A stretch of 64,000 nucleotides of DNA. It comes from Akkermansiaceae bacterium UBA5688 (lineage in GTDB: Bacteria > Verrucomicrobiota > Verrucomicrobiia > Verrucomicrobiales > Akkermansiaceae). The DNA is taken from positions 27,031-91,030 of the forward strand of contig DIHU01000219.1 of the NCBI GenBank assembly GCA_002420315.1. The letters run 5' to 3'. The translations under genes were made by a program, and so were the position numbers. The notes beneath the pieces were generated by a model. It was not told the origin of the DNA and made no database searches. It saw nothing but the letters and a program-made list of their open reading frames with translations. Positions 1-64,000 of this stretch are shown one piece after another; the first letter of the stretch is position 1, and each line of letters begins with the position of its first letter.

Positions 1-3000
1 CCGCAAACGGATTTTTTTCAATCACCGAAGCCTTTGCCGCAGATGGAGAGGAACTGACCTTATTTCTTGTTAGCGGAACTGATACTATCATCGATGCGGT
101 CGCCGTCCCGTTTAAATCGCCGCGGAACTATGCCGCAGCTTACCCCGATGGTTCCGGCGAATTTTATGCCAGCGCAATTGGAACCAAGGGCTCACCTAAC
201 AATCCAAATCGGGTAGATTCAATCGTTATCAACGAACTCATGGTCGACCCACCTAGCGAGCATCGCGATGGCGAATTCATTGAACTCTTCAACAAATCTG
301 GGTCAACTATCGACCTTTCTGGATGGCGTTTCACTGACGGCGTCGACTTCACCTTTCCCGCAGGAACCACAGTGCCTGCCGGGGGCTATCTCGTCATCCC
401 TGCCAACGAGGACTACACTAACTACCCGAACAGCGTAGGACAATTCTCTGGTTCACTGTCCAACAGCGGCGAACTTCTTCGTCTTGTGGATTCATGGGAC
501 AACCTAGCTGACGAAGTTTACTACCATACCGGTGGTGATTGGCCCGAGCTAGCCGGAGGTCAGGGAAGCAGCCTCGAACTGCGCCATCCCGATATGGACA
601 ACTCCACAGCAAGCGCCTGGACCGCGTCCGACGAAAGCGACAAATCAACTTTTGAAGAATTCACGATCGCCGAACAATACCAAGAGATCACTCGCCGTGG
701 GGGAGCCTCAGACTATAAGGAACTGCACCTTCAAGCAGTTGGGGACACCCATATCGCGATGAAAGATCTTTCTCTCTCCCGAAATGGAAGTGGTAATATC
801 CTCCCAGGAGGAGGTCTCGCCTTAGCAAGAAACGGGTCTGCTAATGACGGGTGGCTTTGCCAGGGAACCCACCACGCCAGTAAAATAACCAACGGAGAAT
901 TCCACCTCATCTCAAGTGGTCACGGCGATGTAAAAGCAAACCGCTGTGAAATAGATGTCACTAGCATCCAGGACAACAACAATCTGAACTTCACCTTCGA
1001 GGCCCGCTGGATCTCAGGAAAGCCCACCTTAAATGTCCAAACTTGGGATCGTTCCTTCGGAGGAACGATTCATCTTAATGTCCCCAAAAACCTCGGAACT
1101 CCCGGCGTAGCCAATCCCGGAATACTGAACAACCCAGCGCCCACGATTTCAGGCCTGATTCACAGCCCTCCTATCCCAAGATCGAGTGACCCTGTTCGCA
1201 TCACCATTGAAGCTAAAAATGCCGATACTGTTAATTTACGACATCGTCTCGATACCAATGCAGGAAACGGAACATGGAACAGCAGCCCGATGTTCGATGA
1301 TGGCGTCAGCAGCGGTGACGAGATTGCAGATGACGGCGTCTATACAATCACGCTGACCAATTATCAAAGCGACAACTCCATCGTGCAATTTTACGTTCAA
1401 GCCACTTCAGCCGGAGGAACGTCTATTCAGCCCGCCCTCGCACCAGAAAAGCCTGCGATGTGGGTCGTCGATAATTCCACTCACCCGACTGATCTTCGGC
1501 TCCAGCGCTTTATCATCTCGGCCCGCGACCGTTCTGCTTCCGGCGGCGCAGGCGACTCCGCGACATTTGACTACGATTTCCCAAAGCTCTCCAACCAATA
1601 TTTTAACGCCACCTTCATTAGCAACGAAAAAGATATCATCTACAACTGCGAAATGCGTAAGAGCGGGAGTCCGTGGACACGATCGGGCAGCGCCGACTTT
1701 GCACGTATGAAGTGGAAACCTCCAGGTGACCGTAAGTTCCGAGGCTACACTAAGCGGGCTATCGACAACGATGCAGGTGGTGGACGGGCTTACCACAATC
1801 GTATCATTCGATACTGGCTCTATCTTTTCGGCCACGCTGCCAACGAAAACGAATTTGTGCGTGTCATTATTAATGGTGGCAGTGCTTCACTCCGGGAAGA
1901 CGTAGAACCCAACGCCAACGATTTCCTAAAACGTAATTGGGAAGATGGCCACAAAGGCGAACTCTACCGTATTGATGATGAATGGTGGTTTGACGACGGT
2001 TGGGGCCGCCAAAACCGGAACGCAACTTGGGAATATAAAAACACCACCGAACAGGAACGTTATTCCTCGGAGTGGATCAAGCGTTCTCGCGAAGCCGAAC
2101 ACGATTACTCGTCCTTTATCAGCTGGACTCAAATGGTTGGTAGAAATGACTTCACTCGTGAAGAAATAGAAAGAACAGCCGATATCGATATGATGGCTGC
2201 CAACGCGGTGGTTCGTGGTTGGTGTGACGACTGGGACACCCTCACTCGAAATCGAGGCAAAAACGGATACTTCCTTCGTCGGGTCACCGACGGAAAATGG
2301 ATGTTAGTTCAGTGGGACTCCGACCTAACCTTCGGTAGCTCCAATGCCGACTTCATCGGCAACCTGTCTGGTGTTCGTAACTTTTTTGAAAAGCCCTATA
2401 TCAAGCAGAGGGTGAATCATTACCTCAACGAAATGGTGCAAAAATACACCGTGAACTCCACCCGGCTTGCCGCTTGGTTCCGTTGCGAGGAAGATGCTTC
2501 CCCCTCCTACTCGAGCAACGAATCAACCTATAATTCGTGGAATCGAAATCGCCTTTCCAAAGCTAATTCTACGATTGGTAGCGCTCTTAACGTCGACTTC
2601 AATGTCACCTCTGGAAACGGCTCTTCCCTCTCTACCTCGAGCGATACTATCTCGCTGCAAGGTAGAAGCGGCGCGGACGTTTTTGCAATCCGCGTGACTG
2701 GCCAACCGTGGGCTGAGTATGAGTTCTCTAATACGACAACTTGGACACTTAGCGGGATTCAACTGCGCCAGGGGGCCAATATTCTTGAGGTCCAATCGGT
2801 CGACCAAGAAGGTAATGTCACTGCCACCGAAAACTTCACCGTAACCAAAAGTGGTAATGCCGCACCAGTTCTTGTTCTCGATGCCGACCCTGGATCGTTC
2901 CGAATCCCAATCAATACCACCTTCGAGATTGATGGAGACGAGAGCTATGACCCCGAGGGGACCAGCCTCGATTTTTCATTCCAACTGCCGGCAGGATTGA

Positions 3001-4586
3001 GCGTCGGCAACCCAACTTCATCCAGCGCTTCCATGATTTTTCAGAAGCCCGGACATTATCCGTTAATAATTACGGCAACCGACCAAAACGGAAAAACAAC
3101 CCAAGTGATCCGAGAGATTGTCGCTTATGCCGATAGCGGGTGGGACCCCTTCAACCAAGAAATCTTGCAAGATCTGTGGACCACGGAAGATCTAATCTTA
3201 AAAGATGGCACTACACCTCCTTCTTCTTACAGCTTTGATGAAACGCCAAATCGCCTAGCTGTTAAGTTAGAAACAAACCCAGCCAAACCATTAACACTAA
3301 ATTCGCCAAACCACCCTCGGATGTGGCGTAACACACCGGCCGGAATTTGGTCTTTTACTTCAGAAGTAACTCTAAGCTCGGTGCAACAGGGTGACTTTTA
3401 CACTGGGATCATCGTCGATGGAGAGCAAAATGGCTCACCTGTGCGTTTCACGGTCGGCATGGAAGACGGTGATTTGCTCCGTGCCAAAAAGATCACCACA
3501 TCAGGCACAACGATTCTTGGATCAATCAGTTGGACCGAAAAAGACGCAGTCGTTCGGATCTTCAAGAAAACAACGGGGATCGATTTACAGTATCGCACCG
3601 AACCCGGTGTTTGGGAGACTCTGGGAAGAGCCTCTGGAAATATCACCACCTCGCAAGCCGGAATTTTTGCATCCACCGATACCCCGCAAGCCCTCCGCAT
3701 TGAATTCGATGATGCTCTCATCGTAGATTCAAGTATTAGTAGCCCAACCCTCGATAATCTCAGAATTACCGAGATCATGTATCATCCGGTTGGTGGATCA
3801 TTCTACGAATTTATCGAAATCCAAAATACCGGCACGACACCGCTCGCTCTCGACGGAGCTTCCTTCGATGACACCCAGCCTTTCGGCTCCTTTACCTTTA
3901 CAAACGTCACGTTGGCTCCAGGGCAATATGCGGTAATCGTTTCTGCGGAATCAGCATTTCGTGCCCGCTACGGAAATAATATTCTCATCGCAGGCAACTG
4001 GGCTTCTGGCTCGCTCTCCAACAGCGGCGAAAATATCGAACTCCGCGATCCATTCGGCAACACCATTCACGATTTTACATATGACGACAATGCCCCGTGG
4101 CCCCTTGCCGCCGATGGCAGCGGTCCCTCCTTAGAAGTCATTGACACGGGGGGAGATTACAACGATCCCCTGAACTGGAAAGCCTCGGCATTTACCGGGG
4201 GAAGCCCCGGGTTTTCCGAAGCCACCGACCTGGATGGCGACGGACTCAGTAATATTCGGGAAAATGCATTAGGCACCAATCCCAATTTATTTGACACTGA
4301 TAGCGACGGCTCTTCTGACGGTGCAGAGACGATTGCAGGGACCAACCCACTAGATGCCTCAGATTACTTCCGTATTCTATCGGTCGGGGCAACTGACACT
4401 CCGAATGGAATCCAAATCACGTGGGCTTCAGTTACCGGTAAAACCTACGTTGTTGAGTCGAGCACCGACCTAGAAGGTAATTGGAGTCTCCACGATACCG
4501 TCACGGCAGGTGGCTCAACGAGTATCACAACTGATCAAAAATCTGGTAGAAGAAGATTCTACCGGATTCGAGTCAGTGGACCCTAG
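1..4586 (+). CDS. Giant secreted multidomain protein, 5'-truncated by the window edge. Domains in order: lamin-tail (LTD), CotH kinase-like, PKD/Ig-like, second LTD, thrombospondin type-3 Ca-binding repeats.
   Basis: The frame of ORF 240..4586 stays open back to nt 3 with no stop. Residues spanning Met-240 (SIVINELMVDPPSEHRDGEFIELFNKSGSTIDLSGWRF) form a canonical LTD start, so the true start is off-window. CotH-like block at about nt 1500-2520 (YHNRIIRYWLYLFG, WMLVQWDSDLTFG). PKD-like block at about 2850-3135 (DGDESYDPEG...ITATDQNGKT). Second LTD at about 3757-4200 (LRITEIMYHP..YEFIEIQNTG). DxDxDG repeats at about 4216-4350 (DLDGDGLSN, DTDSDGSSDG). Confidence 0.8.
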   Translation, partial: ANGFFSITEAFAADGEELTLFLVSGTDTIIDAVAVPFKSPRNYAAAYPDGSGEFYASAIGTKGSPNNPNRVDSIVINELMVDPPSEHRDGEFIELFNKSGSTIDLSGWRFTDGVDFTFPAGTTVPAGGYLVIPANEDYTNYPNSVGQFSGSLSNSGELLRLVDSWDNLADEVYYHTGGDWPELAGGQGSSLELRHPDMDNSTASAWTASDESDKSTFEEFTIAEQYQEITRRGGASDYKELHLQAVGDTHIAMKDLSLSRNGSGNILPGGGLALARNGSANDGWLCQGTHHASKITNGEFHLISSGHGDVKANRCEIDVTSIQDNNNLNFTFEARWISGKPTLNVQTWDRSFGGTIHLNVPKNLGTPGVANPGILNNPAPTISGLIHSPPIPRSSDPVRITIEAKNADTVNLRHRLDTNAGNGTWNSSPMFDDGVSSGDEIADDGVYTITLTNYQSDNSIVQFYVQATSAGGTSIQPALAPEKPAMWVVDNSTHPTDLRLQRFIISARDRSASGGAGDSATFDYDFPKLSNQYFNATFISNEKDIIYNCEMRKSGSPWTRSGSADFARMKWKPPGDRKFRGYTKRAIDNDAGGGRAYHNRIIRYWLYLFGHAANENEFVRVIINGGSASLREDVEPNANDFLKRNWEDGHKGELYRIDDEWWFDDGWGRQNRNATWEYKNTTEQERYSSEWIKRSREAEHDYSSFISWTQMVGRNDFTREEIERTADIDMMAANAVVRGWCDDWDTLTRNRGKNGYFLRRVTDGKWMLVQWDSDLTFGSSNADFIGNLSGVRNFFEKPYIKQRVNHYLNEMVQKYTVNSTRLAAWFRCEEDASPSYSSNESTYNSWNRNRLSKANSTIGSALNVDFNVTSGNGSSLSTSSDTISLQGRSGADVFAIRVTGQPWAEYEFSNTTTWTLSGIQLRQGANILEVQSVDQEGNVTATENFTVTKSGNAAPVLVLDADPGSFRIPINTTFEIDGDESYDPEGTSLDFSFQLPAGLSVGNPTSSSASMIFQKPGHYPLIITATDQNGKTTQVIREIVAYADSGWDPFNQEILQDLWTTEDLILKDGTTPPSSYSFDETPNRLAVKLETNPAKPLTLNSPNHPRMWRNTPAGIWSFTSEVTLSSVQQGDFYTGIIVDGEQNGSPVRFTVGMEDGDLLRAKKITTSGTTILGSISWTEKDAVVRIFKKTTGIDLQYRTEPGVWETLGRASGNITTSQAGIFASTDTPQALRIEFDDALIVDSSISSPTLDNLRITEIMYHPVGGSFYEFIEIQNTGTTPLALDGASFDDTQPFGSFTFTNVTLAPGQYAVIVSAESAFRARYGNNILIAGNWASGSLSNSGENIELRDPFGNTIHDFTYDDNAPWPLAADGSGPSLEVIDTGGDYNDPLNWKASAFTGGSPGFSEATDLDGDGLSNIRENALGTNPNLFDTDSDGSSDGAETIAGTNPLDASDYFRILSVGATDTPNGIQITWASVTGKTYVVESSTDLEGNWSLHDTVTAGGSTSITTDQKSGRRRFYRIRVSGP

Positions 4587-4823
4587 AGACCCTGCTCAAC
4601 TATAATACCCTTAGCGGAGAGAAAAGTCGCTCTTCTTAATTACCATGAGTGCAGTAGGACTGGTCCTATTTACGCTAAGAATCAGGCCCCTTCCGTCGTT
4701 CTTTACTAGAACTTCAGTTGATCTGATTGAATACTAAAATCTTCAAAATCTAATCCATCGTCTTCGATGGCTTACAACAGGATTAGCCTAGCTTCAGCAG
4801 CGAATCTTTGACACCTTCGCATC

Positions 4824-5627
4824 ATGCGAACTATTATCCTGTTGTTAATATCCACCCTTCAAATTTGGGCCGCTCAGAGCGAATACAAAATAAAGGAAGA
4901 CATCCCTTATCGCGAAAACACTCAAGCCCTCGATGAGTATCAGCAAGAAAGATGCCTCTTAGATATCCATTACCCTTCATCAAAAGGATTTGCGACCATT
5001 ATCTGGTTTCACGGAGGGGGGTTGACCTCGGGAGAGAAAAGTTTCCCAAAAGCTCTCCAGAACAAAGGACATGCTATCGTTGCGGTGAACTATCGACTAA
5101 GCCCCAAAGTCAAAGTCACCGAATGCCTTGATGACGCAGCTGCCGCGGTTGCTTGGGTTATGAAAAATATCAGGGGATTTGGTGGAGATAGAAAGCGTAT
5201 CTTCATTAGCGGACATTCTGCCGGAGGCTACCTCACGAGTATGATCGGGCTTGATTCATCCTGGCTTAAGCGTCACCAGGAGGATGCTAATGATATTGCA
5301 GGTCTCATTCCTTATAGCGGGCACGCAATCACACATTTTACAGTTCGAAAGGAGCGTGGCATTGCTGCAACTCGCCCTATCGTAGACGAACTGGCGCCCC
5401 TCTTCCATGTGAGAAAAGATGCCCCACCCATTCTCCTAATCACTGGTGATCGCGAAAAAGAGCTTCTTGGTCGCTATGAGGAAAATGCCTATCTCTTCAG
5501 AATGCTAAAAGTTTCAGGGCATCAGGACGTTACCTTATTCGAAATTGATGGTTATGGGCATGGCATGACAGATCCGGCACATCCCCTGCTATTAAAATTC
5601 GTGAAGCGAATTAGATCCAAAAGGTGA
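4824..5627 (+). CDS. Secreted alpha/beta-hydrolase (carboxylesterase/lipase, HGGG-type)
   Basis: N-terminal signal-like segment (MRTIILLLISTLQIWAA). Oxyanion motif WFHGGGL. Nucleophile elbow GHSAGG. AVNYRLSP block typical of the HSL/BD-FAE esterase group. Confidence 0.75.
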   Translation: MRTIILLLISTLQIWAAQSEYKIKEDIPYRENTQALDEYQQERCLLDIHYPSSKGFATIIWFHGGGLTSGEKSFPKALQNKGHAIVAVNYRLSPKVKVTECLDDAAAAVAWVMKNIRGFGGDRKRIFISGHSAGGYLTSMIGLDSSWLKRHQEDANDIAGLIPYSGHAITHFTVRKERGIAATRPIVDELAPLFHVRKDAPPILLITGDREKELLGRYEENAYLFRMLKVSGHQDVTLFEIDGYGHGMTDPAHPLLLKFVKRIRSKR

Positions 5628-5690
5628 TAACTCCGAAGGCGAAAAGGAAAAACGATCAACCCCAATCCCCTCAAGCCCGAAACGAACTCC

Positions 5691-7199
5691 ATGCCAGAAA
5701 AAACGACCAAAAAGACGCGCCCGGATCCCGGACCGCGAATTCTTTTTATCACCCCGGAAATTTCTTATGTTTCAAAGAAACTTTCGGCCGATGCTGAGAG
5801 GCTTCGAGCCAAAGCAGGCGGTCTCGCAGATGTCTCGGCCCTTCTCGTTCACGGTCTAAGTTCAGCCGAAAAGGATATTCACTTAGCTATCCCACACTAC
5901 CGCAATCTTTTCCAAAGTGGTGAACAAGCAACCCACCCTGGCAAGCGGACCCGCATCTCAGTCGGAGACCGCATCCACCTGGCCGAAGACTGCAAATTTT
6001 ATCGTCGCGGCGGAGTCTACCAAGCCTGCAAAGAAGATCTCCTGATGTCAGCGCTCGCGTTTCAGCGCGACCTCATCAATCACATCATCCCAAGGGTTGA
6101 ACCCGACATTATTCATTGTAACGATTGGATGACGGGGCTAATTCCCGCTGAGGCCAAGAAACTTGGTATTCCTAGTCTATTCACCATTCACAATATCCAT
6201 ACTCAGGAGGCCACCCTTGCCCAACTAGAAAACACAGGAATTCCGGCTGGAGACTTTTGGGACGAGCTTTACTTTGGAACTTACCCGGAAAGCTTCGACG
6301 AATCCTACTGGGCCAACCCTATCGATCTCCTCGCCAGCGGAATCTCAGCAGCGACCCACACCAACGTGGTGAGCCCAACCTTCCTTGACGAAGTTGCGAT
6401 GGGCCATCACTCGACTATTCCACCCCACCTTAGCCACCTGCTCTATCACAAGCGGGAAGCTGGAGTCGCTTCAGGAATTGTCAATGCGCCAGATCGCTCT
6501 TTCAATCCCCAAATCGACCCATACCTCCCCGAAAAATACGGACCCCGCCGGCATCACACGATCAAACCCAAACTCAAGAAAGATCTTCAAAAACGCCTCC
6601 TTCTCAAAGAAGACCCCTCAGTTCCAATTCTCTTTTGGCCATCGCGTCTTGATCCCATACAGAAAGGATGTTCCCTCCTTACTGATATTCTTTTCCAACT
6701 CATTAATGACTACAGCCACCTTGGCTTACAGATAGTTATGATAGCCGATGGTCCTTACCAGCAACACTTCCAAGGGATTGTCGCCTATCACGGCATATCC
6801 GACCGTATCGCTGTTCAACCATTCTCCGAATCTCTTTCGCATCTTGGTTACGGAGGCTCTGACTTCGTTCTCATGCCATCGTCATTCGAACCTTGTGGCC
6901 TACCTCAAATGATTGGGTGTCGCTACGGCTCTCTTCCAATTGCCCACGCTACGGGCGGGCTTAAAGATACCGTCAGGCACCTCAACATCCACGAAAATAC
7001 GGGCAACGGATTTCTCTTCGAGCATTTCACGACCGATGGCTTCCGGTGGGCTATCGATCAAGCCATGGAGTTTTATCAACTCAATCCAGACCACAAAAAT
7101 CCGCAAATTAAGCGAATCATGGAACAATCCAAAGAGGACTTTTCAGATGAACGAGTGGTAGCCGATTATCAGAAAATCTACAATGATCTCGTTAATTAG
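5691..7199 (+). CDS. glgA: Glycogen/starch synthase (GT5)
   Basis: KAGGLADV motif near the N-terminus, RLDPIQKG block, and EPCGLPQM...ATGGLKDTV C-terminal GT-B motifs. Confidence 0.85.
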   Translation: MPEKTTKKTRPDPGPRILFITPEISYVSKKLSADAERLRAKAGGLADVSALLVHGLSSAEKDIHLAIPHYRNLFQSGEQATHPGKRTRISVGDRIHLAEDCKFYRRGGVYQACKEDLLMSALAFQRDLINHIIPRVEPDIIHCNDWMTGLIPAEAKKLGIPSLFTIHNIHTQEATLAQLENTGIPAGDFWDELYFGTYPESFDESYWANPIDLLASGISAATHTNVVSPTFLDEVAMGHHSTIPPHLSHLLYHKREAGVASGIVNAPDRSFNPQIDPYLPEKYGPRRHHTIKPKLKKDLQKRLLLKEDPSVPILFWPSRLDPIQKGCSLLTDILFQLINDYSHLGLQIVMIADGPYQQHFQGIVAYHGISDRIAVQPFSESLSHLGYGGSDFVLMPSSFEPCGLPQMIGCRYGSLPIAHATGGLKDTVRHLNIHENTGNGFLFEHFTTDGFRWAIDQAMEFYQLNPDHKNPQIKRIMEQSKEDFSDERVVADYQKIYNDLVN

Positions 7200-8442
7200 T
7201 CGCTAGCGATTTATGCCTCAGGAAAAGGGAGATCGTCCGATCAATCGCTCCCTCATGCTTTTCTAGTACGACACGCGCTTTTTTCACTTGCCCTATCGGT
7301 ATTTTTTGAAGCGCAGAAACTAACTCTTCCCGAGAAGATACCATTAAAATTCCACCCGCTTCTTTTAGCTCGGTAACCAAAGGCTCGAAGTTTGCCATGT
7401 GCGGCCCACAGATGACTGGCACTTCTGCGAGAATTGCTTCGGAGGGATTCTGCCCTCCCTCTTGAAAGAAGCTCTTTCCGATGACTACGACATCTGCATG
7501 AGCTGTCCAGTCGCGTAACTCCCCCGTGCTATCGATCACAAACGATTCACTACCCAGAGGCTGCTGGAATTGACTTCGTAAAATCACATTGCCATCTAAA
7601 GCTTCAGCAACCTCTGCTCGCCGCTCGGCATGCCGGGGGACAATAACTGATTGATAACCTACCTCTTTAAAAACATCGTCGAGGTAGTCCTCTTCACCAG
7701 GAAAGGTTGAGATCGCCATGGCCACCGGCCTCCTTGGGAATTGATCTAACATCGCCGAGAATTCTAATCTCTTCTCAGGCAAAGCCGAGCCTGACGGATC
7801 GAACTTCACATTTCCGGTTAGCACCACCGCTTCTTTGCGGACTCCAATTGTTTGCCATCGGGCAAGATCCTCTTTTTCGGGAACTCCGACATGGTCTAGC
7901 AGTTCCAGAAAGGGGCTCACCAAACTTCGAAATTTTTTCAGGCGACGACCAGATCGCGGTGAAAGCCGAGCATTCATCAAACCAATCGGTATTCCTAAGC
8001 GGTGCGTTTCATGAATGAGATTTGGCCAAATTTCTGATTCCACCATCACCACGACCCGGGGTTCCAACCGTTTCATAACGCGGCGGACCAAGAATCCAAG
8101 GTCAAGTGGCGCATAAATTACGCGCACATCTTCGGGTGCCTTATCCCGGGCCACCGCCATTCCCGTCGCCGTGGTTGGGACCAGCACGAAATGATCGCCC
8201 GTTTTTTGTCGCCATTCCGTGATCACCTTTAGAGCGAGTAGCACCTCTCCAACGCTCACCGCATGGATATAAACTGCCCCAGTACGTTCAAACTCCATTT
8301 CTCTCTGATAGATTCCTATTCGTTCAAGCAACCCACTCCCCCAACCATCGCGACGTAACATTTTCAACATCCAAAAAGGCGCAGCAGCCAGAGCTAACAG
8401 CGGGTAGAGGATTCTCCAAACAATTATTACCACAGTCCTCAT
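7192..8442 (-). CDS. waaA: 3-deoxy-D-manno-octulosonic acid (Kdo) transferase
   Basis: KdtA-like blocks IHAVSVGEV and EIWPNLI, with a GT-B C-terminal half. The ORF-track start 8544 would overlap rsmD by about 100 nt. The internal ATG at 8442 (MRTVVIIVWRILYPLL, hydrophobic anchor) lies 1 nt after the rsmD stop and gives a typical 416-aa product. Confidence 0.85.
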   Translation of the reverse strand: MRTVVIIVWRILYPLLALAAAPFWMLKMLRRDGWGSGLLERIGIYQREMEFERTGAVYIHAVSVGEVLLALKVITEWRQKTGDHFVLVPTTATGMAVARDKAPEDVRVIYAPLDLGFLVRRVMKRLEPRVVVMVESEIWPNLIHETHRLGIPIGLMNARLSPRSGRRLKKFRSLVSPFLELLDHVGVPEKEDLARWQTIGVRKEAVVLTGNVKFDPSGSALPEKRLEFSAMLDQFPRRPVAMAISTFPGEEDYLDDVFKEVGYQSVIVPRHAERRAEVAEALDGNVILRSQFQQPLGSESFVIDSTGELRDWTAHADVVVIGKSFFQEGGQNPSEAILAEVPVICGPHMANFEPLVTELKEAGGILMVSSREELVSALQKIPIGQVKKARVVLEKHEGAIDRTISLFLRHKSLATN

Positions 8443-8443
8443 C

Positions 8444-8989
8444 TCAAGATTCCAACTGATAAATTGCAATTCGACTCCGGCCATAATCCCTGCTTTGAAC
8501 CAATACCAATTCTTTAGGATCAGGAAGTTCTCCCGCTGCTTCACGCTCCAAGATCAAAAAACCATCCTTCGCCAACCATTGCGCCCAGCCTTCGATCGCA
8601 ATTAAATCACGTGCCGGATCCCTCAATCCATCGGCGTAGGGAGGATCAGCAAAAATCAAATCATAACTCGTTTTTTCGCTATTTAGAAAAGCTCCCACAT
8701 CGCGCTGAATGACTCTGCCCTCTTTATAGCCTGTCTTGTTCAGATTTTCAGCGATGACACGGCATGCCCCACGATTCTGTTCCACAAAAGTACACGAAGC
8801 CCCACCACGACTCAAAGCCTCGATCCCTAGAGCGCCTGACCCGGCATAAAGATCAAGAACTCGCGAATTGGGAATCACAGCCGTAAGAATCCCAAACACC
8901 GACTCACGAACGCGATCCGTAGTCGGGCGCGAAACCTCACGCGGAACCTTTAGGGAATGCCCCTTTGCTGAACCGGCAATAATTCTCAT
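8444..8989 (-). CDS. rsmD: 16S rRNA (guanine966-N2)-methyltransferase
   Basis: MRIIAG...RPTTDRVRE start, SAM motif DLYAGSGALGIEALSRG, and catalytic FADPPY. Confidence 0.85.
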   Translation of the reverse strand: MRIIAGSAKGHSLKVPREVSRPTTDRVRESVFGILTAVIPNSRVLDLYAGSGALGIEALSRGGASCTFVEQNRGACRVIAENLNKTGYKEGRVIQRDVGAFLNSEKTSYDLIFADPPYADGLRDPARDLIAIEGWAQWLAKDGFLILEREAAGELPDPKELVLVQSRDYGRSRIAIYQLES

Positions 8990-10452
8990 GGTAAGTTAGG
9001 AAGATCGGTATTCTGGCCACCAAGGACTTCTTCGGCAGTATCAAAAAAAGGCACCCACGAACGATCCTCACCAAGGTCCATCATCAATGTCCCATCACGA
9101 GCTTCAATATGAATATCCCGAAATAAACGATCTGGAGTATTTAAGGGCTGAAAGTCCATCAGCAGGTTCCTAGGAGCTATCCTCACCCTTTTTGCGTGAG
9201 ATTGTGCCCTCTCGGGGCTTGAAACAATCCGCACCGTTGCCGCTGCCTCTCCCGCAGCCGTCGCAAACCCGTTTATCAGAATAGCGTCCTCTTCACCTAT
9301 AGCCCTTACATCTTTAGCCACTACTCCTGCCGCCGTGGCAACAAAGCTTGCTACCCCACGGTTAAACCTCATTCCGCCTTCATCCCGCGGATCATTGATC
9401 ATCACATTTTCAAAGTTAGTAATACTACTCCCTTTAAAGGTCGAAGGAGCTAGCAAGTAACCCTGCAGTCGATTCTTTGAAGTTAAATTGGACACTGAGA
9501 AGGGGGATTTCTGCTCCCGAAAAACCGAACTCAAATCAACCGGTTGATCTGGAAGGCTCACGTGTAAACCGACGGGAACCCCAGCTGCTATTTTCACGGC
9601 CGCCGACAACTCCAAATTCAAGCCAAAGACCTTAAGCGAATGCTCCATGACCGCGAGCGAACGATCTTCCCACATCACGGGGATCGTCAACCCCACTTCT
9701 GAAATCTCTTCGGACAAACTAATTTCTCCACAGGAAATCTCTCCCTTCCGAGTGCTTCCCCAGAGCGGAATCTCTCCTTCAATCTGGTCTAGAGTGAGTG
9801 AAAGGCCGGAAACACGCTCTGAAAAAATTCTCACTTTCGCATTAGAAACAATAATCTCTCCCTCAAAATTCTCAATTGGCATCGGGATCACGTTTGGACG
9901 ATCAACTTTGGATGGCACATCGCTCGGGACTAATGGGGATTGTTCGGTTTTCTCATCTGCTGACTGACCTTCAGGATTTGAATGATATCTCTCATCTTGA
10001 TCAGGCTGTCCTTGGAGCACTACCAACTTGGAAGAATTATCGGTGGGCATAGCAATAATTTCTCTCACGGTCTCAATCGCAACATTAACATCAAGCTGAT
10101 TAACCTCGAGCCGATCCCAACGCCTCTTACCTTTCAGCAGAGAAAGCCACGACACATCGATACGAAGTTTCCCGACCGTAAACAGAGGGTTCTTCTGCCC
10201 TAAGTCAGCTGGAACAAAGACTTGGAGCTTGCTCACCGTCACTCCCATCCAGGGCGACCAAGTCACACTTTTCAATTGGCAAGGTAAGCCTGTTTTTCGC
10301 TCTATCTTTTTACAAACAATTTCAGTTCCAATCGCCGTACAAAAAAACAGGTTTATACTCGCCCAGGCAAGTAGCGGAGCTATCCCCCACGTAGGCAATC
10401 GTAGTCCAAGAAATCTTTTGTTCAGCAGATTCACACGACTGGACCCTCCCAA
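8986..10452 (-). CDS. Membrane-anchored envelope protein, possibly AsmA-like
   Basis: TTG start. One N-terminal TM segment (WGIAPLLAWASINLFFCTAIG) followed by a beta-rich region with a pattern reminiscent of AsmA/TamB N-termini. 4-nt overlap with rsmD. The family call is tentative. Confidence 0.4.
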   Translation of the reverse strand: MGGSSRVNLLNKRFLGLRLPTWGIAPLLAWASINLFFCTAIGTEIVCKKIERKTGLPCQLKSVTWSPWMGVTVSKLQVFVPADLGQKNPLFTVGKLRIDVSWLSLLKGKRRWDRLEVNQLDVNVAIETVREIIAMPTDNSSKLVVLQGQPDQDERYHSNPEGQSADEKTEQSPLVPSDVPSKVDRPNVIPMPIENFEGEIIVSNAKVRIFSERVSGLSLTLDQIEGEIPLWGSTRKGEISCGEISLSEEISEVGLTIPVMWEDRSLAVMEHSLKVFGLNLELSAAVKIAAGVPVGLHVSLPDQPVDLSSVFREQKSPFSVSNLTSKNRLQGYLLAPSTFKGSSITNFENVMINDPRDEGGMRFNRGVASFVATAAGVVAKDVRAIGEEDAILINGFATAAGEAAATVRIVSSPERAQSHAKRVRIAPRNLLMDFQPLNTPDRLFRDIHIEARDGTLMMDLGEDRSWVPFFDTAEEVLGGQNTDLPNLP

Positions 10453-10455
10453 TTC

Positions 10456-11166
10456 CTATTTGAGCGGAAAACGAATCACTCGACTGATATCTTCCAGCAC
10501 AGTGTTATTTGCCGTAACATCCTGGAGCCGATAAACGAGAAAACCAAATTTCCCGTCGGCAGCTTTTCCAAGAGCAAGATTCTCTTTAGTTTTCCCCAAC
10601 GGCGTTTCCTCCTCAAACCTCCACTCGACTCCCTTCCATTCTCCAAGAATGGTCTCCGCGCCTGCATCGATATCATCGATCCGCTTCATGACGCCGTTGG
10701 TCGAACGAAACACATCTTCTTTTTCATCATACCGGAGCAATGAAATCATTGCCCCTGTCCCCGACAATCTAAAGCTCCACTTACCCCGCCTCAGTTCAAG
10801 AAGAACTCCGACCTTCTCCAGAACCTTGAATTCCCGCTTACCCCAGAGATCTAAATATTCCTGATACTGAGCAGTTGTTAAATTGAGATTTTTGTGGAAC
10901 GGAAGCGGAACCCCCGGCTTAGCATTTTTTGAGTATTCTTCATACCACTTGGGGTCGTTCTTCGCCCCCTCCTTGACCAGTTTTATATAATTCTGGATTT
11001 CCTCCGGCGGAGTCACCACCACCCTTTCACCATCGTAAAGCTTGTTTGGCTCAAGAATGTTCGTGAACGTCTTGGGTGCTGTAGCCTGTGCAAAAGCCCC
11101 TGCTGGAAATAGCATAACAAATGAAATGGCGAGAAAAGCATTTACCCGGCTAATGTATTGTTTCAT
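10456..11166 (-). CDS. Secreted hypothetical protein
   Basis: Signal peptide (AISFVMLFPAGAFAQA). No motif I recognise. Its stop lies 3 nt before the start of the next gene. Confidence 0.5.
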   Translation of the reverse strand: MKQYISRVNAFLAISFVMLFPAGAFAQATAPKTFTNILEPNKLYDGERVVVTPPEEIQNYIKLVKEGAKNDPKWYEEYSKNAKPGVPLPFHKNLNLTTAQYQEYLDLWGKREFKVLEKVGVLLELRRGKWSFRLSGTGAMISLLRYDEKEDVFRSTNGVMKRIDDIDAGAETILGEWKGVEWRFEEETPLGKTKENLALGKAADGKFGFLVYRLQDVTANNTVLEDISRVIRFPLK

Positions 11167-11546
11167 ATTTCTTAATTATTTTCTCTCTTAATTAGTTTGT
11201 GCACTTGGACTCGTGAGACCAAACCATATAACTTCGCACAAGTAAACTCACACCTTAATGCACTATTTCCGACACCTGAAATAGAAATAAGCTCTACACT
11301 TTTCACAGAACCCAAAAGCGTTGGGAAATCGCTTCGAAAATGAAAAGCAGTAATTGAACAAGGGTATAAAAGCCATTTCGCAGGTTCCGCGTCCGAAATT
11401 AATAAGCCCCCTAGACATACCTCAAAAAAGAGCTGTATTTACTTTGTTCGCCATTGGGAAATACGAGACCTCTAGCAACATGGCGGTTCCGGCAACGGTC
11501 GTCTATTCTTCCAATTCGGTTTCTTGTAGATTCCTTCGTAAAAAGT

Positions 11547-12662
11547 CTATTGAGATGATTCGCTCTCAGTAAGTCCCCGTGGATTATTAGGAAATGCCCA
11601 CATTGTGGATTCCAGTCCCTCAATCAGCATTGAACGCATAGCCTTACTTCCCTCTAAGAATCTCGCCTTGATGATTGCGGCTTTTCGATACTCATCCGTT
11701 ACAAGTGGAAAAGCTTTTAGGAACTCCCGCTCCAAAGAAGTCCCCTTTTTGACAAATCCATAAAGAGTGGTCTCCGATCCACGGAAGTTAAGTCGGAAAC
11801 AATCATACTCCTTCTCATCCGAAAATTCATAAGTATGGAAATTATCTCTGCTAGCATAAACCCTCAATTCTTTCAAATCCGTTGGGCGCGATTCAGCAAG
11901 TTCCTCTGGGCTCATTGGGAGATAACAAACATACGATTCCCAATCTACGAGCATTCCATCTGGCCGGTCTTCGATAAGAATGGGAATACCCTCTTCTTGT
12001 TCCTCAACCCTCACTTCTAGGGCTATGAACGGCTTATTCTCGAGAGAAATACTATGATACTTCTTCGTAGTTTTGAAGTCTAGGGGCTCAATTGGGTTAC
12101 GCGCATAATAAGATTTCATCAGCGGAGTAACCCTTTCCCGATGCCTAACCCACTTAACCATCTCTTCAAGCGACTCAGCACTTAGAAAGCCAGTCAGAAC
12201 CTTCTCCATTTTGTTAAAATGAGCTTCCGCGGCCTGGCGTTCATTCTCCCCCACGCCCCTAGGTCGATCCAGAGCACTAGCTACCGGTTGATTAGCAGCT
12301 TTTACGTCTATCAAAGCACTCCCGTCACCAATGTTGGTTTGAAAAATCACCCAGCCCAAAACACCAAATAAGCCAACTCCCAACAACACGAACCAACCCA
12401 TCGGAACTAAGTCATCATCGGACTTATTATCAAACTCCAACCACTCTGTTTCCGGATCGAATAACTTTTCCTTAACAGGATCTTCCTCAGAAGAATTCTC
12501 TTGAGGAGTCGATTCCATTACTGGAGCCATAAGAACCTCGGGGATCACCCCCTTTTTCTTCGTTAACTCCACCCTCTCCACGTCTAAACGAACAACCTTC
12601 GTAGGCACCTCATCGACAACCCTGATCTGATCTTTCCTGCTTTCCTTCGACCCTTCTGCCAT
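11547..12662 (-). CDS. Single-pass membrane hypothetical protein
   Basis: Acidic N-terminal region, one TM segment (GWFVLLGVGLFGVLGWVIF) and a C-terminal domain of about 250 aa with no recognised motif. Confidence 0.5.
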   Translation of the reverse strand: MAEGSKESRKDQIRVVDEVPTKVVRLDVERVELTKKKGVIPEVLMAPVMESTPQENSSEEDPVKEKLFDPETEWLEFDNKSDDDLVPMGWFVLLGVGLFGVLGWVIFQTNIGDGSALIDVKAANQPVASALDRPRGVGENERQAAEAHFNKMEKVLTGFLSAESLEEMVKWVRHRERVTPLMKSYYARNPIEPLDFKTTKKYHSISLENKPFIALEVRVEEQEEGIPILIEDRPDGMLVDWESYVCYLPMSPEELAESRPTDLKELRVYASRDNFHTYEFSDEKEYDCFRLNFRGSETTLYGFVKKGTSLEREFLKAFPLVTDEYRKAAIIKARFLEGSKAMRSMLIEGLESTMWAFPNNPRGLTESESSQ

Positions 12663-12690
12663 CGTTCAGTTTTAGAATGACCTCAAATGA

Positions 12691-13833
12691 GTGTCGACGC
12701 AACTCCGGATCCCCTCTAGATCTCATTTAACAATTGAACGCGTGAAGCCCAAAATTCTAATTCTCTCAGCAAGCTTTGGCGATGGGCACAATAGCGCGGC
12801 CCGTCACCTCGCCCAAGCACTGGAGGAAAAAGCGGAAACCTTAGTCGCCGATCCATGCCACATCGGCAATCCGAGAATTAACGCATTCTTGTGTAAAGCA
12901 TACCGGGAAATCACTACTTACACCCCTAAAATTTGGGCTTGGATGTATCGATCCACCGACCGCCAAGACTTCTCCAAGCCCCTACCCTTTCTTACCAAGA
13001 CTGAGGACGCCGTTGCGAACTTGCTTAACAGATTCGAGCCAGATTTGGTTGTTAATACCTACCCGCTCTACCCTTACATGGTTGACCGACAATTTTCGAT
13101 AGGGCGCCGCGTTCCCATTATTACGATTGTGACCGACTCTATCGAAATCAATGCCGCCTGGACCCGCTCTCCCAGTGACTACTTTCTCATCACTGACGAT
13201 CACACCCGCGAAGAGCTGATCACCAGTAATCTCCCCAAAGAGAAAATGAATATCACCGGCTTTCCAGTGAGCCCTCGCTTTGAGAGCCTCGAAAAAGTTG
13301 CGCCGAATGACCCCCTAAATCCCTTCCGCATTCTCTTCTTTCCCACTGCCCGCTCTCCGCACGTCACTGACATCATAAAGGCCGCTCTCAGTCACGAAAA
13401 CCACATCACGGTCATTCTAGGACGAAACGTTCGCCGACTTTACCGTAAGCTCCAGCCTCTCAAAAAATCCTTTCCTGGACGAATCCATATCAAAGGATGG
13501 ACTCGCAAGGTCCCCGAGCTACTCTCCTCGCATCACCTCGTTATTGGCAAAGCCGGAGGTGCAACAGTGCACGAGGCCATTGCCGCACAGTGCCCCATGC
13601 TAGTCCACCAAATCGTGCCCGGACAGGAGGAAGGGAACATCGAACTTCTTAATCGTTTTCAAACCGGATCTCTTGCTACTTCAGCAAAGACTATTCGCGA
13701 ATCCATCTCCAACCTTCTCGCCGACGATGCCACACTCTGGCGCGAGCAGAAAAAACGACTCGCCCAACATGCTCGCCCCTCTGCCGCACGCGAGGCAGCC
13801 AAATTCATCTTATCCAAAGTCAAACCCTCATGA
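12691..13833 (+). CDS. GT28 glycosyltransferase of the MGDG-synthase / diacylglycerol glycosyltransferase (UgtP-like) family
   Basis: ILILSASFGDGHNSAA N-terminal motif and GKAGGATVHEAIAAQCPML C-terminal motif. GTG start; an alternative GTG lies at about 12742. Confidence 0.75.
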   Translation: MSTQLRIPSRSHLTIERVKPKILILSASFGDGHNSAARHLAQALEEKAETLVADPCHIGNPRINAFLCKAYREITTYTPKIWAWMYRSTDRQDFSKPLPFLTKTEDAVANLLNRFEPDLVVNTYPLYPYMVDRQFSIGRRVPIITIVTDSIEINAAWTRSPSDYFLITDDHTREELITSNLPKEKMNITGFPVSPRFESLEKVAPNDPLNPFRILFFPTARSPHVTDIIKAALSHENHITVILGRNVRRLYRKLQPLKKSFPGRIHIKGWTRKVPELLSSHHLVIGKAGGATVHEAIAAQCPMLVHQIVPGQEEGNIELLNRFQTGSLATSAKTIRESISNLLADDATLWREQKKRLAQHARPSAAREAAKFILSKVKPS

Positions 13834-14432
13834 CCTTCCTTTTCGACATCGGAAACGTTCTCCTAAAACTCCACTTCCAAAGATTCCACCTTGCTATTCT
13901 AGGTTCTGAAAACGCTCCCCTACCTGCCGATCTAGCCGATCTCAAAGACCCCTACGAAACTGGAAAACTCTCAGATCAAGAATTTGTAGAGCAATCACTC
14001 GACATTCTCAATCACCCTCTCACCTCAGACGAATTCGTGGCAGCTTGGGAAAACATCTTCTCACCCAATCTCCCGATGTGGGAAGTCGTCCACACTCTGA
14101 AGAAGCAAGGCCATCGCCTCATTCTTTTCTCAAACACCAACTCAATCCACGCCCGCTCATTTCTCAAAACCTATCAGGATTTTAATCTCTTCGATCACCA
14201 CCACTTTTCACAGGAAGTTGGAACCATCAAGCCTCTCCCCGAGTTCTATCAATCTGCCATCGAAAATTACAACCTCGTCCCTGGCGAAACCCTCTACCTC
14301 GATGACCTCCCCGAAAATATTACAACTGGAAAAAAGTTCGGTTTCTCCTCGTGGCAATACGACCTAAATGATCACCAAGCATGCGTCGCCTGGCTCTATA
14401 CCCAAGGGATAACCCTTGCAAAATCTTCCTAA
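13830..14432 (+). CDS. HAD-superfamily hydrolase
   Basis: Motif I FDIGNVL, motif II FSNTN, motif III/IV YLDDLPEN. ATGA overlap with the upstream GT28 gene. Confidence 0.75.
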   Translation: MTFLFDIGNVLLKLHFQRFHLAILGSENAPLPADLADLKDPYETGKLSDQEFVEQSLDILNHPLTSDEFVAAWENIFSPNLPMWEVVHTLKKQGHRLILFSNTNSIHARSFLKTYQDFNLFDHHHFSQEVGTIKPLPEFYQSAIENYNLVPGETLYLDDLPENITTGKKFGFSSWQYDLNDHQACVAWLYTQGITLAKSS

Positions 14433-14575
14433 AGCTTATCCCTCGCAAGTCTAGCCATTTAGACTAACCTCCGCCCTTAGCGCTAATCTTTCTCCTACCA
14501 ACCTTGAGAACTCACGTCGCCGCCAAGCTAGCTGCCTTATTCCTCATTAGGTTGTAAACCTTAAAGACAGCCGGC

Positions 14576-15553
14576 TTACTTCGTAAACGCGGCTTCGCGT
14601 TTCTCGTCGATACGAGCTGGCCCCAACTTCTTCCAATCGCTTGGATTTGGGAGTTCAAGCCGCTTCATGTTCTTGCCATAGCTATCAAGATTATCATTAA
14701 GATCATCTTCGGTCAGCGGCTTAGATTTTACGCCACCTTCCGGAACTTCAATCCCGGCAGACCAGATCAAAGCGTTAAGAACAACGGTGCGGAATCCATC
14801 CAACGCCCAAACGTGATGGTAGTGTCCACCGGTAAAACCAACCCCTCGACCACCATTCGGGCGCTCGTATCCCCACATGAGCGCATGCTCTTTGTCTAAA
14901 CCATCAACCCCATGCTGATTCCAAAGGTTGATGTATCGATACATATTCTCACGAGTCGGCGTTGCCGTCACCAAATCGAGCACCTTATCGCGTTCATTTA
15001 TGAAACGCATATTGTAGTAAAACTCATCAAGACAAGTCACCGTTTCCGGCACGCCATTCCCGATTTCATGATCTTGTTTGACCTTCATGTCTGCAACCCA
15101 GTGAGGATTGACTGACCACTCGGACTCCATTGCACCACCAATCCAGGGCTGGAAATACTTCTTCCCCATCTGTGGATTTGGGTGAACGGCATAGTGCATA
15201 AAGACCATTCCGACGCCCTTCTTTGCCAGAGAATCGAGATACTCCCACTCACCCGCGATACCACTCACACTATCGGCAAAGATGAAAATGGAATCCGCAT
15301 CATCAAGAACCGACTTATCCTTAGGCCAATCTTTCCCTACAACGACCGCCTCCACATTGAGTCCGCTCTCATCATTTAGTGCCTTTGCAAGTAGCATGCA
15401 ACCAGCCCTGAATTCATGCTCTCCTGATGCGTGGCTGCGGCTACCCGCAATCAATACAATCTTTTTTTTCGTCACTACCTCTTTCTTGGCGGACAAAAAC
15501 AACGGGCTGCCGAACGCCAGTAAGATTGGGATAATAAGGGTGAGGCCTCGCAT
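14576..15553 (-). CDS. ThuA-domain protein, secreted
   Basis: Signal peptide, then KIVLIAGSRSHASGEHEF...FMHYAVHP, a layout typical of PVC ThuA-like proteins. Confidence 0.6.
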   Translation of the reverse strand: MRGLTLIIPILLAFGSPLFLSAKKEVVTKKKIVLIAGSRSHASGEHEFRAGCMLLAKALNDESGLNVEAVVVGKDWPKDKSVLDDADSIFIFADSVSGIAGEWEYLDSLAKKGVGMVFMHYAVHPNPQMGKKYFQPWIGGAMESEWSVNPHWVADMKVKQDHEIGNGVPETVTCLDEFYYNMRFINERDKVLDLVTATPTRENMYRYINLWNQHGVDGLDKEHALMWGYERPNGGRGVGFTGGHYHHVWALDGFRTVVLNALIWSAGIEVPEGGVKSKPLTEDDLNDNLDSYGKNMKRLELPNPSDWKKLGPARIDEKREAAFTK

Positions 15554-15622
15554 AGATTCTTAATCTAATTACGAAGGGGTTTGCCTTTCCCTTCCAGAAA
15601 GAAATACATGGAAAAAATGTCG

Positions 15623-17056
15623 CTAATTTAAGGCCTTATACTCTCCAAACTCAAGCTCGTCACCATGAAGTTTTGCCTCTAATTTAAGCGCTTTAAAGAG
15701 CCTTCTAGCAACCTCTTTACCCTCACCTTGTTGGAGCAAATCCACTTTCTCCTGAGGATCTTTTTTAAGGTCATAAAGGCGGGCAATTCCGCCACCCGGG
15801 TAGAGAATCAGCTTATAGCCTTCTTTGGTAAGCGCACGCTGAGCATCCTTAAGATATGCTGAATAGATCTGATCCCGACCACTCGACTCGCCTCTAAGAA
15901 TGGGGATGTAGCTTTGATATTGAATATGCTCTGGAATCTCAACCCCTGCAACTTCAAGCGCAGTTGGAACCGAGTCTTGAATGTAAATCGGAGCCGAGAT
16001 CCTCTTTCCTGCCTCAACTTCCGGCCCCACAACGACGTAAGGAACCCTGATACTGTGATCATACATGTTCTGTTTCCCTAGAAGACCGTGATGACCACAA
16101 CCGAGCCCATGATCAGCAGTGAAAACAATATAGGTATTCTTAGTTTGATTATTTTTTTCCAGAGTATCCAGAACGCGCCCAATTTGGGTATCCATGTGGG
16201 TTATTAAGGCGAAGTACTCACGCCGGGCCACTTGAACCGAATACTTGGTCCTCGGCATTGGCGCGAGCTTCTCATCACGAAGACTATGCGGAGCCTTCAT
16301 CACTTTGCGGTGAGGATAGGCATCAAGATAATTATCAGGCACCTTCACATCAGAAACCGGATACATGTCGAGATACTGTTGCGGAGACTGTCGAGGATCG
16401 TGCGGAGCATTAAAAGCCAAGTAGAAGAAAAATGGCTTGTCGTCTTTTTTAGCCATATTGAGATATCTCACCGCCGTGTCAGCCTCCACTTCCGACCAAT
16501 GTTTCCCACCTTTCCAGAATCCGTTGTTGGACTTGTCAGTAGGATTCCAAGTATCTTTTTCCCCTTCAAGAGGACGATTGTATCCCGTTTTCACTTGATT
16601 AGGCATACCAGGACGAACATCTCCGACATGGTCAAAAAGAGCCTCTGCTTTCATCCGAACATGCCATTTTCCAGTCATGTAGGTAGTGTAACCAGCATCG
16701 CTCATTAATTGCGGCCAGAGACGGCGCTTACCCATCGTTTTCTCTTCTTCCTGTGCATACCAAAGATGCCGTCCCGTCATCATCATATTCCGGCTGGCCA
16801 CACAAATTGCGCCATTCCAGCCACCAGAATTATAGGCGTGAGTGAACTGAGTCCCCGAACTAAACAACTTATCCAAATTAGGGGTCTTGACTCCGGTCAT
16901 ACCAAGAGACCCAATCGCCTCATAGGTCATATCGTCAGCAAAAATGAATAGAACATTCGGCTTCTCGGACGCCGACACGATGGAGATTAGAGCAAGAAAC
17001 GGGGCAAAAACACGCATTGAGGGGAGACTACGCATAAAATCGGAACGTTTTGACAC
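15623..17056 (-). CDS. Sulfatase (formylglycine-dependent, S1 family)
   Basis: PNVLFIFADDM metal site. Formylglycine motif present as C-V-A-S-R (CVASRNMMMTGR). GKWH and FTADHG blocks. Signal peptide. GTG start, with in-frame ATGs 7 and 13 codons downstream. Confidence 0.85.
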   Translation of the reverse strand: MSKRSDFMRSLPSMRVFAPFLALISIVSASEKPNVLFIFADDMTYEAIGSLGMTGVKTPNLDKLFSSGTQFTHAYNSGGWNGAICVASRNMMMTGRHLWYAQEEEKTMGKRRLWPQLMSDAGYTTYMTGKWHVRMKAEALFDHVGDVRPGMPNQVKTGYNRPLEGEKDTWNPTDKSNNGFWKGGKHWSEVEADTAVRYLNMAKKDDKPFFFYLAFNAPHDPRQSPQQYLDMYPVSDVKVPDNYLDAYPHRKVMKAPHSLRDEKLAPMPRTKYSVQVARREYFALITHMDTQIGRVLDTLEKNNQTKNTYIVFTADHGLGCGHHGLLGKQNMYDHSIRVPYVVVGPEVEAGKRISAPIYIQDSVPTALEVAGVEIPEHIQYQSYIPILRGESSGRDQIYSAYLKDAQRALTKEGYKLILYPGGGIARLYDLKKDPQEKVDLLQQGEGKEVARRLFKALKLEAKLHGDELEFGEYKALN

Positions 17057-17111
17057 TTAACATTCACTTTTTTCGCTGGTAACACCCTCCCCCAGCAACC
17101 GCAGGCATACG

Positions 17112-18272
17112 ATGAGTCGTTCCACCACCACCACCCTCAGTCATCGGCTTGAATACTGCGCCTATCGCATTTTTGAGTGGATACTCAAGATGTTGTCTGT
17201 GGAAACCGTCTTCAAACTTGGTGAATTCGTAGGGCGGATTGTGTATCGCTGCAGCTCAACTCGAAGGTATCAAGTGAACAGAAACCTTCGCCTCGCATTT
17301 GGCGACGAAAAATCGACATCCGAAACCTCACAACTTACTGCAGAAGTTTTCGAACGCACCGGGGCCAACTTCCTTACTTCGCTCAAAATCCCTTTTTTAA
17401 GTGATGACGAAATCTTAGCTAGACTACAATTTGAAGGGCTCGACGATTTCTACACTACCACGCGCAAGGGCGGTATTGTCATGGTCTCTCCGCACATGGG
17501 AAACTGGGAACTTCTTGCCCAAGCCGTCTTCCTAGTCGATGGGGATTTTAGGGCTGGAACACACTATCGCCCCCTCAACAATTCTCTGATCAATGCCGTC
17601 GTCGAACGCCGCAGAAAGCGACGAGGGCTTGAACTCTTCGCAAAAAGATCATCGACCCATCGCCTCTCGAGCTTTGTGAGGGAAGGAGGAGCTATGGGAA
17701 TTCTAGCAGACCAACGAGTTGGTGACCGTGGAGCCGCCTGCCTGTTTTTTGGTCGCCCTACTACCTGTTCACCACTCCCCCATCTAATTGCAAAACGAGG
17801 TAAAGGTCTCCTCACGAGTCTCTCATGCGAGACCGTCGGAATCGCACATTGGAAGATCTCCTTCCGTCTTATTCCAACGATCTCCGCTCAAGCGTGCGCA
17901 GATAGTATCGAGCAAGACTGGCGACGATCACCTGTTGATGTTTTTTGGTTCGAAAACCGCTGGCGCCTCCAAGGGAACGATCCGCTTGCCTTCCTCAACA
18001 AGTATAAAGACGACCTCGAAATACCCCGTCCACTTCGGGCCGTGAACCTCGCTCGAGAAGAAAAAAAACTTCCTTACCCTAATCGATTGATCACCCAAGA
18101 GCATCACGAAGTAGACTTTAAGCAGAGTGACCACGCACTTCGCGAAAAACTCCACGAAATCTCAGATCATGGAGAAACTCCAGTTGATGTTTTCCTTGCG
18201 CCACATTCTCAATTGGGTCGAGTCAAAAAACTCTCCGGGAAAACCATGACCCTTGCCGCCGAAAGGAACTAG
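17112..18272 (+). CDS. Lipid A biosynthesis (Kdo2-lipid IVA) late acyltransferase family protein
   Basis: LpxL/HtrB-family layout with the HX4E/D motif PHMGNWE and the ILADQR block. Confidence 0.7.
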   Translation: MSRSTTTTLSHRLEYCAYRIFEWILKMLSVETVFKLGEFVGRIVYRCSSTRRYQVNRNLRLAFGDEKSTSETSQLTAEVFERTGANFLTSLKIPFLSDDEILARLQFEGLDDFYTTTRKGGIVMVSPHMGNWELLAQAVFLVDGDFRAGTHYRPLNNSLINAVVERRRKRRGLELFAKRSSTHRLSSFVREGGAMGILADQRVGDRGAACLFFGRPTTCSPLPHLIAKRGKGLLTSLSCETVGIAHWKISFRLIPTISAQACADSIEQDWRRSPVDVFWFENRWRLQGNDPLAFLNKYKDDLEIPRPLRAVNLAREEKKLPYPNRLITQEHHEVDFKQSDHALREKLHEISDHGETPVDVFLAPHSQLGRVKKLSGKTMTLAAERN

Positions 18273-18360
18273 TCTCCAGAGATTTCCCCTAATGAAAATA
18301 AAACTCTGCGGCGTCAGGGCCAACCGTAGAAAAGCGCTTCATTCATGAAGTACTGGAAAG

Positions 18361-20511
18361 CTATAAAAAGAAATAAACTGGAGAATCCCCGACTTCCTTG
18401 ATTCCGGTCACATCGCCAGTCGCATTTAGAGCCTTCCTGAACTCGAACGACCAAGGTCCAGAGTAGGTTCTCCCATTACACCACATCATTATTATTTTCT
18501 CGTCGCCCCGCTCAAAGCGAAATGCGTATACGTCGTCTTCCATTTCTAATTTTTCCAAGAAAGTCGCCGAACCCAGCTGCTCTAAAAAAACACGAAGCAT
18601 CTTAAATCCAATCCGTTCGCGCCATCCGCCTTCGGCTCGCTCATCGACCAGTCCAAATCCGTGAGCCACCAAACGCCACCAGTAGACCCTGTCGACAAAA
18701 CCAGAGCACACTGAGATTACAAGATACCTTAACATATAGACTCCATAGTCGAATTCGCTCACACTAAGGGGGTGCTCAGGCGCATCAGGATCCACGTGAG
18801 CTGCCGTTACTGGAGACCAAATCCCCCCTCCTTCAAGGGGCCAATTCACCTCCGAGATAATCACTTGGTCATCACAAGCAGGCACAACCCTCGCAATTGC
18901 TCGCAGTAATCCGCATTTCTCAAGAGTGCTAAATCTTCCCTGAAAATTTTCCGGGGCTCCCCTTCGATCCACATAAAGATGATGGGACAAAGCTCCGTAG
19001 TGAAGTCCATCAGGGGCACTTTCAAAAGCTGAGAGGACATAATGATACTCGAAATCGATACAAGCGGGCCCCGTAAAGGTTATTTCAGGGAACTTCTCCT
19101 GTAACTTTAAAATCGGCGACAATAAGGCGACCTGATCATCTGGTCCATGAACACCCCATTTCATCCGGTTGACCGCGTGACAAATCTCTACAGCCGTTAC
19201 AAGCCCGCCAATTTCATCTAGCACAAAACTCAAAAATCTAGCCCACGAATCTGGCTCGCTGACAGCTCCACGATCCTGAACCATCGCGATCATCACCTTG
19301 CGTCCAGAAGCAACCAGTTCCTTCACCTGAGCAACCCCCTCCTTCCAACACGACATCCCTTCATGGTGACAAAATCGCAAAAGAACCGACACCCCTTCCA
19401 ACTTCTCCAATAACTCCAGTTGGCGATTAAAATCCAGATCTGTTGATTCAAGCGCCACTCCAAATCGCCCTTTCAAATCAACCCGGCTCTGGTAGGCCAA
19501 CGGGAGTTGCCTACGGTATTCACGCCAAATTCTTCCTGCGAATTTCAAAACTGACCAAGCAACTTTGTAGTGCCTTCCCAGAGAATAATATCGTTTCCTC
19601 TCATATCTCTCCATCGTGATCGATGCCTGCGCCGATTCCCGGTCCCAAATCCAAATATTCTGCACCTCGGGATAACTCCCAACTGCCTTCCGAGACCGTT
19701 TACGAAATGGATGACGCCATCTGCGGCTTCGCTCCCACCATTCAAACCCCCTCCGACGGGAACGCATCTCTTTGGTGAATTCTCGAGGTGGATTCCCCTT
19801 CCAATAAATCCTCACCAACACATTCAGAAACGCTGAAGGCAGTCGTATCCTCGAAAAATCCTGCGCTCGCTCTTTCGCGCTCAGGTCCTCCCTGATTCGC
19901 CCGCGATTAAGGTCAATAAACTGGACCTCTCCCCACTCACCTTTGCTTGAAACCTGAAATTCCATGTTTTGATTTCCCAGATCCCGATGCCAAAATCCAA
20001 CATCATGCATCCGCCGAATCGCAGAAGCGATATGACTTAATCTTGCTACCAAAAATCGACAATCCGCCTTCTCATGGTAGGCCTGAATCAGCGAATCCTT
20101 AAAGCTAATTAACGATTCGACATAATCCGAAAGATAAAAACTCTCCAGTAAATGCTTACCTTCCCAGCGATCGAAATAGGCTATAGGTTGAGGCGTTCCA
20201 ACTCCTCGGCTTTTCAAAAAATTACCAGCCTTAAACGAACGCTCAGCCTTGCTACCTTTCCTAAAGTCATAGAAGTCCTTGAGACATCCCTGCCGACCGA
20301 AGGCTTTCACAGCAACCTTCAAAGACTTCCCATTCTTTTCCAAATCGAGCACCACTACCCGGTGCCTCCCCTCGGATAAAACCCCTTTCTTTACAGATCT
20401 AGCCCGCTCCCCAAATCCGCTTAGAGACTCTTCGTCAAAGAATGATTTAAAAGCGGAAAGCACCTGTCCTTGGAACTTCCCTACTGAAAGCTTCTCCACG
20501 CCACTTTTCAT
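18361..20511 (-). CDS. Fusion protein: N-terminal Kdo/WaaP-family lipopolysaccharide kinase domain plus a C-terminal domain of about 430 aa resembling a TIM-barrel glycosidase
   Basis: Kinase part (aa 1 to about 290): KVAVKAF lysine, catalytic loop HRDLGNQNM, FIDLNR. C-terminal part: alternating beta/alpha pattern, with ISEVNWP resembling a GH-A nucleophile strand and VEICHAVNRMKWG where GH-A enzymes carry N-E. Confidence 0.6.
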   Translation of the reverse strand: MKSGVEKLSVGKFQGQVLSAFKSFFDEESLSGFGERARSVKKGVLSEGRHRVVVLDLEKNGKSLKVAVKAFGRQGCLKDFYDFRKGSKAERSFKAGNFLKSRGVGTPQPIAYFDRWEGKHLLESFYLSDYVESLISFKDSLIQAYHEKADCRFLVARLSHIASAIRRMHDVGFWHRDLGNQNMEFQVSSKGEWGEVQFIDLNRGRIREDLSAKERAQDFSRIRLPSAFLNVLVRIYWKGNPPREFTKEMRSRRRGFEWWERSRRWRHPFRKRSRKAVGSYPEVQNIWIWDRESAQASITMERYERKRYYSLGRHYKVAWSVLKFAGRIWREYRRQLPLAYQSRVDLKGRFGVALESTDLDFNRQLELLEKLEGVSVLLRFCHHEGMSCWKEGVAQVKELVASGRKVMIAMVQDRGAVSEPDSWARFLSFVLDEIGGLVTAVEICHAVNRMKWGVHGPDDQVALLSPILKLQEKFPEITFTGPACIDFEYHYVLSAFESAPDGLHYGALSHHLYVDRRGAPENFQGRFSTLEKCGLLRAIARVVPACDDQVIISEVNWPLEGGGIWSPVTAAHVDPDAPEHPLSVSEFDYGVYMLRYLVISVCSGFVDRVYWWRLVAHGFGLVDERAEGGWRERIGFKMLRVFLEQLGSATFLEKLEMEDDVYAFRFERGDEKIIMMWCNGRTYSGPWSFEFRKALNATGDVTGIKEVGDSPVYFFL

Positions 20512-20643
20512 CCTGCTGAAGAGATTACAAAACAGTCGAAAAAAGACAATGCGGTTTCTTCCACCCTACTTTCCACTCGACCCTTAGGCATCCGGTCGAT
20601 AAGTTTTGAAGCCTTAAAACTTCCTTTAAAGGTAATTGCAATA

Positions 20644-21300
20644 GTGAGCCAGAATCTAATCAACCTTCCCTCTGACTGCCAAATCATTGGTCGAGGACTT
20701 TTCTGCTCTTGCTACCTCCACCCAGAAGACAACTCTATTTGCATCAAACTTCCGACCACTCATAAAAAGGCACGCAAACGTCAAAAAGCCGATGAAGCTT
20801 ACTATCGAAAGCTTCATCAAAATAAAGCAGATCTAACTTATATTAGTGATTATTTGGGCTCCTGCCAAACCACCCTCGGATCCGGCCAACTATACCAGTA
20901 TATCAAGGACAGTAATGGCCAGACCTCAAAAACACTCAATCACTATCTCTCGAACTACTCCAAAACAACGGAGGAGCTTTGCACTCATCTCGCCAAGCTA
21001 GGCCGCTATCTTCTAGAAAATCATATTCTTGTTAGTGACCTCCACGGCAACAACATCGTTTTTCAACATCTCAATAAAAACTCAAAGAAACTCATGATCG
21101 TAGACGGAATTGGCGACCGCGTTATTTTTACAGCGCTTAACTTTTTCAACTCAATCAAAGAAGGTAAAATCATTCGCCGATGGAATAGATTTATCAAACG
21201 ACTTCAAGATGACCACCCATCTGCTTCCCTACCGAAGGAAAAACTTTATCTAGGGGGAGAACCCTTCATAGACACTAAGACGACCAAAATAGCTCGCTGA
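20644..21300 (+). CDS. YrbL-family (PhoP regulatory network) kinase-fold protein
   Basis: GRGLFCSCYLHPEDNSICIKL closely parallels my recollection of E. coli YrbL (GTGRHRKCYAHPEDAQRCIKI). LHGNNIVF and IVDGIG blocks. GTG start. Confidence 0.7.
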   Translation: MSQNLINLPSDCQIIGRGLFCSCYLHPEDNSICIKLPTTHKKARKRQKADEAYYRKLHQNKADLTYISDYLGSCQTTLGSGQLYQYIKDSNGQTSKTLNHYLSNYSKTTEELCTHLAKLGRYLLENHILVSDLHGNNIVFQHLNKNSKKLMIVDGIGDRVIFTALNFFNSIKEGKIIRRWNRFIKRLQDDHPSASLPKEKLYLGGEPFIDTKTTKIAR

Positions 21301-21332
21301 ACGACTTTCGCCGATTCCGCTAACCTCTTCTA

Positions 21333-23078
21333 CTAGGCCTTCGCCCGCTCCGAAATAATTGCCCCCTGATCGAGCTCAATCACGCGGCTTGCAATTTTGG
21401 TAGTAGAAAGACGATGGGCAATCAACAAGGTCGTGCGACCTTTCACTAAATCTGCTAAAGCCGATTGAATAATTGCTTCACTTTCATTATCGAGAGCACT
21501 GGTCGCTTCATCCAAAAGAAGGATTGGCGCATCCTTCAGAAACGCTCTCGCAATGGCAATTCGTTGTCGTTGTCCCCCCGATAGACTTCTTCCCATTTCG
21601 GAAACCGGCGTATCGTAACCTTGCTCCTGTTTGAGAATAAACTCATGTGCATTTGCCCTTTTTGCTGCACTTATGACTTCTTCCTCATTGGCACCCGGAA
21701 GCCCAAGAAGAATATTCTCCCTAATCGTACCTTGAAATAAAACTGCAGTTTGGGAGACCACCGCCACTCGATCACGAAGATCACTCTTGGACCATTTCCT
21801 CACATTCAGACCACTCACCGAAACACTTCCCGAATTCACATCATAAAAACGCGGGATCAAATTAAAGAGACTTGATTTTCCCCCTCCACTCGGACCAATC
21901 AGGGCCACACATTGACCGGGTTCAATCGTAAGATTAATTCCACGTAGGATGAGCTCATCACCATAGCCGAAGGATACATCCTTAAAAACAATACGACTTT
22001 TAAAAATCTCTGGTGTCTCAGGACACTTAGGATCATCCAAATGATCAACAGCGAAAGAAATCTCTTCTAATCGCTCAAGAGAAGCATCAGCCTGCCGCAA
22101 GTTCGCCTGAATAGCTCCCAACTTTTTTACCGGCTCATAGCAGAGATACAACGCCATCGCGATAGCCATAAAACTAGAAAGCTTCATCCCCTGTTGCGCT
22201 CCCAGATAGATTGCCACCGTCAAGCCAATTACTGATATAAATTCCACCGATGGTGAAATGAGGGTCTTGTATTTAACCACCTTCATCGAATAACGGATCA
22301 CCTCCTGAATTCGATTGCGAAATTTTTGCACGACCGCCCCCTGAAGATTATAGGCCCGAATCTCGAGTGGCGCCTGAATTGACTCAGAAATCTGCCCACT
22401 TAAATCGCCAGCATTAGCCTGCAATTTACGGGCTTTCCCACCCAAACGCTTCGCAAGCGCGCGTAGTGGGAGGACGCACAACGGAATAGAAAAAATTGAA
22501 AAGAGAACCAGAGAGGTGCCCTGGTTCGAAGCAGCTTCTGAGATCAAAAAAACTAAAGCTGCAATTAAGACCGCAGGTTGCTTGATAATATCAACGGCCA
22601 CTTTTCCCACCGTCGAACGAACAACTTCAGCATCTCCCACAAGCCGCGATAGCAAATCACCCGCCTGTCGCTTCTGAAAAAACGCTACAGGAAGGATCTG
22701 TAGCCTAGTAAAAACTTCGTCACGAATCTGTTCCAAAAAACGATATCCACAATAACTCATCAAATAGGTATTCAGAAACCCACCAAGCGCCCGAAAGAAA
22801 AACATCAGAGGAAGCCACGCACAGGCAACAGGAAGCAGCCACTCACCCGGCAACTGATCAAACCAACTCATCAAGCCTTCCACAAAGAAGCTGTTTTCCG
22901 GCTCTCCTTCCCCAAGACTAACTTGATCGTCTTTAAAAATTAAAGGAAAGACCACCTTTGCCGCAAGCGGCAACCCTGCTCCAGTCGCCGCCGCATAGAC
23001 TAGTCCGGACAAAACACTTCCAAGAAGCTGCCATTTGACCGGCTTAAAGTATTTGAAATAAGGCAGAAAGCGCTTCAT
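21333..23078 (-). CDS. msbA: ABC transporter, fused permease/ATPase, MsbA-like lipid A/LPS flippase
   Basis: Six-TM exporter domain, Walker A GPSGGGKSS, signature LSGGQRQRIAIARA, Walker B LLLDEATSALD. Sits between LPS genes. Confidence 0.75.
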   Translation of the reverse strand: MKRFLPYFKYFKPVKWQLLGSVLSGLVYAAATGAGLPLAAKVVFPLIFKDDQVSLGEGEPENSFFVEGLMSWFDQLPGEWLLPVACAWLPLMFFFRALGGFLNTYLMSYCGYRFLEQIRDEVFTRLQILPVAFFQKRQAGDLLSRLVGDAEVVRSTVGKVAVDIIKQPAVLIAALVFLISEAASNQGTSLVLFSIFSIPLCVLPLRALAKRLGGKARKLQANAGDLSGQISESIQAPLEIRAYNLQGAVVQKFRNRIQEVIRYSMKVVKYKTLISPSVEFISVIGLTVAIYLGAQQGMKLSSFMAIAMALYLCYEPVKKLGAIQANLRQADASLERLEEISFAVDHLDDPKCPETPEIFKSRIVFKDVSFGYGDELILRGINLTIEPGQCVALIGPSGGGKSSLFNLIPRFYDVNSGSVSVSGLNVRKWSKSDLRDRVAVVSQTAVLFQGTIRENILLGLPGANEEEVISAAKRANAHEFILKQEQGYDTPVSEMGRSLSGGQRQRIAIARAFLKDAPILLLDEATSALDNESEAIIQSALADLVKGRTTLLIAHRLSTTKIASRVIELDQGAIISERAKA

Positions 23079-23165
23079 CGACGATTGGGAGGTTAGCTCA
23101 ATCCTTAAGAACCATCCAGACTTACTTGGGTTGACCAGAAGCAGCTCATACGTCAGTCTAATCCT

Positions 23166-24137
23166 GTGGATTTGATCGAAAAAGCCCGGAAGGTCATAGG
23201 GATTGAGACCTCGCAGCTCAACCGGCTAGCCGCGAGGCTCGATGAAAACTTTAGTAAAGCTCTTGGCGCCTTAGAAGAAACTCTCAAGGCTGGGCATAAA
23301 ATCGTCGTAATTGGAGTCGGCAAGTCCGAGCACATTGGGAACAAGTTCGTGGCGACCTTAAACAGCACTGGCGCCACTACCGTAGGCCTCAATTGTCAAA
23401 ATGCCCTGCACGGCGATCTTGGCATGCTTTCAGTCGGAGACCTTGTCATCGCTCTCAGTCATTCCGGAGAAACATCCGAAATGATCAGCTTGCTCCCTCA
23501 CGCAAAAAAGCGCGCTTCTCAAATCATTACCATAACCGGAGATACCAAATCCACCTTGGCCAAATACAGCGACATCATCCTCGATACCCATATTGAAAAA
23601 GAAGCCTGCCCTCTTCAGCTCGCACCGACTTCAAGTTCGACCAACATGCTTGTTCTCTGTGACGCACTGGCCATGGTCCTTCTTGAAAAACGAGGCTTCC
23701 ACTCAAAGGATTTTGCCGAGCTTCATCCCGGTGGCAGCCTTGGAAAATATCTGTTGAGTCGGGTTTCTGACATCATGCGTAGCGGTTCAACCTTTGCTAA
23801 AGTCCCCACCACTTCTCTCGTCCAAGAAGGCGTTCTTGCGATGCTAGAATGCCGGGCCGGAGCAGCTGTCATTGTTGACCCTAAAGGCAAGCTGGCTGGT
23901 ATTTTCACCCACGGAGATTTTGTTCGAGGCTATCAAACGAACCGGGAAATTGGAGATACTCCTATTTCTGACCATATGACTATTAATCCAATTACCGTTC
24001 ACGAAAATGACCTCGCGGCCGAAGTTGTCCGCGTTCTCCGTGAACATCGCATCGATGATCTCGTCGTTATCAATAATGCCGGTGAAGCAATCGGCCTAGT
24101 TGACGTTCAAGATCTATCCCGTCACGGACTAAGTTAA
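23166..24137 (+). CDS. kdsD: Arabinose-5-phosphate isomerase (KpsF/GutQ family, SIS + tandem CBS)
   Basis: VIGVGKSEHIGNKFVATLNSTG SIS motif, HGDLGM, and a C-terminal CBS pair. GTG start. Confidence 0.85.
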   Translation: MDLIEKARKVIGIETSQLNRLAARLDENFSKALGALEETLKAGHKIVVIGVGKSEHIGNKFVATLNSTGATTVGLNCQNALHGDLGMLSVGDLVIALSHSGETSEMISLLPHAKKRASQIITITGDTKSTLAKYSDIILDTHIEKEACPLQLAPTSSSTNMLVLCDALAMVLLEKRGFHSKDFAELHPGGSLGKYLLSRVSDIMRSGSTFAKVPTTSLVQEGVLAMLECRAGAAVIVDPKGKLAGIFTHGDFVRGYQTNREIGDTPISDHMTINPITVHENDLAAEVVRVLREHRIDDLVVINNAGEAIGLVDVQDLSRHGLS

Positions 24138-24147
24138 ACCCACAGCT

Positions 24148-25473
24148 CTACTTGGCTGAGAGATCTACCTTCACTAACTCTTTATCATTCCTCAAATAAG
24201 CTGCCTTTCCTGCAAAGGCAGGCCCACTCCAAACAACTGGACGCCCATAAGCCTCGTTGGTTGGCTCAAGGACATGTTGGCGGCCCATTTCACGATATCC
24301 CTTCCGCGAGAGCTGCGCTAAAATCAGATCTCCATTTTCATTGAAGATCCAATAATTCCCAGACTCCTCGTGACGCGTCAGATGGGCTGTGCCATGGCTT
24401 CCACCTTTTAAGCGATGCTCCTCGTCTACTGTAGGCTGCATTGTGGACCAGAATCTCTCTCCATTTTCCACCGATGCCGCAACCAACTGGCTGGATCGGA
24501 CATCACATCCGTAAATAACCCCATCATGGATCAGCGGCGTGCTATTACAGCAATAGAGCGCAGTTTTGGGTTTTCCCCGCCATATGAACTTAGCGGTCGG
24601 TTCATTTTCACCGAGCTTAATCATGGCGCCAACCGTCCCAATCCCACTCGCAAAAAGTTTATTTCCCACAAGCCGCGGCGTCATCACTGACATTCCATAA
24701 ATCGGCTTGAGAGGAAGTTCCCAGTATTTTTCTCCTGTTTTGGGATTTAGGGAATTAATTGCCTCTGGATGCCAAATTAAGAGTTGCTCCGTTTTGCCAA
24801 CTTTCACCATTGAAGGGGGGCAATAACCTTGGTTTCTCGCATCAAGCGCCTTCCACTTCACCCTACCAGTCATGGCATCAAATGCCACCGCAACACTCCC
24901 CTCTCCACCGACAAGGCAATACAAAGTATCACCAACCACTAGTGGATGAGCAGAGAACCCCCAAATAGGAAGCCCAGCATCAAAATCCTTTTGGAAATTC
25001 TTTTCCCACTTCTTGTCCCCAGTCTTGGCGTTAAGCGCAACAAGATCCCCCATCCCGCCTAAAAAATAAACCAACCCATTTGCAATCGTAGGAGTAGCAC
25101 GGGGCCCCCCGGGATAAGAAAGCCTATAAGTCCGACTTTCTTCATATTTCCAAATCTCCTCTCCTGTTACAGCATCTAAGCAAAGCAATCTCTCTCTTCC
25201 TTGCCACGTTACAGCTCTCCCGGGATTATTCACCAATTCGCCCTCAGAGCGCTGGTAGTCAGATACATAAACTCGACCATCGGCAACTGCAGGTCCCGAG
25301 TATCCCCAACCGACTGGAACCCGCCACACCACAGGCGCACCAGACTTCGGTAGATCTGTTCTAATCCCATTTTCCCTCCATACCCCATCCGCCTTCTCAC
25401 CCATCCAACGGGGCCAATCATCAGCAGATGCAATTAGAATTCCGGTAACACACAGCAAAATGAAAGTTTTCAT
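24148..25473 (-). CDS. PQQ-like beta-propeller repeat protein, secreted
   Basis: Signal peptide. DDWPRWMG start typical of PVC PQQ-like propeller proteins. Repeated W/G-rich blades. Confidence 0.65.
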   Translation of the reverse strand: MKTFILLCVTGILIASADDWPRWMGEKADGVWRENGIRTDLPKSGAPVVWRVPVGWGYSGPAVADGRVYVSDYQRSEGELVNNPGRAVTWQGRERLLCLDAVTGEEIWKYEESRTYRLSYPGGPRATPTIANGLVYFLGGMGDLVALNAKTGDKKWEKNFQKDFDAGLPIWGFSAHPLVVGDTLYCLVGGEGSVAVAFDAMTGRVKWKALDARNQGYCPPSMVKVGKTEQLLIWHPEAINSLNPKTGEKYWELPLKPIYGMSVMTPRLVGNKLFASGIGTVGAMIKLGENEPTAKFIWRGKPKTALYCCNSTPLIHDGVIYGCDVRSSQLVAASVENGERFWSTMQPTVDEEHRLKGGSHGTAHLTRHEESGNYWIFNENGDLILAQLSRKGYREMGRQHVLEPTNEAYGRPVVWSGPAFAGKAAYLRNDKELVKVDLSAK

Positions 25474-25703
25474 GTGTCGAGAATCCCTTCCTCCTTCAAA
25501 AAGTCAATCCAGCTTCAGTTAAACAGTTTTCCAAATTTAGGCTCACCATTCGTCATGGTTGTTGGGACAAACCTACATAACTCTGATGAATTAACTGAAA
25601 ATATCATGTTCTAGGACACTATCGTTTCGATTTGCGAATCACACTTGAGCGAACGTAGTGATTTTTTCAGATCGGTCCCACAAGCGATTGCTAGAACCAG
25701 CCT

Positions 25704-26258
25704 TTGGCCTTGCCTTCACCGTTACTCGGTGTTGACTCCTCAAAAGCCAAACACACTGTGAACGCATTCGAAATCTACCAGAAAATCGACCCTTCTCCCA
25801 TCAGCGACATGTTCCTCTGGATCCGGGAGAATGACCGTCAACTTTACAAATCAGCGATCGCTTCCCTCACCGCAAACCGGAACCTCCGACCTGTTTTCGT
25901 TGAGAAAAAACCGGTCACGGAACAGATCAGTTGGCTGCATAAGACCCTAAAACTGAAAACCAGCGATACTATCGGTGAACACCTCTTTCAGGTCTACTTC
26001 ATGAAAGGGCAGCAAGAGCTTCTAATCGGATTCTGCGACGGTATGGGAATCGAACATGATGGAGAAGGCTCAGTCGAAGGAGCTCTCCCCGATGCTCTTG
26101 ATGATGAGAAACTTAAATCTACCATAGACAGCCTCATCGAAGCACATGACCCAAAATTGGTGACTCTTTACCTCAGAGTCTTTAACCTGCAGACTCAGAA
26201 TGGGTGGGCGAACCTCGTCAAGACGCTCGAAAGCGACGAGCGACTCATTCTAGTTTAG
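25704..26258 (+). CDS. Hypothetical protein
   Basis: TTG start, no recognised motif, preceded by 230 nt of non-coding sequence. Its end overlaps the end of the convergent aminotransferase gene by 4 nt. Confidence 0.4.
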   Translation: MALPSPLLGVDSSKAKHTVNAFEIYQKIDPSPISDMFLWIRENDRQLYKSAIASLTANRNLRPVFVEKKPVTEQISWLHKTLKLKTSDTIGEHLFQVYFMKGQQELLIGFCDGMGIEHDGEGSVEGALPDALDDEKLKSTIDSLIEAHDPKLVTLYLRVFNLQTQNGWANLVKTLESDERLILV

Positions 26259-27499
26259 GAGGCATCTAAAAGTCGCCTTAGCGCGGTAAGCGCATAATCT
26301 AACTCCCCTTCCGAAATCTGGAAGGGAGGGGTGAAAGAAAGGACGTTCCCTTCCGGTCCATCCACTAGAAAAAGAATCCCTTCGGCTAAAAGTGAAGTTA
26401 ATAATCCGCCGGTTGGACGATTCAATTCAAGCCCCCACATCAAGCCGCGACCACGCACCTCTCGAACCGCTTCGTGATCAAATTCCTGTAGCGCGCTAGA
26501 AAGCCTTTGTGAGGCTTCTTCCACCATTCGAATTGTCGTATCCCTCTCAAAAATCTCTAGCGATTTCAATGCCATGGCACAACCTACCGGATGCCCCAAA
26601 AAGGTACTGGTATGCAATGCCTCCCCAGGACTTTCAGGCCACTGATCCATAATATCTTCTTTGCCCACGCAAGCAGAAATTGGAAACCCTCCACTCATCG
26701 CTTTTCCAATACAAATTAGATCAGGGACTACACCTTCCCACTCACCGGCGAACCACTTTCCCGTTCGATAAAAACCAGTGTAAATCTCATCAAAAATCAA
26801 GAGAGCATTGTGCTCATTACACCAATCTCTTAGTGCTAATAAAAATCCGGCAGGAGGAATCACCTTCCCACCACGTCCTTGAATAGGTTCTACTAAAACC
26901 GCCCCAATCTCATCATCGTTGGGTAGCTCAAACGAACCATATTTTACCCGATTGGTCACGTCCGCTAATTGATCTATAAAAGGACCCCTAAACTTTTCAA
27001 GATCAGTGCCGAGCAAGCTTCCATAACCTAGCCCATGGTAACCATCAGTAAAAGCCATCACCTTACGCTTTCCAGTCGCCAGCCGCGCCGTTTTAAGCGC
27101 CGTTTCCACCGCTTCAAATCCTGAATTTGAAAGAACTACTTTTCCCGAACCAGCGCCCCACTTCTCAAAAGTTAATTTTGAAAGTTGCTCACACAACTCA
27201 ACCTTTAAAGCGGTTGGATGAACATCGCCCATACCATGAAGCAGTTGCTCGCTTTGCTCCTTCATAGCCTCCACGATTTCAGGATTCCGGTGCCCAAGGC
27301 CTGCAACTCCAAAAGCGCTAGTAAAGTCCAAGAAACGGTTCCCATCTGCGTCCCACACGTTCACTCCACTCGCCCTATCCCAGAAAACTGGCCACAAATG
27401 ATTCATATAAGTCACATTCCGACTTTCATGCTCGCGAAGCCTTGCCGCCAACGCTTGCGAGCGAGGCCCAGGAATACTCGTTATTATTTCAGGAATCAT
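26255..27499 (-). CDS. Class-III pyridoxal-phosphate aminotransferase
   Basis: GSEAVETALK, VEPIQGRGG, FDEIYTGFYRTG and the PLP-lysine block IGKAMSGGFP. Confidence 0.8.
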   Translation of the reverse strand: MIPEIITSIPGPRSQALAARLREHESRNVTYMNHLWPVFWDRASGVNVWDADGNRFLDFTSAFGVAGLGHRNPEIVEAMKEQSEQLLHGMGDVHPTALKVELCEQLSKLTFEKWGAGSGKVVLSNSGFEAVETALKTARLATGKRKVMAFTDGYHGLGYGSLLGTDLEKFRGPFIDQLADVTNRVKYGSFELPNDDEIGAVLVEPIQGRGGKVIPPAGFLLALRDWCNEHNALLIFDEIYTGFYRTGKWFAGEWEGVVPDLICIGKAMSGGFPISACVGKEDIMDQWPESPGEALHTSTFLGHPVGCAMALKSLEIFERDTTIRMVEEASQRLSSALQEFDHEAVREVRGRGLMWGLELNRPTGGLLTSLLAEGILFLVDGPEGNVLSFTPPFQISEGELDYALTALRRLLDAS

Positions 27500-28677
27500 A
27501 ACACCCGTATTACCATCATAAGAATTGCCCCAATCGCTGAGGCTCCGATCAAAAAGATCCCAACCACTCCGATCGCAAGATCACGCTTTAAGATCATTGG
27601 CCTGTGAGGTGACAATGATCTGGGGAAAACTACAAAAGCGTATATAGCTCCTGTCACTAATCCTCCCAGATGGGCGGCATTGTCAACAAACTTAAATCCC
27701 AGTGTTCCAATCACGATCAGTGACACAAGAATCCCAGCCAACCTGCGGCGTGCAGATCTTGGTAAAAGCGAGCGATGAAGGGTTTCGAAGACTAGTAAAA
27801 ATCCAAGCAACCCACAAACCACGCCAGAGACTCCTACTGAAGTCTGGTTCGGTAGCCAGGAAACAGTTGCCCAGCCAGCCCCGATTATACTGAGAAAAAA
27901 GGCGGCAGCAAGGTGTGGCCAGCGGGCTAAAATTTCGATCCGCCGACCCAAATACCAGAGAGCGCTCATATTAAGGATGAAGTGGATCAAATTACCGTGG
28001 AGGAAAACCGCCGTAAAAAGCCGCCAGTTTTCTCCTGCTAAATAGCGGGGCTTAACTAAACCGGCTTCGGAAATGCCGAGACCAGGAGTTGCGAACTGAG
28101 CCCCACCCACCAACACGACCAGTACAAGAAAAAGGACAGAGAAAGGAGTGCTTTGATTTTCCATCCAAAGCTCGAAACGAGCCTCGGGAACCTGATCGCT
28201 AATTTGATCACGCGTTAGGTAGTTAGCAGCAGCGCGCCCCTTCCGAGCTTCCCACCAAGGACGGGCCGTAAAATAAAGAAACCCGAAAATTGTCAGCACC
28301 AAAAATTGAATCCCAGGAAAACCAAACGGAGAAATACCGTTTAAAAAGCAATACAGGCCATAGAGGACTGCAATCCCAGTTAGCGGAGCCGTGCGCCGGG
28401 CATAATCTGCATCTTCGGCAGCGAAAATAAGGCACCTTTTTTCGAGCGAGCCCGCCAGCTTCGGGATCTCCTCAGGCGCAACCAATCGGTCACTTTTCGG
28501 TGTCCAAACCCAATCCAACCGACCTTTCCCGACTTCTAAATGAGCTTTGAGCTCATCTAGTGATTCGAATGAACGGCTTATTCTTGAATGATCAACAACC
28601 CCGAATTTGCTGGTATCTGGATGGATTGGAAAGGCATCATCGCGGGCCCAAGCTGGCAAAGCTGGCTCGCTCATCAT
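27496..28677 (-). CDS. Rhomboid-family intramembrane serine protease with an N-terminal cytoplasmic extension of about 100 aa
   Basis: HGNLIHFILNM, catalytic GVSGVVCGLLG, and HLGGLVTG. Confidence 0.8.
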   Translation of the reverse strand: MMSEPALPAWARDDAFPIHPDTSKFGVVDHSRISRSFESLDELKAHLEVGKGRLDWVWTPKSDRLVAPEEIPKLAGSLEKRCLIFAAEDADYARRTAPLTGIAVLYGLYCFLNGISPFGFPGIQFLVLTIFGFLYFTARPWWEARKGRAAANYLTRDQISDQVPEARFELWMENQSTPFSVLFLVLVVLVGGAQFATPGLGISEAGLVKPRYLAGENWRLFTAVFLHGNLIHFILNMSALWYLGRRIEILARWPHLAAAFFLSIIGAGWATVSWLPNQTSVGVSGVVCGLLGFLLVFETLHRSLLPRSARRRLAGILVSLIVIGTLGFKFVDNAAHLGGLVTGAIYAFVVFPRSLSPHRPMILKRDLAIGVVGIFLIGASAIGAILMMVIRVL

Positions 28678-28685
28678 CTCAAAAA

Positions 28686-29207
28686 TTAGCCGCCTACTGG
28701 CACCTTGTTCTCTTCCGTTGAAGTGCTAGCACCATCAGCTGGCGCCTCTTCGGAGCCCTCCGGGGCCTCGTTCGTCTCCTCGGGAGCTGTAGTTGCTTCC
28801 TCGGGAGCCTTAGTTGCCTCCTCGGGAGCTGTAGTCACTTCCGCAGGAAGTGGTGCCACAACATTACTTGCGCTCTCGAGGACTGAATTTTCAGCACCGG
28901 TCGCTTCCATGGGAGCGCTAGCCGCAGAACCTCCATCAGAAGCGTAGTTCTTGCCTTCAATGGCATTTCTCTTTCCCATCAGGATTGCCAGAACCAAGGA
29001 GAAGATAAAGAAAAGCGTGCCGAGGTAAACGGTTCCTTTTTGAAGAACATCAGTCGTTTTTGCACCAAAAGCTGCGTCAGTCATGCCGGCCCCAAATGCA
29101 GCACCAAGGCCTTCCTGCTTCGGGCGTTGCATGAGGATCACGAGAATCAGCAAAAGGCTCACGACGACGTGAGCGATAACCACTAGTGTGATAGAAATGT
29201 CTAGCAT
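28686..29207 (-). CDS. secG: Preprotein translocase subunit SecG with a long acidic Pro/Glu/Ala/Thr-rich C-terminal tail
   Basis: Two-TM SecG core (LLILVILMQRPKQEGLGAAFG...GAKTTDVLQKGT...FFIFSLVLAIL) followed by about 95 extra residues. Confidence 0.8.
   Translation of the reverse strand: MLDISITLVVIAHVVVSLLLILVILMQRPKQEGLGAAFGAGMTDAAFGAKTTDVLQKGTVYLGTLFFIFSLVLAILMGKRNAIEGKNYASDGGSAASAPMEATGAENSVLESASNVVAPLPAEVTTAPEEATKAPEEATTAPEETNEAPEGSEEAPADGASTSTEENKVPVGG
28757..28840 (-). repeat. 21-nt (7-aa) in-frame tandem repeat x4 inside the secG tail
   Basis: Plus-strand units are cctccggggcctcgttcgtct, cctcgggagctgtagttgctt, cctcgggagccttagttgcct and cctcgggagctgtagtcactt. They encode APEEATK/APEEATT/APEETNE/APEGSEE. 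Confidence 0.85.
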
Positions 29208-29311
29208 GGGAGGGCGGGACTCTACCGGCTCAACCCGACTTGTAAAGACGGAGTTTTTAGCAAAATTGCCTATTTTATTTAGGAAGTCCTAACAAGATTG
29301 CACAAGCCCAT

Positions 29312-29665
29312 TCATCCCTGATTCGTCGATTTAATGATCTCGTTTTTTAAATTGAGCACATGCCGGAGAGGAATAATCTGCTCATCTGAGATTCCAAACG
29401 CCATAATCGTGACACATTCGTCCTTCTTGATCAGGTGGGCGGCGCCCCCATTCATGATAATATGACCAGTTCCCGGATCACCGGCCTGAACGTAGGTTTC
29501 TAGACGACTCCCCGAGGTCATCGATGTCACGAGAACACGCTCACCCTCCCAAAGCCCAGCCGCCGTCATGAGATCAGAGGGGATCTCAATACTCCCTTCA
29601 TAATCAATATCAGCCTGCTTGATGATGGCCCGGTGAAGCTTCGACTTAAGTTGAATGCGCTGCAT
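29312..29665 (-). CDS. panD: Aspartate 1-decarboxylase proenzyme
   Basis: MQRIQLKSKLHRAIIKQADIDYEGSIEIP with the Gly-Ser self-processing site. The ATG at 29665 is preferred over the tracked TTG at 29701 and gives 117 aa. Confidence 0.9.
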   Translation of the reverse strand: MQRIQLKSKLHRAIIKQADIDYEGSIEIPSDLMTAAGLWEGERVLVTSMTSGSRLETYVQAGDPGTGHIIMNGGAAHLIKKDECVTIMAFGISDEQIIPLRHVLNLKNEIIKSTNQG

Positions 29666-29760
29666 GTGGTTGACGAAACGAGGAATGACTGCCGGGGTCA
29701 AGCGGTGAAAAACTCCAAGATTGAAAAAATACCGCTCGTGCTTACTGTTTTTTCCGACTC

Positions 29761-30813
29761 ATGAGGAAATTAGTGTCATTCATCATCGGCTGTGCCGGGA
29801 GTTTTTTACCTGCCCAGGAGGCCGGGCCTGCCATTCCTCCCCTTGTGGCAAAAAAGGCACTTCAGTGGATGCAAAACTCAGACGCATCCAAAAGAGCAGC
29901 CGCTTACCGCACCTTTCAGCTTTACGGTGATGAAGGAGGCACAATCTACCGTCGCACTCTTCAAAAAGCACGGACTCTTCACGAAAAAAAACTCGCAGAT
30001 ATCCTCGCCGACGAACGATCAAACCCTTTCTTGGATCTCCCCGATGTTTCGGAAAAACTGAAGACCCATCGCGCGCGCGTCTTCAAGCTCATTAAAACCG
30101 ACTACAAAAAACAACCGGACAAGATTGCGATGCTACGTCATGAGGTCGGAATGCTACAAAAAATCAACGGGCGCGCTCGTATGATTGCCGAGAATGATCC
30201 TGGATCTCTCGATAAGTCAGTCAAGGCCATCGCAACTGCTCTTGCCGAAGTCTCTCGCGAAGTGAACATCATCGACGAGACCGAGTTCGACCGCAACCAG
30301 CTCGACCTTGATGACGCACTCATGTCGATTTACGAAGGCGAAGTTCACCTCAAAAATAGGGAAGTGATCACGAATATTCGTAAGGAAATCGAATCACTAG
30401 TTTCGGCGCGGCTAGACAACAATGCCTCCGCATGGGCCAGTGTCTCTCAAAAAGATTTCGCTAACTATCTCAACGAATTTCGTTCGTTATTTGCGCTCAC
30501 TCCGCTCCGCCTAGAGGAAAAACTCTCTGATGCTGCAGTTGGGCATTCGAGAGACATGGCTTCGATGGGATTCTTCGCCCACCAATCTCCCATTCCCGAA
30601 AAAAAATCACCGGGTGACCGAGCTGAACTTGCTGGGTTCAAACATCGCTGGTCTGGAGAAAACATTTTTATGGGGTCCTCTTCACCAGTCGCTGCTTATG
30701 ACGCTTGGTTCGGCTCTGATGGACACCGCTTCATCATGTTTGCAAACGGTCCTAATCTTATAGGAATCGGACCACATGGAAGACATTGGACCATGATGAC
30801 TGGTAGAAAATAG
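29761..30813 (+). CDS. Secreted protein with a C-terminal CAP/SCP (YkwD-like) domain
   Basis: Signal peptide, a helical/charged middle region, then GHSRDMASMGFFAHQSP...GENIFMG...AYDAWFGSDGHRFIM. Confidence 0.65.
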   Translation: MRKLVSFIIGCAGSFLPAQEAGPAIPPLVAKKALQWMQNSDASKRAAAYRTFQLYGDEGGTIYRRTLQKARTLHEKKLADILADERSNPFLDLPDVSEKLKTHRARVFKLIKTDYKKQPDKIAMLRHEVGMLQKINGRARMIAENDPGSLDKSVKAIATALAEVSREVNIIDETEFDRNQLDLDDALMSIYEGEVHLKNREVITNIRKEIESLVSARLDNNASAWASVSQKDFANYLNEFRSLFALTPLRLEEKLSDAAVGHSRDMASMGFFAHQSPIPEKKSPGDRAELAGFKHRWSGENIFMGSSSPVAAYDAWFGSDGHRFIMFANGPNLIGIGPHGRHWTMMTGRK

Positions 30814-30825
30814 CCCCTTCATAAT

Positions 30826-31506
30826 GTGAGTATAGAAGAACGCTTAAACTTTACCTTTAAAAGCCAAACGCTTTTGGATGAGGCCTTGTCCCACCCCAGT
30901 CTTTCGTCAGAAATTCGTCCGGCACCGCCCGACAACCAACGACTTGAATACCTTGGAGATGCTGTTGTCGAGCTCGTGATAAGCACCTATCTTTATCGCC
31001 GCTTCCCTGAATTCCAAGAAGGTGTCCTCACTAAACTTCGTGCTTCAGTAGTTTCAAAACCTGCACTCGCGGCAGCGGCACGCACCATTGATTTAGGCAG
31101 CGCACTTTTCATGAGTAATGGTGAATCCGGAAGCGGAGGCCGGCATCGGGATTCCAACCTCGCAGATGCCCTAGAAGCAATCCTTGGTGCAATCTATCTA
31201 GACAGTGGTCTTGAAGCCGCCAAAGAGGTGGCTTTGCAACTTCTCAGCAATCAACTCGAAATCCTCAATCCTCAGAAAGCTCAAGGAAACGCCAAAGGCC
31301 AACTCCAAGAAATACTCCAACAATTAAACCCGGAGGCACCTGTATACGAAGTCATCTCAGAAGAAGGCCCCCCCCACGACCGAACCTTCGTCTGCGAGGT
31401 TACATGGAAAGGCAAACATTTAGGTCAGGGCTCTGGCCCTAGTAAAAAGTCAGCCGAAGCACAAGCTGCACAAGCTGCCCTCAACGCTCCTACTTGGAAA
31501 AGCTAA
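30826..31506 (+). CDS. rnc: Ribonuclease III
   Basis: Signature [30 protein letters not shown], and a C-terminal dsRBD. GTG start. Confidence 0.9.
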
Positions 31507-32984
31507 GCAAGGATCTTACGAATGACCTTCCTTGACTCCACTCCGGTCAGTCGCTCGTCGAGACCTTGATGCCTCAGAGTGAATCTCTCGTGGTCGATCC
31601 CGAGGCAGTGAAGAGCGGTAGCATTAATTTCATTAATATGCACCTTATCCTTGACCGGATTATAAGAAAACTCATCTGTTTCTCCAACCTCGGTCCCTCC
31701 TTTAATCCCTCCTCCGGCCATCCACATACAGAAGTTTTTTGGGTGATGATCTCTTCCATACGTTTCACGGCTTAGCTTGCCTTGCGAATAAACAGTTCGC
31801 CCAAATTCCCCCCCCCAGATCACGAGAGTTTCATCCAACATTCCTCGTTGCTTGAGATCCTTAAGCAATCCGGCGCAAGCTTGATCTGTATCGAGACATT
31901 GGTTCCCTAACTCCTTTGGTAAATTCCCGTGAGAATCCCAACCACGGTGCATAATCTGGACCACGCGAACACCCTTTTCCACTAAACGGCGAGCAAGGAG
32001 AGCACTTGAGGCAAAAGAGCCAGGTGTTTTTACACGTTCTCCATAAAGCCCTAGAGTCGATTCTTTCTCATGGCTTAGGTCAGTCAACTCCGGCACGCTG
32101 GCCTGCATTCTGAATGCCATTTCATATTGCGAAATACGAGTCTGGATGTCTGGATCCCCGAACTTTTCAAAACCTCGTTGATTAAGTTTCCCCAGAGCAT
32201 CGAGCATCGAGCGTCGATCCTGACGGTCAACTCCTGGCGGGTTTTCAAGATGCAAAACCGGATCATTACCCGATCTCAAAACAACACCGCTATTCCTCCC
32301 AGGTAAAAACCCGGGCCCCCACATTCGGCTAAATAGCGCCTGAGCATTCGACCCTTTCGGAAAGTTTGGTGTCAGAGCTACGAAGGCTGGAAGGTCTTCA
32401 GTTTCTGCTCCCAGGCCGTATGAAATCCATGACCCCATACTCGGCTTCCCCGGAACTTCGCTTCCGGTCATTACAAAAGTACAAGCCGGATCGTGATTAA
32501 TTGCGTTGGAATGCACTGCTTTCACTACTGCAATATCATCGACAATTCCTGCAGTATGAGGTAACAACTCACTGACCCACCGCCCACATTCACCATGCTG
32601 GGTGAACTTGAATTTTGAAGGTGCGACCGGAAAACGACCCTGACCACTTGTCATAGTGGTAATCCGATTACCTAGAAAATCCTTCGGCAGATCTTTGTTA
32701 AATTGTTTGTGTAAATTCGGCTTATGATCCCAGGTATCAAGCTGCGAAGGTCCGCCATTCATATGCAAATAAATGACCGCCTTCGCCTTACCAGCAAAAT
32801 GGGGAAGCGCAGGCAAACCGGGATGCATCGGAGACCCAGCTTGCGCGACATCACGGGAGGCCATCATTGACGCAAGTGCGACACCTCCAAGTCGCATCCC
32901 GTTATCACCAAAAAACTGGCGGCGAGTTTGCAATAGGTTCTTTTCAAAAAATGGGTCCATATCAGTCAGATCAATTACGAACAA
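31503..32984 (-). CDS. DUF1501 (sulfatase-fold) protein with a Tat-type signal
   Basis: TRRQFF twin-arginine motif and conserved DUF1501 blocks (WDHH-like WDSHGN, GGEFGRT, GRDHHP). Confidence 0.8.
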
Positions 32985-35900
32985 TAGCCTCGTCCATGTT
33001 TAAAATTAAATTGGCCACCAAAGACCATGCAGCCAGTTCAGATGAATTAAGATCTTTTGCAGGTTCAGATTCCCCAAAAGTAATAGCTTTCATCGCTTCC
33101 TCTGGAGCACTCTGATATTTATCAAATTGCTTTTCAAAGAACCCGGCAATGATCTTTTTCTCCTCCATTCCAGGCAACCTCGAAACGACACTTTTGAAAA
33201 TAAAGTCTATCCTCTTTCCGCGATCGCTCGTGCTCTTCATAGCCCGTTCCCCCAATCCACGTGCGGCTTCAAAATGCTGCACATCATTCATCAACTGCAA
33301 GGCCTGCAACGGTGTGTTACTCCGCTCACGCTTTACACAAAATTGCTCGCGAGCAGGGGCATCAAAGTTAGCGAACATCGGATGAGGAGCCGTCCGCTTA
33401 AAAAAGGTGTAAACCGATCTCCGATATAAGTCAGCCCCATTCCCTCGTTTATAAAACCGCGTGTTTGATCCCCCAAACGCAACCGGCTCCCAAATATTGG
33501 GGGGTTGATATGGCATAACACCCCGACCGCCCATTTTAAAATTCATCAAACCGCTTACAAACAAAGCCTGATCACGGAGTTGCTCAGCATCGAGACGGAA
33601 TCTTGGCCCTCGAGCTAGGAAACGATTTTCAGGATCATTATCCCATCTTGGACTCGCCGCGGCACTCTCCTGTCGAAAGGTCTTTGTTAGCATTACCTCG
33701 CGTATGAGTGCTTTGACATTCCAACCATTAGCTTGAAAACGCAGAGCCAAATAGTCTAATAGCTCAGGGTGACTAGGGAAATCTCCCTGAGTGCCAAAAT
33801 CATGACTAGTCTTGACCAAGCCAATTCCAAAAAGCTGCTGCCAAAAACGATTCACCACAACCCTAGCTGTCAATGGATTCTCTTGAGAAACCAGCCAGTT
33901 CGCAAGATCTAGACGGGTTGCTCGTTTCCCAGTTTTCACCAATGTGGGTAGAACTGAAGGGGTCCCAGGTTCCACCTTCTCGCCAGGTTGATTATACTCG
34001 CCGCGCTTCATCACATAGCTCTCACGAGGTTTGGGTAAATCTCGATATACAAAAGTTGACGGTAGCCCTTTTTCATAGTTCGCCTGCTCACTCTCAACCT
34101 TTATCAGCTCCGTTCGTTTTGCCTCAAATTCTTTCCCTAAAGTCCCGCAGATCCGTGCGAGATAGTAATCTTTCAGAAGAGCCAACTCAGATGGTTTTCT
34201 TTCTTTCTCAATACCTTCTTGAAGCCACTGCCTCAAGGGTTCGGGAACTCCATTAACCTGCTTGGCTTTCCTCCATGCTAAAAACGAAGCCTTAGGATCA
34301 GTCGTAGGATCCTCGCTTCCAAGGACACCAAAATGATCAAAATAAGCGGTTCCTCCATGAACGGTAAAAGCAAACCCAACGATTTGCATTCCTGCCTTCA
34401 AACCCATCTTTTCACCAGGGACTTCTAGCCTTATCCACTTACCTGTCTCGGGCAATGGACCAGCGACGAATCGCTGACTCGTCCCCTTTTTGCCAAAATC
34501 GATAATATCCGCTCCCCAAACTGCTCGATGATTCCACGCCGACCCATGAAACTGAATCATCACTTCCTCCGGTGTATCCTTGGGGTCAAGATAGACGTGA
34601 AGAAAAAACCTAGATCCGCTAGGCACAGTCAAAGGAGCCGCACCCGATTCATAATAATCTTGGGCCATCTCTTTCCCTCCCCGCTTCAACGCCTTCTGCC
34701 CACTGAATACGGGCTGATCTACTAACGTCAGAGGATGACCAGAGTTTCCAACTTTCGCCCCATTTGGGAACTCATCTTCAAACCAAATAGCTTCCGTATC
34801 TTCAATCCGAACAGACGATTTATTCCCCGCTGGATCTTGGTATGAATTCCAAACTGGAAGCTTCTTCATTGATTGCACCACGCCATTACTCAGTTTATTA
34901 AACTCCGCAATTTTCGCCTCATAATTCTCAGCCTTCACCTTGATTACCGGAGCAGTTAGCAGACTGTTCCCATCCATTGCCGGATCGGCATTCGAATTAA
35001 AAAATGCATACAGGGAATAAAACTCCTTCTGGGAAATCGGGTCGTATTTATGATCGTGACATGCCGCACATTGGGCTGTTAGCCCCAACCATACCTGCGC
35101 AGTAGTGCTCGCGCGATCCACCGCATAGCGAAAGATCAATTCCTCTTTAATGCTTCCACCCTCACCACTTGTCACATTGCAACGGTTAAAGCCAGTGGCT
35201 ACCAGTTGATCTACCTTTGGATTCGGCAATAAATCGCCTGCCAGCTGCTCGACTGTAAAATCATCATAGGGGAGATTGTCATTGAATGATTTAATCACCC
35301 AATCGCGATACGCCCACATCTGACGCTCGTTATCTAAATGCATCCCGTGTGTATCACCATAACGCGCGGCATCTAGCCAATGCCGCGCCATTTCTTCTCC
35401 GTAACGAGCAGAATCCAAATAGCGATTCACCATCCTCTCATAGGCTCCATCCGTTTGATCAGACAAAAACCTATCTACCTCCTGAATTGTAGGAGGCAAT
35501 CCTGAGAGCGCAAAACTCACTCTCCGAATCAAAACTTCCCGATTCGCTTCGGGCGATGGTTGCAGATTATTCTTTTTTAGGACAGATCCCACAAACCGAT
35601 CTATCTCACTTCCCTGCCCTGGTGGTACGATTGGCATCACGGGAGACTCAAAAGCCCAGTGTTTTTGGTAGGATGCACCTCCTTCAATCCATCGCTTAAT
35701 CAATCTTTTGTCCTCATTGCTCAGTGTCTTTCGCGAATCAGGCGGGGGCATCATCTTGTCTTCGTCATCCGAAATAATCCTTAGCCACAACTCACTTTCA
35801 TCCGGTTTCCCTGCCACCAATGCTGCCTTTCCACGCCGCTTTTTTCGGAATGCTCCCTCCGGCGTATCAAGCCTTAACTTAGCCTCCCGCGAATCCTCGT

Positions 35901-36057
35901 CAATTCCGTGACACGTAAAGCACTTGTCCGAAAGAATTGGACGGATGTCCCGGTTGAAGTTTAAGACCTCGCTCCCGGTTGCAAAAAAGGACGACCCCAA
36001 CATCAAAAAAACGCAAAAACCGCTCCGATAAATCACACGAGACTCTAGCAAAAACAT
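32971..36057 (-). CDS. PSCyt (planctomycete cytochrome c) / DUF1549 / DUF1553 protein
   Basis: N-terminal haem-type motif CFTCHG, a second [11 protein letters not shown] block, and a DUF1553-type C-terminus. 14-nt overlap with the downstream DUF1501 gene. Confidence 0.8.
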
Positions 36058-36202
36058 TCCAAAGCGAAAACCCCAAAAATACGGCCCCTTTCCGTTTTCA
36101 TTAGTGAACCGGAGAAACCTTTTGAATATTGGGAATCTTCAAGAAATAATCTAGACGCTGAAAAAATAGTGCTGCTGGTCCTCTTTTATCTCCACTTCGC
36201 AG

Positions 36203-36991
36203 TCAGTTGGAAATTCGGATCTCATTTGCTTGCAGTATTTTCTCGATTCCAGTCGCAGTCTGTAAGAGCAGCTCTCCTTGAGAAGACACTCCGGTAACTC
36301 GGCCCATTCTGGTAACCCCTCCCACATCAAGTCTCACATTATTCCCGTTTAAAACACAACGCGCCGACCATGCGTCGAGCAACTCCGGAAAATCCGATCC
36401 TATCTGAGCAAGCCGTAACTCCAATCGACGAAGACAGCTAATGAGAACTTCCTCTCTCGAAATCTCCTCGCCCAACTCTAGAGCAAGGGAGGTTGCAGGG
36501 TGGACAAGCCCATTTGGAAAGCCCCTTACATTCACGTTCAATCCAACTCCCACCACCACAAAACTCGAATCAGCCTCAACCAAGATTCCACAAATTTTTT
36601 TCCCTCCTACCCAAACATCATTCGGCCACTTCACTCCAGAAGACACCCCAAACGAATCAAGCCCCTCTGAAATCGCCAAACCCGCCGCTAACGCAAAGCG
36701 AGACCATAAAGTCGGGACTTCTTTAGGCCTAACGATCACGGTAAAAGCTAACCCCTCACCTGGTGGACACACCCAAGGTTGTCCCCGCCTACCCCGCCCA
36801 GAGGTCTGACGTTCAGTCAAAATTACACTGAAGTTAGATGCGCCCTTGAACGCAAATTTTCGGGCTTCATCGTTCGTCGAACCACACTCAGGCAAAAATA
36901 TCACCCGTTCACCCCACTCGGGCGAAAGCTCGTTCAGGGTTTCCCCACTCCACTCGACATCACTCCCCATCGGACAATTCTGTAAATTCAA
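36203..36991 (-). CDS. birA: Biotin--[acetyl-CoA-carboxylase] ligase (class I, no HTH domain)
   Basis: GRGRRGQPW biotin-binding loop and KWPNDV. The start is uncertain (ATG 36991 or 36970); both overlap the nadC 3' end. Confidence 0.85.
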   Translation of the reverse strand: MNLQNCPMGSDVEWSGETLNELSPEWGERVIFLPECGSTNDEARKFAFKGASNFSVILTERQTSGRGRRGQPWVCPPGEGLAFTVIVRPKEVPTLWSRFALAAGLAISEGLDSFGVSSGVKWPNDVWVGGKKICGILVEADSSFVVVGVGLNVNVRGFPNGLVHPATSLALELGEEISREEVLISCLRRLELRLAQIGSDFPELLDAWSARCVLNGNNVRLDVGGVTRMGRVTGVSSQGELLLQTATGIEKILQANEIRISN

Positions 36992-37847
36992 GAGAGAGAT
37001 CGAGCGCCACCGCTGAATGAGTTAAAGCCCCAACTGAAATAAAATCCACCCCGGTTTTCGCAATCTCTCCGACCGTTTCCAAATTCACTCCTCCGCTTGC
37101 CTCTAGTAAAGGCCGCTCCCCTTCTCGCATCCCTACCGCCAATCGTAGAGAGTCATTAGTCATATTATCCAATAGGATATGATCGACTCCATCTAACTTC
37201 AGAAAAACTTTAACCTGATCAAGTCGGTCAGCCTCTAGTTCGACTTCCACACCACTTTTCTCGGCACGCAATTTATTGATTGATTCCTGCAAGGCCTCAA
37301 TGCCTCCTTCGGCAACCAAATGATTATCCTTCACCATCGCCCGGTCATAGAGCCCCATCCGATGGTTCGCTCCTCCGCCGGCAATCACCGCCGCTTTTTC
37401 CAAAGTTCGCCAACCCGGCGTTGTTTTTCGGGTATCAAGAATTTTCGCTCCCGTCCCGTCAGTCAATTCCACAAATTGGCGAGTCTTGGTCGCGACACCC
37501 GAAAGTCTCTGTAAGAAATTCAAAGCAACCCGCTCAGCTGTGAGAAGGGAACGGGCTTTGCCCCGAACCTCTATCACGTATGATCCCGGACTCACATGGT
37601 TTCCACTCTCTAGAAGGATCTTGACCGAAGTTTCATTATCAACCCTTTTAAAAACCTCTTCGGCGACTTCCACCCCCGCAACCACACCTTCAGATTTTGC
37701 CAGGATTAAACCACGCGCCTCGCGATGCTCCGGCACAAAATAAGACGAAGTCACATCTCCAGGGCCAATATCTTCTGCCAAAGCCAAATCAATCAAAGTA
37801 GAAGTTCTTTCGTCCACTCCAAAACCATAGCGAGGTGCCCCATCCAT
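36960..37847 (-). CDS. nadC: Nicotinate-nucleotide pyrophosphorylase (carboxylating)
   Basis: LAEDIGPGDVTS, TRKTTPGWR, GGGANHRMGLYD. The tracked start 37895 is TTG. The ATG at 37847 gives a typical 295-aa product and leaves 69 nt to the divergent gene. Confidence 0.85.
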   Translation of the reverse strand: MDGAPRYGFGVDERTSTLIDLALAEDIGPGDVTSSYFVPEHREARGLILAKSEGVVAGVEVAEEVFKRVDNETSVKILLESGNHVSPGSYVIEVRGKARSLLTAERVALNFLQRLSGVATKTRQFVELTDGTGAKILDTRKTTPGWRTLEKAAVIAGGGANHRMGLYDRAMVKDNHLVAEGGIEALQESINKLRAEKSGVEVELEADRLDQVKVFLKLDGVDHILLDNMTNDSLRLAVGMREGERPLLEASGGVNLETVGEIAKTGVDFISVGALTHSAVALDLSLEFTELSDGE

Positions 37848-37916
37848 ACCAGCGTTTTGGCGGTGTTTTGTGACTGGTATCTTGTCACAATCCAACGCAC
37901 ATTGAAGCGCACTTAA

Positions 37917-39311
37917 ATGTTAGTTATTTTTTCAAAACTCCCCACAACTCTCACCCTCGGTCTTGCCGCCGTCCTTGTCTCGTGCGAAGCCCTAAAAGGA
38001 CCCAAGGCAATTAACTCTGGAACAATCGATTTGCCCGGAGCTTTTTCCCAAGCCAAATCCGGACAAAACGCAAAGATTTCCACCGGATGGATTAAGGAGT
38101 TTCGCGACTCCCGTATGACCAAAATTGTCAGGGAAGCCCTCGCTCACAATCAAGGACTCAAAGCCGCAGCTTATCGCCTCAAGGCTGCCCGCGAAGGAAC
38201 TATTATCGGCCGAGCAAGCCGACTCCCTTCAGTCAATGCCTCAACCTCATATCGTAAAACAGATAGCCAGGATATTTCCTCAAACGAGAACTATTCCATC
38301 TCTCTTAACGCCGTCTGGGAGCCTGACCTCTGGGGGCGACTTCGTAATCTCGATTATTCTGCTCGCGCAAATTACACCGCTTCGATAGCCGACTTCCGTG
38401 GCGCCAGACTTTCACTTGCAGCAAATACCGCAAAGGCTTGGTGTAATCTTGTCACATCGGAACAACAACTCGAACTCGCAAAAACCAACGTCGCGTCATT
38501 TAGTCAGGCTCTTATTGTTGTAGAGCGACGTTACAAGGCAAACACCCTTCGCTCCGTTGATGTCCAATTCGCCCGCAACAATGTCGCCAACTCCAAACGT
38601 AGCTTAAGCGTTCGGCAGCTCGGCCGCGACAACGCCGCCCGGAATCTCGAAGTTCTGCTTGGGAGATATCCAGCTGCCACAATCAATTCATCGACCGACC
38701 TTCCCTACCTTTCAGAACGCATCCCCATCGGCCTTCCATCCAAACTCCTCGAGCGACGCCCCGATCTCGAGGCGGCCCGCGCCCGCCTCTTTGCCTCAGC
38801 TCAGAATGCTGAAGCGGCTCGTAAGAACCTTCTACCTAACCTTCGCCTAACAGGAGGCACCTCAAATGGCGCAGATACCTTTAGACGCGCCCTAGATCCA
38901 AATTTTTTAGTTTATTCGATAGCTTCATCACTCGCACAAACAGTCTATCAAGGTGGTGCCTTAAGCGCACGCGCACGCGCTGCTCTCGAGCAAAATCGAG
39001 CCGTAATCGAAGATTATACCCGCCTTGCTTTACTGGCCTTCCGCGAAGTCGAGTCAGCCATCGAAACAGATCGTTCGCTCACCGAACAAGAACGTTATCT
39101 TAGACAAGAGGTCAAACAATCTCAGCTCGCTGTTAAACGAGCTCTTTCTGACATAAGCCTTGGAATTGATGGAGCCTCTTTCCTAGAATACCTTGAAGCT
39201 CAACGGCGGGCAGAAGCTGCCGGCATCTCATTGATTCGACTCAAGAACCAAAGACTCCAAAACCGTATCGACCTCCATCTGGCCTTAGGCGGTGATTACT
39301 TTACAGAATAG
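37917..39311 (+). CDS. Efflux outer-membrane factor lipoprotein (NodT/TolC family)
   Basis: Lipobox LVSC, and two TolC-type repeats with RPDLEAARARL-type motifs. No adaptor or pump gene is adjacent. Confidence 0.8.
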   Translation: MLVIFSKLPTTLTLGLAAVLVSCEALKGPKAINSGTIDLPGAFSQAKSGQNAKISTGWIKEFRDSRMTKIVREALAHNQGLKAAAYRLKAAREGTIIGRASRLPSVNASTSYRKTDSQDISSNENYSISLNAVWEPDLWGRLRNLDYSARANYTASIADFRGARLSLAANTAKAWCNLVTSEQQLELAKTNVASFSQALIVVERRYKANTLRSVDVQFARNNVANSKRSLSVRQLGRDNAARNLEVLLGRYPAATINSSTDLPYLSERIPIGLPSKLLERRPDLEAARARLFASAQNAEAARKNLLPNLRLTGGTSNGADTFRRALDPNFLVYSIASSLAQTVYQGGALSARARAALEQNRAVIEDYTRLALLAFREVESAIETDRSLTEQERYLRQEVKQSQLAVKRALSDISLGIDGASFLEYLEAQRRAEAAGISLIRLKNQRLQNRIDLHLALGGDYFTE

Positions 39312-39452
39312 CATTCCGAATTGGACTCCATCTCACTCATCGCAACCCTAAGGAGCTGTAGTTTTTATCCTACGGCAGGTCAAACTTCGCGGAAGACAAG
39401 CTCTTCGGACCAACCACAAAAAATTCTACGAAATTTTCCTTGATCAGATTCC

Positions 39453-39479
39453 TCATTAACGCGAGTAACTCGCGTTAAT
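39453..39479. promoter_or_regulatory. Perfect 27-bp palindrome (13-nt arms, 1-nt centre) at the start of the downstream outer-membrane gene. Candidate operator or translation-blocking hairpin.
   Basis: CATTAACGCGAGT-A-ACTCGCGTTAATG, read directly. The right arm ends in ATG (39477-39479). The existence of the palindrome is certain; its function is inferred. Confidence 0.5.
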
Positions 39480-40629
39480 GAAGCTGCTTTCCACTCTGGC
39501 GATTTTCACCAGTTCCTTGCTTGCAGACATTAGTCTTGATCCCACCTTTCACTTCAATGGGGTCATTGGGGACACCTCAGCCGAGTCGTTCAGCGAGATT
39601 GGAGGCCACGCCCACGATCCCAATGACAACTTTGCCGTTCAGGGTTTGGAGCCTGGGATGAACCTTCGGGTCGATGACTGGCTCGCCGGTTTCACCAACA
39701 TTAACATTTTCACGGATCCGAATCACGAGATTGATTGGGAACTCGAAGAAGCTTTCCTAAAGTTCAAAAATCTCCCGGGAGGCTTTGAAGTTCGTGGGGG
39801 GCGTATGCTCGCCCGAATGGGGCTTCAAAATAATCAGCACCTCCACACGTGGACTCTGATCAACTCCAACCTCACCACTTCTCAGTTTCTTGGTGAGGAA
39901 GGTTTAATGAGCGAGGGAATCGAGCTAACCTGGCGAAAAGACTTCGATCGGGGATTCTTAGCAATCTCATCCAACTTTAGCAATACCGCTTCTCATCATC
40001 ACCGTGATGATGAGGGCCACGGAGAGGACGAGCATGGGCACTCACCCGAAGACGCCTTTATGGAAGACAACGTATTCGTGTCTCGATTACTCCTCAGCTA
40101 CAACTGGAATGATTTTCATCAAAATATTCTGGGACTTAACACAGCATGGGGAAAAAACGGCTATCGTCGTAAAACCTCCATGCACTCGATCGATTACGCC
40201 TATACTTGGCGAGAAAATGGTATCGAACTAGGTGGACGGGAATTCTCTATCGGCGCCGAATATTTTTATCGTGACGTCGAGTGGATGGGTGCAGACGACC
40301 CCACGCTCCGCGGAGCAACCTCACAGAATAGCTTAATGGCCTACATTAATTACCGTTTTCATCCACAATGGGTTGCTGGCCTCCGCTACGAATACCTGGC
40401 AGGAGCCAGCGGTGGGGCCGATATTCACCTGGGCGAAACCGAGTATGCTTCTTTCGAGTCCGCCAAGCGTGAACGCCTCACCATTGCTCTAACCCGCGAA
40501 TTCCGCCACAGCGACCTCATGCTCTCTACTATCCGTCTCCAGTATTCCCACGATGACCTAGAGAACGAAAATGCTGATTCTATCTGGCTGCAATTCGGGT
40601 TCAATTTCGGTGGTCCCGAGATCCGCTAG
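39478..40629 (+). CDS. Putative outer-membrane beta-barrel (porin-like) protein with a His/Asp/Glu-rich loop
   Basis: Signal peptide (KLLSTLAIFTSSLLA), alternating beta-strand pattern, and the loop SHHHRDDEGHGEDEHGHSPED at about nt 39990-40050. The start codon is problematic (see findings). Confidence 0.55.
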   Translation: MKLLSTLAIFTSSLLADISLDPTFHFNGVIGDTSAESFSEIGGHAHDPNDNFAVQGLEPGMNLRVDDWLAGFTNINIFTDPNHEIDWELEEAFLKFKNLPGGFEVRGGRMLARMGLQNNQHLHTWTLINSNLTTSQFLGEEGLMSEGIELTWRKDFDRGFLAISSNFSNTASHHHRDDEGHGEDEHGHSPEDAFMEDNVFVSRLLLSYNWNDFHQNILGLNTAWGKNGYRRKTSMHSIDYAYTWRENGIELGGREFSIGAEYFYRDVEWMGADDPTLRGATSQNSLMAYINYRFHPQWVAGLRYEYLAGASGGADIHLGETEYASFESAKRERLTIALTREFRHSDLMLSTIRLQYSHDDLENENADSIWLQFGFNFGGPEIR

Positions 40630-40867
40630 CAAGCTTCCCATAGTGGATTCATTTAGTTTAAAATAGGGGTCATCACTACAGAATTCTCCTTTAAGGAACA
40701 AAGCCGAGGTTTTTTGGCAGATCGTGATTCAGCGAGAAATCACCACCATTGCCAGATCATAGAACGATGAGAGATCCCTTTTATTTTAGAGTGAAGATAG
40801 CGCTAGAGAGGGATTTCTTTGATTTTCCATTGAAAAAAACCTCGCGGGCCTTTCTCCTCCCGGCCAT

Positions 40868-43252
40868 ATGAACGTTTCGCTCACCTGGCTTAAAGAACGC
40901 CTCGATTTTGGCTCCCGCTCGCTCGAAGAAGTCTGCGACCTGCTAACCTTTGCTGGCATCGAAATCGAAGGCCTCCAAGAAATAGGTGTCAAGAGCGACC
41001 AAATTGTGGTGGCCGAAATCAAGGAAGCAGTCCAACACCCTGACGCCGACCGACTCAAAGTCACTAAAGTTGACGCCGGCGAAGGCTCGCTTCGTCAGAT
41101 TGTATGCGGTGCCACTAACTACAAAGTCGGTGATAAAGTTCCATGCTGCCTCCCCGGAGCCGCTCTGCCCGGCGGATTTAAGATCGGCGAAACCAAAATG
41201 CGCGGAGTTGAATCCAAAGGCATGCTCGCTGCCGGATCCGAAATCGGCCTCACCGATAAGGAAGACGGCCTTCTCATTCTCGATTCCGATTTCAAAGTCG
41301 GAACCCCCGTCAAAGACCTTTTCGATTCCGATACCCTCATCGAAGTCGAAATTACACCAAACCGTCCCGACCTCCTTTCCCACTCCGGCCTAGCCCGTGA
41401 ACTTGCCGCGCTTCTTCACACCGAAACCAAGCCGATCGTGAAATCGCAGCCCACCGAACTCGCTGAAGATTCTGGAGTCGTCACCGTCGATTCCACGACT
41501 TGCCCATTCTATTCTGTCCTCAGTATTAAAGGAGTCAAAGTCTCTCCAAGCCCGGATTGGCTTGTAAAGAAACTTAAAGCCATTGGCCTTCGTCCCATCA
41601 ATAACATCGTTGATATTACAAACTATGTCCTCCACGAAATCGGCCAACCGCTTCATGCCTTCGACGCTCGTAAGGTCAATGGAGCTATTCACGTTCGCCA
41701 AGCCTCCGAGGACGAAGAATTCAAAGCCCTCGATGAAGAAACCTACGCCCTCAAAGACATCGACTGCGTCATCTCTGACCAATCTGGCACACCCCTCGCT
41801 CTCGCTGGAATCATGGGCGGGCTCGACAGCGGAGTCACTGATTCCACTACCGAGATCCTCCTCGAGTCTGCTTATTTTACCACTTCTGAGATCCGCCGGA
41901 GCTCCCGTCGTCTCTTTCTGACATCTGATTCCTCCTATCGCTTCGAGCGCGGAGTCGATCCTCAACAAGTCTTGCCCGCCTCGGCCCTTGCGGCCGCCCT
42001 CATTCTTGAAATCGCCGGTGGTGAAATCTCTCCGCGAACCATAACTGCCGGACACCTTCCTAAAGAACTCCCGTCGGTCAAACTCGACGTAGGTCGTATG
42101 CTACAGCTCATGGACAACAGCATCTCACTAGAAGACGCTGGAACCATCCTCACTCGCCTCGGTCTTTCTTCATCTGATCTTGAAACCTGGAAAATTCCAA
42201 GCTGGCGCGGCGACCTAGAACGTTCCGCTGACCTTGTCGAAGAAATCGCCCGCACCCACGGACTTGAAAATATCCCATCCCGCACCGGTGGAACTGCCGT
42301 CGACGAAAGTAAAACCGACCGCGACTACGACCTCCTCCTCGATTTCAAAAAGAATCTAGTTGTATTAGGCTTTCACGAGAGCCAAACCATCAAATTGATC
42401 GCCGAAAGCCAACTTCGTGACTGCCTCCCGCTTCGACCAATCCAGGACGGCGATCTCATAAAAGTGACCCGCCCAATCAGCGAAGATCACACCATTCTGC
42501 GTCCCTCACTCACTCCTGGGCTCATAGCCACCGCGGAAAACAATCTTCGGCAAGGCGCCAAAACCCTTCGCTTTTTCGAAGCTGGACGCCAGTTTCGAAA
42601 CGTCGGTGGTGGCAAAGCCACCGATCTCGAAGCCGATTCTATCGCAATTCTCCTCGGCGGAGAAGCCAGCCCTCTCTCTTGGACTCGTAGTAAGAGTCGC
42701 GAACTTGATCTTTACGATCTTAAAGCCGCCATCCAAGCCGCACTCGGTAATCGTTCAATTCAATTCACAACCCGTGCTTGCGATGGCTTCCTTCTCAGCG
42801 GAGACATTCAACTCAGCGGAAAACCGATTGGTACATTTGCTCAAGTCATGCCCTCCCGAGCTCGTGAGATCAGCTTTAAAGCTCCCATCTATCTCGCAGA
42901 GCTCGATCAAAAAAAGGTCCTTGGAATCAAAAAAGATATGTTCCAAATCGAACCCCTTCCTCAATTTCCTGGATCGAGCCGTGACATCGCAATGGAGCTC
43001 CCCATCGAAACCAGTAATGCTGAGATCGAAAAAGCCCTCGGCAAACACAGCGACCCCCTGCTGGTATCAGCCACTTGCTTCGACCAATTCCACGATCCCT
43101 CTGGAAAAAAAATGCCCGCTGATAAACGTTCTATCGCTTACTCATTTGGCTATCGATCTGATAAGGGCACGATGAAACAAAAGGAAGTTGACGCTGCACA
43201 CGACAAACTTCGAGCGCACCTCGAGAAGACCCTACCCGTCACCTTCCGCTAA
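40868..43252 (+). CDS. pheT: Phenylalanine--tRNA ligase beta subunit
   Basis: MNVSLTWLKERLD start, tRNA-binding domain (HPDADRL..CGA.N), and B3/4, B5 and FDX-ACB blocks. 794 aa. No pheS gene is adjacent. Confidence 0.9.
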   Translation: MNVSLTWLKERLDFGSRSLEEVCDLLTFAGIEIEGLQEIGVKSDQIVVAEIKEAVQHPDADRLKVTKVDAGEGSLRQIVCGATNYKVGDKVPCCLPGAALPGGFKIGETKMRGVESKGMLAAGSEIGLTDKEDGLLILDSDFKVGTPVKDLFDSDTLIEVEITPNRPDLLSHSGLARELAALLHTETKPIVKSQPTELAEDSGVVTVDSTTCPFYSVLSIKGVKVSPSPDWLVKKLKAIGLRPINNIVDITNYVLHEIGQPLHAFDARKVNGAIHVRQASEDEEFKALDEETYALKDIDCVISDQSGTPLALAGIMGGLDSGVTDSTTEILLESAYFTTSEIRRSSRRLFLTSDSSYRFERGVDPQQVLPASALAAALILEIAGGEISPRTITAGHLPKELPSVKLDVGRMLQLMDNSISLEDAGTILTRLGLSSSDLETWKIPSWRGDLERSADLVEEIARTHGLENIPSRTGGTAVDESKTDRDYDLLLDFKKNLVVLGFHESQTIKLIAESQLRDCLPLRPIQDGDLIKVTRPISEDHTILRPSLTPGLIATAENNLRQGAKTLRFFEAGRQFRNVGGGKATDLEADSIAILLGGEASPLSWTRSKSRELDLYDLKAAIQAALGNRSIQFTTRACDGFLLSGDIQLSGKPIGTFAQVMPSRAREISFKAPIYLAELDQKKVLGIKKDMFQIEPLPQFPGSSRDIAMELPIETSNAEIEKALGKHSDPLLVSATCFDQFHDPSGKKMPADKRSIAYSFGYRSDKGTMKQKEVDAAHDKLRAHLEKTLPVTFR

Positions 43253-43432
43253 GGCCGGCGTTCAAATGGATGCGCAAGTTCTAAGGAAAGCGATTTCCCT
43301 TGCGTCCAAGTAAAAAAATCGACCATTCCTCCTCTGTTTGCCTCTTATGCAATACAGTCTTCAGCATAGAAGCAGCTAAAGTAATTCGAAACTAGATTAT
43401 CGCCGCGTCGAAACCCACCGAAGACGAGAGGA

Positions 43433-44152
43433 TTAGTCCCCGTAACGATAGTGCCCTTTAATCGAGTAATCAAAGAGCTTATTTTCCCATCGAGGACCGT
43501 CACCTATGTTGTGGACCACCCATTTTTCGGTTTTTTTGACACCCGGACCTGGAACCACCATCCCAATATGTTTGTTCCCATCCAATAACTGCCAAATAAC
43601 AATATCACCAAAACTGTAGTCCTCTGAATCCTGAGTCACACCCAAAACCTGCCCCTTACGGGTAAAAAAGCGTTGTAGGTTCTGAACCCGCCGGTGATCG
43701 ATATTGGTATCTGGTGCTTTGGAACCGAAAATCTGTGGATATGCGTAAAAGTTCTCTCTAAGATCAGCGTGAAGTTCAACCTGGAGATCGATCTCAAGAC
43801 TCCGATACGACCTCACGATCAAATCCTCCGCTTTCCCACGATTTGGAGCAATATCGCCGTTGGGAAAATCAATTTTGAAATATGACCCATCGTAATTAAC
43901 CTGAGCTTGGGTCCGTTCAAGAGCCGCCGCTGCCAATCGGGAGCCAAAATCACCATCTGATTCAAGCGTCGTGATGGATTCACGAACATTAGCAGGTGAG
44001 GTCAAATCAGTTTGAGCACGCAGAAAAGGGATCAAAGGGCGTAGAAAGAAACTACCCAGAGCGACCGCAAAAGCAACGAGAAGCCAGCCTCCAAATGAGC
44101 TTCTGCGCTTTTTTTTCACCGGGGCAGCCCCGATATACTCAATTGGTCTCAT
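43433..44152 (-). CDS. DUF1287 domain protein
   Basis: N-terminal TM segment, then YDGSYFKIDFPNGD...NIDHRRVQNLQRFF...GDIVIW, as in DUF1287. Confidence 0.7.
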   Translation of the reverse strand: MRPIEYIGAAPVKKKRRSSFGGWLLVAFAVALGSFFLRPLIPFLRAQTDLTSPANVRESITTLESDGDFGSRLAAAALERTQAQVNYDGSYFKIDFPNGDIAPNRGKAEDLIVRSYRSLEIDLQVELHADLRENFYAYPQIFGSKAPDTNIDHRRVQNLQRFFTRKGQVLGVTQDSEDYSFGDIVIWQLLDGNKHIGMVVPGPGVKKTEKWVVHNIGDGPRWENKLFDYSIKGHYRYGD

Positions 44153-44159
44153 TAAACTT

Positions 44160-44864
44160 ATGTTTGATACTAAGAAGTCTCATATTTCTACGGTTGTGAC
44201 GAGTGAAAATCTGTCGTTCTTCTTGAGAAAAAAGATATTTTTTCATCTTGTAGGGCCCGTGGAGCAAGTTGCTGTCATTTTTGCAGAAGAAACCCCAACT
44301 TTTTTCGAGCTTGAGCGTCATGGGGTCATTCTTCTAACAGATTGGTCAGGCTCGAAAATTACAAATTTTCCAAAGTTTCTTTTCTGGATCGATCAAACTC
44401 ATTTTCACTTTCTGGTAAGCCAAGAGGGAACCCCTGGCCTGAATCATCCGGACAGCCGATCGGGGCATTATCAATCCGAACTTTGGAAATATGATGTCGC
44501 AGAATTTTTCCTGCTTTCATCCGATAAAAACCGATATCTCGAATTCAACCTTGCTCCGAACGGTGGATGGTGGTCGAGCGGATTTTGCGCCCCTTCGATA
44601 CCTGCTCCGGGCGAACCATTACCTATTCCTAATGTGCAAACCTCAGGAGAGGTGAATCGCGATGGCTGGCGGGCTCGCGCTAGCATTCCATTGTCATGGT
44701 TACAAAAAAACTACGGATTCAGTAAATCAACATGCCTAAACGCCTGCTTTATCCTGAATTCGCCCGACCAAATCTTTGTCAGTGCCGGCAATCTTGGGGA
44801 TGGAAACCCCGACTATCACCGCCCAAAACAATTCCCTCCCCTCGATCCGATCACTCTCGCGTGA
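44160..44864 (+). CDS. Hypothetical protein, possibly carbohydrate-binding family 9 (CBM9/DOMON)-like
   Basis: LWKYDVAEFFL...YLEFNLAPNGGWW resembles the CBM9-like fold signature. The start is uncertain. Confidence 0.35.
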   Translation: MFDTKKSHISTVVTSENLSFFLRKKIFFHLVGPVEQVAVIFAEETPTFFELERHGVILLTDWSGSKITNFPKFLFWIDQTHFHFLVSQEGTPGLNHPDSRSGHYQSELWKYDVAEFFLLSSDKNRYLEFNLAPNGGWWSSGFCAPSIPAPGEPLPIPNVQTSGEVNRDGWRARASIPLSWLQKNYGFSKSTCLNACFILNSPDQIFVSAGNLGDGNPDYHRPKQFPPLDPITLA

Positions 44865-44895
44865 CATCTTGGCTCATCCCCCCTATCTTCCGCTC

Positions 44896-45891
44896 ATGCC
44901 CGAAACGTCTCAGGCCGTGCTTTCCCAAGACCGACCTTACCTCCAGTTGAACGAAGGTTACCTGGCAATCGCTTCACCTAATTCTATCGCGGAGGCTTGT
45001 TTTAGCATTCCTGCAGTTCGAGGAATTCAAGCCGTCCGGATTGCAGTGGTGGCAAACCATGAAACAGCTCCATTATGGCGTAAGGTTGACGAAGTCAGCC
45101 GAGTCGTTGAGCATTCTCGCTCTGATTCTGCCCGAAAGATCATTAATTTAATTAGAGAATCTAATTTAAATATCGAGTCTGCGATTGCTTGGGAAGATAG
45201 CTCCGCAGCGCAAGCATTTGCTAAAATTGGAGTCAAAAATCGCCTTGGCTTCCCTATTAAAAAGCTGGTCAGACATCTCACTCAATCTGTAGCGATCACC
45301 CAAAAGCCCGGACCCGTAGTTCATCGCGTCCAGAGCTACCTCCACTTTGTTAAAAAATTGGGATTTGACCCTTTCCATGCTGTTTATTTCGCCCCTCCAA
45401 CAAGACCTCAAGCACCAGACCTTCCAATTCTTGCGATCTCACCTGGATCCGATTTTGGAGATGCTGCCGAGTGGCCAATTGATCGTTTCACAGAATTAGC
45501 CAGAGAGTTCTCTGGCAGATTTGATCTCGCGATCGTTGCACACCCTGACCGACCAGAACCCGCTCTCGATCTCGCAAAATCTCTCGGCAAGGTCATCTGC
45601 TCATACGAAGGCGCTGAGCTAATCAATTTCCTGGCGACCTGCCACGGGCTTATCGCAAGCGATAGTTCCATTCCGCACCTCGCCTCTTTCGTAGGGACAC
45701 CTTCACTTGTCTTCTTTGGCCCGAACGAACCCGAATGGCGACGACCTCTCGGTAAAATTCACCAAGTTATTTATGAACACGTTGCCTGTAGCGGCTGCTT
45801 CTTGAACAAATGCCCCTTAGATCATCGATGCATGACTGAGATCACATCAGCTAAAGCCCTGGCCAAAGCTCGCGCTCTTTTCGGCGAATAA
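44896..45891 (+). CDS. GT9 glycosyltransferase (LPS heptosyltransferase family)
   Basis: C-terminal SDSSIPHLASFVGTPSLVFFGP motif. The ATG at 44896 is preferred over the tracked 44776, which would overlap the upstream ORF by 89 nt. Confidence 0.7.
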   Translation: MPETSQAVLSQDRPYLQLNEGYLAIASPNSIAEACFSIPAVRGIQAVRIAVVANHETAPLWRKVDEVSRVVEHSRSDSARKIINLIRESNLNIESAIAWEDSSAAQAFAKIGVKNRLGFPIKKLVRHLTQSVAITQKPGPVVHRVQSYLHFVKKLGFDPFHAVYFAPPTRPQAPDLPILAISPGSDFGDAAEWPIDRFTELAREFSGRFDLAIVAHPDRPEPALDLAKSLGKVICSYEGAELINFLATCHGLIASDSSIPHLASFVGTPSLVFFGPNEPEWRRPLGKIHQVIYEHVACSGCFLNKCPLDHRCMTEITSAKALAKARALFGE

Positions 45892-45894
45892 ATA

Positions 45895-45928
45895 AGCACC
45901 TGCGATCTCCAGAATAGCTGCAGGTGCT
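45895..45928. terminator. Hairpin between convergent genes (9-bp perfect stem, 16-nt loop)
   Basis: AGCACCTGC (45895-45903) pairs with GCAGGTGCT (45920-45928). On the minus strand it is followed by the T-rich TTATTTATT, so it could terminate the ispG-clpS transcript. Confidence 0.4.
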
Positions 45929-45940
45929 CTGACGATTTAT

Positions 45941-46390
45941 TCAATCACCCATTACATATTGAAGCAACAAGCCCTGAATGTGGCTGTAAAAGTTATTTCG
46001 GAAGTAAGCTGCACGCGCCGAGGAATCTTCAAGCATTTTTGGATCTACATCTTCACGGGCCCCAAATCTGTATTTGTCTTCCAGAGCCAGCCGAGCCTGA
46101 TTCAGGGCACCATACCAGACATCAACACTACCCTTCAGAATATGAATTTCATCTTCCTCTTCTTTAGCCCTCATCACCTCCTTCACTACAGTGATTCGCT
46201 GCTTTGAAAACTCTTCGGCTAGTTCAGGAGCCACAATTTCGTCCCACATCGAGTCCTCATCCATCAATCCAGCAAGCCTTCCCGCCAAATCAGAATCACT
46301 ATCCCCCGCGATCCCAATCAGAAGCATCCAATCGTGCTCCGTTTCAGGCACAAGCTTTAATCCACCAGCAACTGTTGGTCCTACTGTCAT
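45941..46390 (-). CDS. Hypothetical acidic protein coupled to clpS, possibly DUF2017-like
   Basis: 4-nt overlap with the clpS stop. C-terminal WYGALNQARLALEDKY...FYSHIQGLLLQYV resembles my recollection of the DUF2017 pattern. Confidence 0.45.
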   Translation of the reverse strand: MTVGPTVAGGLKLVPETEHDWMLLIGIAGDSDSDLAGRLAGLMDEDSMWDEIVAPELAEEFSKQRITVVKEVMRAKEEEDEIHILKGSVDVWYGALNQARLALEDKYRFGAREDVDPKMLEDSSARAAYFRNNFYSHIQGLLLQYVMGD

Positions 46391-46677
46391 TCTGCTCTAT
46401 CAAGAGTGGCGTGTAGTTGAGCGCTGTGGAGTTGGTTCACATACATTTCCGCTTTCTCACGATTCCCACTCCAAACAACGGCTCTACCTTTTTGATGCAC
46501 GGCCATCATCAGTTCCTCTGCTTTCTCCCTTGAGAAACCAAAGATATTGGTAAGGACGCGACTCACATACTCCATCAGATTCACCGGATCATCTAAAACG
46601 ACCACCTGCCAAGGCTTATCAGACTTTTTCTTAATCCTCGCTCGAGTCTCAGGAGCCGGGGCATCTACCGCATCCAT
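46387..46677 (-). CDS. clpS: ATP-dependent Clp protease adaptor ClpS
   Basis: WQVVVLDDPVNLMEYVSRVL...FGFSREKAEELMMAVHQKGRAVV. Confidence 0.9.
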   Translation of the reverse strand: MDAVDAPAPETRARIKKKSDKPWQVVVLDDPVNLMEYVSRVLTNIFGFSREKAEELMMAVHQKGRAVVWSGNREKAEMYVNQLHSAQLHATLDRAE

Positions 46678-46680
46678 GAC

Positions 46681-48453
46681 CTAGGCTTCCACAACTTCTT
46701 CTGGCGCATCTACCCAGCGCCCGTGTTCACGAATTAAATCCTGCAATCTTTCAACCGCTTCACCCTCCGGGATATTAAATTTTACGGCCTGCTTACCGAC
46801 ATAAAGATTGATCTTACCTGGAGCTCCACCGACATAACCAAAGTCGGCGTCCGCCATCTCCCCAGGTCCATTTACAATACATCCCATGACTGCAATTCGG
46901 ACCCCTTTTAAATGTCCAGTAGCTTCACGGATTTTTTGGGTCGTTTCTTGAAGGTTAAATAAGGTGCGTCCACAGCTCGGACACGCGACATAGTCAGTCT
47001 TGAAAATTCGTGCGCCCGCAGCCTGAAGAATATTGTAGGAAAGTCTAAGTGATTGCCCCGGAGCTTCTTCGCCCTGCACCAAAATCGCGTCTCCAATTCC
47101 ATCGCAAATCAACGAACCCAAATTCATTGAAGCTTTCAACAAAGTAGGAAGAAAATCAGCCCCTGCATCATTCGATGGAGCGAGTGTGTCCTTAAGCAAA
47201 ATTGAATGCCGGGCATCCGCCTTCGCTGCCAACAGGCGGAAAGCGTAAATGGCAGGAAGATTCAACCCATCCTTTACTGTGAGCAATCTCGACTCATCCG
47301 ACTGATTGATTTTTGAGATTATCTCATCTTCCCGGGGGTCAAGCTCTACCACACCGGAGTCCTCGCTGACAATTTCCGGCTTAAAATCGCCCATCTGATC
47401 AATCTTGTGAGCCACCGAATCCCACTTCTTACGGGAAGTGAAAACACGCATCAATTCAGTGCCGCCCAAAGATAGCCCCGCCATTCGTTGGACGCTGCTC
47501 TTCCGGCGCTCGTATTCAAAAGAATTCCAAGATTCCTTCACTTCCGTCTCATATCCACCCTCCGGAATCGCTCTTACTAAAGCCTGCGCAACCGGGACCT
47601 CATGCACTGCATCTTCTGTCAAACTCACGCGAATGGTATCCCCGATGCCGTCCGCCAGCAAACTCCCGATGCCAATTGCACTCTTAATACGGCCATCCTC
47701 ACCGTCACCCGCTTCGGTCACCCCCAAATGAAGCGGATAATTCCAATCGGAACCTTCCGCTTCAAGCCGTGCCACCAACAAGCGGTATGCTTCAATCATG
47801 ACCTTTGGATTGGAAGCCTTCATCGAAAAGACAAAATTATGAAAATCCTCCTCCCGAGCGATCCGCGCAAACTCCAGCGCGCTTTCAACCATTCCAAGCG
47901 GAGTATCACCATAACGATTCATAATGCGGTCGGAGAGTGAACCATGATTGGTTCCGATTCTCACTGCGCGGCCGAGGTTCTTGCAAAGGGTAACCAACGG
48001 TGTGAATTCCTCCCGAATTCGGCCCAACTCTTCTTCGTATTGTTCATCGGTATATTCCCGAATTTCAAATTTTTTCTTATCTGCATAATTCCCGGGATTG
48101 ACCCGCACCTTCTCCACCCACTTTGCCGCCTCAAAAGCCGCATCAGGCTTAAAGTGAATATCCGCGACTAAGGGAACTCCGCAATTAGCAGCCCGAACTC
48201 CATCACGAATATTCTCGAGATTTTCAGCATACTTCCGTGTTTGGGCTGTAATCCTAACCACCTCACAACCCGCATCTGATAGCTGAAGCACCTCCTTAAC
48301 ACAGGCCTCGGTATCACGGGTGTCCGAAGTAATCATCGATTGGACCAAGACAGGATTACCGCCGCCCACTTTCACGTTCCCAAAGGTTACCTCCCGTGAC
48401 TCGCGACGGGAGTAATAAAAGAGGTTTTTGCAGTAACGTAATTCGGATGCCAT
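46681..48453 (-). CDS. ispG: 4-hydroxy-3-methylbut-2-en-1-yl diphosphate synthase, long form with an inserted domain
   Basis: TIM-barrel N-domain (VQSMITSDTRD, VRITAQ), an insert of about 250 aa, and a C-terminal Fe-S domain (ACPSCGRT, MGCIVNGPGEM). Confidence 0.9.
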   Translation of the reverse strand: MASELRYCKNLFYYSRRESREVTFGNVKVGGGNPVLVQSMITSDTRDTEACVKEVLQLSDAGCEVVRITAQTRKYAENLENIRDGVRAANCGVPLVADIHFKPDAAFEAAKWVEKVRVNPGNYADKKKFEIREYTDEQYEEELGRIREEFTPLVTLCKNLGRAVRIGTNHGSLSDRIMNRYGDTPLGMVESALEFARIAREEDFHNFVFSMKASNPKVMIEAYRLLVARLEAEGSDWNYPLHLGVTEAGDGEDGRIKSAIGIGSLLADGIGDTIRVSLTEDAVHEVPVAQALVRAIPEGGYETEVKESWNSFEYERRKSSVQRMAGLSLGGTELMRVFTSRKKWDSVAHKIDQMGDFKPEIVSEDSGVVELDPREDEIISKINQSDESRLLTVKDGLNLPAIYAFRLLAAKADARHSILLKDTLAPSNDAGADFLPTLLKASMNLGSLICDGIGDAILVQGEEAPGQSLRLSYNILQAAGARIFKTDYVACPSCGRTLFNLQETTQKIREATGHLKGVRIAVMGCIVNGPGEMADADFGYVGGAPGKINLYVGKQAVKFNIPEGEAVERLQDLIREHGRWVDAPEEVVEA

Positions 48454-48936
48454 ATAGATGGATTAGGTTCTAAGATAAAAAAGGCCTACCCGCAACGCCC
48501 ACATTCCCTGATTATCGTCATCTAGGGTTTCTCTTCCAGTTTTGCGGCCATGGCCCGGCCTTAACTGTGAATACACCTTCGATGAAGCAACTTTAAATAT
48601 TGCTCCTGATATCCCCAACTTTCTTCTTCCTTGGTATTGCTGGTCTCGTGATGACGCTGAGATCCACAAAAATTCCTGAGGTGCATCTTAATAGAGAATC
48701 GTGAGACGCCCCCTCTGCGCCCAGATAGCGGAAGTCTGCTGGAGGAAATCTGCCGCTCGGATTGGATTTCTAGTTAGGGTAAAGCCAAAACCATATAGTG
48801 GCCTCCTATATTAGCCCTACGAACCATTATATTTTGCCATCAGAGTGACCATCTAAGATTTAAAAAAACGATCGCGCAATGACTCTCTCGATTTCCCTTC
48901 TTTATTTTTTGTTCGAGAAAGACTACTTCTCTGGGT

Positions 48937-49842
48937 ATGAAATCGACTTTTTTCATCATTTCCGCCCTCCTCGCTCAATCCGCGTTCGCCGGCTTTCGTC
49001 AGGAAAAAACCGACTCCTCCCTGAAGCTTTTTGACAGTGACATTCTGATAACAGAATACCGGACCGACCATCATCTTCCTTACCTTTACCCACTCGTAGG
49101 CCCCACTGGGGTTGGGCTCACTCGAAACTTCCCCATGAAAAAGAACGTTGAGGGTGAGCAACCAGATCACCCCCATCATCGCTCTTTTTGGTTCACTCAC
49201 GGCGACGTCAATGGACACGATTTCTGGCACTCAAAAGATCACAAGTCAAACATTGTCCACAAGTCCTTCGGGAAATCCAAAGGTGGAACATTTTCAGTCA
49301 ACCTCGAGTGGCAGCAGGACAAGGAGGTAATTCTCAAGGAAACTCGAACCTATAAATTAAGTAAGCCCAACGAAAAATCACTCGCAATCGAAGTTCACTC
49401 AACCCTGACTGCAGCAACCGAAGTGAAATTTGGCGACACCAAGGAAGGTTCCTTCGCCTTACGCGTCTCCCCCACCCTACGGCACGAAGGTAAGGTCGCA
49501 AAGGGCCACATCGCCAACTCTGAGGGTCAGATCGACAAAGATGCCTGGGGTAAGCGTGCTCGCTGGGTCAGCTACTATGGCCCCGACAGCTCCGATAAAA
49601 ACGTCACAATTACTATGATGGACCACCCTTCAAACCACAATCACCCCACTTTCTGGCACGCCCGTACTTATGGTCTTCTCACTGCAAACCCCTTTGGCGA
49701 AAAAAGCTTCACCAAAAAGGGAAACGGTAATTTCACCCTTAAGAAGGGCGATTCGCTCACTCAGAAATACGGCCTCTTCATGCAGTCCGGAACTTTCAAA
49801 AAGGATTCCGTCGAAAAGGCCTACCAAGCCTTTGCTAAATAG
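48937..49842 (+). CDS. PmoA-family / DUF6807 protein, secreted
   Basis: Signal peptide, LPYLYPLVGP and DHPHHRSFWFTHGDVNGHDFW blocks. Confidence 0.7.
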   Translation: MKSTFFIISALLAQSAFAGFRQEKTDSSLKLFDSDILITEYRTDHHLPYLYPLVGPTGVGLTRNFPMKKNVEGEQPDHPHHRSFWFTHGDVNGHDFWHSKDHKSNIVHKSFGKSKGGTFSVNLEWQQDKEVILKETRTYKLSKPNEKSLAIEVHSTLTAATEVKFGDTKEGSFALRVSPTLRHEGKVAKGHIANSEGQIDKDAWGKRARWVSYYGPDSSDKNVTITMMDHPSNHNHPTFWHARTYGLLTANPFGEKSFTKKGNGNFTLKKGDSLTQKYGLFMQSGTFKKDSVEKAYQAFAK

Positions 49843-49982
49843 CGGCAAGGCTCCGGTTCAAGAATACTCCCAACTTCACAATCGACAGGAAGTTCGGCAT
49901 TCTTTTTCGTTTTTGGCTAATTGACAAAATAAACGCGATGAAAATTGTCGCATTCTCGTCATAACAGGAGAGTTCCTGCACA

Positions 49983-52900
49983 ATGCCATTTCCTGAGGAT
50001 AAAACTAAAGAATCTCCAAAGCCCCATTGGCATTGGAGAAGACGTCTCTTTTACCCTTTTGTTCTAATCGTAGGGCTCCTAATCTGGGTAAATGGACCTG
50101 GTTTTCGTTGGGGACTAGAAAAGATTATCTTGCAAAAATTGGCTGCCGAAGACTTTTCGGGGAGCTTCGTATTAGAGGGGACAGCACTCTCGGGAATCTC
50201 GATTCGTGAGATCTCCATTAATGGAAAATCAACTATTCAAAGCATTGAATCCGATTTAATCAAAATTGAATGGTCACTTGGATCGTTGATTGACATGGAA
50301 CTCGAGTCCATCGCCCTTAAGGGGATTTATATTATAATCGACCCAGAGGCTTCCAAAGCAGGCATCTTTTCAGGTGACCAAGGCCAGGAACGAGCCTCCA
50401 AATCTAAGACCTCTCTCACAGAGGTCCTAGGTCTAATCAAGGGCTTCATCCAGCCTGCCGAAATTTCAATCATCGGCCTTAAGGTTGAGGTCGAAAATAT
50501 GACTCAAGTTTCGCTGGGGTCCCTAACTCATAGCGCTGGCGAGAGTTACTATTTCATTTCGGATCTTCAATCACGCGACCATCTCGACCGCAATATTTAC
50601 AATCCGGAGTCCATCGTGACTTGGAATCAAGATGGCTTCTTCATCAACCAAATCACCTTGAACTCGCAGCTCGCGATTCAAGATATTTTCTTCAAACCAG
50701 AGAAATCAGCCTCGATGGTTATCTCCGTAGCCGGCAGCAAAGTCCTCGCGGAGTCAGACCTTAAGTCCTCTCACCGAATTTCACTTGAATCGCCTTCCCT
50801 CTCGATTCCTAGTCTCATCGAACTCGCAAAACCCGACCTTGAATCAGCAGGCGAAATCACAAAGCTCGAGATCAATACGTCAAGTGGCTCTTTCGCCCTC
50901 GAAGCTTGTGACCTGAGATACGAGGACCAAGAAATTTCACGAGCCTCAATCGCCGCCATTACAGAAGATTTACTTTCGCCCTTTGAAAAGCCAATCAACA
51001 TTCAAGTCTCGGTTGATGATAAAATACAAGCTGAGGGAATTGTGATGTTAGATCGCCAAATTCTTGATTCCTCAGCCGAGCTAGATCTCGCTGTCAATTG
51101 GCCCAAATTCCCCACTATTAATGGTGAACTTCATTACGATTCCCGAGAGGCTCACTTATCTGCCTTGGCTCTTGACCACCTCCGAGCCACCGCTCGATTT
51201 CAGATTGATTCACAAACCTACCAGGCCAAAATCTATTCCGAGATCAACGAATCAACGATTCTCGATGAGAATCTCGAAGGGCCCTTAAACTTCACGGCAA
51301 GGGCCAAGGGTGATTTTAAAATGGCTAAGCACTCAGGCTCACTAGACCTATTTGAGATGGGCTTCCATCTGCCTAACTTTTCGCAATTCGCCGCAAATGG
51401 GAAGATCATCTGGAACTGGCCGAACCAGATTGCGGTCGAACGCCTCGAAATGATTAGTTCCGAGGCAGTCGCTGAGACCAAACTAAACTGGTCGAATGGC
51501 ACTCTTGAAGTTGACTACATTAAAGTTTTTGAAAAAGACGATGAACTGCTCTCCGTTGAAGCAAACTTTCCAGTACCTCTCTCGACTCGCTCGCTAAATG
51601 AGATCCTAGAATCGGAGAAAGAGATCTCCTTGAAAATCAATTCTAAGCCTCTAACCCTAGAGCGACTTTCATCATTTTTGCCTATACCAGCCGAACTTTC
51701 CGGGATTTTTCATGCTGAAGAATTTAACCTTACTGGGACTTTTTTCAATCCCTTGCTAAATGGAAAGATCTCCCTGAAAGATTTTCAGTCAACTGTTACC
51801 CCACAGCTCTCTCCTGCCGAAATTGTAATTGAAGTTCAAACTGACGCTAAGAATCTCATCGTAGACTTCGAGGCAAAAGATCCCGTAGGACAAATACTTA
51901 AATTAGATGGAACCTTCCCATTCCTTCCCCGGAAATGGCTCGATCAAAAAATGATCCCGCTTGATTCACCTCTTACCCTAACAGTCAAAAACGATCGGCT
52001 GGACCTCCGGCGCATCCAACCGCTCACCCCCTCCATTCCCAATATCAGGGGCACACTTAATCTAGATTTAAGATTATCGGGCTCACTCATAGAACCTCGA
52101 TTGAACGGCAATATTAACGCAGATAATCTCAATACTAGCCATCTGACTAACCTTCCGGACTTTGGTTTAAACTTGGAACTTAAGACCACCAATCAAGAAA
52201 TCACCCTTAATGGATCAGGAAAAAACGGCACTGCCAACTTAATGACGATTGCCGGAAGGCTACCTCTACAACCAAAAACATGGTTGGGACTTCCAGAATC
52301 AGAGCCTGAAAAAGAATTCCTTTTTGAAATAAAAGATGCCGAAGTAGACCTAAGTCAAGTCCAGCCATTCGTGCCTATGGTCAAGAATGTTCAAGGAAAT
52401 TTAGAGCTGAATGTCAAAGCCACTGGTACAAGTTCCAGTCCACAGTTTTCAGGAGATGCCGACCTAAGTATTACAAAAATGCGCCTTGATGATTCGCCCT
52501 TCTCGGAATTCCGTGATTCTCGAATCATCCTCAATCTAGCAAATGACATCATAACAGTTAATGAAAGTTCCATCAGAGCATCCGGCGGTAAAGCAACCAT
52601 CAGAGGATCCATTAACCTAGCCTCAAAAGATGCTGATTTCGATCCTATCTTCGACGTTGAAGTAGAGGGAAAAGATATTCTTCTCTATCGCACCAAGGAT
52701 CTAAATTTCCGCGGCCACCCTAACCTCACAATCACCGGCCCTTATTCAAAAGCAAAAATCGCAGGGACTCTCAAAATTGCTGACAGCCTTATATACAAGG
52801 ACGTCGAAATCCTTCCCTTTGGAGTCCCCCGAACAAGCGAAACACCAAGACCAAACCTTCCCTCATTTTCACAAAGTCCCAAAATGGAGAATCCAATCAT

Positions 52901-53582
52901 TTCGCCTCCCTCTGGCGTCATGGAATGGAATCTCGAGGTTGATATCACTACCGAAGACCCCGTCCTTATTCGAGGCAATCTCATAGATGGCCAGATCACC
53001 GGCCAAAACTTGAAACTCAGAGGCACAATAGGATCGCCCAAACCCTCAGGTACTGTGACCACTGAAGAGATTGTTGCTGACCTCCCCTTCAGCAAGCTAG
53101 AAGTCCAGTCGGGATCAATCACCCTCAATCCCGATTCACCGACCAATTCATACCTTGACCTCAAAGGAAGCTCCAAAATCAGTTCCTACCTCGTTCAAGT
53201 TTTTGTGTCGGGTACGATTCAAAACCCCAAACTAGTCCTCACTTCGGACCCACCGCTTCCTGAAAATGAAATTATGCTTCTCTTAGCTACCGGTTCCGTA
53301 TCTTCACAACTAGCAAATCAAGAAGTCGCGTCACAAAAAGCACTTCAATACCTCTTCGAAACCCTCCGTCGTAGAAATGGTGAAAAAGATAAGTCGATCC
53401 TCCAAAGATTCCTCAAAAACTCCGGTCAAATCAAAGTTTCACTCGGCGAAACCAATCAATACTCAGGGCAAAATTTTTCCTCAGCAACCCTCAATCTTGA
53501 CGATCGTTGGGATTTCACCACTCAAATCGATGAACAAGGGCAGACGAGAGCTTTTCTCGTTTTCTCGGTTCGCTTTAAGTAA
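49983..53582 (+). CDS. tamB: Translocation and assembly module protein TamB-like (DUF490 C-terminus)
   Basis: N-terminal anchor (LFYPFVLIVGLLIWV), a long beta-rich body, and a C-terminal GTIQNPKLVLTSDPPLPENEIMLLLATG block. Confidence 0.75.
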   Translation: MPFPEDKTKESPKPHWHWRRRLFYPFVLIVGLLIWVNGPGFRWGLEKIILQKLAAEDFSGSFVLEGTALSGISIREISINGKSTIQSIESDLIKIEWSLGSLIDMELESIALKGIYIIIDPEASKAGIFSGDQGQERASKSKTSLTEVLGLIKGFIQPAEISIIGLKVEVENMTQVSLGSLTHSAGESYYFISDLQSRDHLDRNIYNPESIVTWNQDGFFINQITLNSQLAIQDIFFKPEKSASMVISVAGSKVLAESDLKSSHRISLESPSLSIPSLIELAKPDLESAGEITKLEINTSSGSFALEACDLRYEDQEISRASIAAITEDLLSPFEKPINIQVSVDDKIQAEGIVMLDRQILDSSAELDLAVNWPKFPTINGELHYDSREAHLSALALDHLRATARFQIDSQTYQAKIYSEINESTILDENLEGPLNFTARAKGDFKMAKHSGSLDLFEMGFHLPNFSQFAANGKIIWNWPNQIAVERLEMISSEAVAETKLNWSNGTLEVDYIKVFEKDDELLSVEANFPVPLSTRSLNEILESEKEISLKINSKPLTLERLSSFLPIPAELSGIFHAEEFNLTGTFFNPLLNGKISLKDFQSTVTPQLSPAEIVIEVQTDAKNLIVDFEAKDPVGQILKLDGTFPFLPRKWLDQKMIPLDSPLTLTVKNDRLDLRRIQPLTPSIPNIRGTLNLDLRLSGSLIEPRLNGNINADNLNTSHLTNLPDFGLNLELKTTNQEITLNGSGKNGTANLMTIAGRLPLQPKTWLGLPESEPEKEFLFEIKDAEVDLSQVQPFVPMVKNVQGNLELNVKATGTSSSPQFSGDADLSITKMRLDDSPFSEFRDSRIILNLANDIITVNESSIRASGGKATIRGSINLASKDADFDPIFDVEVEGKDILLYRTKDLNFRGHPNLTITGPYSKAKIAGTLKIADSLIYKDVEILPFGVPRTSETPRPNLPSFSQSPKMENPIISPPSGVMEWNLEVDITTEDPVLIRGNLIDGQITGQNLKLRGTIGSPKPSGTVTTEEIVADLPFSKLEVQSGSITLNPDSPTNSYLDLKGSSKISSYLVQVFVSGTIQNPKLVLTSDPPLPENEIMLLLATGSVSSQLANQEVASQKALQYLFETLRRRNGEKDKSILQRFLKNSGQIKVSLGETNQYSGQNFSSATLNLDDRWDFTTQIDEQGQTRAFLVFSVRFK

Positions 53583-53587
53583 AATCC

Positions 53588-55525
53588 ATGGTTCTCCGGA
53601 TCACAGTATTGATTCTGCTTTTCACCCCAGTATTAGCTCCTGGAGCAAATGTGGAATTCGTTGGCTTGCGATCATTCACTTCAGAGAGCCTCTTGAAAGC
53701 AGTCGCGGGTCGAATGGACTATATTCGTAAGCGAGATGCCACCGATTCACGTGCCGACGATGCGGCCTACCTAGTCGAATCTTATCTAAAAACCCATGGA
53801 CTGCCAGATGCCGTAATTTCAGGGCAAAGAATCTCGGACAATAAAATCCGTCTCACCATTGAGGAAGGACTCTCACAGTTTCTAGGATCGATCAAAGTCA
53901 CTGGATTCGATGACGTAGAGGCAATTCAGGACCAATTCCAAGCGACATTCCCCGAGACGGTTAAACAACGAGCCTTTGAATCCAAATTTATTGAAGAAGG
54001 CCTAGAGAGAGTCCGTGATCTTTTGCATACAAATGGATACTGGAAAGGCAATCTCACAGCAATTCAAGAGGCGCGCCAAGCTGATGGAAAAATTCCATTC
54101 ACTTTGAAGATCGATAAAGGACCACTATTTATCCTCGAAAATCCTAATCTAGAAAGCCAAGTCAAGCCCTCGGCCGCTCTGGAAAAAATAGCTGGTGAGG
54201 CCAGAGGAGAAACAGCCACCGCAGAAAACATCATTTCGCTTCGCCGTAACATTAGCGAAGACTATCGCAGACGAGGTTATACCGATATTTCGCTGGTAAT
54301 GTTAAAGAAAATCAATGGTAACAAACTCCTGCTTAACTTCGTCATAACACCGGGGAAAAAATACATTGTTCGCTCATTCCAGACCGCCGGCCTCAACAAA
54401 ACCAACCCAAGTAATATTCAGAACCGCTTTAGGAAACTAATCGGTGAAAATTTTGACGAAAAATCGACAGGCCGCGATATAAAGAGGCTACTCTCGACGG
54501 GAGCTTTTTCCAGTGTACGCCTTGAAAAAAAAGAAATTAACGACGCCGAGCTAGATCTAACTCTTCATCTTAAGGAGGCCAAAGCGAGGGGATACTCCGT
54601 CGCTTTGGGATATGGATCAATCGAGGGCTACACCCTCGGTCTTCGTTACTTCGATCGTAACTTATATGGAAGCCTATCAAATTTATCTGCAGTAGCCGAA
54701 ATCACCTCTCTCGGTGGCCTGGGTGCAATCAGTCTCAGCAATCCATTTTTTTTAGATCAAGATCTAAGGCTCGCCAACCGAGCATTTCTCATTAATCGAG
54801 ACTTCGATAACTACGACAAATTAGAAGGAGGAATTGGCAGTGAACTGACATGGAAATGGGGTGATAATTACTCCACTAAGGTTGGCCTGACTGTGTCTCA
54901 AACTTCTATCAATACACCGATTCCCAAAGAATTGGCGGGCCCACGAAATTACATAGTATCAAGACTTGGTCTCCAGCAATTATTCGATAGGCGCAATAAC
55001 CCCGCGCTGCCTTCAGATGGTTGGTTTGCTCGCCTCAGCACATCTCTTGGATTGTCAGATGGAGATAATGCCATTGGTTTTTTTGAAGTAGAAAGCCAAT
55101 TCAGCTACTATCAAACACTGAGTGAAAATTCCTCTTACGCTTTAGGCTTGCGGGGAGGTTTTATTTCTCCATCTGGCGAAACCCAAAGCCTGCCCATCGA
55201 TCTACGTAAATTCCTAGGTGGGGCAAACACCATCCGCTCCTTTCCCGAACTTAAGATGGGATCATCTTTCAACGGTAACACTTTAGGAGGGACAGAGTGG
55301 TGGCTCGCGAATGCTGAATACAGGCACAACCTTGCCGGTCCATTCGAAGCCCTAATCTTCGTCGACGCTGCAGGACTCGACTCCGAAGTAGAATTAGCTG
55401 TCGGCTTGGGAGTTCGTATTAACCTCCCGGTAGGACCGATTCGGCTAGAATACGGTCGTTCCCTATCACAAAACAGTGGAGAACCCGGAGGCACTTTTCA
55501 CTTTGCTATCGGAACTACTTTTTAA
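53588..55525 (+). CDS. tamA: Omp85-family outer-membrane protein (TamA/BamA-like, POTRA + surface-antigen barrel)
   Basis: Signal peptide, POTRA-like repeats, a barrel domain, and a terminal beta-signal ending FAIGTTF. Lies 5 nt after tamB. Confidence 0.75.
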   Translation: MVLRITVLILLFTPVLAPGANVEFVGLRSFTSESLLKAVAGRMDYIRKRDATDSRADDAAYLVESYLKTHGLPDAVISGQRISDNKIRLTIEEGLSQFLGSIKVTGFDDVEAIQDQFQATFPETVKQRAFESKFIEEGLERVRDLLHTNGYWKGNLTAIQEARQADGKIPFTLKIDKGPLFILENPNLESQVKPSAALEKIAGEARGETATAENIISLRRNISEDYRRRGYTDISLVMLKKINGNKLLLNFVITPGKKYIVRSFQTAGLNKTNPSNIQNRFRKLIGENFDEKSTGRDIKRLLSTGAFSSVRLEKKEINDAELDLTLHLKEAKARGYSVALGYGSIEGYTLGLRYFDRNLYGSLSNLSAVAEITSLGGLGAISLSNPFFLDQDLRLANRAFLINRDFDNYDKLEGGIGSELTWKWGDNYSTKVGLTVSQTSINTPIPKELAGPRNYIVSRLGLQQLFDRRNNPALPSDGWFARLSTSLGLSDGDNAIGFFEVESQFSYYQTLSENSSYALGLRGGFISPSGETQSLPIDLRKFLGGANTIRSFPELKMGSSFNGNTLGGTEWWLANAEYRHNLAGPFEALIFVDAAGLDSEVELAVGLGVRINLPVGPIRLEYGRSLSQNSGEPGGTFHFAIGTTF

Positions 55526-55568
55526 TCAAGATCAAAGACCGGCAGGCGCTTCCACCTTGTTTTTTTGA

Positions 55569-56232
55569 ATGAACCATCAGTCTCCCATCAAGGCCATTTC
55601 AGGTTGCGATCAACAACTTATCGATCAGTGGAAATCTGTTGCCTAGTGCGATCGCCACCCTAAGTCTGTCGTCTGTAATACTGACGAAGGCGAGCCTGGA
55701 TGTTTCAAAGATAGAGCCCTCATGGACTACGAGATCCCCATCGGCCTACCTTTGAAAACACTTGTCTTTGATCGGGCAGACGGACCATTTGATCAACGCT
55801 CTATTTAAGCAGTCACCATAGCAGTGCTCTCGGGAGGATTCCTCGACCATCAAATCCTTGATGATCTGACACTAGATGATCCCTATATCCGTTCGCACTG
55901 CGCCTTCCTCGGAGCCGGTGGGACCGTGTCTTCGATGACTCTCGTAATATGATGAAAGCTGCCCATGATGCGATGGCTTTCTTGGCACACGAATCCGGCG
56001 GCAAGTGTTTCCCTTGTCGCATCGGCACTCAACAGCTCACCGAGCGCTTGAATGACGATTCCAAAAACTGGACCTCGCAGCATGGACCGAAGAAGTGAGC
56101 GACATCAACGAGGCAATGAAAGCAACATCGGCCTGTGGACTTGGAATGGCTGCACCCCACGTCACCGAATCACTAATGAAGTATTTTCCCGAGCAGGTTA
56201 AAGCTTCTACGAATTCCAATTCCTGGACCTAA
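55569..56232 (+). pseudogene. Decayed NuoF/HoxF-family (NADH dehydrogenase 51-kDa / hydrogenase diaphorase) gene relic
   Basis: Recognisable blocks lie in three frames. They are DQWKSVA*CDRHPKSVVCNTDEGEPGCFKDRALMDY|EIPIGLPLKTL (in-frame TAG 55644 and TAA 55806), GGFLDHQILDDLTLDDPY..FLGAGGTV, then VFDDSRNMM..FLAHESGGKCFPCRIGT, then EAMKATSACGLGMAAPHVTESLMKYFPEQV. About 170 aa are missing after the DEGEPG block. The first Fe-S cysteine is replaced (ESGGKC). Confidence 0.8.
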
Positions 56233-56379
56233 CAAATCCCCTTAAATAAAGGTGTTCCGCTTGAATAGTTTAGATCACCGAAACAAGATTTGAATCTTTT
56301 CAATCTTTTGCTGTCATAACTCTAGTTTTTTTGACTTACTGACGGGCGATCGGGAAATTAATCCAACCCGTTCTTCAAT

Positions 56380-56432
56380 GCGCCCCGGGCGGTCCTCCTT
56401 TTTCGCAGGCAGTTCGTCCGGGGTGCTTTTTT
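56380..56432 (+). terminator. Intrinsic-terminator-like hairpin plus T-run
   Basis: GCGCCCCGG (56380-56388) pairs with CCGGGGTGC (56418-56426) with one G-T wobble, followed by TTTTTT (56427-56432). The loop is long (29 nt). Confidence 0.5.
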
Positions 56433-56465
56433 ATGCGTTTATGCTGCAAGTGCCAACACTGGAAG

Positions 56466-57479
56466 TCACCCCGCACATGCTTCTTCGAAGCCCTTCACAA
56501 CATATCTAATATCCTTAGCCGAAATTCCCAAGTGAGTGACAAGGCGTTGTTTTCCGCCGGTGTATCCCCCAATCTTTATTCCTTTTGCTTCAAGGCTCCG
56601 TGACACCGCCGCACCATCAAATTCAGATAAATCGACAAAGACCATGTTCGTCTGTATCGGATCCACCTTAAGCTTGGATATACCAGCTAGGCTCTCTCCC
56701 AACTGGCGGGCATTTTCATGATCTTCGATCAGGCGGTCGATATGGTTTTCTAGCACATAAATTCCAGCAGCTGCCAACATTCCTGACTGACGCATTCCCC
56801 CTCCCAGCATCTTACGCCACCTTTTCGCTTCTTTGATAAAACTAGCAGAAGCAACGAGAACAGAACCCACTGGAGCTCCCAGCCCTTTAGACAAACAAAT
56901 TGATACCGACTCGAAAGGCTTCGCCAATTGAACAGCTGGCACTCCAGACGCAGCAGAAGCGTTAAAGAGCCGAGCACCATCGAGATGAAGCGATAGTTGA
57001 TAATCACTGGCAAATGACTGGACTAATTTGAGATAGTCCAGCGGAAGGGCCTTGCCCCACGTTGTGTTCTCAAGACACAAAAGCTTCGTCCGCGCAAAAT
57101 GGAAATCATCGGGCTTTACCAGTGCCGCAAGCTTATCCAGGGCCAGTGTCCCATCTTCTTCCTGATCGAGAGACTGGGGCTGGATACTTCCGAAGACGGC
57201 TGCTCCCCCACCCTCGAAGAGATAGGTGTGAGCTGTTTGACCAACAAGGTATTCGTCACCCCTACCACAGTGCGAAAGCAAGGCACAGAGATTACTCTGG
57301 GTTCCACTCGGAACATACATACCCGCTTCTTTCCCCAATATCTCGGCAGACATATCCTCAAGCCGAGCCACCGTTGGATCACAGTCCATCACATCATCTC
57401 CCACCTTCGCACGACACATAGCCTCCCTGATTTCAGGAGTCGGTTGGGTTACGGTATCACTCCGCAAATCGATGCTCAT
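56466..57479 (-). CDS. ltaE: Low-specificity L-threonine aldolase
   Basis: MSIDLRSDTVTQPTPEIREAM start and the PLP-lysine region. The ATG at 57479 is preferred over the tracked 57515. Confidence 0.85.
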   Translation of the reverse strand: MSIDLRSDTVTQPTPEIREAMCRAKVGDDVMDCDPTVARLEDMSAEILGKEAGMYVPSGTQSNLCALLSHCGRGDEYLVGQTAHTYLFEGGGAAVFGSIQPQSLDQEEDGTLALDKLAALVKPDDFHFARTKLLCLENTTWGKALPLDYLKLVQSFASDYQLSLHLDGARLFNASAASGVPAVQLAKPFESVSICLSKGLGAPVGSVLVASASFIKEAKRWRKMLGGGMRQSGMLAAAGIYVLENHIDRLIEDHENARQLGESLAGISKLKVDPIQTNMVFVDLSEFDGAAVSRSLEAKGIKIGGYTGGKQRLVTHLGISAKDIRYVVKGFEEACAG

Positions 57480-57537
57480 ACCTCTGCTCGTAAATAAGCC
57501 AGAGCGAACCCACAAGAACTTACTCCAAAGTAGCCCA

Positions 57538-57573
57538 TAAAAAACAGCCCATTACGATAATGTAACGGGCTGC
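57538..57573 (-). terminator. Rho-independent terminator downstream of the FKBP gene
   Basis: The minus strand reads CAGCCCGTTAC-attatc-GTAATGGGCTG (11-bp stem, one A-C mismatch) followed by TTTTTT. It lies about 26 nt after the FKBP stop codon. Confidence 0.65.
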
Positions 57574-57598
57574 TTTCAATGATTCACGGAGAGTTGAA

Positions 57599-59299
57599 CT
57601 ACTCTTGTCCTTTATCCTCCTTTGGCTTTGCCGGTTTCACTTCGATAGGCGGAGTGACAGCCTCAATCTTTTTGGGAGCAGCAGGGGTGACTATCGTAAA
57701 GAGTTCGATATCAAACACCAACATTCCTGCGGGCTTACCTGGCTGATTATTGTATGCAAGTTCAACGGGAATCCAAAAACGCCTCTTTTCGCCTTCAACC
57801 ATCAATTGGACTCCTTCGGTCCAACCTTTGATCACTTGGTTCAAAGGGAATTGAGCCTGCTCATCGCGCTCGATCGAGTTATCGAAGAGTTTTCCGTCTG
57901 TAGTCCAGCCTGCATAGTGAACCTTCACCGTGTCGGTTGCCGTCGGCTTGCGCTTACCCGTCCCAGCTTTGAGAACCTTGTAGGCAAGACCCGAAGCGGT
58001 TTTAGAGGCATCAGCTGGAGGCGCAGCCACATCTGCTGGTGCCTTGGGGGCGACTGGCTTTGGTTTGAACTCAACCAGCTCGAGGTCGAAAGTCAAAGCG
58101 CCTTCGGGAGCTCCACGGCCTTTGGATTCGAAAGTAAGGTTTTCAGGAATCCAGACACGGCGGCTCTCGCCCTTTTTCATTGTCTTCAAAATTTCAGCCC
58201 ATCCTTTAATCGGTGATTGATCGAGAGAAAGTGCCATAGGACCACCCATCGTTTCACTGGAACCAATTGAAGCACCATTTGTGTCCCATCCTTTGAAATT
58301 CACCTTCAGGAGATCACCATCAGTGGGGGAAGCATCTCCTTCTCCAGCCTTTATTACCGTATAGGCTATTCCAGATTGCGTCTTAGTCGCACTTTCGGGA
58401 GCAGCTGCAACATCTTTTGGAGCATTTGGATCTTTCGGTGGCGGTGGCGGCTTGGGAACTGCGCGGAAGTCTATCAATTCAAAGTCAAAAATCAAATCGC
58501 CCGCAGGAGCTCCGGCAGGTGCCTCTCCCTCTTTACCAAAAGCAAGGTTTGCAGGAATCCAGAAACGACGCTTCTCACCCTTTTTCATGAGCAACAGACC
58601 TTCGGTCCATCCTTTAATATTTAGTTCATTCAGTTTAAACTGCGCAGGCTGAGGATTACGGGTTGAGGTCGTCAAGAACTCTCCGTCGGCCTTCCAACCC
58701 GTAAACTGCGTGGTTACGACATCTTCAGGTCCCGGAGTCTGATCACCTTCCCCGACCTTCAGAATCTTGGATTTTAGCCCGGACTCGGTAGCAAGAGCAT
58801 CAGCCGGAGCAACAAGCTCTTTTGGCGCTGCTGGAGGTTTCACAATTTCAAGCAGTTCCACGTCAAAAGTAAGATTACCAGCAACTCGTCCTTGGTCGCC
58901 ATAAGCTAGATCAGAAGGAATCCAGAAGCGGCGCTTCTCACCAACGACCATCAATTGGAGGCCTTCAGTCCAACCCTTGATTACTCCATTAAGAGCAAAC
59001 TCAGCAGGCTGTCCCCGCTGCAGCGAACTATCGAACATTGTCCCGTCGGAAGCCTGCCATCCGGTGTAGTGAACTTTCACCGTATCGGTTGCAGAAGGCT
59101 TCTCTGTTCCGGTCCCTTTCTTCAGAACCAATGAGGCCAATCCTGACTCTGTTTTTGTAGCTTCAGCAGGAGCGGCCGCCACGTTGGCAGGCGCCTTGAA
59201 TTGGTCCCCTGCCGGAGCTGCTGGCTCTTGAGCAATCGCAGTCAGACCGAGAGCGCCACTTAGTAAACCGGAAATCAGCCGGCGTTTTCTATTAATCAT
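57599..59299 (-). CDS. Secreted peptidyl-prolyl cis-trans isomerase with four tandem FKBP domains
   Basis: Signal peptide (GALGLTAIAQEP). Four copies of the FKBP core (V.V.Y.GW..DG..FDSS...F.L...IKGW.EG...M..GEKRRFWIP..LAYG..L.FD.EL), separated by Pro/Ala-rich linkers. Confidence 0.85.
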   Translation of the reverse strand: MINRKRRLISGLLSGALGLTAIAQEPAAPAGDQFKAPANVAAAPAEATKTESGLASLVLKKGTGTEKPSATDTVKVHYTGWQASDGTMFDSSLQRGQPAEFALNGVIKGWTEGLQLMVVGEKRRFWIPSDLAYGDQGRVAGNLTFDVELLEIVKPPAAPKELVAPADALATESGLKSKILKVGEGDQTPGPEDVVTTQFTGWKADGEFLTTSTRNPQPAQFKLNELNIKGWTEGLLLMKKGEKRRFWIPANLAFGKEGEAPAGAPAGDLIFDFELIDFRAVPKPPPPPKDPNAPKDVAAAPESATKTQSGIAYTVIKAGEGDASPTDGDLLKVNFKGWDTNGASIGSSETMGGPMALSLDQSPIKGWAEILKTMKKGESRRVWIPENLTFESKGRGAPEGALTFDLELVEFKPKPVAPKAPADVAAPPADASKTASGLAYKVLKAGTGKRKPTATDTVKVHYAGWTTDGKLFDNSIERDEQAQFPLNQVIKGWTEGVQLMVEGEKRRFWIPVELAYNNQPGKPAGMLVFDIELFTIVTPAAPKKIEAVTPPIEVKPAKPKEDKGQE

Positions 59300-59332
59300 G
59301 TCGGGGGACGGTCATCTGAAGATGAGGATGTG

Positions 59333-60340
59333 TCAACGCCACATCTCACAAGAATGAGCTGAAAACCCAGCACCGAAACTAGTCAACCAGTAGCGAGAAT
59401 CATTTTCAGATTGTCTTAAACGCTCCTCCAGAGCGAAAAGAATGCAGGGACTAGAGCAATTTCCAGCATTTTTTAGGACCGCGCGTGTTTCAGGCAATTC
59501 CCATCCCATTCGCTTTTCAAGAGCTTCGATTACATCCCTTCCACCAGTATGAGCAAGCACTTGATTCGGATCGGCCTGACGCTTCTGCCAAAGCTTTTCA
59601 ACTGCATCTGCGGCCAATTCAGGAACAATACGATGGAGTTTGTTTTCTAGTTTACCGCCGGAATTAATAAATCGAATTTTTTCCCTGTGCTCTGGAACAT
59701 GAATCGTATCGAACTTACCCACCTTCCACCTTCCATCACCTTCTTCATCAGACCAAATCGCCGCTGAAGCACCATCACCAAACAAACACATGCTAATGAG
59801 CACGCCAGGTTCTTCATTCATGAAGAGAGCAGCCGAACAGATTTCGACCGCCACTGTCGCAACCTTTTTACCGGGGTTTGCTGCCAGAAATCCCTCGGCA
59901 GCTCGCATCATCGGAAGGGCCGCTCCGCAGCCCAAGCCAACAATATCTTGAAGATACACATCATCTCTCATCCCCATATTTTCAGCCACATGGCTCGTTA
60001 CCCCCGGGCATAGATATCCTGTGCACGTACAAATGATAAGAGCGTCAATTTTGGACGGATCAACACCTGTTTTTTTAAGAGCCGCAATCGAAAGAGCTGG
60101 AGCTTCCCTTTCAAAATACTCATTAAGCTCCTGAGCTCCTTCCTTAAACATCGCAGCTGGGCTATCAGTGCAAAAATGCCGCCGTGTAATCCCAGAGTCT
60201 CCCAACAGCACTCTCTCCATAATCCCTTGTCCACGCCTACTTAATGACTGATAGGAAGAAGTCGTCCGCGTGAATTCAAAACACTCTTTCTGGGTGTAAG
60301 TATTGGAAGGAAAGGCGCTCGCTAGAGCTTCAAGAAACAT
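59333..60340 (-). CDS. Type III polyketide synthase (chalcone/stilbene synthase family)
   Basis: Active-site contexts [10 protein letters not shown] (Cys), HTGGRDVIE (His) and [10 protein letters not shown] (Asn), plus [10 protein letters not shown] and FGAGFS. These are PKS III-like rather than FabH-like (HQAN/GNTSAAS). The ATG at 60340 ([11 protein letters not shown]) is preferred over the tracked 60427. Confidence 0.8.
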
Positions 60341-63300
60341 GACTTGAGCTTCCCTTAGTTTGCGGATTTTCCAAAGGTTTATTTCGACCTGTGACAAAAT
60401 CAGTGCCCAGATTTCGAATATCTTCAAGGATCACATAGAGCGAAGGAACCAAGATGAGAGTAATCGCAGTCGCGAAGAGAATACCAAAGCCAAGCGAAAC
60501 AGCCATTGGAATGAGAAACTTTGCCTGCATATCATCTTCCACCAACATCGGCATGAGGCCCACAAAAGTCGTAAGCGAAGTCAAAAGGATCGGCCGGAAT
60601 CGCCTCACCCCGGCATTACGAGCGGCCTCCAAAATACTTGTTCCACTTTTCCTGTTACGATTCACGTAATCAACTAGTACTATGGAATCATTCACCACCA
60701 CTCCAGCCAGCGCAACAATCCCACACATTGACATAATGCTCATATTCAACCCCATAAAAATATGTCCCGCTACCGCACCGACCATTCCAAATGGGATCAC
60801 GCTCATCACGATCAAAGGCTGTAGATAGCTCTTAAGTGGAATTGCCATCAGAACATACATGAGCAACAGAGCACCCACAAAGCCGATCCCCATCTCACGA
60901 ATACTGTCGCGTTGATCACTCTGCTCACCTTTGAAAGAATATCGCACACCCGGAAATTTTTCCACAATCTTTTCGAGAACTTCCTCAGTGTATTTTTCTA
61001 CAATCTCATTTGCGTTATAACCTCTAGCGAGATCAACATCGGCCTTAAGGCTGATCGTTCGGAAACGATCCACACGAGTCACCGTAGCTGGCCCCCGACC
61101 GTATTCTGGATTCACAACATCAAGGAGTGCCACCTCTTCTCCCTCGGGGGTTCTTAATTTCATTTTCTCAAAATTGGCAAGAGAATCTCGCTCCGATTCG
61201 GGATAGCGCACCATCACTTTCACCTCGTTACGACCGCGCTGCAGACGCTGCACTTCATTGCCATAGAAAGCGTCGCGAACCTGATTCATCACGATGTTAA
61301 GATCGAAACCTAAGGCCTTACCTTGCGGCGTAAGATCACTTACGATCAACTCCTCCCGACCCCGTCGATCGGAATTTGAAACATCAACCACTCCTTGATA
61401 GTCCTTACGCAAGCGTTTAGTCGCCCAATTTGCGGCTGCTACCAATTGATCGTTATCCGGCCCAGTAAAATTGATATCGATAGCATTCCCACCCGCCGCC
61501 GTTTCTGCCCTGAAGGCGAGAGAAACCACCTCCGGAATTTCACCAGCAAGTTCCTGCCACATCGATTTTAATTGTTCACTGGAGAAGTCTCGATTCTTTG
61601 CGGCTGCGAGTTCAAGGGTGACTTCCCCTAAATGGCTTCCAGTGGGTGTCTTAGGGTAAAACGCACCCTGAAACGGCTGCATCCCTGCCGTCGCCAGCTG
61701 ATTAACAACAATAGAATCCCCATCGTTGTCCCGCGTTGTTTTGCCCAGTTCAAGAGCTGCTGCTTCCAATCGGCGCACCACTTTCTGGGTATTTAAAAAT
61801 GGGGCCCCCAAGGGCATTTCAAGTTTTGCAGATAGAATTTCGCCTTCCACTTTCGGAAAAAACTGGAAGGGTAACCAACCAGTTTTCACCAGCGATACCG
61901 AAAGTATTACGAGGGCAATAAACACAGTCCAAACCACATACCGAAGATTCAAACACGACTTCAGAAACGGCGAATAAATGACCTTCACAAATTGCTCAAG
62001 CCCCCCTGAAATTCTCCGCTGCAAGCGAGTCAATGGATTAGAACTTGGATTCGGGGATTGTGGCTTAAGAAGTGCTAGGTGAGCAGGCAGGACAAACTTT
62101 GATTGCAATAGAGAAAAACCCAAAACCGGAATTACAACCAAGGGGATATTAGGCCAAATCTTTCCACTCACTCCACTCAAGCCAAGCATGGGTGTGAAGG
62201 CCACCATGGTCGTAAGAATTCCAAAAATCACCACGACTCCCACCTCGTGCGTCCCCTTCCAACTCGCTTCCTTCGGATGCTCACCTTGCTGAATACGGCT
62301 ATAAACATTCTCGCCAACCACAATCGCGTCATCCACCACAATCCCCAAAACAAGAATAAAAGCGAAGGCCGAAATCATATTAATCGAAATGCCAAGACCG
62401 GTCATCAACCAGAGACCACCGGCGAAGGAAACCGGAATTCCCAATGCCACCAAAAAAGCCAAGCTTGGCCTCAAAAAAAGCGCCAAGACGAAAAGAACTA
62501 GCATTAGTCCTATCCCAATATTACCCCTGAGAAGATCTAATCGGCCCTTAAGAATAACACTTTGATCATTCCAAACGTCGATTTTTACCCCCTCAGGTTT
62601 CTCCAGTGAATCCACGTATTCCCGTGCAAGTTTGGCAATCGCTAAAGTATCTTGATTGGCTACCCGAAAGACATTTAGCACGACTGCAGGGCGACCATTA
62701 AAGGTAGACACTAGTTCGATATCTTCAAACCCATCGATCACTGAAGCAATCTCACCCAAGCTCAAATCTGAACCATCAGGCATCTTTTTGACAGTCACTT
62801 CCCGAAACTCCTCGCCTCGGTATTTTCGACCTAGGGCCCTCACTACAATCTCTCCTGAGTTCGTTTTCACCGATCCACTGGGAAGATCAAGAGAAGCGCC
62901 TCGAATGGCCATCGCGACTTGTTGCAAGGTGAGATTGTATCGCCTTAGAGTATCTTCGGGAACTTCGATTGAAATTTCATAAGGCCGAACCGATGCCAAC
63001 TCCACTTTCTTGATGGTCTCCTGCCCCTTGAGCAGCCTCTGCACAAATCCTCCAGGATCGGCGAGAAACGCCTTTTTCTTCGATTCCGGCTCGGGCGGCA
63101 CATAGTTTAGCAAGCCATCCCGAATTCCTTCAGCATAATGACGAAGACTGCCTTCATCAGTATCAGCAGTGATCGCAAGACTAAGAATTTGCCGATTTGC
63201 GACCAATTCCTCAAACCTAGGCTCCTCAGCATTCTCAGCAAAGTTATCGATGGCATCAACATTGGTTTGCACGTCACCCATGACGTCGCGAGTATTATAA

Positions 63301-63596
63301 CTGGTCTCAACCTCAATTGTAAGAGTCCCCATATTTCTCACTGCAGTTGAGGTCACCTGCTTAATACCCTCAACCTCCGCAATCGCTTCCTCAATTGGAA
63401 TCACCACTCCACTTATAACTTCCTCGGGAGTTGCATTCGGATAAGGAACACTAACGATAACTGCGTCAAAAGACGTCTCTGGAAAGACCTCCTTTCGAAG
63501 CTGAAACCATGCAGCAAAACCAGCAATTAAGACAGCCAGCATAAGAAAATTGGCCGCGACGTGATTGCAACTGAACCATTTGATCGACTTCTGCAT
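60330..63596 (-). CDS. RND-superfamily efflux permease (AcrB/HAE-like, 12 TM)
   Basis: 1088 aa, with the typical N-terminus ([19 protein letters not shown]) and two large periplasmic loops. Conserved TM4/TM10 regions ([22 protein letters not shown]). Confidence 0.85.
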
Positions 63597-63600
63597 GACT

Positions 63601-64000
63601 TTATTTGGACTCGTTTTTGCCCTCTTCCTGCTGATCTACTTTCGCCGGCTCCAAGGTCATCCCCGGAATCGGCATATCGACCTTCGTGAGAATTACCATC
63701 TCACCGTCAGCAACTCCTTGAGTTGCAAAAACGTAGTCGACATTTTTTCGGGCCACCATCAATTCACGCAGCTCCAACTTATTCTCCCCATTAAGCACAA
63801 GAATCTGGTTCCGCCCCCGAACAGCGGACCGGGGAACGGCAATCACCCCCGGCAGAACACCACCCTTCACGGTAGCATTCAAGAACATCCCTGGCGAAGG
63901 CAAATGAAAACGGTTAGGATGATCATTATTCGCGATAATCTTTGCCAACACGAATGAGGAGAGGGTTTTTTGATCAACCTGTCCCAGCTCCCACATCATC
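63601..64000 (-). CDS. RND efflux periplasmic adaptor (membrane-fusion protein), C-terminal part; gene continues beyond the window
   Basis: MFP C-terminal beta-barrel/MP domain pattern (GVIAVPRSAV..G...VLV......ELR.L......D.V....GV..GE.VIL). The frame is open to the window edge. 4-nt gap to the RND gene. Confidence 0.75.
   Translation of the reverse strand, partial: MMWELGQVDQKTLSSFVLAKIIANNDHPNRFHLPSPGMFLNATVKGGVLPGVIAVPRSAVRGRNQILVLNGENKLELRELMVARKNVDYVFATQGVADGEMVILTKVDMPIPGMTLEPAKVDQQEEGKNESK

Follow-up and report, generated by a model that had tools for sequence, protein, structure and literature searches.

The locus examined here raises the question of why a lipopolysaccharide (LPS) kinase should be joined to a glycosidase-like domain, and what that second domain does. 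The original prediction placed a 716-aa open reading frame (ORF) at 18361..20511 of the window, which is the whole 64,000-nt stretch of DNA analysed. The ORF was found there complete, from ATG through stop, on the minus strand, which had been left unstated, and the quoted motifs KVAVKAF, HRDLGNQNM, FIDLNR, HAVNRMKWG and ISEVNWP were all present in it (Table 1). It had also been considered that two separate genes might have been merged by assembly or gene calling. No support for this was found; split versions do occur in other lineages. The frame runs without interruption, the two halves are nearly equal in G+C content (0.482 and 0.487), and AlphaFold2 gave a confident inter-domain arrangement. 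Full-length homologues shared 39-99% identity with the fusion, and the complete family members, counted as cluster representatives (n = 303), comprised 251 fused and 52 stand-alone C-domain forms. By tblastn, the fusion was detected in 316 species genomes from independent assemblies and isolates, and in 80 listed loci the match ran over all 716 residues or the greater part of them. These full-length homologues, genomes and representatives ruled out an assembly-derived fusion, and an artefact of any such kind is vanishingly improbable.

The survey of distribution showed that the gene is real and widely conserved across several phyla. Carriers of the fusion belonged to Verrucomicrobiota, Lentisphaerota, Kiritimatiellia, Cellvibrionaceae and Burkholderiales, with cultured isolates such as Cellvibrio sp. 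ARAG 10.3 and Marinimicrobium sp. ABcell2 among them. The C-domain family numbered 900 protein clusters or more and also extended to Acidobacteriota, Campylobacterota-type organisms and Proteobacteria. A promoter and terminator scan around the fusion gene gave counts no higher than those in shuffled sequence.

Table 1. Positions of the fusion gene, its domains and motifs, and its neighbours in the 64,000-nt window.
Feature	Position	Strand	Basis or remark
Whole ORF, Kdo/WaaP-family kinase and GH-A-like domain	18361..20511	(-)	716 aa plus stop
Kinase domain, aa 1-265, protein-kinase-like fold	19717..20511	(-)	PF06293; profile and Foldseek to 6DFL
KVAVKAF, aa 65-71, with ATP-binding Lys69	20299..20319	(-)	K69 invariant
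HRDLGNQNM catalytic loop, aa 175-183 (H175, D177, N182)	19963..19989	(-)	Invariant; aligns with WaaP HRD
FIDLNR, aa 198-203, DFG-equivalent metal-binding Asp200	19903..19920	(-)	D200-L-N invariant
Start of C-domain family, aa 283-340, IWIWD..SAQA motif and 26-residue helix	19492..19665	(-)	Shared motif, DSSP
(beta/alpha)8 barrel, aa 348-646	18574..19470	(-)	DSSP, Foldseek, hhalign
HAVNRMKWG, aa 445-453, after strand 4	19153..19179	(-)	Alignment to XynB1 N159-E160
GPACIDFEY after strand 5, with D486 and E488	19045..19071	(-)	Candidate relocated acid/base (proposed role)
LYVDRRGAPE after strand 6, with Y513, D515, R516 and E521	18949..18978	(-)	Y513 equivalent to GH39 Y230
ISEVNWP, aa 552-558, end of strand 7, with putative nucleophile E554	18838..18858	(-)	XynB1 E278
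VYWWRL, strand 8, with W611	18670..18687	(-)	Invariant in alignment A3
C-terminal beta-sandwich side domain, aa 647-716	18364..18573	(-)	DSSP
LpxL-type lipid A secondary acyltransferase, convergent neighbour	17112..18272	(+)	PF03279, E = 1e-35
YrbL-family gene, divergent neighbour	20644..21300	(+)	PF10707, E = 3e-35
msbA-like lipid A exporter	21333..23078	(-)	TIGR02203/02204, E = 1e-116 to 4e-118, below equivalog cut-offs
kdsD, arabinose-5-phosphate isomerase, Kdo synthesis	23166..24137	(+)	TIGR00393, 265 bits vs cut-off 204
waaA, elsewhere in window	7192-8544		
GT9 gene, elsewhere in window	44776-45891		

The N-terminal part had been proposed to be an LPS kinase, and this was confirmed, with the domain extending over aa 1-265. 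Residues 89-222 matched Pfam PF06293 (Kdo/WaaP), scoring 45.5 bits where the cut-off is 21.3, which makes the domain a member of that family. The residues K69, H175, D177, N182 and D200 were invariant among 58 homologues, so that the catalytic Lys, the HRD Asp and the DFG-equivalent Asp were all retained and aligned with the WaaP motifs. A profile was needed for the kinase match in the PDB, because a search with the single sequence gave marginal matches only. The profile retrieved WaaP (RfaP, core heptose(I) kinase, 6DFL) with E = 1.2e-11 and the HRD and DLx motifs in register, D200-L-N of the fusion aligning with D188-L-H of WaaP. Foldseek matched the kinase domain to the same structure (6dfl_A, E = 5e-12), and WaaP was the best profile and structural match of this region. 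The HRD Asp of WaaP is essential, as are the WaaP equivalents of the invariant kinase residues of the fusion (PMC6147952). As judged from its sequence, the segment is a Kdo/WaaP-family sugar kinase with intact catalytic residues, and it is predicted to be competent.

The kinase is not an orthologue of either well-known enzyme of the family. The NCBIfam RfaP equivalog NF011703 gave 36.8 bits against a cut-off of 170, and the KdkA model NF002475 gave 36.0 against 142. The two models scored equally, both far under their cut-offs, and the kinase substrate may be Kdo, heptose or another sugar. KdkA belongs to PF06293 like the fusion, and its NCBIfam model extends over a longer part of the kinase domain (aa 46-222), but KdkA is single-domain and the fusion is not its equivalog. 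WaaP shares the Pfam family and the HRD and DLx motifs, but it consists of one domain, about 260-270 aa long, that includes an acyl-ACP-binding subdomain (PMC6147952), whereas the fusion adds a 430-aa barrel. The catalytic loop also differs, being the canonical HRDLGNQN with Asn182 in the fusion and HRDCYICH in WaaP.

The beta/alpha pattern noted earlier in the C-terminal part proved to be a (beta/alpha)8 barrel of clan GH-A type. The AlphaFold2 model of the full-length protein (pLDDT 92.1, pTM 0.89) contained eight strand-helix units, and the C-domain modelled alone (426 residues) was of similar quality (pLDDT 89.7, pTM 0.90). DSSP placed the barrel strands at residues 350-354, 375-381, 406-411, 440-442, 478-480, 507-512, 550-555 and 608-611. 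They are followed by a beta-sandwich with strands at 650-654, 661-668, 671-678, 693-695 and 712-715, and this arrangement of barrel and sandwich is also found in the GH30, GH39 and GH51 Foldseek matches. The best matches of the C-domain were the GH30_8 enzymes XynC, Xyn30D and XynA (E = 5e-12, TM 0.52-0.57), followed by GH10, GH2, GH1, GH51 and GH53. Nearly all matches with E below about 1e-5 were clan GH-A enzymes with a probability of 1.00, and GH13-type barrels of the alpha-amylase family ranked lower. The alignments to GH30 structures (383-537 residues) extended over 429-445 columns, compared with 426 residues in the C-domain model. The clan GH-A fold and the beta-sandwich side domain typical of GH30 and GH39 are thus both present in the model. 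Ahead of the barrel, the fusion and the stand-alone C-domain homologues share the motif W-x-W-D/N...QP, and the 26-residue helix was assigned to aa 313-338 by DSSP of the AlphaFold2 model. This helix may lie at the membrane surface.

The sequence of the C-domain was much further removed from known glycosidases than its fold. Identity to the structural matches was about 10-12%, and neither Pfam nor NCBIfam gave a match for aa 290-716. Neither the C-domain nor 28 relatives matched a Pfam model (those of GH families included) or an NCBIfam model even at E <= 10, and a profile search of the PDB gave marginal similarity to real glycosidases (GH39 at E = 0.066), so that membership in the GH30 or GH39 sequence families was not found in either search. 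Pairwise hhalign of the family profile with a GH39 XynB1 segment gave a probability of 93.5%, which supports a distant homology to GH39, without family membership. Within clan GH-A, residues 283-716 share the GH30/GH39 architecture and found a family of their own that is as yet unclassified.

Alignment to XynB1 located the active site of the barrel. In hhalign, H445-A446 corresponded to N159-E160, Y513 to Y230 and E554 to E278, and the HMMER register to XynB1 agreed. The reading of ISEVNWP as a GH-A nucleophile strand was borne out by this pairing; E554 stands at the end of strand 550-555, where clan GH-A enzymes carry the strand-7 Glu, and is the putative nucleophile. The predicted loss of the acid/base residue also held, with the Glu replaced by Ala446, but the proposed Asn-Arg register was three residues off, since the Asn-Glu site is H445-A446. 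None of the 303 family members carried Asp or Glu at 445/446, and the alternative register N448-R449 offers no carboxylate either.

Each of the eight strands bore invariant residues at its C-terminal end. R379, R449, W452, D486 and D515 were present in all 303 members, N448, Y513 and E554 in 302, and K451 in 301. W611 was invariant in the 29-sequence alignment A3 and occurred in 240 of the 251 fused and 51 of the 52 stand-alone forms. E521 was nearly invariant, and E488 was replaced in ten members, by Asp in nine and by Ala in one. R379 on strand 2, Y513 on strand 6, E554 on strand 7 and W611 on strand 8 are the Arg, Tyr, Glu and Trp kept from GH30 and GH39, and they form a putative set that builds and tunes a covalent nucleophile. 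The segment N448-R449-x-K451-W452, as read from the alignment, is an invariant cationic loop directly following Ala446 and its neighbour, and is unique to the fusion family. With these residues the active site is predicted to be unable to work as that of a normal glycosidase.

The missing acid/base can be read in more than one way. The barrel might be a dead, lectin-like pseudo-glycosidase that only recognises a core sugar, Kdo or phosphate and hands the kinase its substrate. Pseudo-glycosidases in which the pocket is kept and one catalytic residue is lost are known, chitinase-like lectins among them. The family-wide absence of the canonical carboxylate (0/303) suits this explanation, and acid/base loss with kept pocket residues is one of its hallmarks, which is also the point against catalysis by the barrel. 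The conserved kinase-barrel linkage speaks for it as well, and the pTM of 0.89 for the two domains suggests a fixed arrangement suited to handing over a substrate. Alpha-Klotho (5W21), which was among the Foldseek matches, has the GH-A fold minus one catalytic carboxylate and uses it for binding. However, alpha-Klotho is eukaryotic, GH1-derived and extracellular, whereas in the fusion family the loss is family-wide and many invariant polar residues are kept. R379, Y513, E554, W611 and at least ten further polar residues are invariant. That they persist between Campylobacterota-type stand-alone forms and Verrucomicrobia, with an overall identity of about 30%, exceeds the usual needs of binding. 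In addition, stand-alone barrel genes occur, some of them with no kinase gene adjacent (L087, L088 and L091), which indicates that the C-domain has a function of its own. The nucleophile set and the roughly ten further polar residues, which lie on the catalytic face of the barrel and are kept in stand-alone homologues too, would argue for an altered catalysis at least as well as for a dead module, and we consider the pseudo-glycosidase rather unlikely.

Another explanation would be a retaining hydrolase of the conventional kind, with its acid/base shifted to the loop after strand 5 or that after strand 6. Of the carboxylates there, D486 and D515 are invariant and E488 and E521 almost invariant, and all four sit at strand ends beside strand 4. 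Such an enzyme might trim a core sugar, for example the outer Kdo, before or after phosphorylation of the nascent core. Trimming of Kdo together with phosphorylation would yield the Kdo-phosphate that some LpxL homologues need (PMC3178793), and lpxL is found next to the fusion gene more often than any other gene. However, this would not account for the invariant Arg/Lys loop where the acid/base is expected. No family of clan GH-A is known to us to carry its acid/base anywhere but on strand 4, and the Kdo hydrolases we know of are sialidase-like and not TIM barrels. A hydrolase of this kind, with trimming at either stage, seems quite improbable.

The genomic surroundings linked the fusion to LPS. 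The flanking lpxL-like, YrbL-like, msbA-like and kdsD genes named in the original prediction were recovered with Pfam and NCBIfam models, and LPS context recurred in relatives. Lipid A or core marker genes lay within 8 kb of the fusion in about 46 of 80 fused loci. An LpxL-type gene adjoined it in 23 of the 80 loci, and a YrbL-family gene, presumably kinase-like, in ten. In one locus (L082) the order lpxK-GT9-GT2-phosphatase-GT4-fusion-lpxL was found on a single strand. The kinase adjacency of stand-alone barrel genes was examined in seven loci. In one (L085), and probably in another (L086), the barrel gene directly followed a Kdo-type kinase gene, and in a waaL/GT9/GT4 core cluster (L090) a YrbL gene immediately preceded it. 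Two others (L087 and L088) had GT9 (heptosyltransferase) and gmhA, hldE and hldD-type (heptose-synthesis) genes on the flanks of the barrel gene. The repeated adjacency to lpxL fits the requirement of Vibrio, Haemophilus and Bordetella LpxL homologues for KdkA-type phosphorylation, and so recalls the KdkA-LpxL dependency (PMC3178793). The lipooligosaccharide of Akkermansia muciniphila contains three Kdo and a single type of heptose and lacks phosphate on the core (PMC11436972), and its structure puts no constraint on the fusion.

Some loci pointed elsewhere. In Marinimicrobium (L081) the fusion adjoined a GH26 gene with no LPS genes nearby, and in another locus (L083) it lay amid central-metabolism and sugar-phosphate genes, again with no LPS genes close by. 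These would suit a cytoplasmic enzyme of sugar salvage or storage glycan, unrelated to LPS and acting on free oligosaccharide. The established design of TreS-Mak (Pep2), working with GlgE, likewise joins a GH-fold domain to a sugar kinase of the eukaryotic-like-kinase fold, and in that pathway a sugar phosphate is the glycosyl donor (PMC4306142). However, TreS-Mak is GH13 with a different kinase family and the reversed domain order, and makes alpha-glucan. The PF06293 kinase family is LPS-specific, most of the informative loci are lipid A and core clusters, one relative (P0129) is a triple fusion GT4-kinase-barrel, and some stand-alone C-domain forms carry an N-terminal membrane anchor. A role outside LPS is highly improbable.

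A periplasmic or secreted glycosidase was also considered and rejected. The fusion protein has no signal peptide, the barrel follows an ATP-dependent kinase, and 247 of the 251 fused forms are without TM-like segments. The GH30_8 enzymes (XynC 3KL3, Xyn30D 4QAW, XynA 1NOF) and GH39 XynB1 (1W91/2BFG) resemble the fusion in their barrel and beta-sandwich, but they are secreted polysaccharide degraders and the fusion is cytoplasmic and LPS-linked. The fusion further differs from them in its 10-12% identity, a TM of about 0.55, the lack of a Pfam GH match and the change of the acid/base Glu to Ala.

Taken with the surroundings, the fusion is probably a soluble, cytoplasmic two-domain enzyme of LPS inner-core assembly, whose barrel handles a sugar with an anionic partner group. 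We infer that the barrel is catalytic, and infer the substrates of both domains in the same way. The kinase would act on the nascent lipid A-core at the inner membrane's inner face, phosphorylating a hydroxyl of Kdo or heptose, and the -1 pocket of the barrel would hold a sugar of that same molecule. The barrel may then act on a glycosidic bond with an anionic leaving group or acceptor, either a phosphate, possibly installed by the kinase, or the Kdo carboxylate. Charge pairing by Arg and Lys would take the place of protonation because the leaving group or acceptor is anionic. The chemistry would be transglycosylase- or phosphorylase-like, comparable to that of retaining glycosidases lacking an acid/base. 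The two activities would be functionally coupled, and the domains therefore fused in most lineages and the genes side by side in the rest.

Catalysis without a general acid/base has precedents in clan GH-A, in myrosinase (GH1) and in thioglycoligases, which are engineered acid/base mutants. Such catalysts rely on a good anionic leaving group, or on an acceptor that needs no deprotonation, and Arg residues of myrosinase bind its anionic aglycone. Both are related to the fusion barrel only through the clan fold. A more specific proposal, which we rate as unlikely, is that the C-domain is a natural acid/base-free retaining GH-A catalyst that transfers glycosyl groups on the LPS inner core in a phosphate-dependent way. 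A phosphate-activated donor would supply the sugar for a glycosyl-enzyme at E554, and this sugar would go to a phosphate newly set on Kdo or heptose by the fused kinase, or be taken off it. The N-R-x-K-W loop would pair with the phosphate and stand in for the general acid/base. By extension, YrbL-family proteins may be alternative kinase partners of the barrel.

The architecture had been thought undescribed, and we found no published description of an LPS kinase joined to a glycosidase-like barrel. The assembly of the LPS inner core counts as a well-charted pathway of Leloir glycosyltransferases and single-domain kinases. The fusion family brings a glycosidase-fold domain into this machinery and points to an undescribed step in the making of the outer-membrane glycolipid. 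If the barrel only binds, it would be a new pseudo-glycosidase reused for substrate recognition. If it is catalytic, it would represent a new CAZy-type family, a new reaction of core biosynthesis and a natural case of acid/base-free retaining catalysis. Phosphate-dependent transfer, if true, would make it a GH-fold enzyme of LPS biosynthesis, either a glycosyltransferase of the non-Leloir kind or a glycoside phosphorylase, and it would found a new CAZy family. A catalytic barrel would also give a lead on the role of the YrbL proteins, which in enterobacteria are under PhoP control. In either case, 60% of the protein is overlooked by the annotation 'lipopolysaccharide kinase InaA family protein'.

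The 716-aa ORF of the original prediction was confirmed on the minus strand of the window (18361..20511), where the frame ran uninterrupted from ATG to stop. The plus-strand frame over 18361..20511 contained stops throughout. The five motifs quoted earlier all lay at the expected places in the translation, and the lpxL-like, YrbL-like, msbA-like and kdsD neighbors were also present. The G+C of the two halves was 0.482 and 0.487, versus 0.485 in the window. The nearest relatives (88% identity) came from marine Akkermansiaceae or Verrucomicrobiales metagenome-assembled genomes.

Features of the fusion ORF, its neighborhood and the related loci L082 and L090 from other genomes
Feature	Location	Position	Strand	Remark
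KVAVKAF	fusion ORF	aa 65-71
HRDLGNQNM	fusion ORF	aa 175-183
FIDLNR	fusion ORF	aa 198-203
HAVNRMKWG	fusion ORF	aa 445-453
ISEVNWP	fusion ORF	aa 552-558
E442-I-C-H445-A446-V-N448	fusion ORF			aligned to GH39 XynB1 E156-V-W-N159-E160-P-N162 (both alignments, same register)
Y513	fusion ORF			aligned to GH39 XynB1 Y230 (both alignments)
E554	fusion ORF			aligned to GH39 XynB1 E278, nucleophile (both alignments)
LpxL-type acyltransferase gene	window	17112-18272		convergent to fusion gene
YrbL-family gene (PF10707)	window	20644-21300	+	divergent to fusion gene
msbA-like exporter gene	window	21333-23078
kdsD	window	23166-24137
waaA	window	7192-8544
GT9 gene	window	44776-45891
PTP/DSPc-type phosphatase gene	L082	7171-7824		within lpxK-to-lpxL same-strand series
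YrbL-family paralogues (PF10707, 'PhoP regulatory network protein')	L090	1418-1999, 5138-5716, 8384-8998

The full-length protein matched 297 protein clusters, nearly all of about 720 aa. An exhaustive search with the C-terminal domain alone (C-domain, aa 283-716) gave 421 representatives (50% clustering). A profile search gave at least 922 clusters, including Thermoanaerobaculia fusions and Arcobacteraceae-type stand-alone forms, one of the latter named 'glycosyl hydrolase' by NCBI. A survey of the phylogenetic distribution had been called for; our scan of one genome per species found the fusion in 316 species, cultured isolates among them. Carriers were found in Akkermansiaceae, Roseibacillus, Coraliomargarita, Opitutales, Puniceicoccaceae, Victivallales/Lentisphaerota, Kiritimatiellia, Cellvibrio, Marinimicrobium, other Pseudomonadales and Polaromonas/Burkholderiales. 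This is a genuine fusion of wide distribution and old origin. A joining of two genes during assembly is ruled out by the uninterrupted frame, the even G+C and the 316 species, and its probability is negligible. Rare larger forms had an extra N-terminal GT4 glycosyltransferase, TsaE or RibF. The homologous protein P0129 (1113 aa) combined GT4 glycosyltransferase, kinase and barrel, and the relatives P0204 and P0206 had TsaE (863 aa) and RibF (FAD synthetase/riboflavin kinase; 1059 aa), respectively, before kinase and barrel. The TsaE and RibF forms may be gene-calling run-ons.

The N-terminal part had been read as an LPS kinase, and this was borne out. Pfam PF06293 (Kdo/WaaP) covered aa 89-222 with a score above the cut-off. 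Pseudomonas WaaP (6DFL) was the best solved relative for a profile from 58 homologues (E = 1.2e-11) and ranked first in Foldseek for the modelled kinase half. In the alignment to WaaP, H175-R-D177 fell on the HRD motif and D200-L-N on D188-L-H. Because K69, H175, D177, N182 and D200 were invariant in homologues of the fusion, and WaaP cannot do without its Lys, HRD Asp and DLH Asp in vivo (PMC6147952), the kinase domain looks catalytically competent. The NCBI equivalog models gave 36.8 bits for WaaP (170 required) and 36.0 bits for KdkA (142 required), so that by these models it is an orthologue of neither; the kinase half belongs to a known family and is divergent within it.

No Pfam or NCBIfam model matched the C-domain in the fusion protein or in 28 relatives, even at E <= 10. 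The full-length AlphaFold2 prediction (58-sequence alignment) was a confident two-domain model, with pLDDT 92.1 and pTM 0.89, and the C-domain alone reached 89.7 and 0.90. DSSP assigned eight strand-helix units to aa 350-646 and, after them, a β-sandwich to aa 650-715. The top Foldseek matches in the PDB were the GH30 subfamily 8 xylanases XynC 3KL3, Xyn30D 4QAW, CtXyn30A 4UQA and XynA 1NOF (E = 5e-12 to 6e-11, TM 0.51-0.57), and lower ranks held the clan GH-A enzymes GH10, GH2, GH1, GH51 and GH53, plus α-Klotho. The predicted β/α, GH-A-like character of this part was thus upheld. A PDB search with the C-domain family profile found GH39 XynB1 weakly (E = 0.066), and pairwise profile comparison with that XynB1 segment gave 93.5% probability. 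The proposal that ISEVNWP carries the nucleophile holds, because both XynB1 alignments, in one register, place E554 on the XynB1 nucleophile E278. For the site where GH-A enzymes have Asn-Glu, the original prediction pointed to Asn-Arg. The register was wrong, the equivalent being H445-A446 with N448-R449 three residues downstream, but the lack of a carboxylate was correct. The XynB1 chain aligned over this stretch (2BFG) is a mutant in the acid/base residue, E160A, and reads Ala at position 160. Though distantly related to GH30/GH39, the barrel half falls outside these families, having no family-model match and lacking a defining catalytic residue.

Residues were counted in 303 aligned members whose C-domain was nearly complete, of which 251 were fused and 52 stand-alone. 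None had Asp or Glu at 445 or 446, so the absent acid/base is a family-wide trait. Position 445 was H, Q, N, S, T or V (Arg in one) and position 446 was A, V or T (Asn in one, Cys in one). A lectin-like module recruiting an LPS-core sugar, as first envisaged for the barrel, is possible, if on the unlikely side. R379 (strand 2), R449, W452, D486 and D515 occurred in all members, N448, Y513 and E554 in 302, K451 in 301 and W611 in 291; E488, R516, E521, K532, N556 and W557 were nearly invariant. Every barrel strand had invariant residues at its C-terminal end, the canonical catalytic face. These counts indicate that the clan GH-A set positioning the nucleophile and the -1 sugar was retained (Arg on strand 2, Tyr on strand 6, Glu on strand 7, Trp on strand 8). 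The proton-donor site had a small residue and then a cationic N-R-x-K-W loop. A hydrolase with its acid/base relocated, for example to E488, D486 or D515, seems improbable.

The fusion joins an intact LPS-family kinase to a GH30/GH39-like barrel with the nucleophile set and without the canonical acid/base. Its existence is solidly supported and its distribution broad; its mechanism looks odd, and its function is a predicted one. We consider it probably a bifunctional LPS-core enzyme. The kinase would phosphorylate a Kdo or heptose hydroxyl on nascent lipid A-core. The barrel would have a phosphate-dependent transglycosylase/phosphorylase-like or trimming activity coupled to the kinase, which we favor because the invariant cationic loop suits an anionic group at the acid/base site. 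The Arg/Lys loop would match a leaving group or acceptor that is a phosphate (or a Kdo carboxylate). Retaining glycosidases without an acid/base, such as myrosinase and engineered thioglycoligases, still turn over if a good, anionic leaving group departs and the attacking nucleophile does not have to be deprotonated. Within the bifunctional reading, specific phosphate-transfer chemistry by the barrel is rather doubtful.

Both the kinase-barrel linkage and the LPS core/lipid A gene context are established. At least one lipid A/core marker lay within 8 kb in about 46 of the 80 fused loci retrieved. Opitutales-type loci had a GT4 gene directly upstream, a GT4-kinase pairing reminiscent of waaG-waaP. 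Lentisphaerota and Kiritimatiellia loci had lpxK-GT9-GT2 upstream, and some gammaproteobacterial loci had hldE-hldD-waaA or GT9 genes. In L082, one strand carried lpxK, GT9, GT2, a PTP/DSPc-type phosphatase, GT4, the fusion and an LpxL-type acyltransferase, followed by three ArnT-like (PMT_2) genes and murJ. That a kinase and a phosphatase share an LPS operon hints that one phosphorylation step is transient. An lpxL-type gene was nearby in 23/80 loci, a pairing reminiscent of the way LpxL homologues depend on Kdo phosphorylated by KdkA (PMC3178793). Exceptions were the Marinimicrobium locus L081, where the fusion adjoined a GH26 and an AsmA-like gene, and L083, where it lay among central-metabolism genes. 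A role outside LPS would follow TreS-Mak, the one known precedent for fused GH and kinase folds, from an unrelated pathway (PMC4306142); we regard it as very unlikely. The architecture had been thought undescribed, and our literature search on it and on the C-domain family likewise found no description. Databases label the fusion 'lipopolysaccharide kinase InaA family protein' or 'hypothetical', nothing more.

No signal peptide was found in the fused proteins, and 247/251 lacked a TM-like segment; 4 of the 52 stand-alone forms had an N-terminal hydrophobic anchor. Since its kinase depends on ATP, the fusion must work in the cytoplasm, presumably at the inner leaflet as the site of core assembly. 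A 26-residue helix lies at the start of the C-domain family (aa 313-338, window 19492-19575). It is hydrophobic and basic in stand-alone homologues, reads as TM-like in P0280, and may be an in-plane membrane anchor.

Kinase and barrel remain together even as split genes. In L085, a 428-aa stand-alone barrel gene began at the stop of a PEMT/ICMT-Kdo-kinase gene, itself preceded by a GT9 gene, and in L086 the gene upstream was truncated and matched the end of this kinase. At its N-terminus, the L085 kinase (6496-8001) is fused to a membrane methyltransferase domain of PEMT/ICMT-like type. In L090, the barrel gene started 3 nt past a YrbL-family gene, within a core cluster of waaL, three YrbL paralogues, a Kdo-type kinase, several GT4/GT2 genes, an EptA-like sulfatase-family gene and three GT9 genes, two flanking the YrbL-barrel pair. 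As in the window, a YrbL-family gene lay divergent to the fusion gene in 10/80 related loci. The repeated presence of YrbL genes in LPS core clusters, in one case immediately before a stand-alone barrel gene, suggests that YrbL proteins are LPS-core sugar kinases able to partner the barrel. In L087 and L088, the barrel gene had a class II aminoacyl-tRNA-synthetase-like gene on one side and a GT9 gene on the other, next to the heptose-synthesis genes gmhA, hldE, hldD and HAD-phosphatase. The gene directly before it (L087 3-776, L088 4874-5716) encodes a 257-280-aa HisRS/HisZ-type protein (PF13393), and this lineage may use a different ATP-using partner in place of the kinase. Two more stand-alone loci were uninformative or without LPS genes.

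Elsewhere in the window, 240-4586 (+) encodes a 1448-aa protein with lamin-tail, CotH kinase and PKD domains and bacterial TSP3 repeats; this large protein with its kinase-like module is probably secreted or located at the surface. Between the LPS-related genes, 12691-17056 holds an MGDG-synthase/diglucosyl-diacylglycerol-synthase-like glycosyltransferase, a HAD phosphatase, a ThuA-like protein and a sulfatase, a block syntenic in the closest related loci (L002-L005). The stretch 31503-36057 (-) encodes a PSCyt1/PSCyt2/PSD1 (DUF1549/DUF1553) protein together with a DUF1501 protein, a pairing characteristic of Planctomycetes and Verrucomicrobia. Four FKBP-type PPIase domains make up a 566-aa protein (57599-59299, -) that is adjoined by a type III polyketide synthase/FAE1-like condensing enzyme (59333-60427, -).

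Follow-up and report, generated by a model that had tools for sequence, protein, structure and literature searches.

We found that the type III polyketide synthase (PKS) gene in the 64,000-nt stretch of DNA analysed here (the window) directly follows the genes of an RND efflux pump. We think it probable that this arrangement arose when a phenolic-lipid operon was split and its synthase gene was fused behind a generic TetR-controlled pump operon, that read-through from the pump operon now co-regulates the synthase, and that the pump did not originate as an exporter dedicated to the product. In the window, the genes are ordered on the minus strand as adaptor, RND permease, type III PKS, 4xFKBP protein and terminator:

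63601..64000, minus strand: periplasmic adaptor (MFP), C-terminal third; the gene runs past the window end
60330..63596, minus strand: RND inner-membrane permease (HAE1-like), 1088 aa; Pfam ACR_tran 521 bits, full length
60369..60374, minus strand: TTGG[ACT]AA motif (candidate -35-like), within the codons of the RND tail and 34 nt ahead of the PKS ATG
59333..60340, minus strand: type III PKS, 335 aa, of a divergent verrucomicrobial clade; ATG 60340, stop 59333
59331..59336, minus strand: TTGACA hexamer, made up of the last Arg codon with the TGA stop and a following CA; the FKBP ATG is 37 nt further on
57599..59299, minus strand: 4xFKBP-type peptidyl-prolyl isomerase protein, predicted secreted; Pfam FKBP_C x4, 296 bits, signal-peptide-like N-terminus
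57538..57573, minus strand: predicted intrinsic terminator closing the gene string; 16-bp stem and U-run, -28.5 kcal/mol, z = -6.3 against shuffles

The coordinates and spacings that the initial annotation gave for the four genes all hold: the adaptor and RND genes are 4 nt apart, the PKS ATG overlaps the RND stop by 11 nt, and 33 nt separate the PKS and FKBP genes. The start it chose for the PKS, ATG 60340, is the true one, since each of the 21 homologues aligned also starts there, with M[FY]L.. The adaptor ORF matched the NCBIfam RND_mfp and AcrA/MexA models in their C-terminal parts only, and it aligns with the last third of the 380-398-aa adaptors found in relatives. A convincing terminator had also been placed 3' of the FKBP gene, and its stem, U-run and z of -6.3 confirm it. 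Terminator-like sites within the gene string are at chance level (13, against 9.3 +/- 3.5 expected). An Rfam search around the junctions returned sub-threshold, chance-level matches only, such as Thr_leader on the terminator hairpin (E 0.19), and stable RNA structure in the PKS-FKBP spacer was not significant (z -1.25). Membership of the FKBP protein in BamJ was considered and rejected, since four generic FKBP repeats add up to its 266 bits.

Judged by profile scores and by a predicted fold, the PKS is a true, if divergent, member of the type III family to which it had been assigned. Against Pfam it scored 62.5 bits for FAE1_CUT1_RppA, 45.8 for Chal_sti_synt_N and 29.7 for Chal_sti_synt_C, each of which has a cut-off of 27, while its score for ACP_syn_III (23.9) falls under the cut-off of 24. 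Against NCBIfam it reached 110 bits for DpgA and at most 61 bits for the FabH models, all under the equivalog cut-offs; identity as a FabH/KAS III was rejected, with the best FabH model giving 60.9 bits against a cut-off of 249. The 60 PDB sequence matches listed for the protein are all chalcone-synthase-superfamily condensing enzymes (type III PKSs and plant 3-ketoacyl-CoA synthases), and none is a FabH. When an AlphaFold2 model (pLDDT 88.3, pTM 0.89) was compared with the PDB by Foldseek, the top 50 matches were likewise all type III PKSs, with no FabH, the best being M. tuberculosis PKS11 (4jap; TM 0.87, E 1e-29). The Cys, His and Asn contexts reported in the initial annotation are present, and the triad C138/H264/N294 is invariant in 22 sequences. 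In alignment, GLGC138GAA corresponds to the CHS Cys164 context, LFGDGA to that of the gatekeeper Phe215, H264TGGRD to HPGG, and GN294CSS to GNMSS. The gene reads as intact and under purifying selection, with a dN/dS of 0.067 against its closest relative (L001).

We next turn to the genomic contexts of the PKS family. We compared 80 species-level genome loci of the family, together with the isolate strain 227; these relatives are Verrucomicrobiales, Akkermansiaceae-like. The commonest upstream partner of the PKS is a gene pair encoding a class-I methyltransferase-like protein (MT) and a FAD_binding_3/geranylgeranyl-reductase-like flavoprotein (FDO). Homologues of MT, FDO or both lie upstream of the PKS at 60 of the 80 loci, and no RND-linked locus is among these. 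An RND gene is found directly upstream of the PKS at 14 of the 80 loci and in isolate 227, with a spacing of -11 to +41 nt in all of them, and the adjacency seen in the window is kept in its closest relatives. At 22 related loci, MT-FDO-PKS operons among them, the PKS is followed by the FKBP gene. No MT or FDO homologue was found in the 64-kb window or within 10 kb on either side of the 14 RND-linked loci. The earlier statement that no tailoring gene is adjacent holds for the window PKS, but the MT-FDO pair is the usual partner of the family and persists, unlinked, in strain 227. In the complete genome of this strain, RND-PKS-FKBP-FKBP2 and then NaCaEx-Lgt are encoded at 0.69 Mb, and a stand-alone MT-FDO pair, 62-68% identical to the operon-borne pairs, is encoded at 1.56 Mb, about 870 kb off. 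Stand-alone MT-FDO pairs are also found in this context on three further contigs. A 682-kb scaffold has MT-FDO-PKS-FKBP-FKBP2-NaCaEx-Lgt at 243-258 kb (PKS 67% identical) and the pump operon at 287-304 kb, about 40 kb apart.

We propose that the older operon encoded the methyltransferase, the FAD-flavoprotein, the type III PKS and the FKBP protein, and that the PKS-FKBP pair was its tail. In one lineage this operon would have been split, such that the PKS gene came to lie immediately after the RND gene, bringing along about 40 nt of its own leader, while the methyltransferase-flavoprotein pair moved apart, elsewhere in the genome. By analogy, the PKS would most likely use malonyl-CoA to extend a long-chain acyl starter by condensation, yielding a phenolic lipid of the alkylresorcinol or alkylpyrone type, and the unlinked methyltransferase and flavoprotein would most likely modify this product in trans. 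As regards the number of fusion events, the main linked clade has 98% support in a tree of the RND proteins, and a second linked clade (L007, L009 and L011) is not firmly placed relative to unlinked pumps. This tree places L018 firmly with strain 227 and L010 (98% bootstrap), in contrast to a poorly resolved neighbour-joining tree of the PKSs (identities all 62-78%), where L018 and L022 are basal to the MT-FDO-linked loci.

A full-length RND permease, with ACR_tran covering residues 11-1057, and an adjoining periplasmic adaptor are encoded in the window, as in a tripartite HAE1-like system. Nine relatives have sequence reaching far enough upstream, and in them the gene order is TetR-OMF-adaptor-RND-PKS, where OMF is the outer-membrane factor; an OEP-family gene lies directly ahead of the adaptor gene in the 94%-identical L001 and in eight others, at a site that is outside the window in our DNA. 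Read from these relatives, the full string of six genes is TetR-OMF-adaptor-RND-PKS-FKBP, with its 3' two-thirds in the window, and the OMF of the window is predicted to be in cis, just past the window end. This argues against the suggestion that the OMF is supplied in trans, and the orphan NodT at 37917 that had been put forward for this role is only 31-35% identical to the operon OMF of the relatives. Orthologues of the RND permease, with 59-96% identity, occur widely in Verrucomicrobiales. At 69-75% identity, pump orthologues are found in the same HSP33|TetR-OMF-adaptor-RND context with PurE/PurK, DUF1003 or other genes downstream, and Haloferula has the same pump context without a PKS (60% identity). 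From this conserved gene order, the first four genes appear as an ordinary TetR-controlled tripartite RND efflux operon, kept beside HSP33 across this Verrucomicrobiales group.

These contexts bear on the idea, raised in the initial annotation, that the locus is a dedicated make-and-export module, with the RND pump exporting the PKS product or inserting it into the outer membrane or the medium; selection would then keep the genes linked. A dedicated exporter should co-occur with its biosynthetic gene across genomes, and we instead find orthologous pump operons without a PKS. Such pumps, at the same HSP33-flanked site, precede unrelated genes, and on the 682-kb scaffold the pump operon coexists with a separate MT-FDO-PKS-FKBP operon, which speaks against a dedicated exporter by origin. 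Most members of the PKS family have no adjoining pump; in L014, whose PKS is nearest to that of the RND-linked L010, the PKS-FKBP pair follows PhoH-TrkA-protease; and the tailoring enzymes, which would be expected to act before export, are encoded elsewhere. The existence of lipid exporters within the RND family, such as the established MmpL and HpnN, favours the module. So do the cis location of the OMF, adaptor and RND genes, the tight adjacency retained in 14 of 14 RND-linked species-level loci and in strain 227 despite saturated synonymous divergence, and the presence of RND transporters in some cyanobacterial type III PKS clusters (PMC8086630). On balance, we regard a dedicated module as unlikely. 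We are similarly sceptical of a variant in which the ordinary TetR-controlled pump was recruited as a phenolic-lipid export route, with the PKS product or its tailored form as the pump substrate and perhaps the TetR ligand, and with synthase, pump and multi-FKBP protein forming one inducible envelope-remodelling operon. Export of the PKS product by this pump is conceivable.

The point of fusion can be placed closely. Alignments of the RND permease to its relatives end near residue 1063; the final ~25 residues form a tail that is not conserved and is translated from what was once the PKS leader. In 23 loci of the clade, RND-PKS and MT-FDO-PKS alike, the motif TTGG[ACT]AA precedes the PKS ATG by 33-37 nt, and it is absent from more distant loci. 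Because the motif is common to both arrangements, the breakpoint is placed within about 10 nt upstream of it. Breaks recur in the region upstream of the PKS, where three arrangements are seen. Since synonymous sites of the PKS are saturated against all relatives except the closest, the RND-PKS junction is old, and its long retention across this divergence could reflect selection for a functional link between pump and PKS.

Conserved motifs suggest another possibility, namely that the PKS and FKBP genes use their own promoters, marked by TTGG[ACT]AA and TTGACA about 35 nt upstream of their ATGs, that neither has a regulatory or functional link to the pump, and that the junction has simply stayed unbroken. 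The motifs are conserved at the nucleotide level and at fixed distances: TTGACA is present in 22 of 22 loci with an FKBP gene after the PKS and in none of the 53 loci without one, which makes it a candidate -35 element of a separate FKBP promoter, and TTGG[ACT]AA travelled along with the PKS into the RND tail. Consistent with this, -35-like hexamers in the window cluster 34-41 nt upstream of candidate starts, the FKBP ATG has no Shine-Dalgarno sequence ahead of it, and the PKS upstream region is the recurrent breakpoint described above. Both motifs could be promoter elements that make the PKS and FKBP genes independent of the pump. However, the matching -10 positions are poor (GA..(G/T)T after the FKBP hexamer, variable after the PKS motif), and a generic sigma-70 promoter scan found no site at either junction and fewer sites in total than in shuffled sequence; a strict pattern search for TTGRCA-N16-GANNNT was uninformative. 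In addition, many loci have a Shine-Dalgarno-like GGAGG between TTGG[ACT]AA and the PKS ATG, which implies a transcript starting further upstream, and no terminator lies between the RND and PKS genes. We give independent promoters some weight, but consider this reading rather unlikely.

We return to read-through as the preferred reading. Because the RND-PKS spacing is only -11 to +41 nt and no terminator intervenes, read-through from the pump promoter is probable and would probably put the synthase under the TetR regulator; co-transcription of the two genes is plausible from this spacing. The tight spacing is conserved, but the 11-nt overlap of start and stop is found only in the window and in L002, with +1 to +41 nt elsewhere. 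Alkylresorcinol-type lipids alter membrane properties and antibiotic tolerance in other bacteria. TetR control of the synthase would co-induce a membrane-modifying lipid with efflux, by a pump that was probably not built as a dedicated exporter of the PKS product.

If correct, this history shows that a biosynthetic operon can break up and its core enzyme land under the control of an efflux operon, and it cautions that gene adjacency need not indicate a dedicated module for making and exporting a compound. Should the link between pump and PKS turn out to be a functional one, this would be a documented case of a multidrug-type pump captured, via operon fusion, to export a lipid. Strain 227, as an isolate with a complete genome, makes this link testable. 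The analysis also brings out a large uncharacterised verrucomicrobial type III PKS clade with hid-like partners, matched in our scan at no fewer than 568 genome loci.

Amongst known systems, the closest in gene order are operons of a methyltransferase, an oxidoreductase and a PKS that make alkylresorcinols in Planctomycetota and Cyanobium (PMC10896814). The commonest verrucomicrobial arrangement has an MT, a FAD flavoprotein and a PKS in the order seen in hidABC, the hierridin B operon of Cyanobium, and in its planctomycetal counterpart (Milke et al. 2024, PMC10896814), with the PKS last. Unlike them, the window has an RND gene in place of MT and FDO upstream of the PKS, the operon being split, and a secreted multi-FKBP gene after it. 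The cyanobacterial and planctomycetal HidC-type PKSs are 48-55% identical to each other (PMC10896814), whereas the window PKS is 22-34% identical, over partial alignments, to the G. maris, R. baltica, A. californiensis and S. ferox enzymes. At this identity we did not accept it as an orthologue of the alkylresorcinol synthases characterised in Planctomycetota, with sensitivity reduced by OCR frame errors in the references, which came from the paper's supplement; against these damaged references the flavoprotein match was weak and the methyltransferase had no detectable match. Because of this low PKS identity and weak flavoprotein match, the product class is an analogy rather than an orthology call. 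The older methyltransferase-flavoprotein-PKS-FKBP operon is analogous to srsABC as well. With the long-chain alkylpyrone and alkylresorcinol synthases Mtb PKS11/PKS18, SrsA and ArsB/C, the window PKS shares the fold, the Cys-His-Asn triad and the LFGDG gatekeeper context, but it is only ~22% identical and shorter (335 aa).

The statement in the initial annotation that no described case was known of a type III PKS translationally coupled to a tripartite pump was too strong. Our literature search found no direct description of a type III PKS inside an RND operon, but RND and MFS transporters have been described in type III PKS clusters of cyanobacteria (PMC8086630), and in the phl cluster of Pseudomonas the type III PKS PhlD is accompanied by a permease, PhlE, and a TetR regulator, PhlF (PMC8003664). 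The window resembles phl in encoding a type III PKS with an efflux-type transporter and a TetR regulator, and the cyanobacterial clusters in the first two of these. PhlE, however, is a single-component permease, and the cyanobacterial clusters keep their tailoring genes beside the PKS; in the window the pump belongs to a housekeeping-type operon that probably predates the link, and the tailoring genes would be encoded at a distance. Relative to efflux operons of the AcrR-AcrAB-TolC, TtgR-TtgABC and MexR-MexAB-OprM type, the window-type operon similarly has TetR, OMF, adaptor and 12-TM RND permease in one string, conserved as a unit across relatives. It differs from them in placing the OMF first, and in that the window and ~15 related genomes append a biosynthetic gene and a periplasmic chaperone gene at the 3' end.

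The window's type III PKS (hereafter PKS) lies in a string of four minus-strand genes, which the initial annotation had read as a possible make-and-export module:

63601 to beyond the window edge, minus strand: 3' end of the adaptor gene, whose stop codon ends at 63601; the C-terminal parts of adaptor models are matched
60330..63596, minus strand: RND permease, 1088 aa, matched end to end by ACR_tran (521 bits)
59333..60340, minus strand: chalcone-synthase-like PKS ORF, 335 aa, ATG at 60340
57599..59299, minus strand: 4xFKBP protein, 566 aa, with four FKBP_C domains and a signal-peptide-like N-terminus
57538..57573, minus strand: hairpin and U-run 3' of the FKBP gene (16-bp stem, -28.5 kcal/mol, z -6.3)

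The reported gene order and coordinates were reproduced, as were the 11-nt overlap of the PKS start with the RND stop (ATGTTTCTTGA covers the latter), the 33-nt gap between PKS and FKBP, and the terminator after the FKBP gene. The adaptor and RND genes are 4 nt apart. ATG 60340 is the true PKS start, because 21 homologs all start at that residue. Terminator-like sites within the gene string showed no excess over shuffled sequences. The hairpin after the FKBP gene also gave a sub-threshold match to Rfam Thr_leader (57538..57648, minus strand, 25.5 bits, E 0.19), with a threonine-aldolase-like gene (Beta_elim_lyase, 56466..57515) coming directly after it; because no Thr-rich leader peptide is evident, it is probably a chance hit.

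The PKS scored above the Pfam cut-offs for FAE1_CUT1_RppA and both chalcone/stilbene synthase domains, and in the profile search FabH models, the competing assignment named at the outset, scored below type III PKS models. The 60 PDB sequence matches listed all belong to the chalcone-synthase superfamily of condensing enzymes, either as type III PKSs or as plant 3-ketoacyl-CoA synthases; identity to solved enzymes is ~22-25%. In these alignments C138, the LFGDG Phe, H264 and N294 fall on canonical catalytic positions, and C138, H264 and N294 are invariant across the PKS family. For an AlphaFold2 model (pLDDT 88), the 50 highest-ranking fold matches are exclusively type III PKSs, led by the long-chain alkylpyrone synthase PKS11 of M. 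tuberculosis (TM 0.87). Given these results and a dN/dS of 0.067 against the closest relative, the protein is predicted to be a functional type III PKS from a divergent clade.

The family has many members and is essentially verrucomicrobial (MAGs of Akkermansiaceae and Verrucomicrobiaceae, plus Luteolibacter, Haloferula and Roseibacillus). Its members are encoded at at least 568 genome loci, of which the best 80 species-level loci (given handles such as L001) were analyzed. Clustering of the neighboring ORFs gave three arrangements, defined by the RND gene, by a class-I methyltransferase-like gene (MT) and by a FAD flavoprotein gene (FDO):

(a) 14 loci (L001-L012, L018, L022): RND directly upstream, FKBP downstream; PKS identity 62-94%
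(b) L013, L015-L017, L019-L021: MT (~210 aa) and FDO (~335-355 aa) upstream, FKBP usually downstream; PKS identity 67-71%
(c) most other loci: MT-FDO-PKS without an FKBP gene; PKS identity 52-62%

The partner proteins are FAD_binding_3/geranylgeranyl-reductase-like and methyltransferase-like. The RND-PKS adjacency on which the initial reading depended does recur in relatives (14 of the 80 loci), but 60 of the 80 carry MT and/or FDO homologs, and none of the 14 RND-linked loci does. L014 shows a third kind of neighborhood before PKS-FKBP, besides RND and MT-FDO (5886..11981): PhoH, TrkA, aspartyl protease and hypothetical genes directly precede the pair, with neither a pump nor the TTGG[ACT]AA motif described below. 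The L014 PKS is closest to that of the RND-linked L010, which marks the stretch 5' of the PKS as a recurrent breakpoint.

Where contigs are long enough, RND-linked loci read TetR, OEP-family outer-membrane factor (OMF), adaptor, RND, PKS and FKBP; in the 94%-identical relative L001, HSP33 and DNA methylase genes divergently precede this string. The order in relatives argues that the OMF is encoded in cis, immediately outside the window. It had been proposed that the OEP gene at 37917, for example, could supply this component in trans, a proposal we abandon, since relatives have the OMF in cis and the 37917 product is 31-35% identical to their pump-operon OMFs. That gene (464 aa) is followed by a secreted 383-aa ORF (pair at 37917..40629, plus strand) that lacks a Pfam match and is His/Asp/Glu-rich (HHHRDDEGHGEDEHGH); the pair is not adjoined by any transporter gene. 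Elsewhere in the window, a TAM-type pair for outer-membrane assembly (49983..55525, plus strand), made up of a TamB-like gene (1199 aa) and, immediately after it, an Omp85/POTRA gene (645 aa), lies ~2 kb from the secreted 4xFKBP gene, whose score on the NCBIfam BamJ model is merely the sum of four FKBP repeats. A PSCyt1-PSCyt2-PSD1 protein gene (1028 aa) adjoins a DUF1501 protein gene (493 aa) at 31503..36057 (minus strand), a pairing typical of the PVC superphylum.

RND orthologs are common (59-96% identity). Three of them (69-75%; L081, L082, L084) lie in the same HSP33 and divergent TetR-OMF-adaptor-RND context, followed by PurE-PurK, DUF1003 and convergent unrelated genes, respectively, and a Haloferula ortholog (60%) ends a TetR-OMF-adaptor-RND string that lacks HSP33 upstream and continues into unrelated genes. 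Both operons occur on one 682-kb scaffold, ERZ23491415 scaffold_1: thioredoxin-MT-FDO-PKS(67%)-FKBP-FKBP2-NaCaEx-Lgt at 243-258 kb and, apart from it, the pump operon (RND 74%) at 287-304 kb. We regard this scaffold as decisive for a pump that, judged by gene content, is complete and generic. RND-family lipid exporters are established (MmpL, HpnN), and dedicated export of the PKS product by this pump is possible, being compatible with the long retention of the RND-PKS junction; against it, the pump exists independently of the PKS, many PKS loci have no pump, and the tailoring genes are remote.

Where those genes went is seen in Verrucomicrobiaceae bacterium 227 (CP144259.1), an isolate with a complete genome. 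At ~0.69 Mb, HSP33 and methylase genes diverge from TetR-OMF-adaptor-RND(76%)-PKS(73%)-FKBP-FKBP2 ... NaCaEx-Lgt, with 15 nt between RND and PKS, and at ~1.56 Mb there is a stand-alone MT-FDO pair, 62-68% identical to operon-borne copies. On three metagenomic contigs the stand-alone pair again lies beside a divergent AA_kinase gene, and DUF218 comes next if the contig extends far enough. Such pairs adjoin AA_kinase at 4/4 loci (L089, 6357..8017; L090; L091; L092), and in the three with continuing contig DUF218, Pterin_bind/RibD_C and an SDR gene follow. The MT-FDO pair thus apparently survives without an adjacent PKS, and the MT-FDO-PKS operon appears to have been split rather than stripped. 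Strain 227 and related loci show FKBP-FKBP2-NaCaEx-Lgt downstream of the PKS and HSP33|TetR upstream of the pump, both of which are thus ancestral; the new element would be the RND-PKS junction itself.

RND-PKS spacing ranges from -11 to +41 nt at all 14 RND-linked loci, and comparison of the window with each relative other than L001 finds synonymous sites saturated; because tight spacing was kept over such divergence, the fusion is old and stable. An RND tree gave one main linked clade at 98% bootstrap and did not resolve a second linked clade from the unlinked pumps; fusion may therefore have happened once or more than once. Two short motifs mark the junctions:

60369..60374, minus strand: TTGG[ACT]AA(A), 33-37 nt upstream of the PKS ATG in 23 loci
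59331..59336, minus strand: TTGACA, read across the final Arg codon, the TGA stop and the CA after it (CGT-TGA-CA), 37 nt before the FKBP ATG

TTGG[ACT]AA lies within the 43-44-nt FDO-PKS spacer in the MT-FDO arrangement, just 3' of the RND stop in L007-L011, and, in the window, among codons for the non-conserved C-terminal tail of the RND protein. It places the junction within ~10 nt and seems to have moved along with the PKS, out of the FDO-PKS spacer and into the RND 3' tail. TTGACA occurs at the PKS stop in 22/22 loci with FKBP downstream and 0/53 without (equivalent position noted in L001-L022, L085, L088, L093). No Shine-Dalgarno sequence precedes the FKBP ATG. The hexamer overlaps the PKS stop codon and is a candidate promoter element from which a leaderless FKBP mRNA could start.

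Both motifs look like -35 elements set for short or leaderless transcripts and caution against a simple single-operon reading: PKS and FKBP may possibly be mere pump neighbors with independent promoters. The -10 positions of both are weak, and a generic promoter scan called neither site. Read-through from the TetR-controlled pump promoter into the PKS is probable because a terminator is absent and spacing is minimal, and would co-induce the PKS with efflux. If the hid, srs and PKS11 systems are a guide, the PKS would still begin a pathway to an alkylresorcinol- or alkylpyrone-type phenolic lipid, its tailoring enzymes now working in trans. We hypothesize that such co-induction would be sensible if the lipid made the envelope stiffer or shielded it.

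MT-FDO-PKS, with the PKS last, is the order of hidABC in Cyanobium; of 96 type III PKS genes in planctomycetes, 58 have a hid-type operon next to them, and those PKSs yield alkylresorcinols upon expression in C. glutamicum (PMC10896814). The likeness of the verrucomicrobial loci is one of architecture: identity of the window PKS to four planctomycetal enzymes is only 22-34%, and the flavoprotein match is weak. Transporters also accompany type III PKSs elsewhere, in cyanobacterial clusters with RND and MFS transporters (PMC8086630) and in the phl cluster, where PhlD is accompanied by PhlE, a permease, and PhlF, a TetR regulator (PMC8003664). The initial statement that no case of a PKS translationally coupled to a tripartite pump was known is accordingly too broad as regards RND-containing clusters, but our literature search turned up no account of a type III PKS appended 3' to a conserved TetR/OMF/adaptor/RND operon while the PKS tailoring genes had moved elsewhere. 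Compared with these systems, the locus shows cleanly how operons were split and fused within an uncharacterized verrucomicrobial PKS family, rather than a new type of system.
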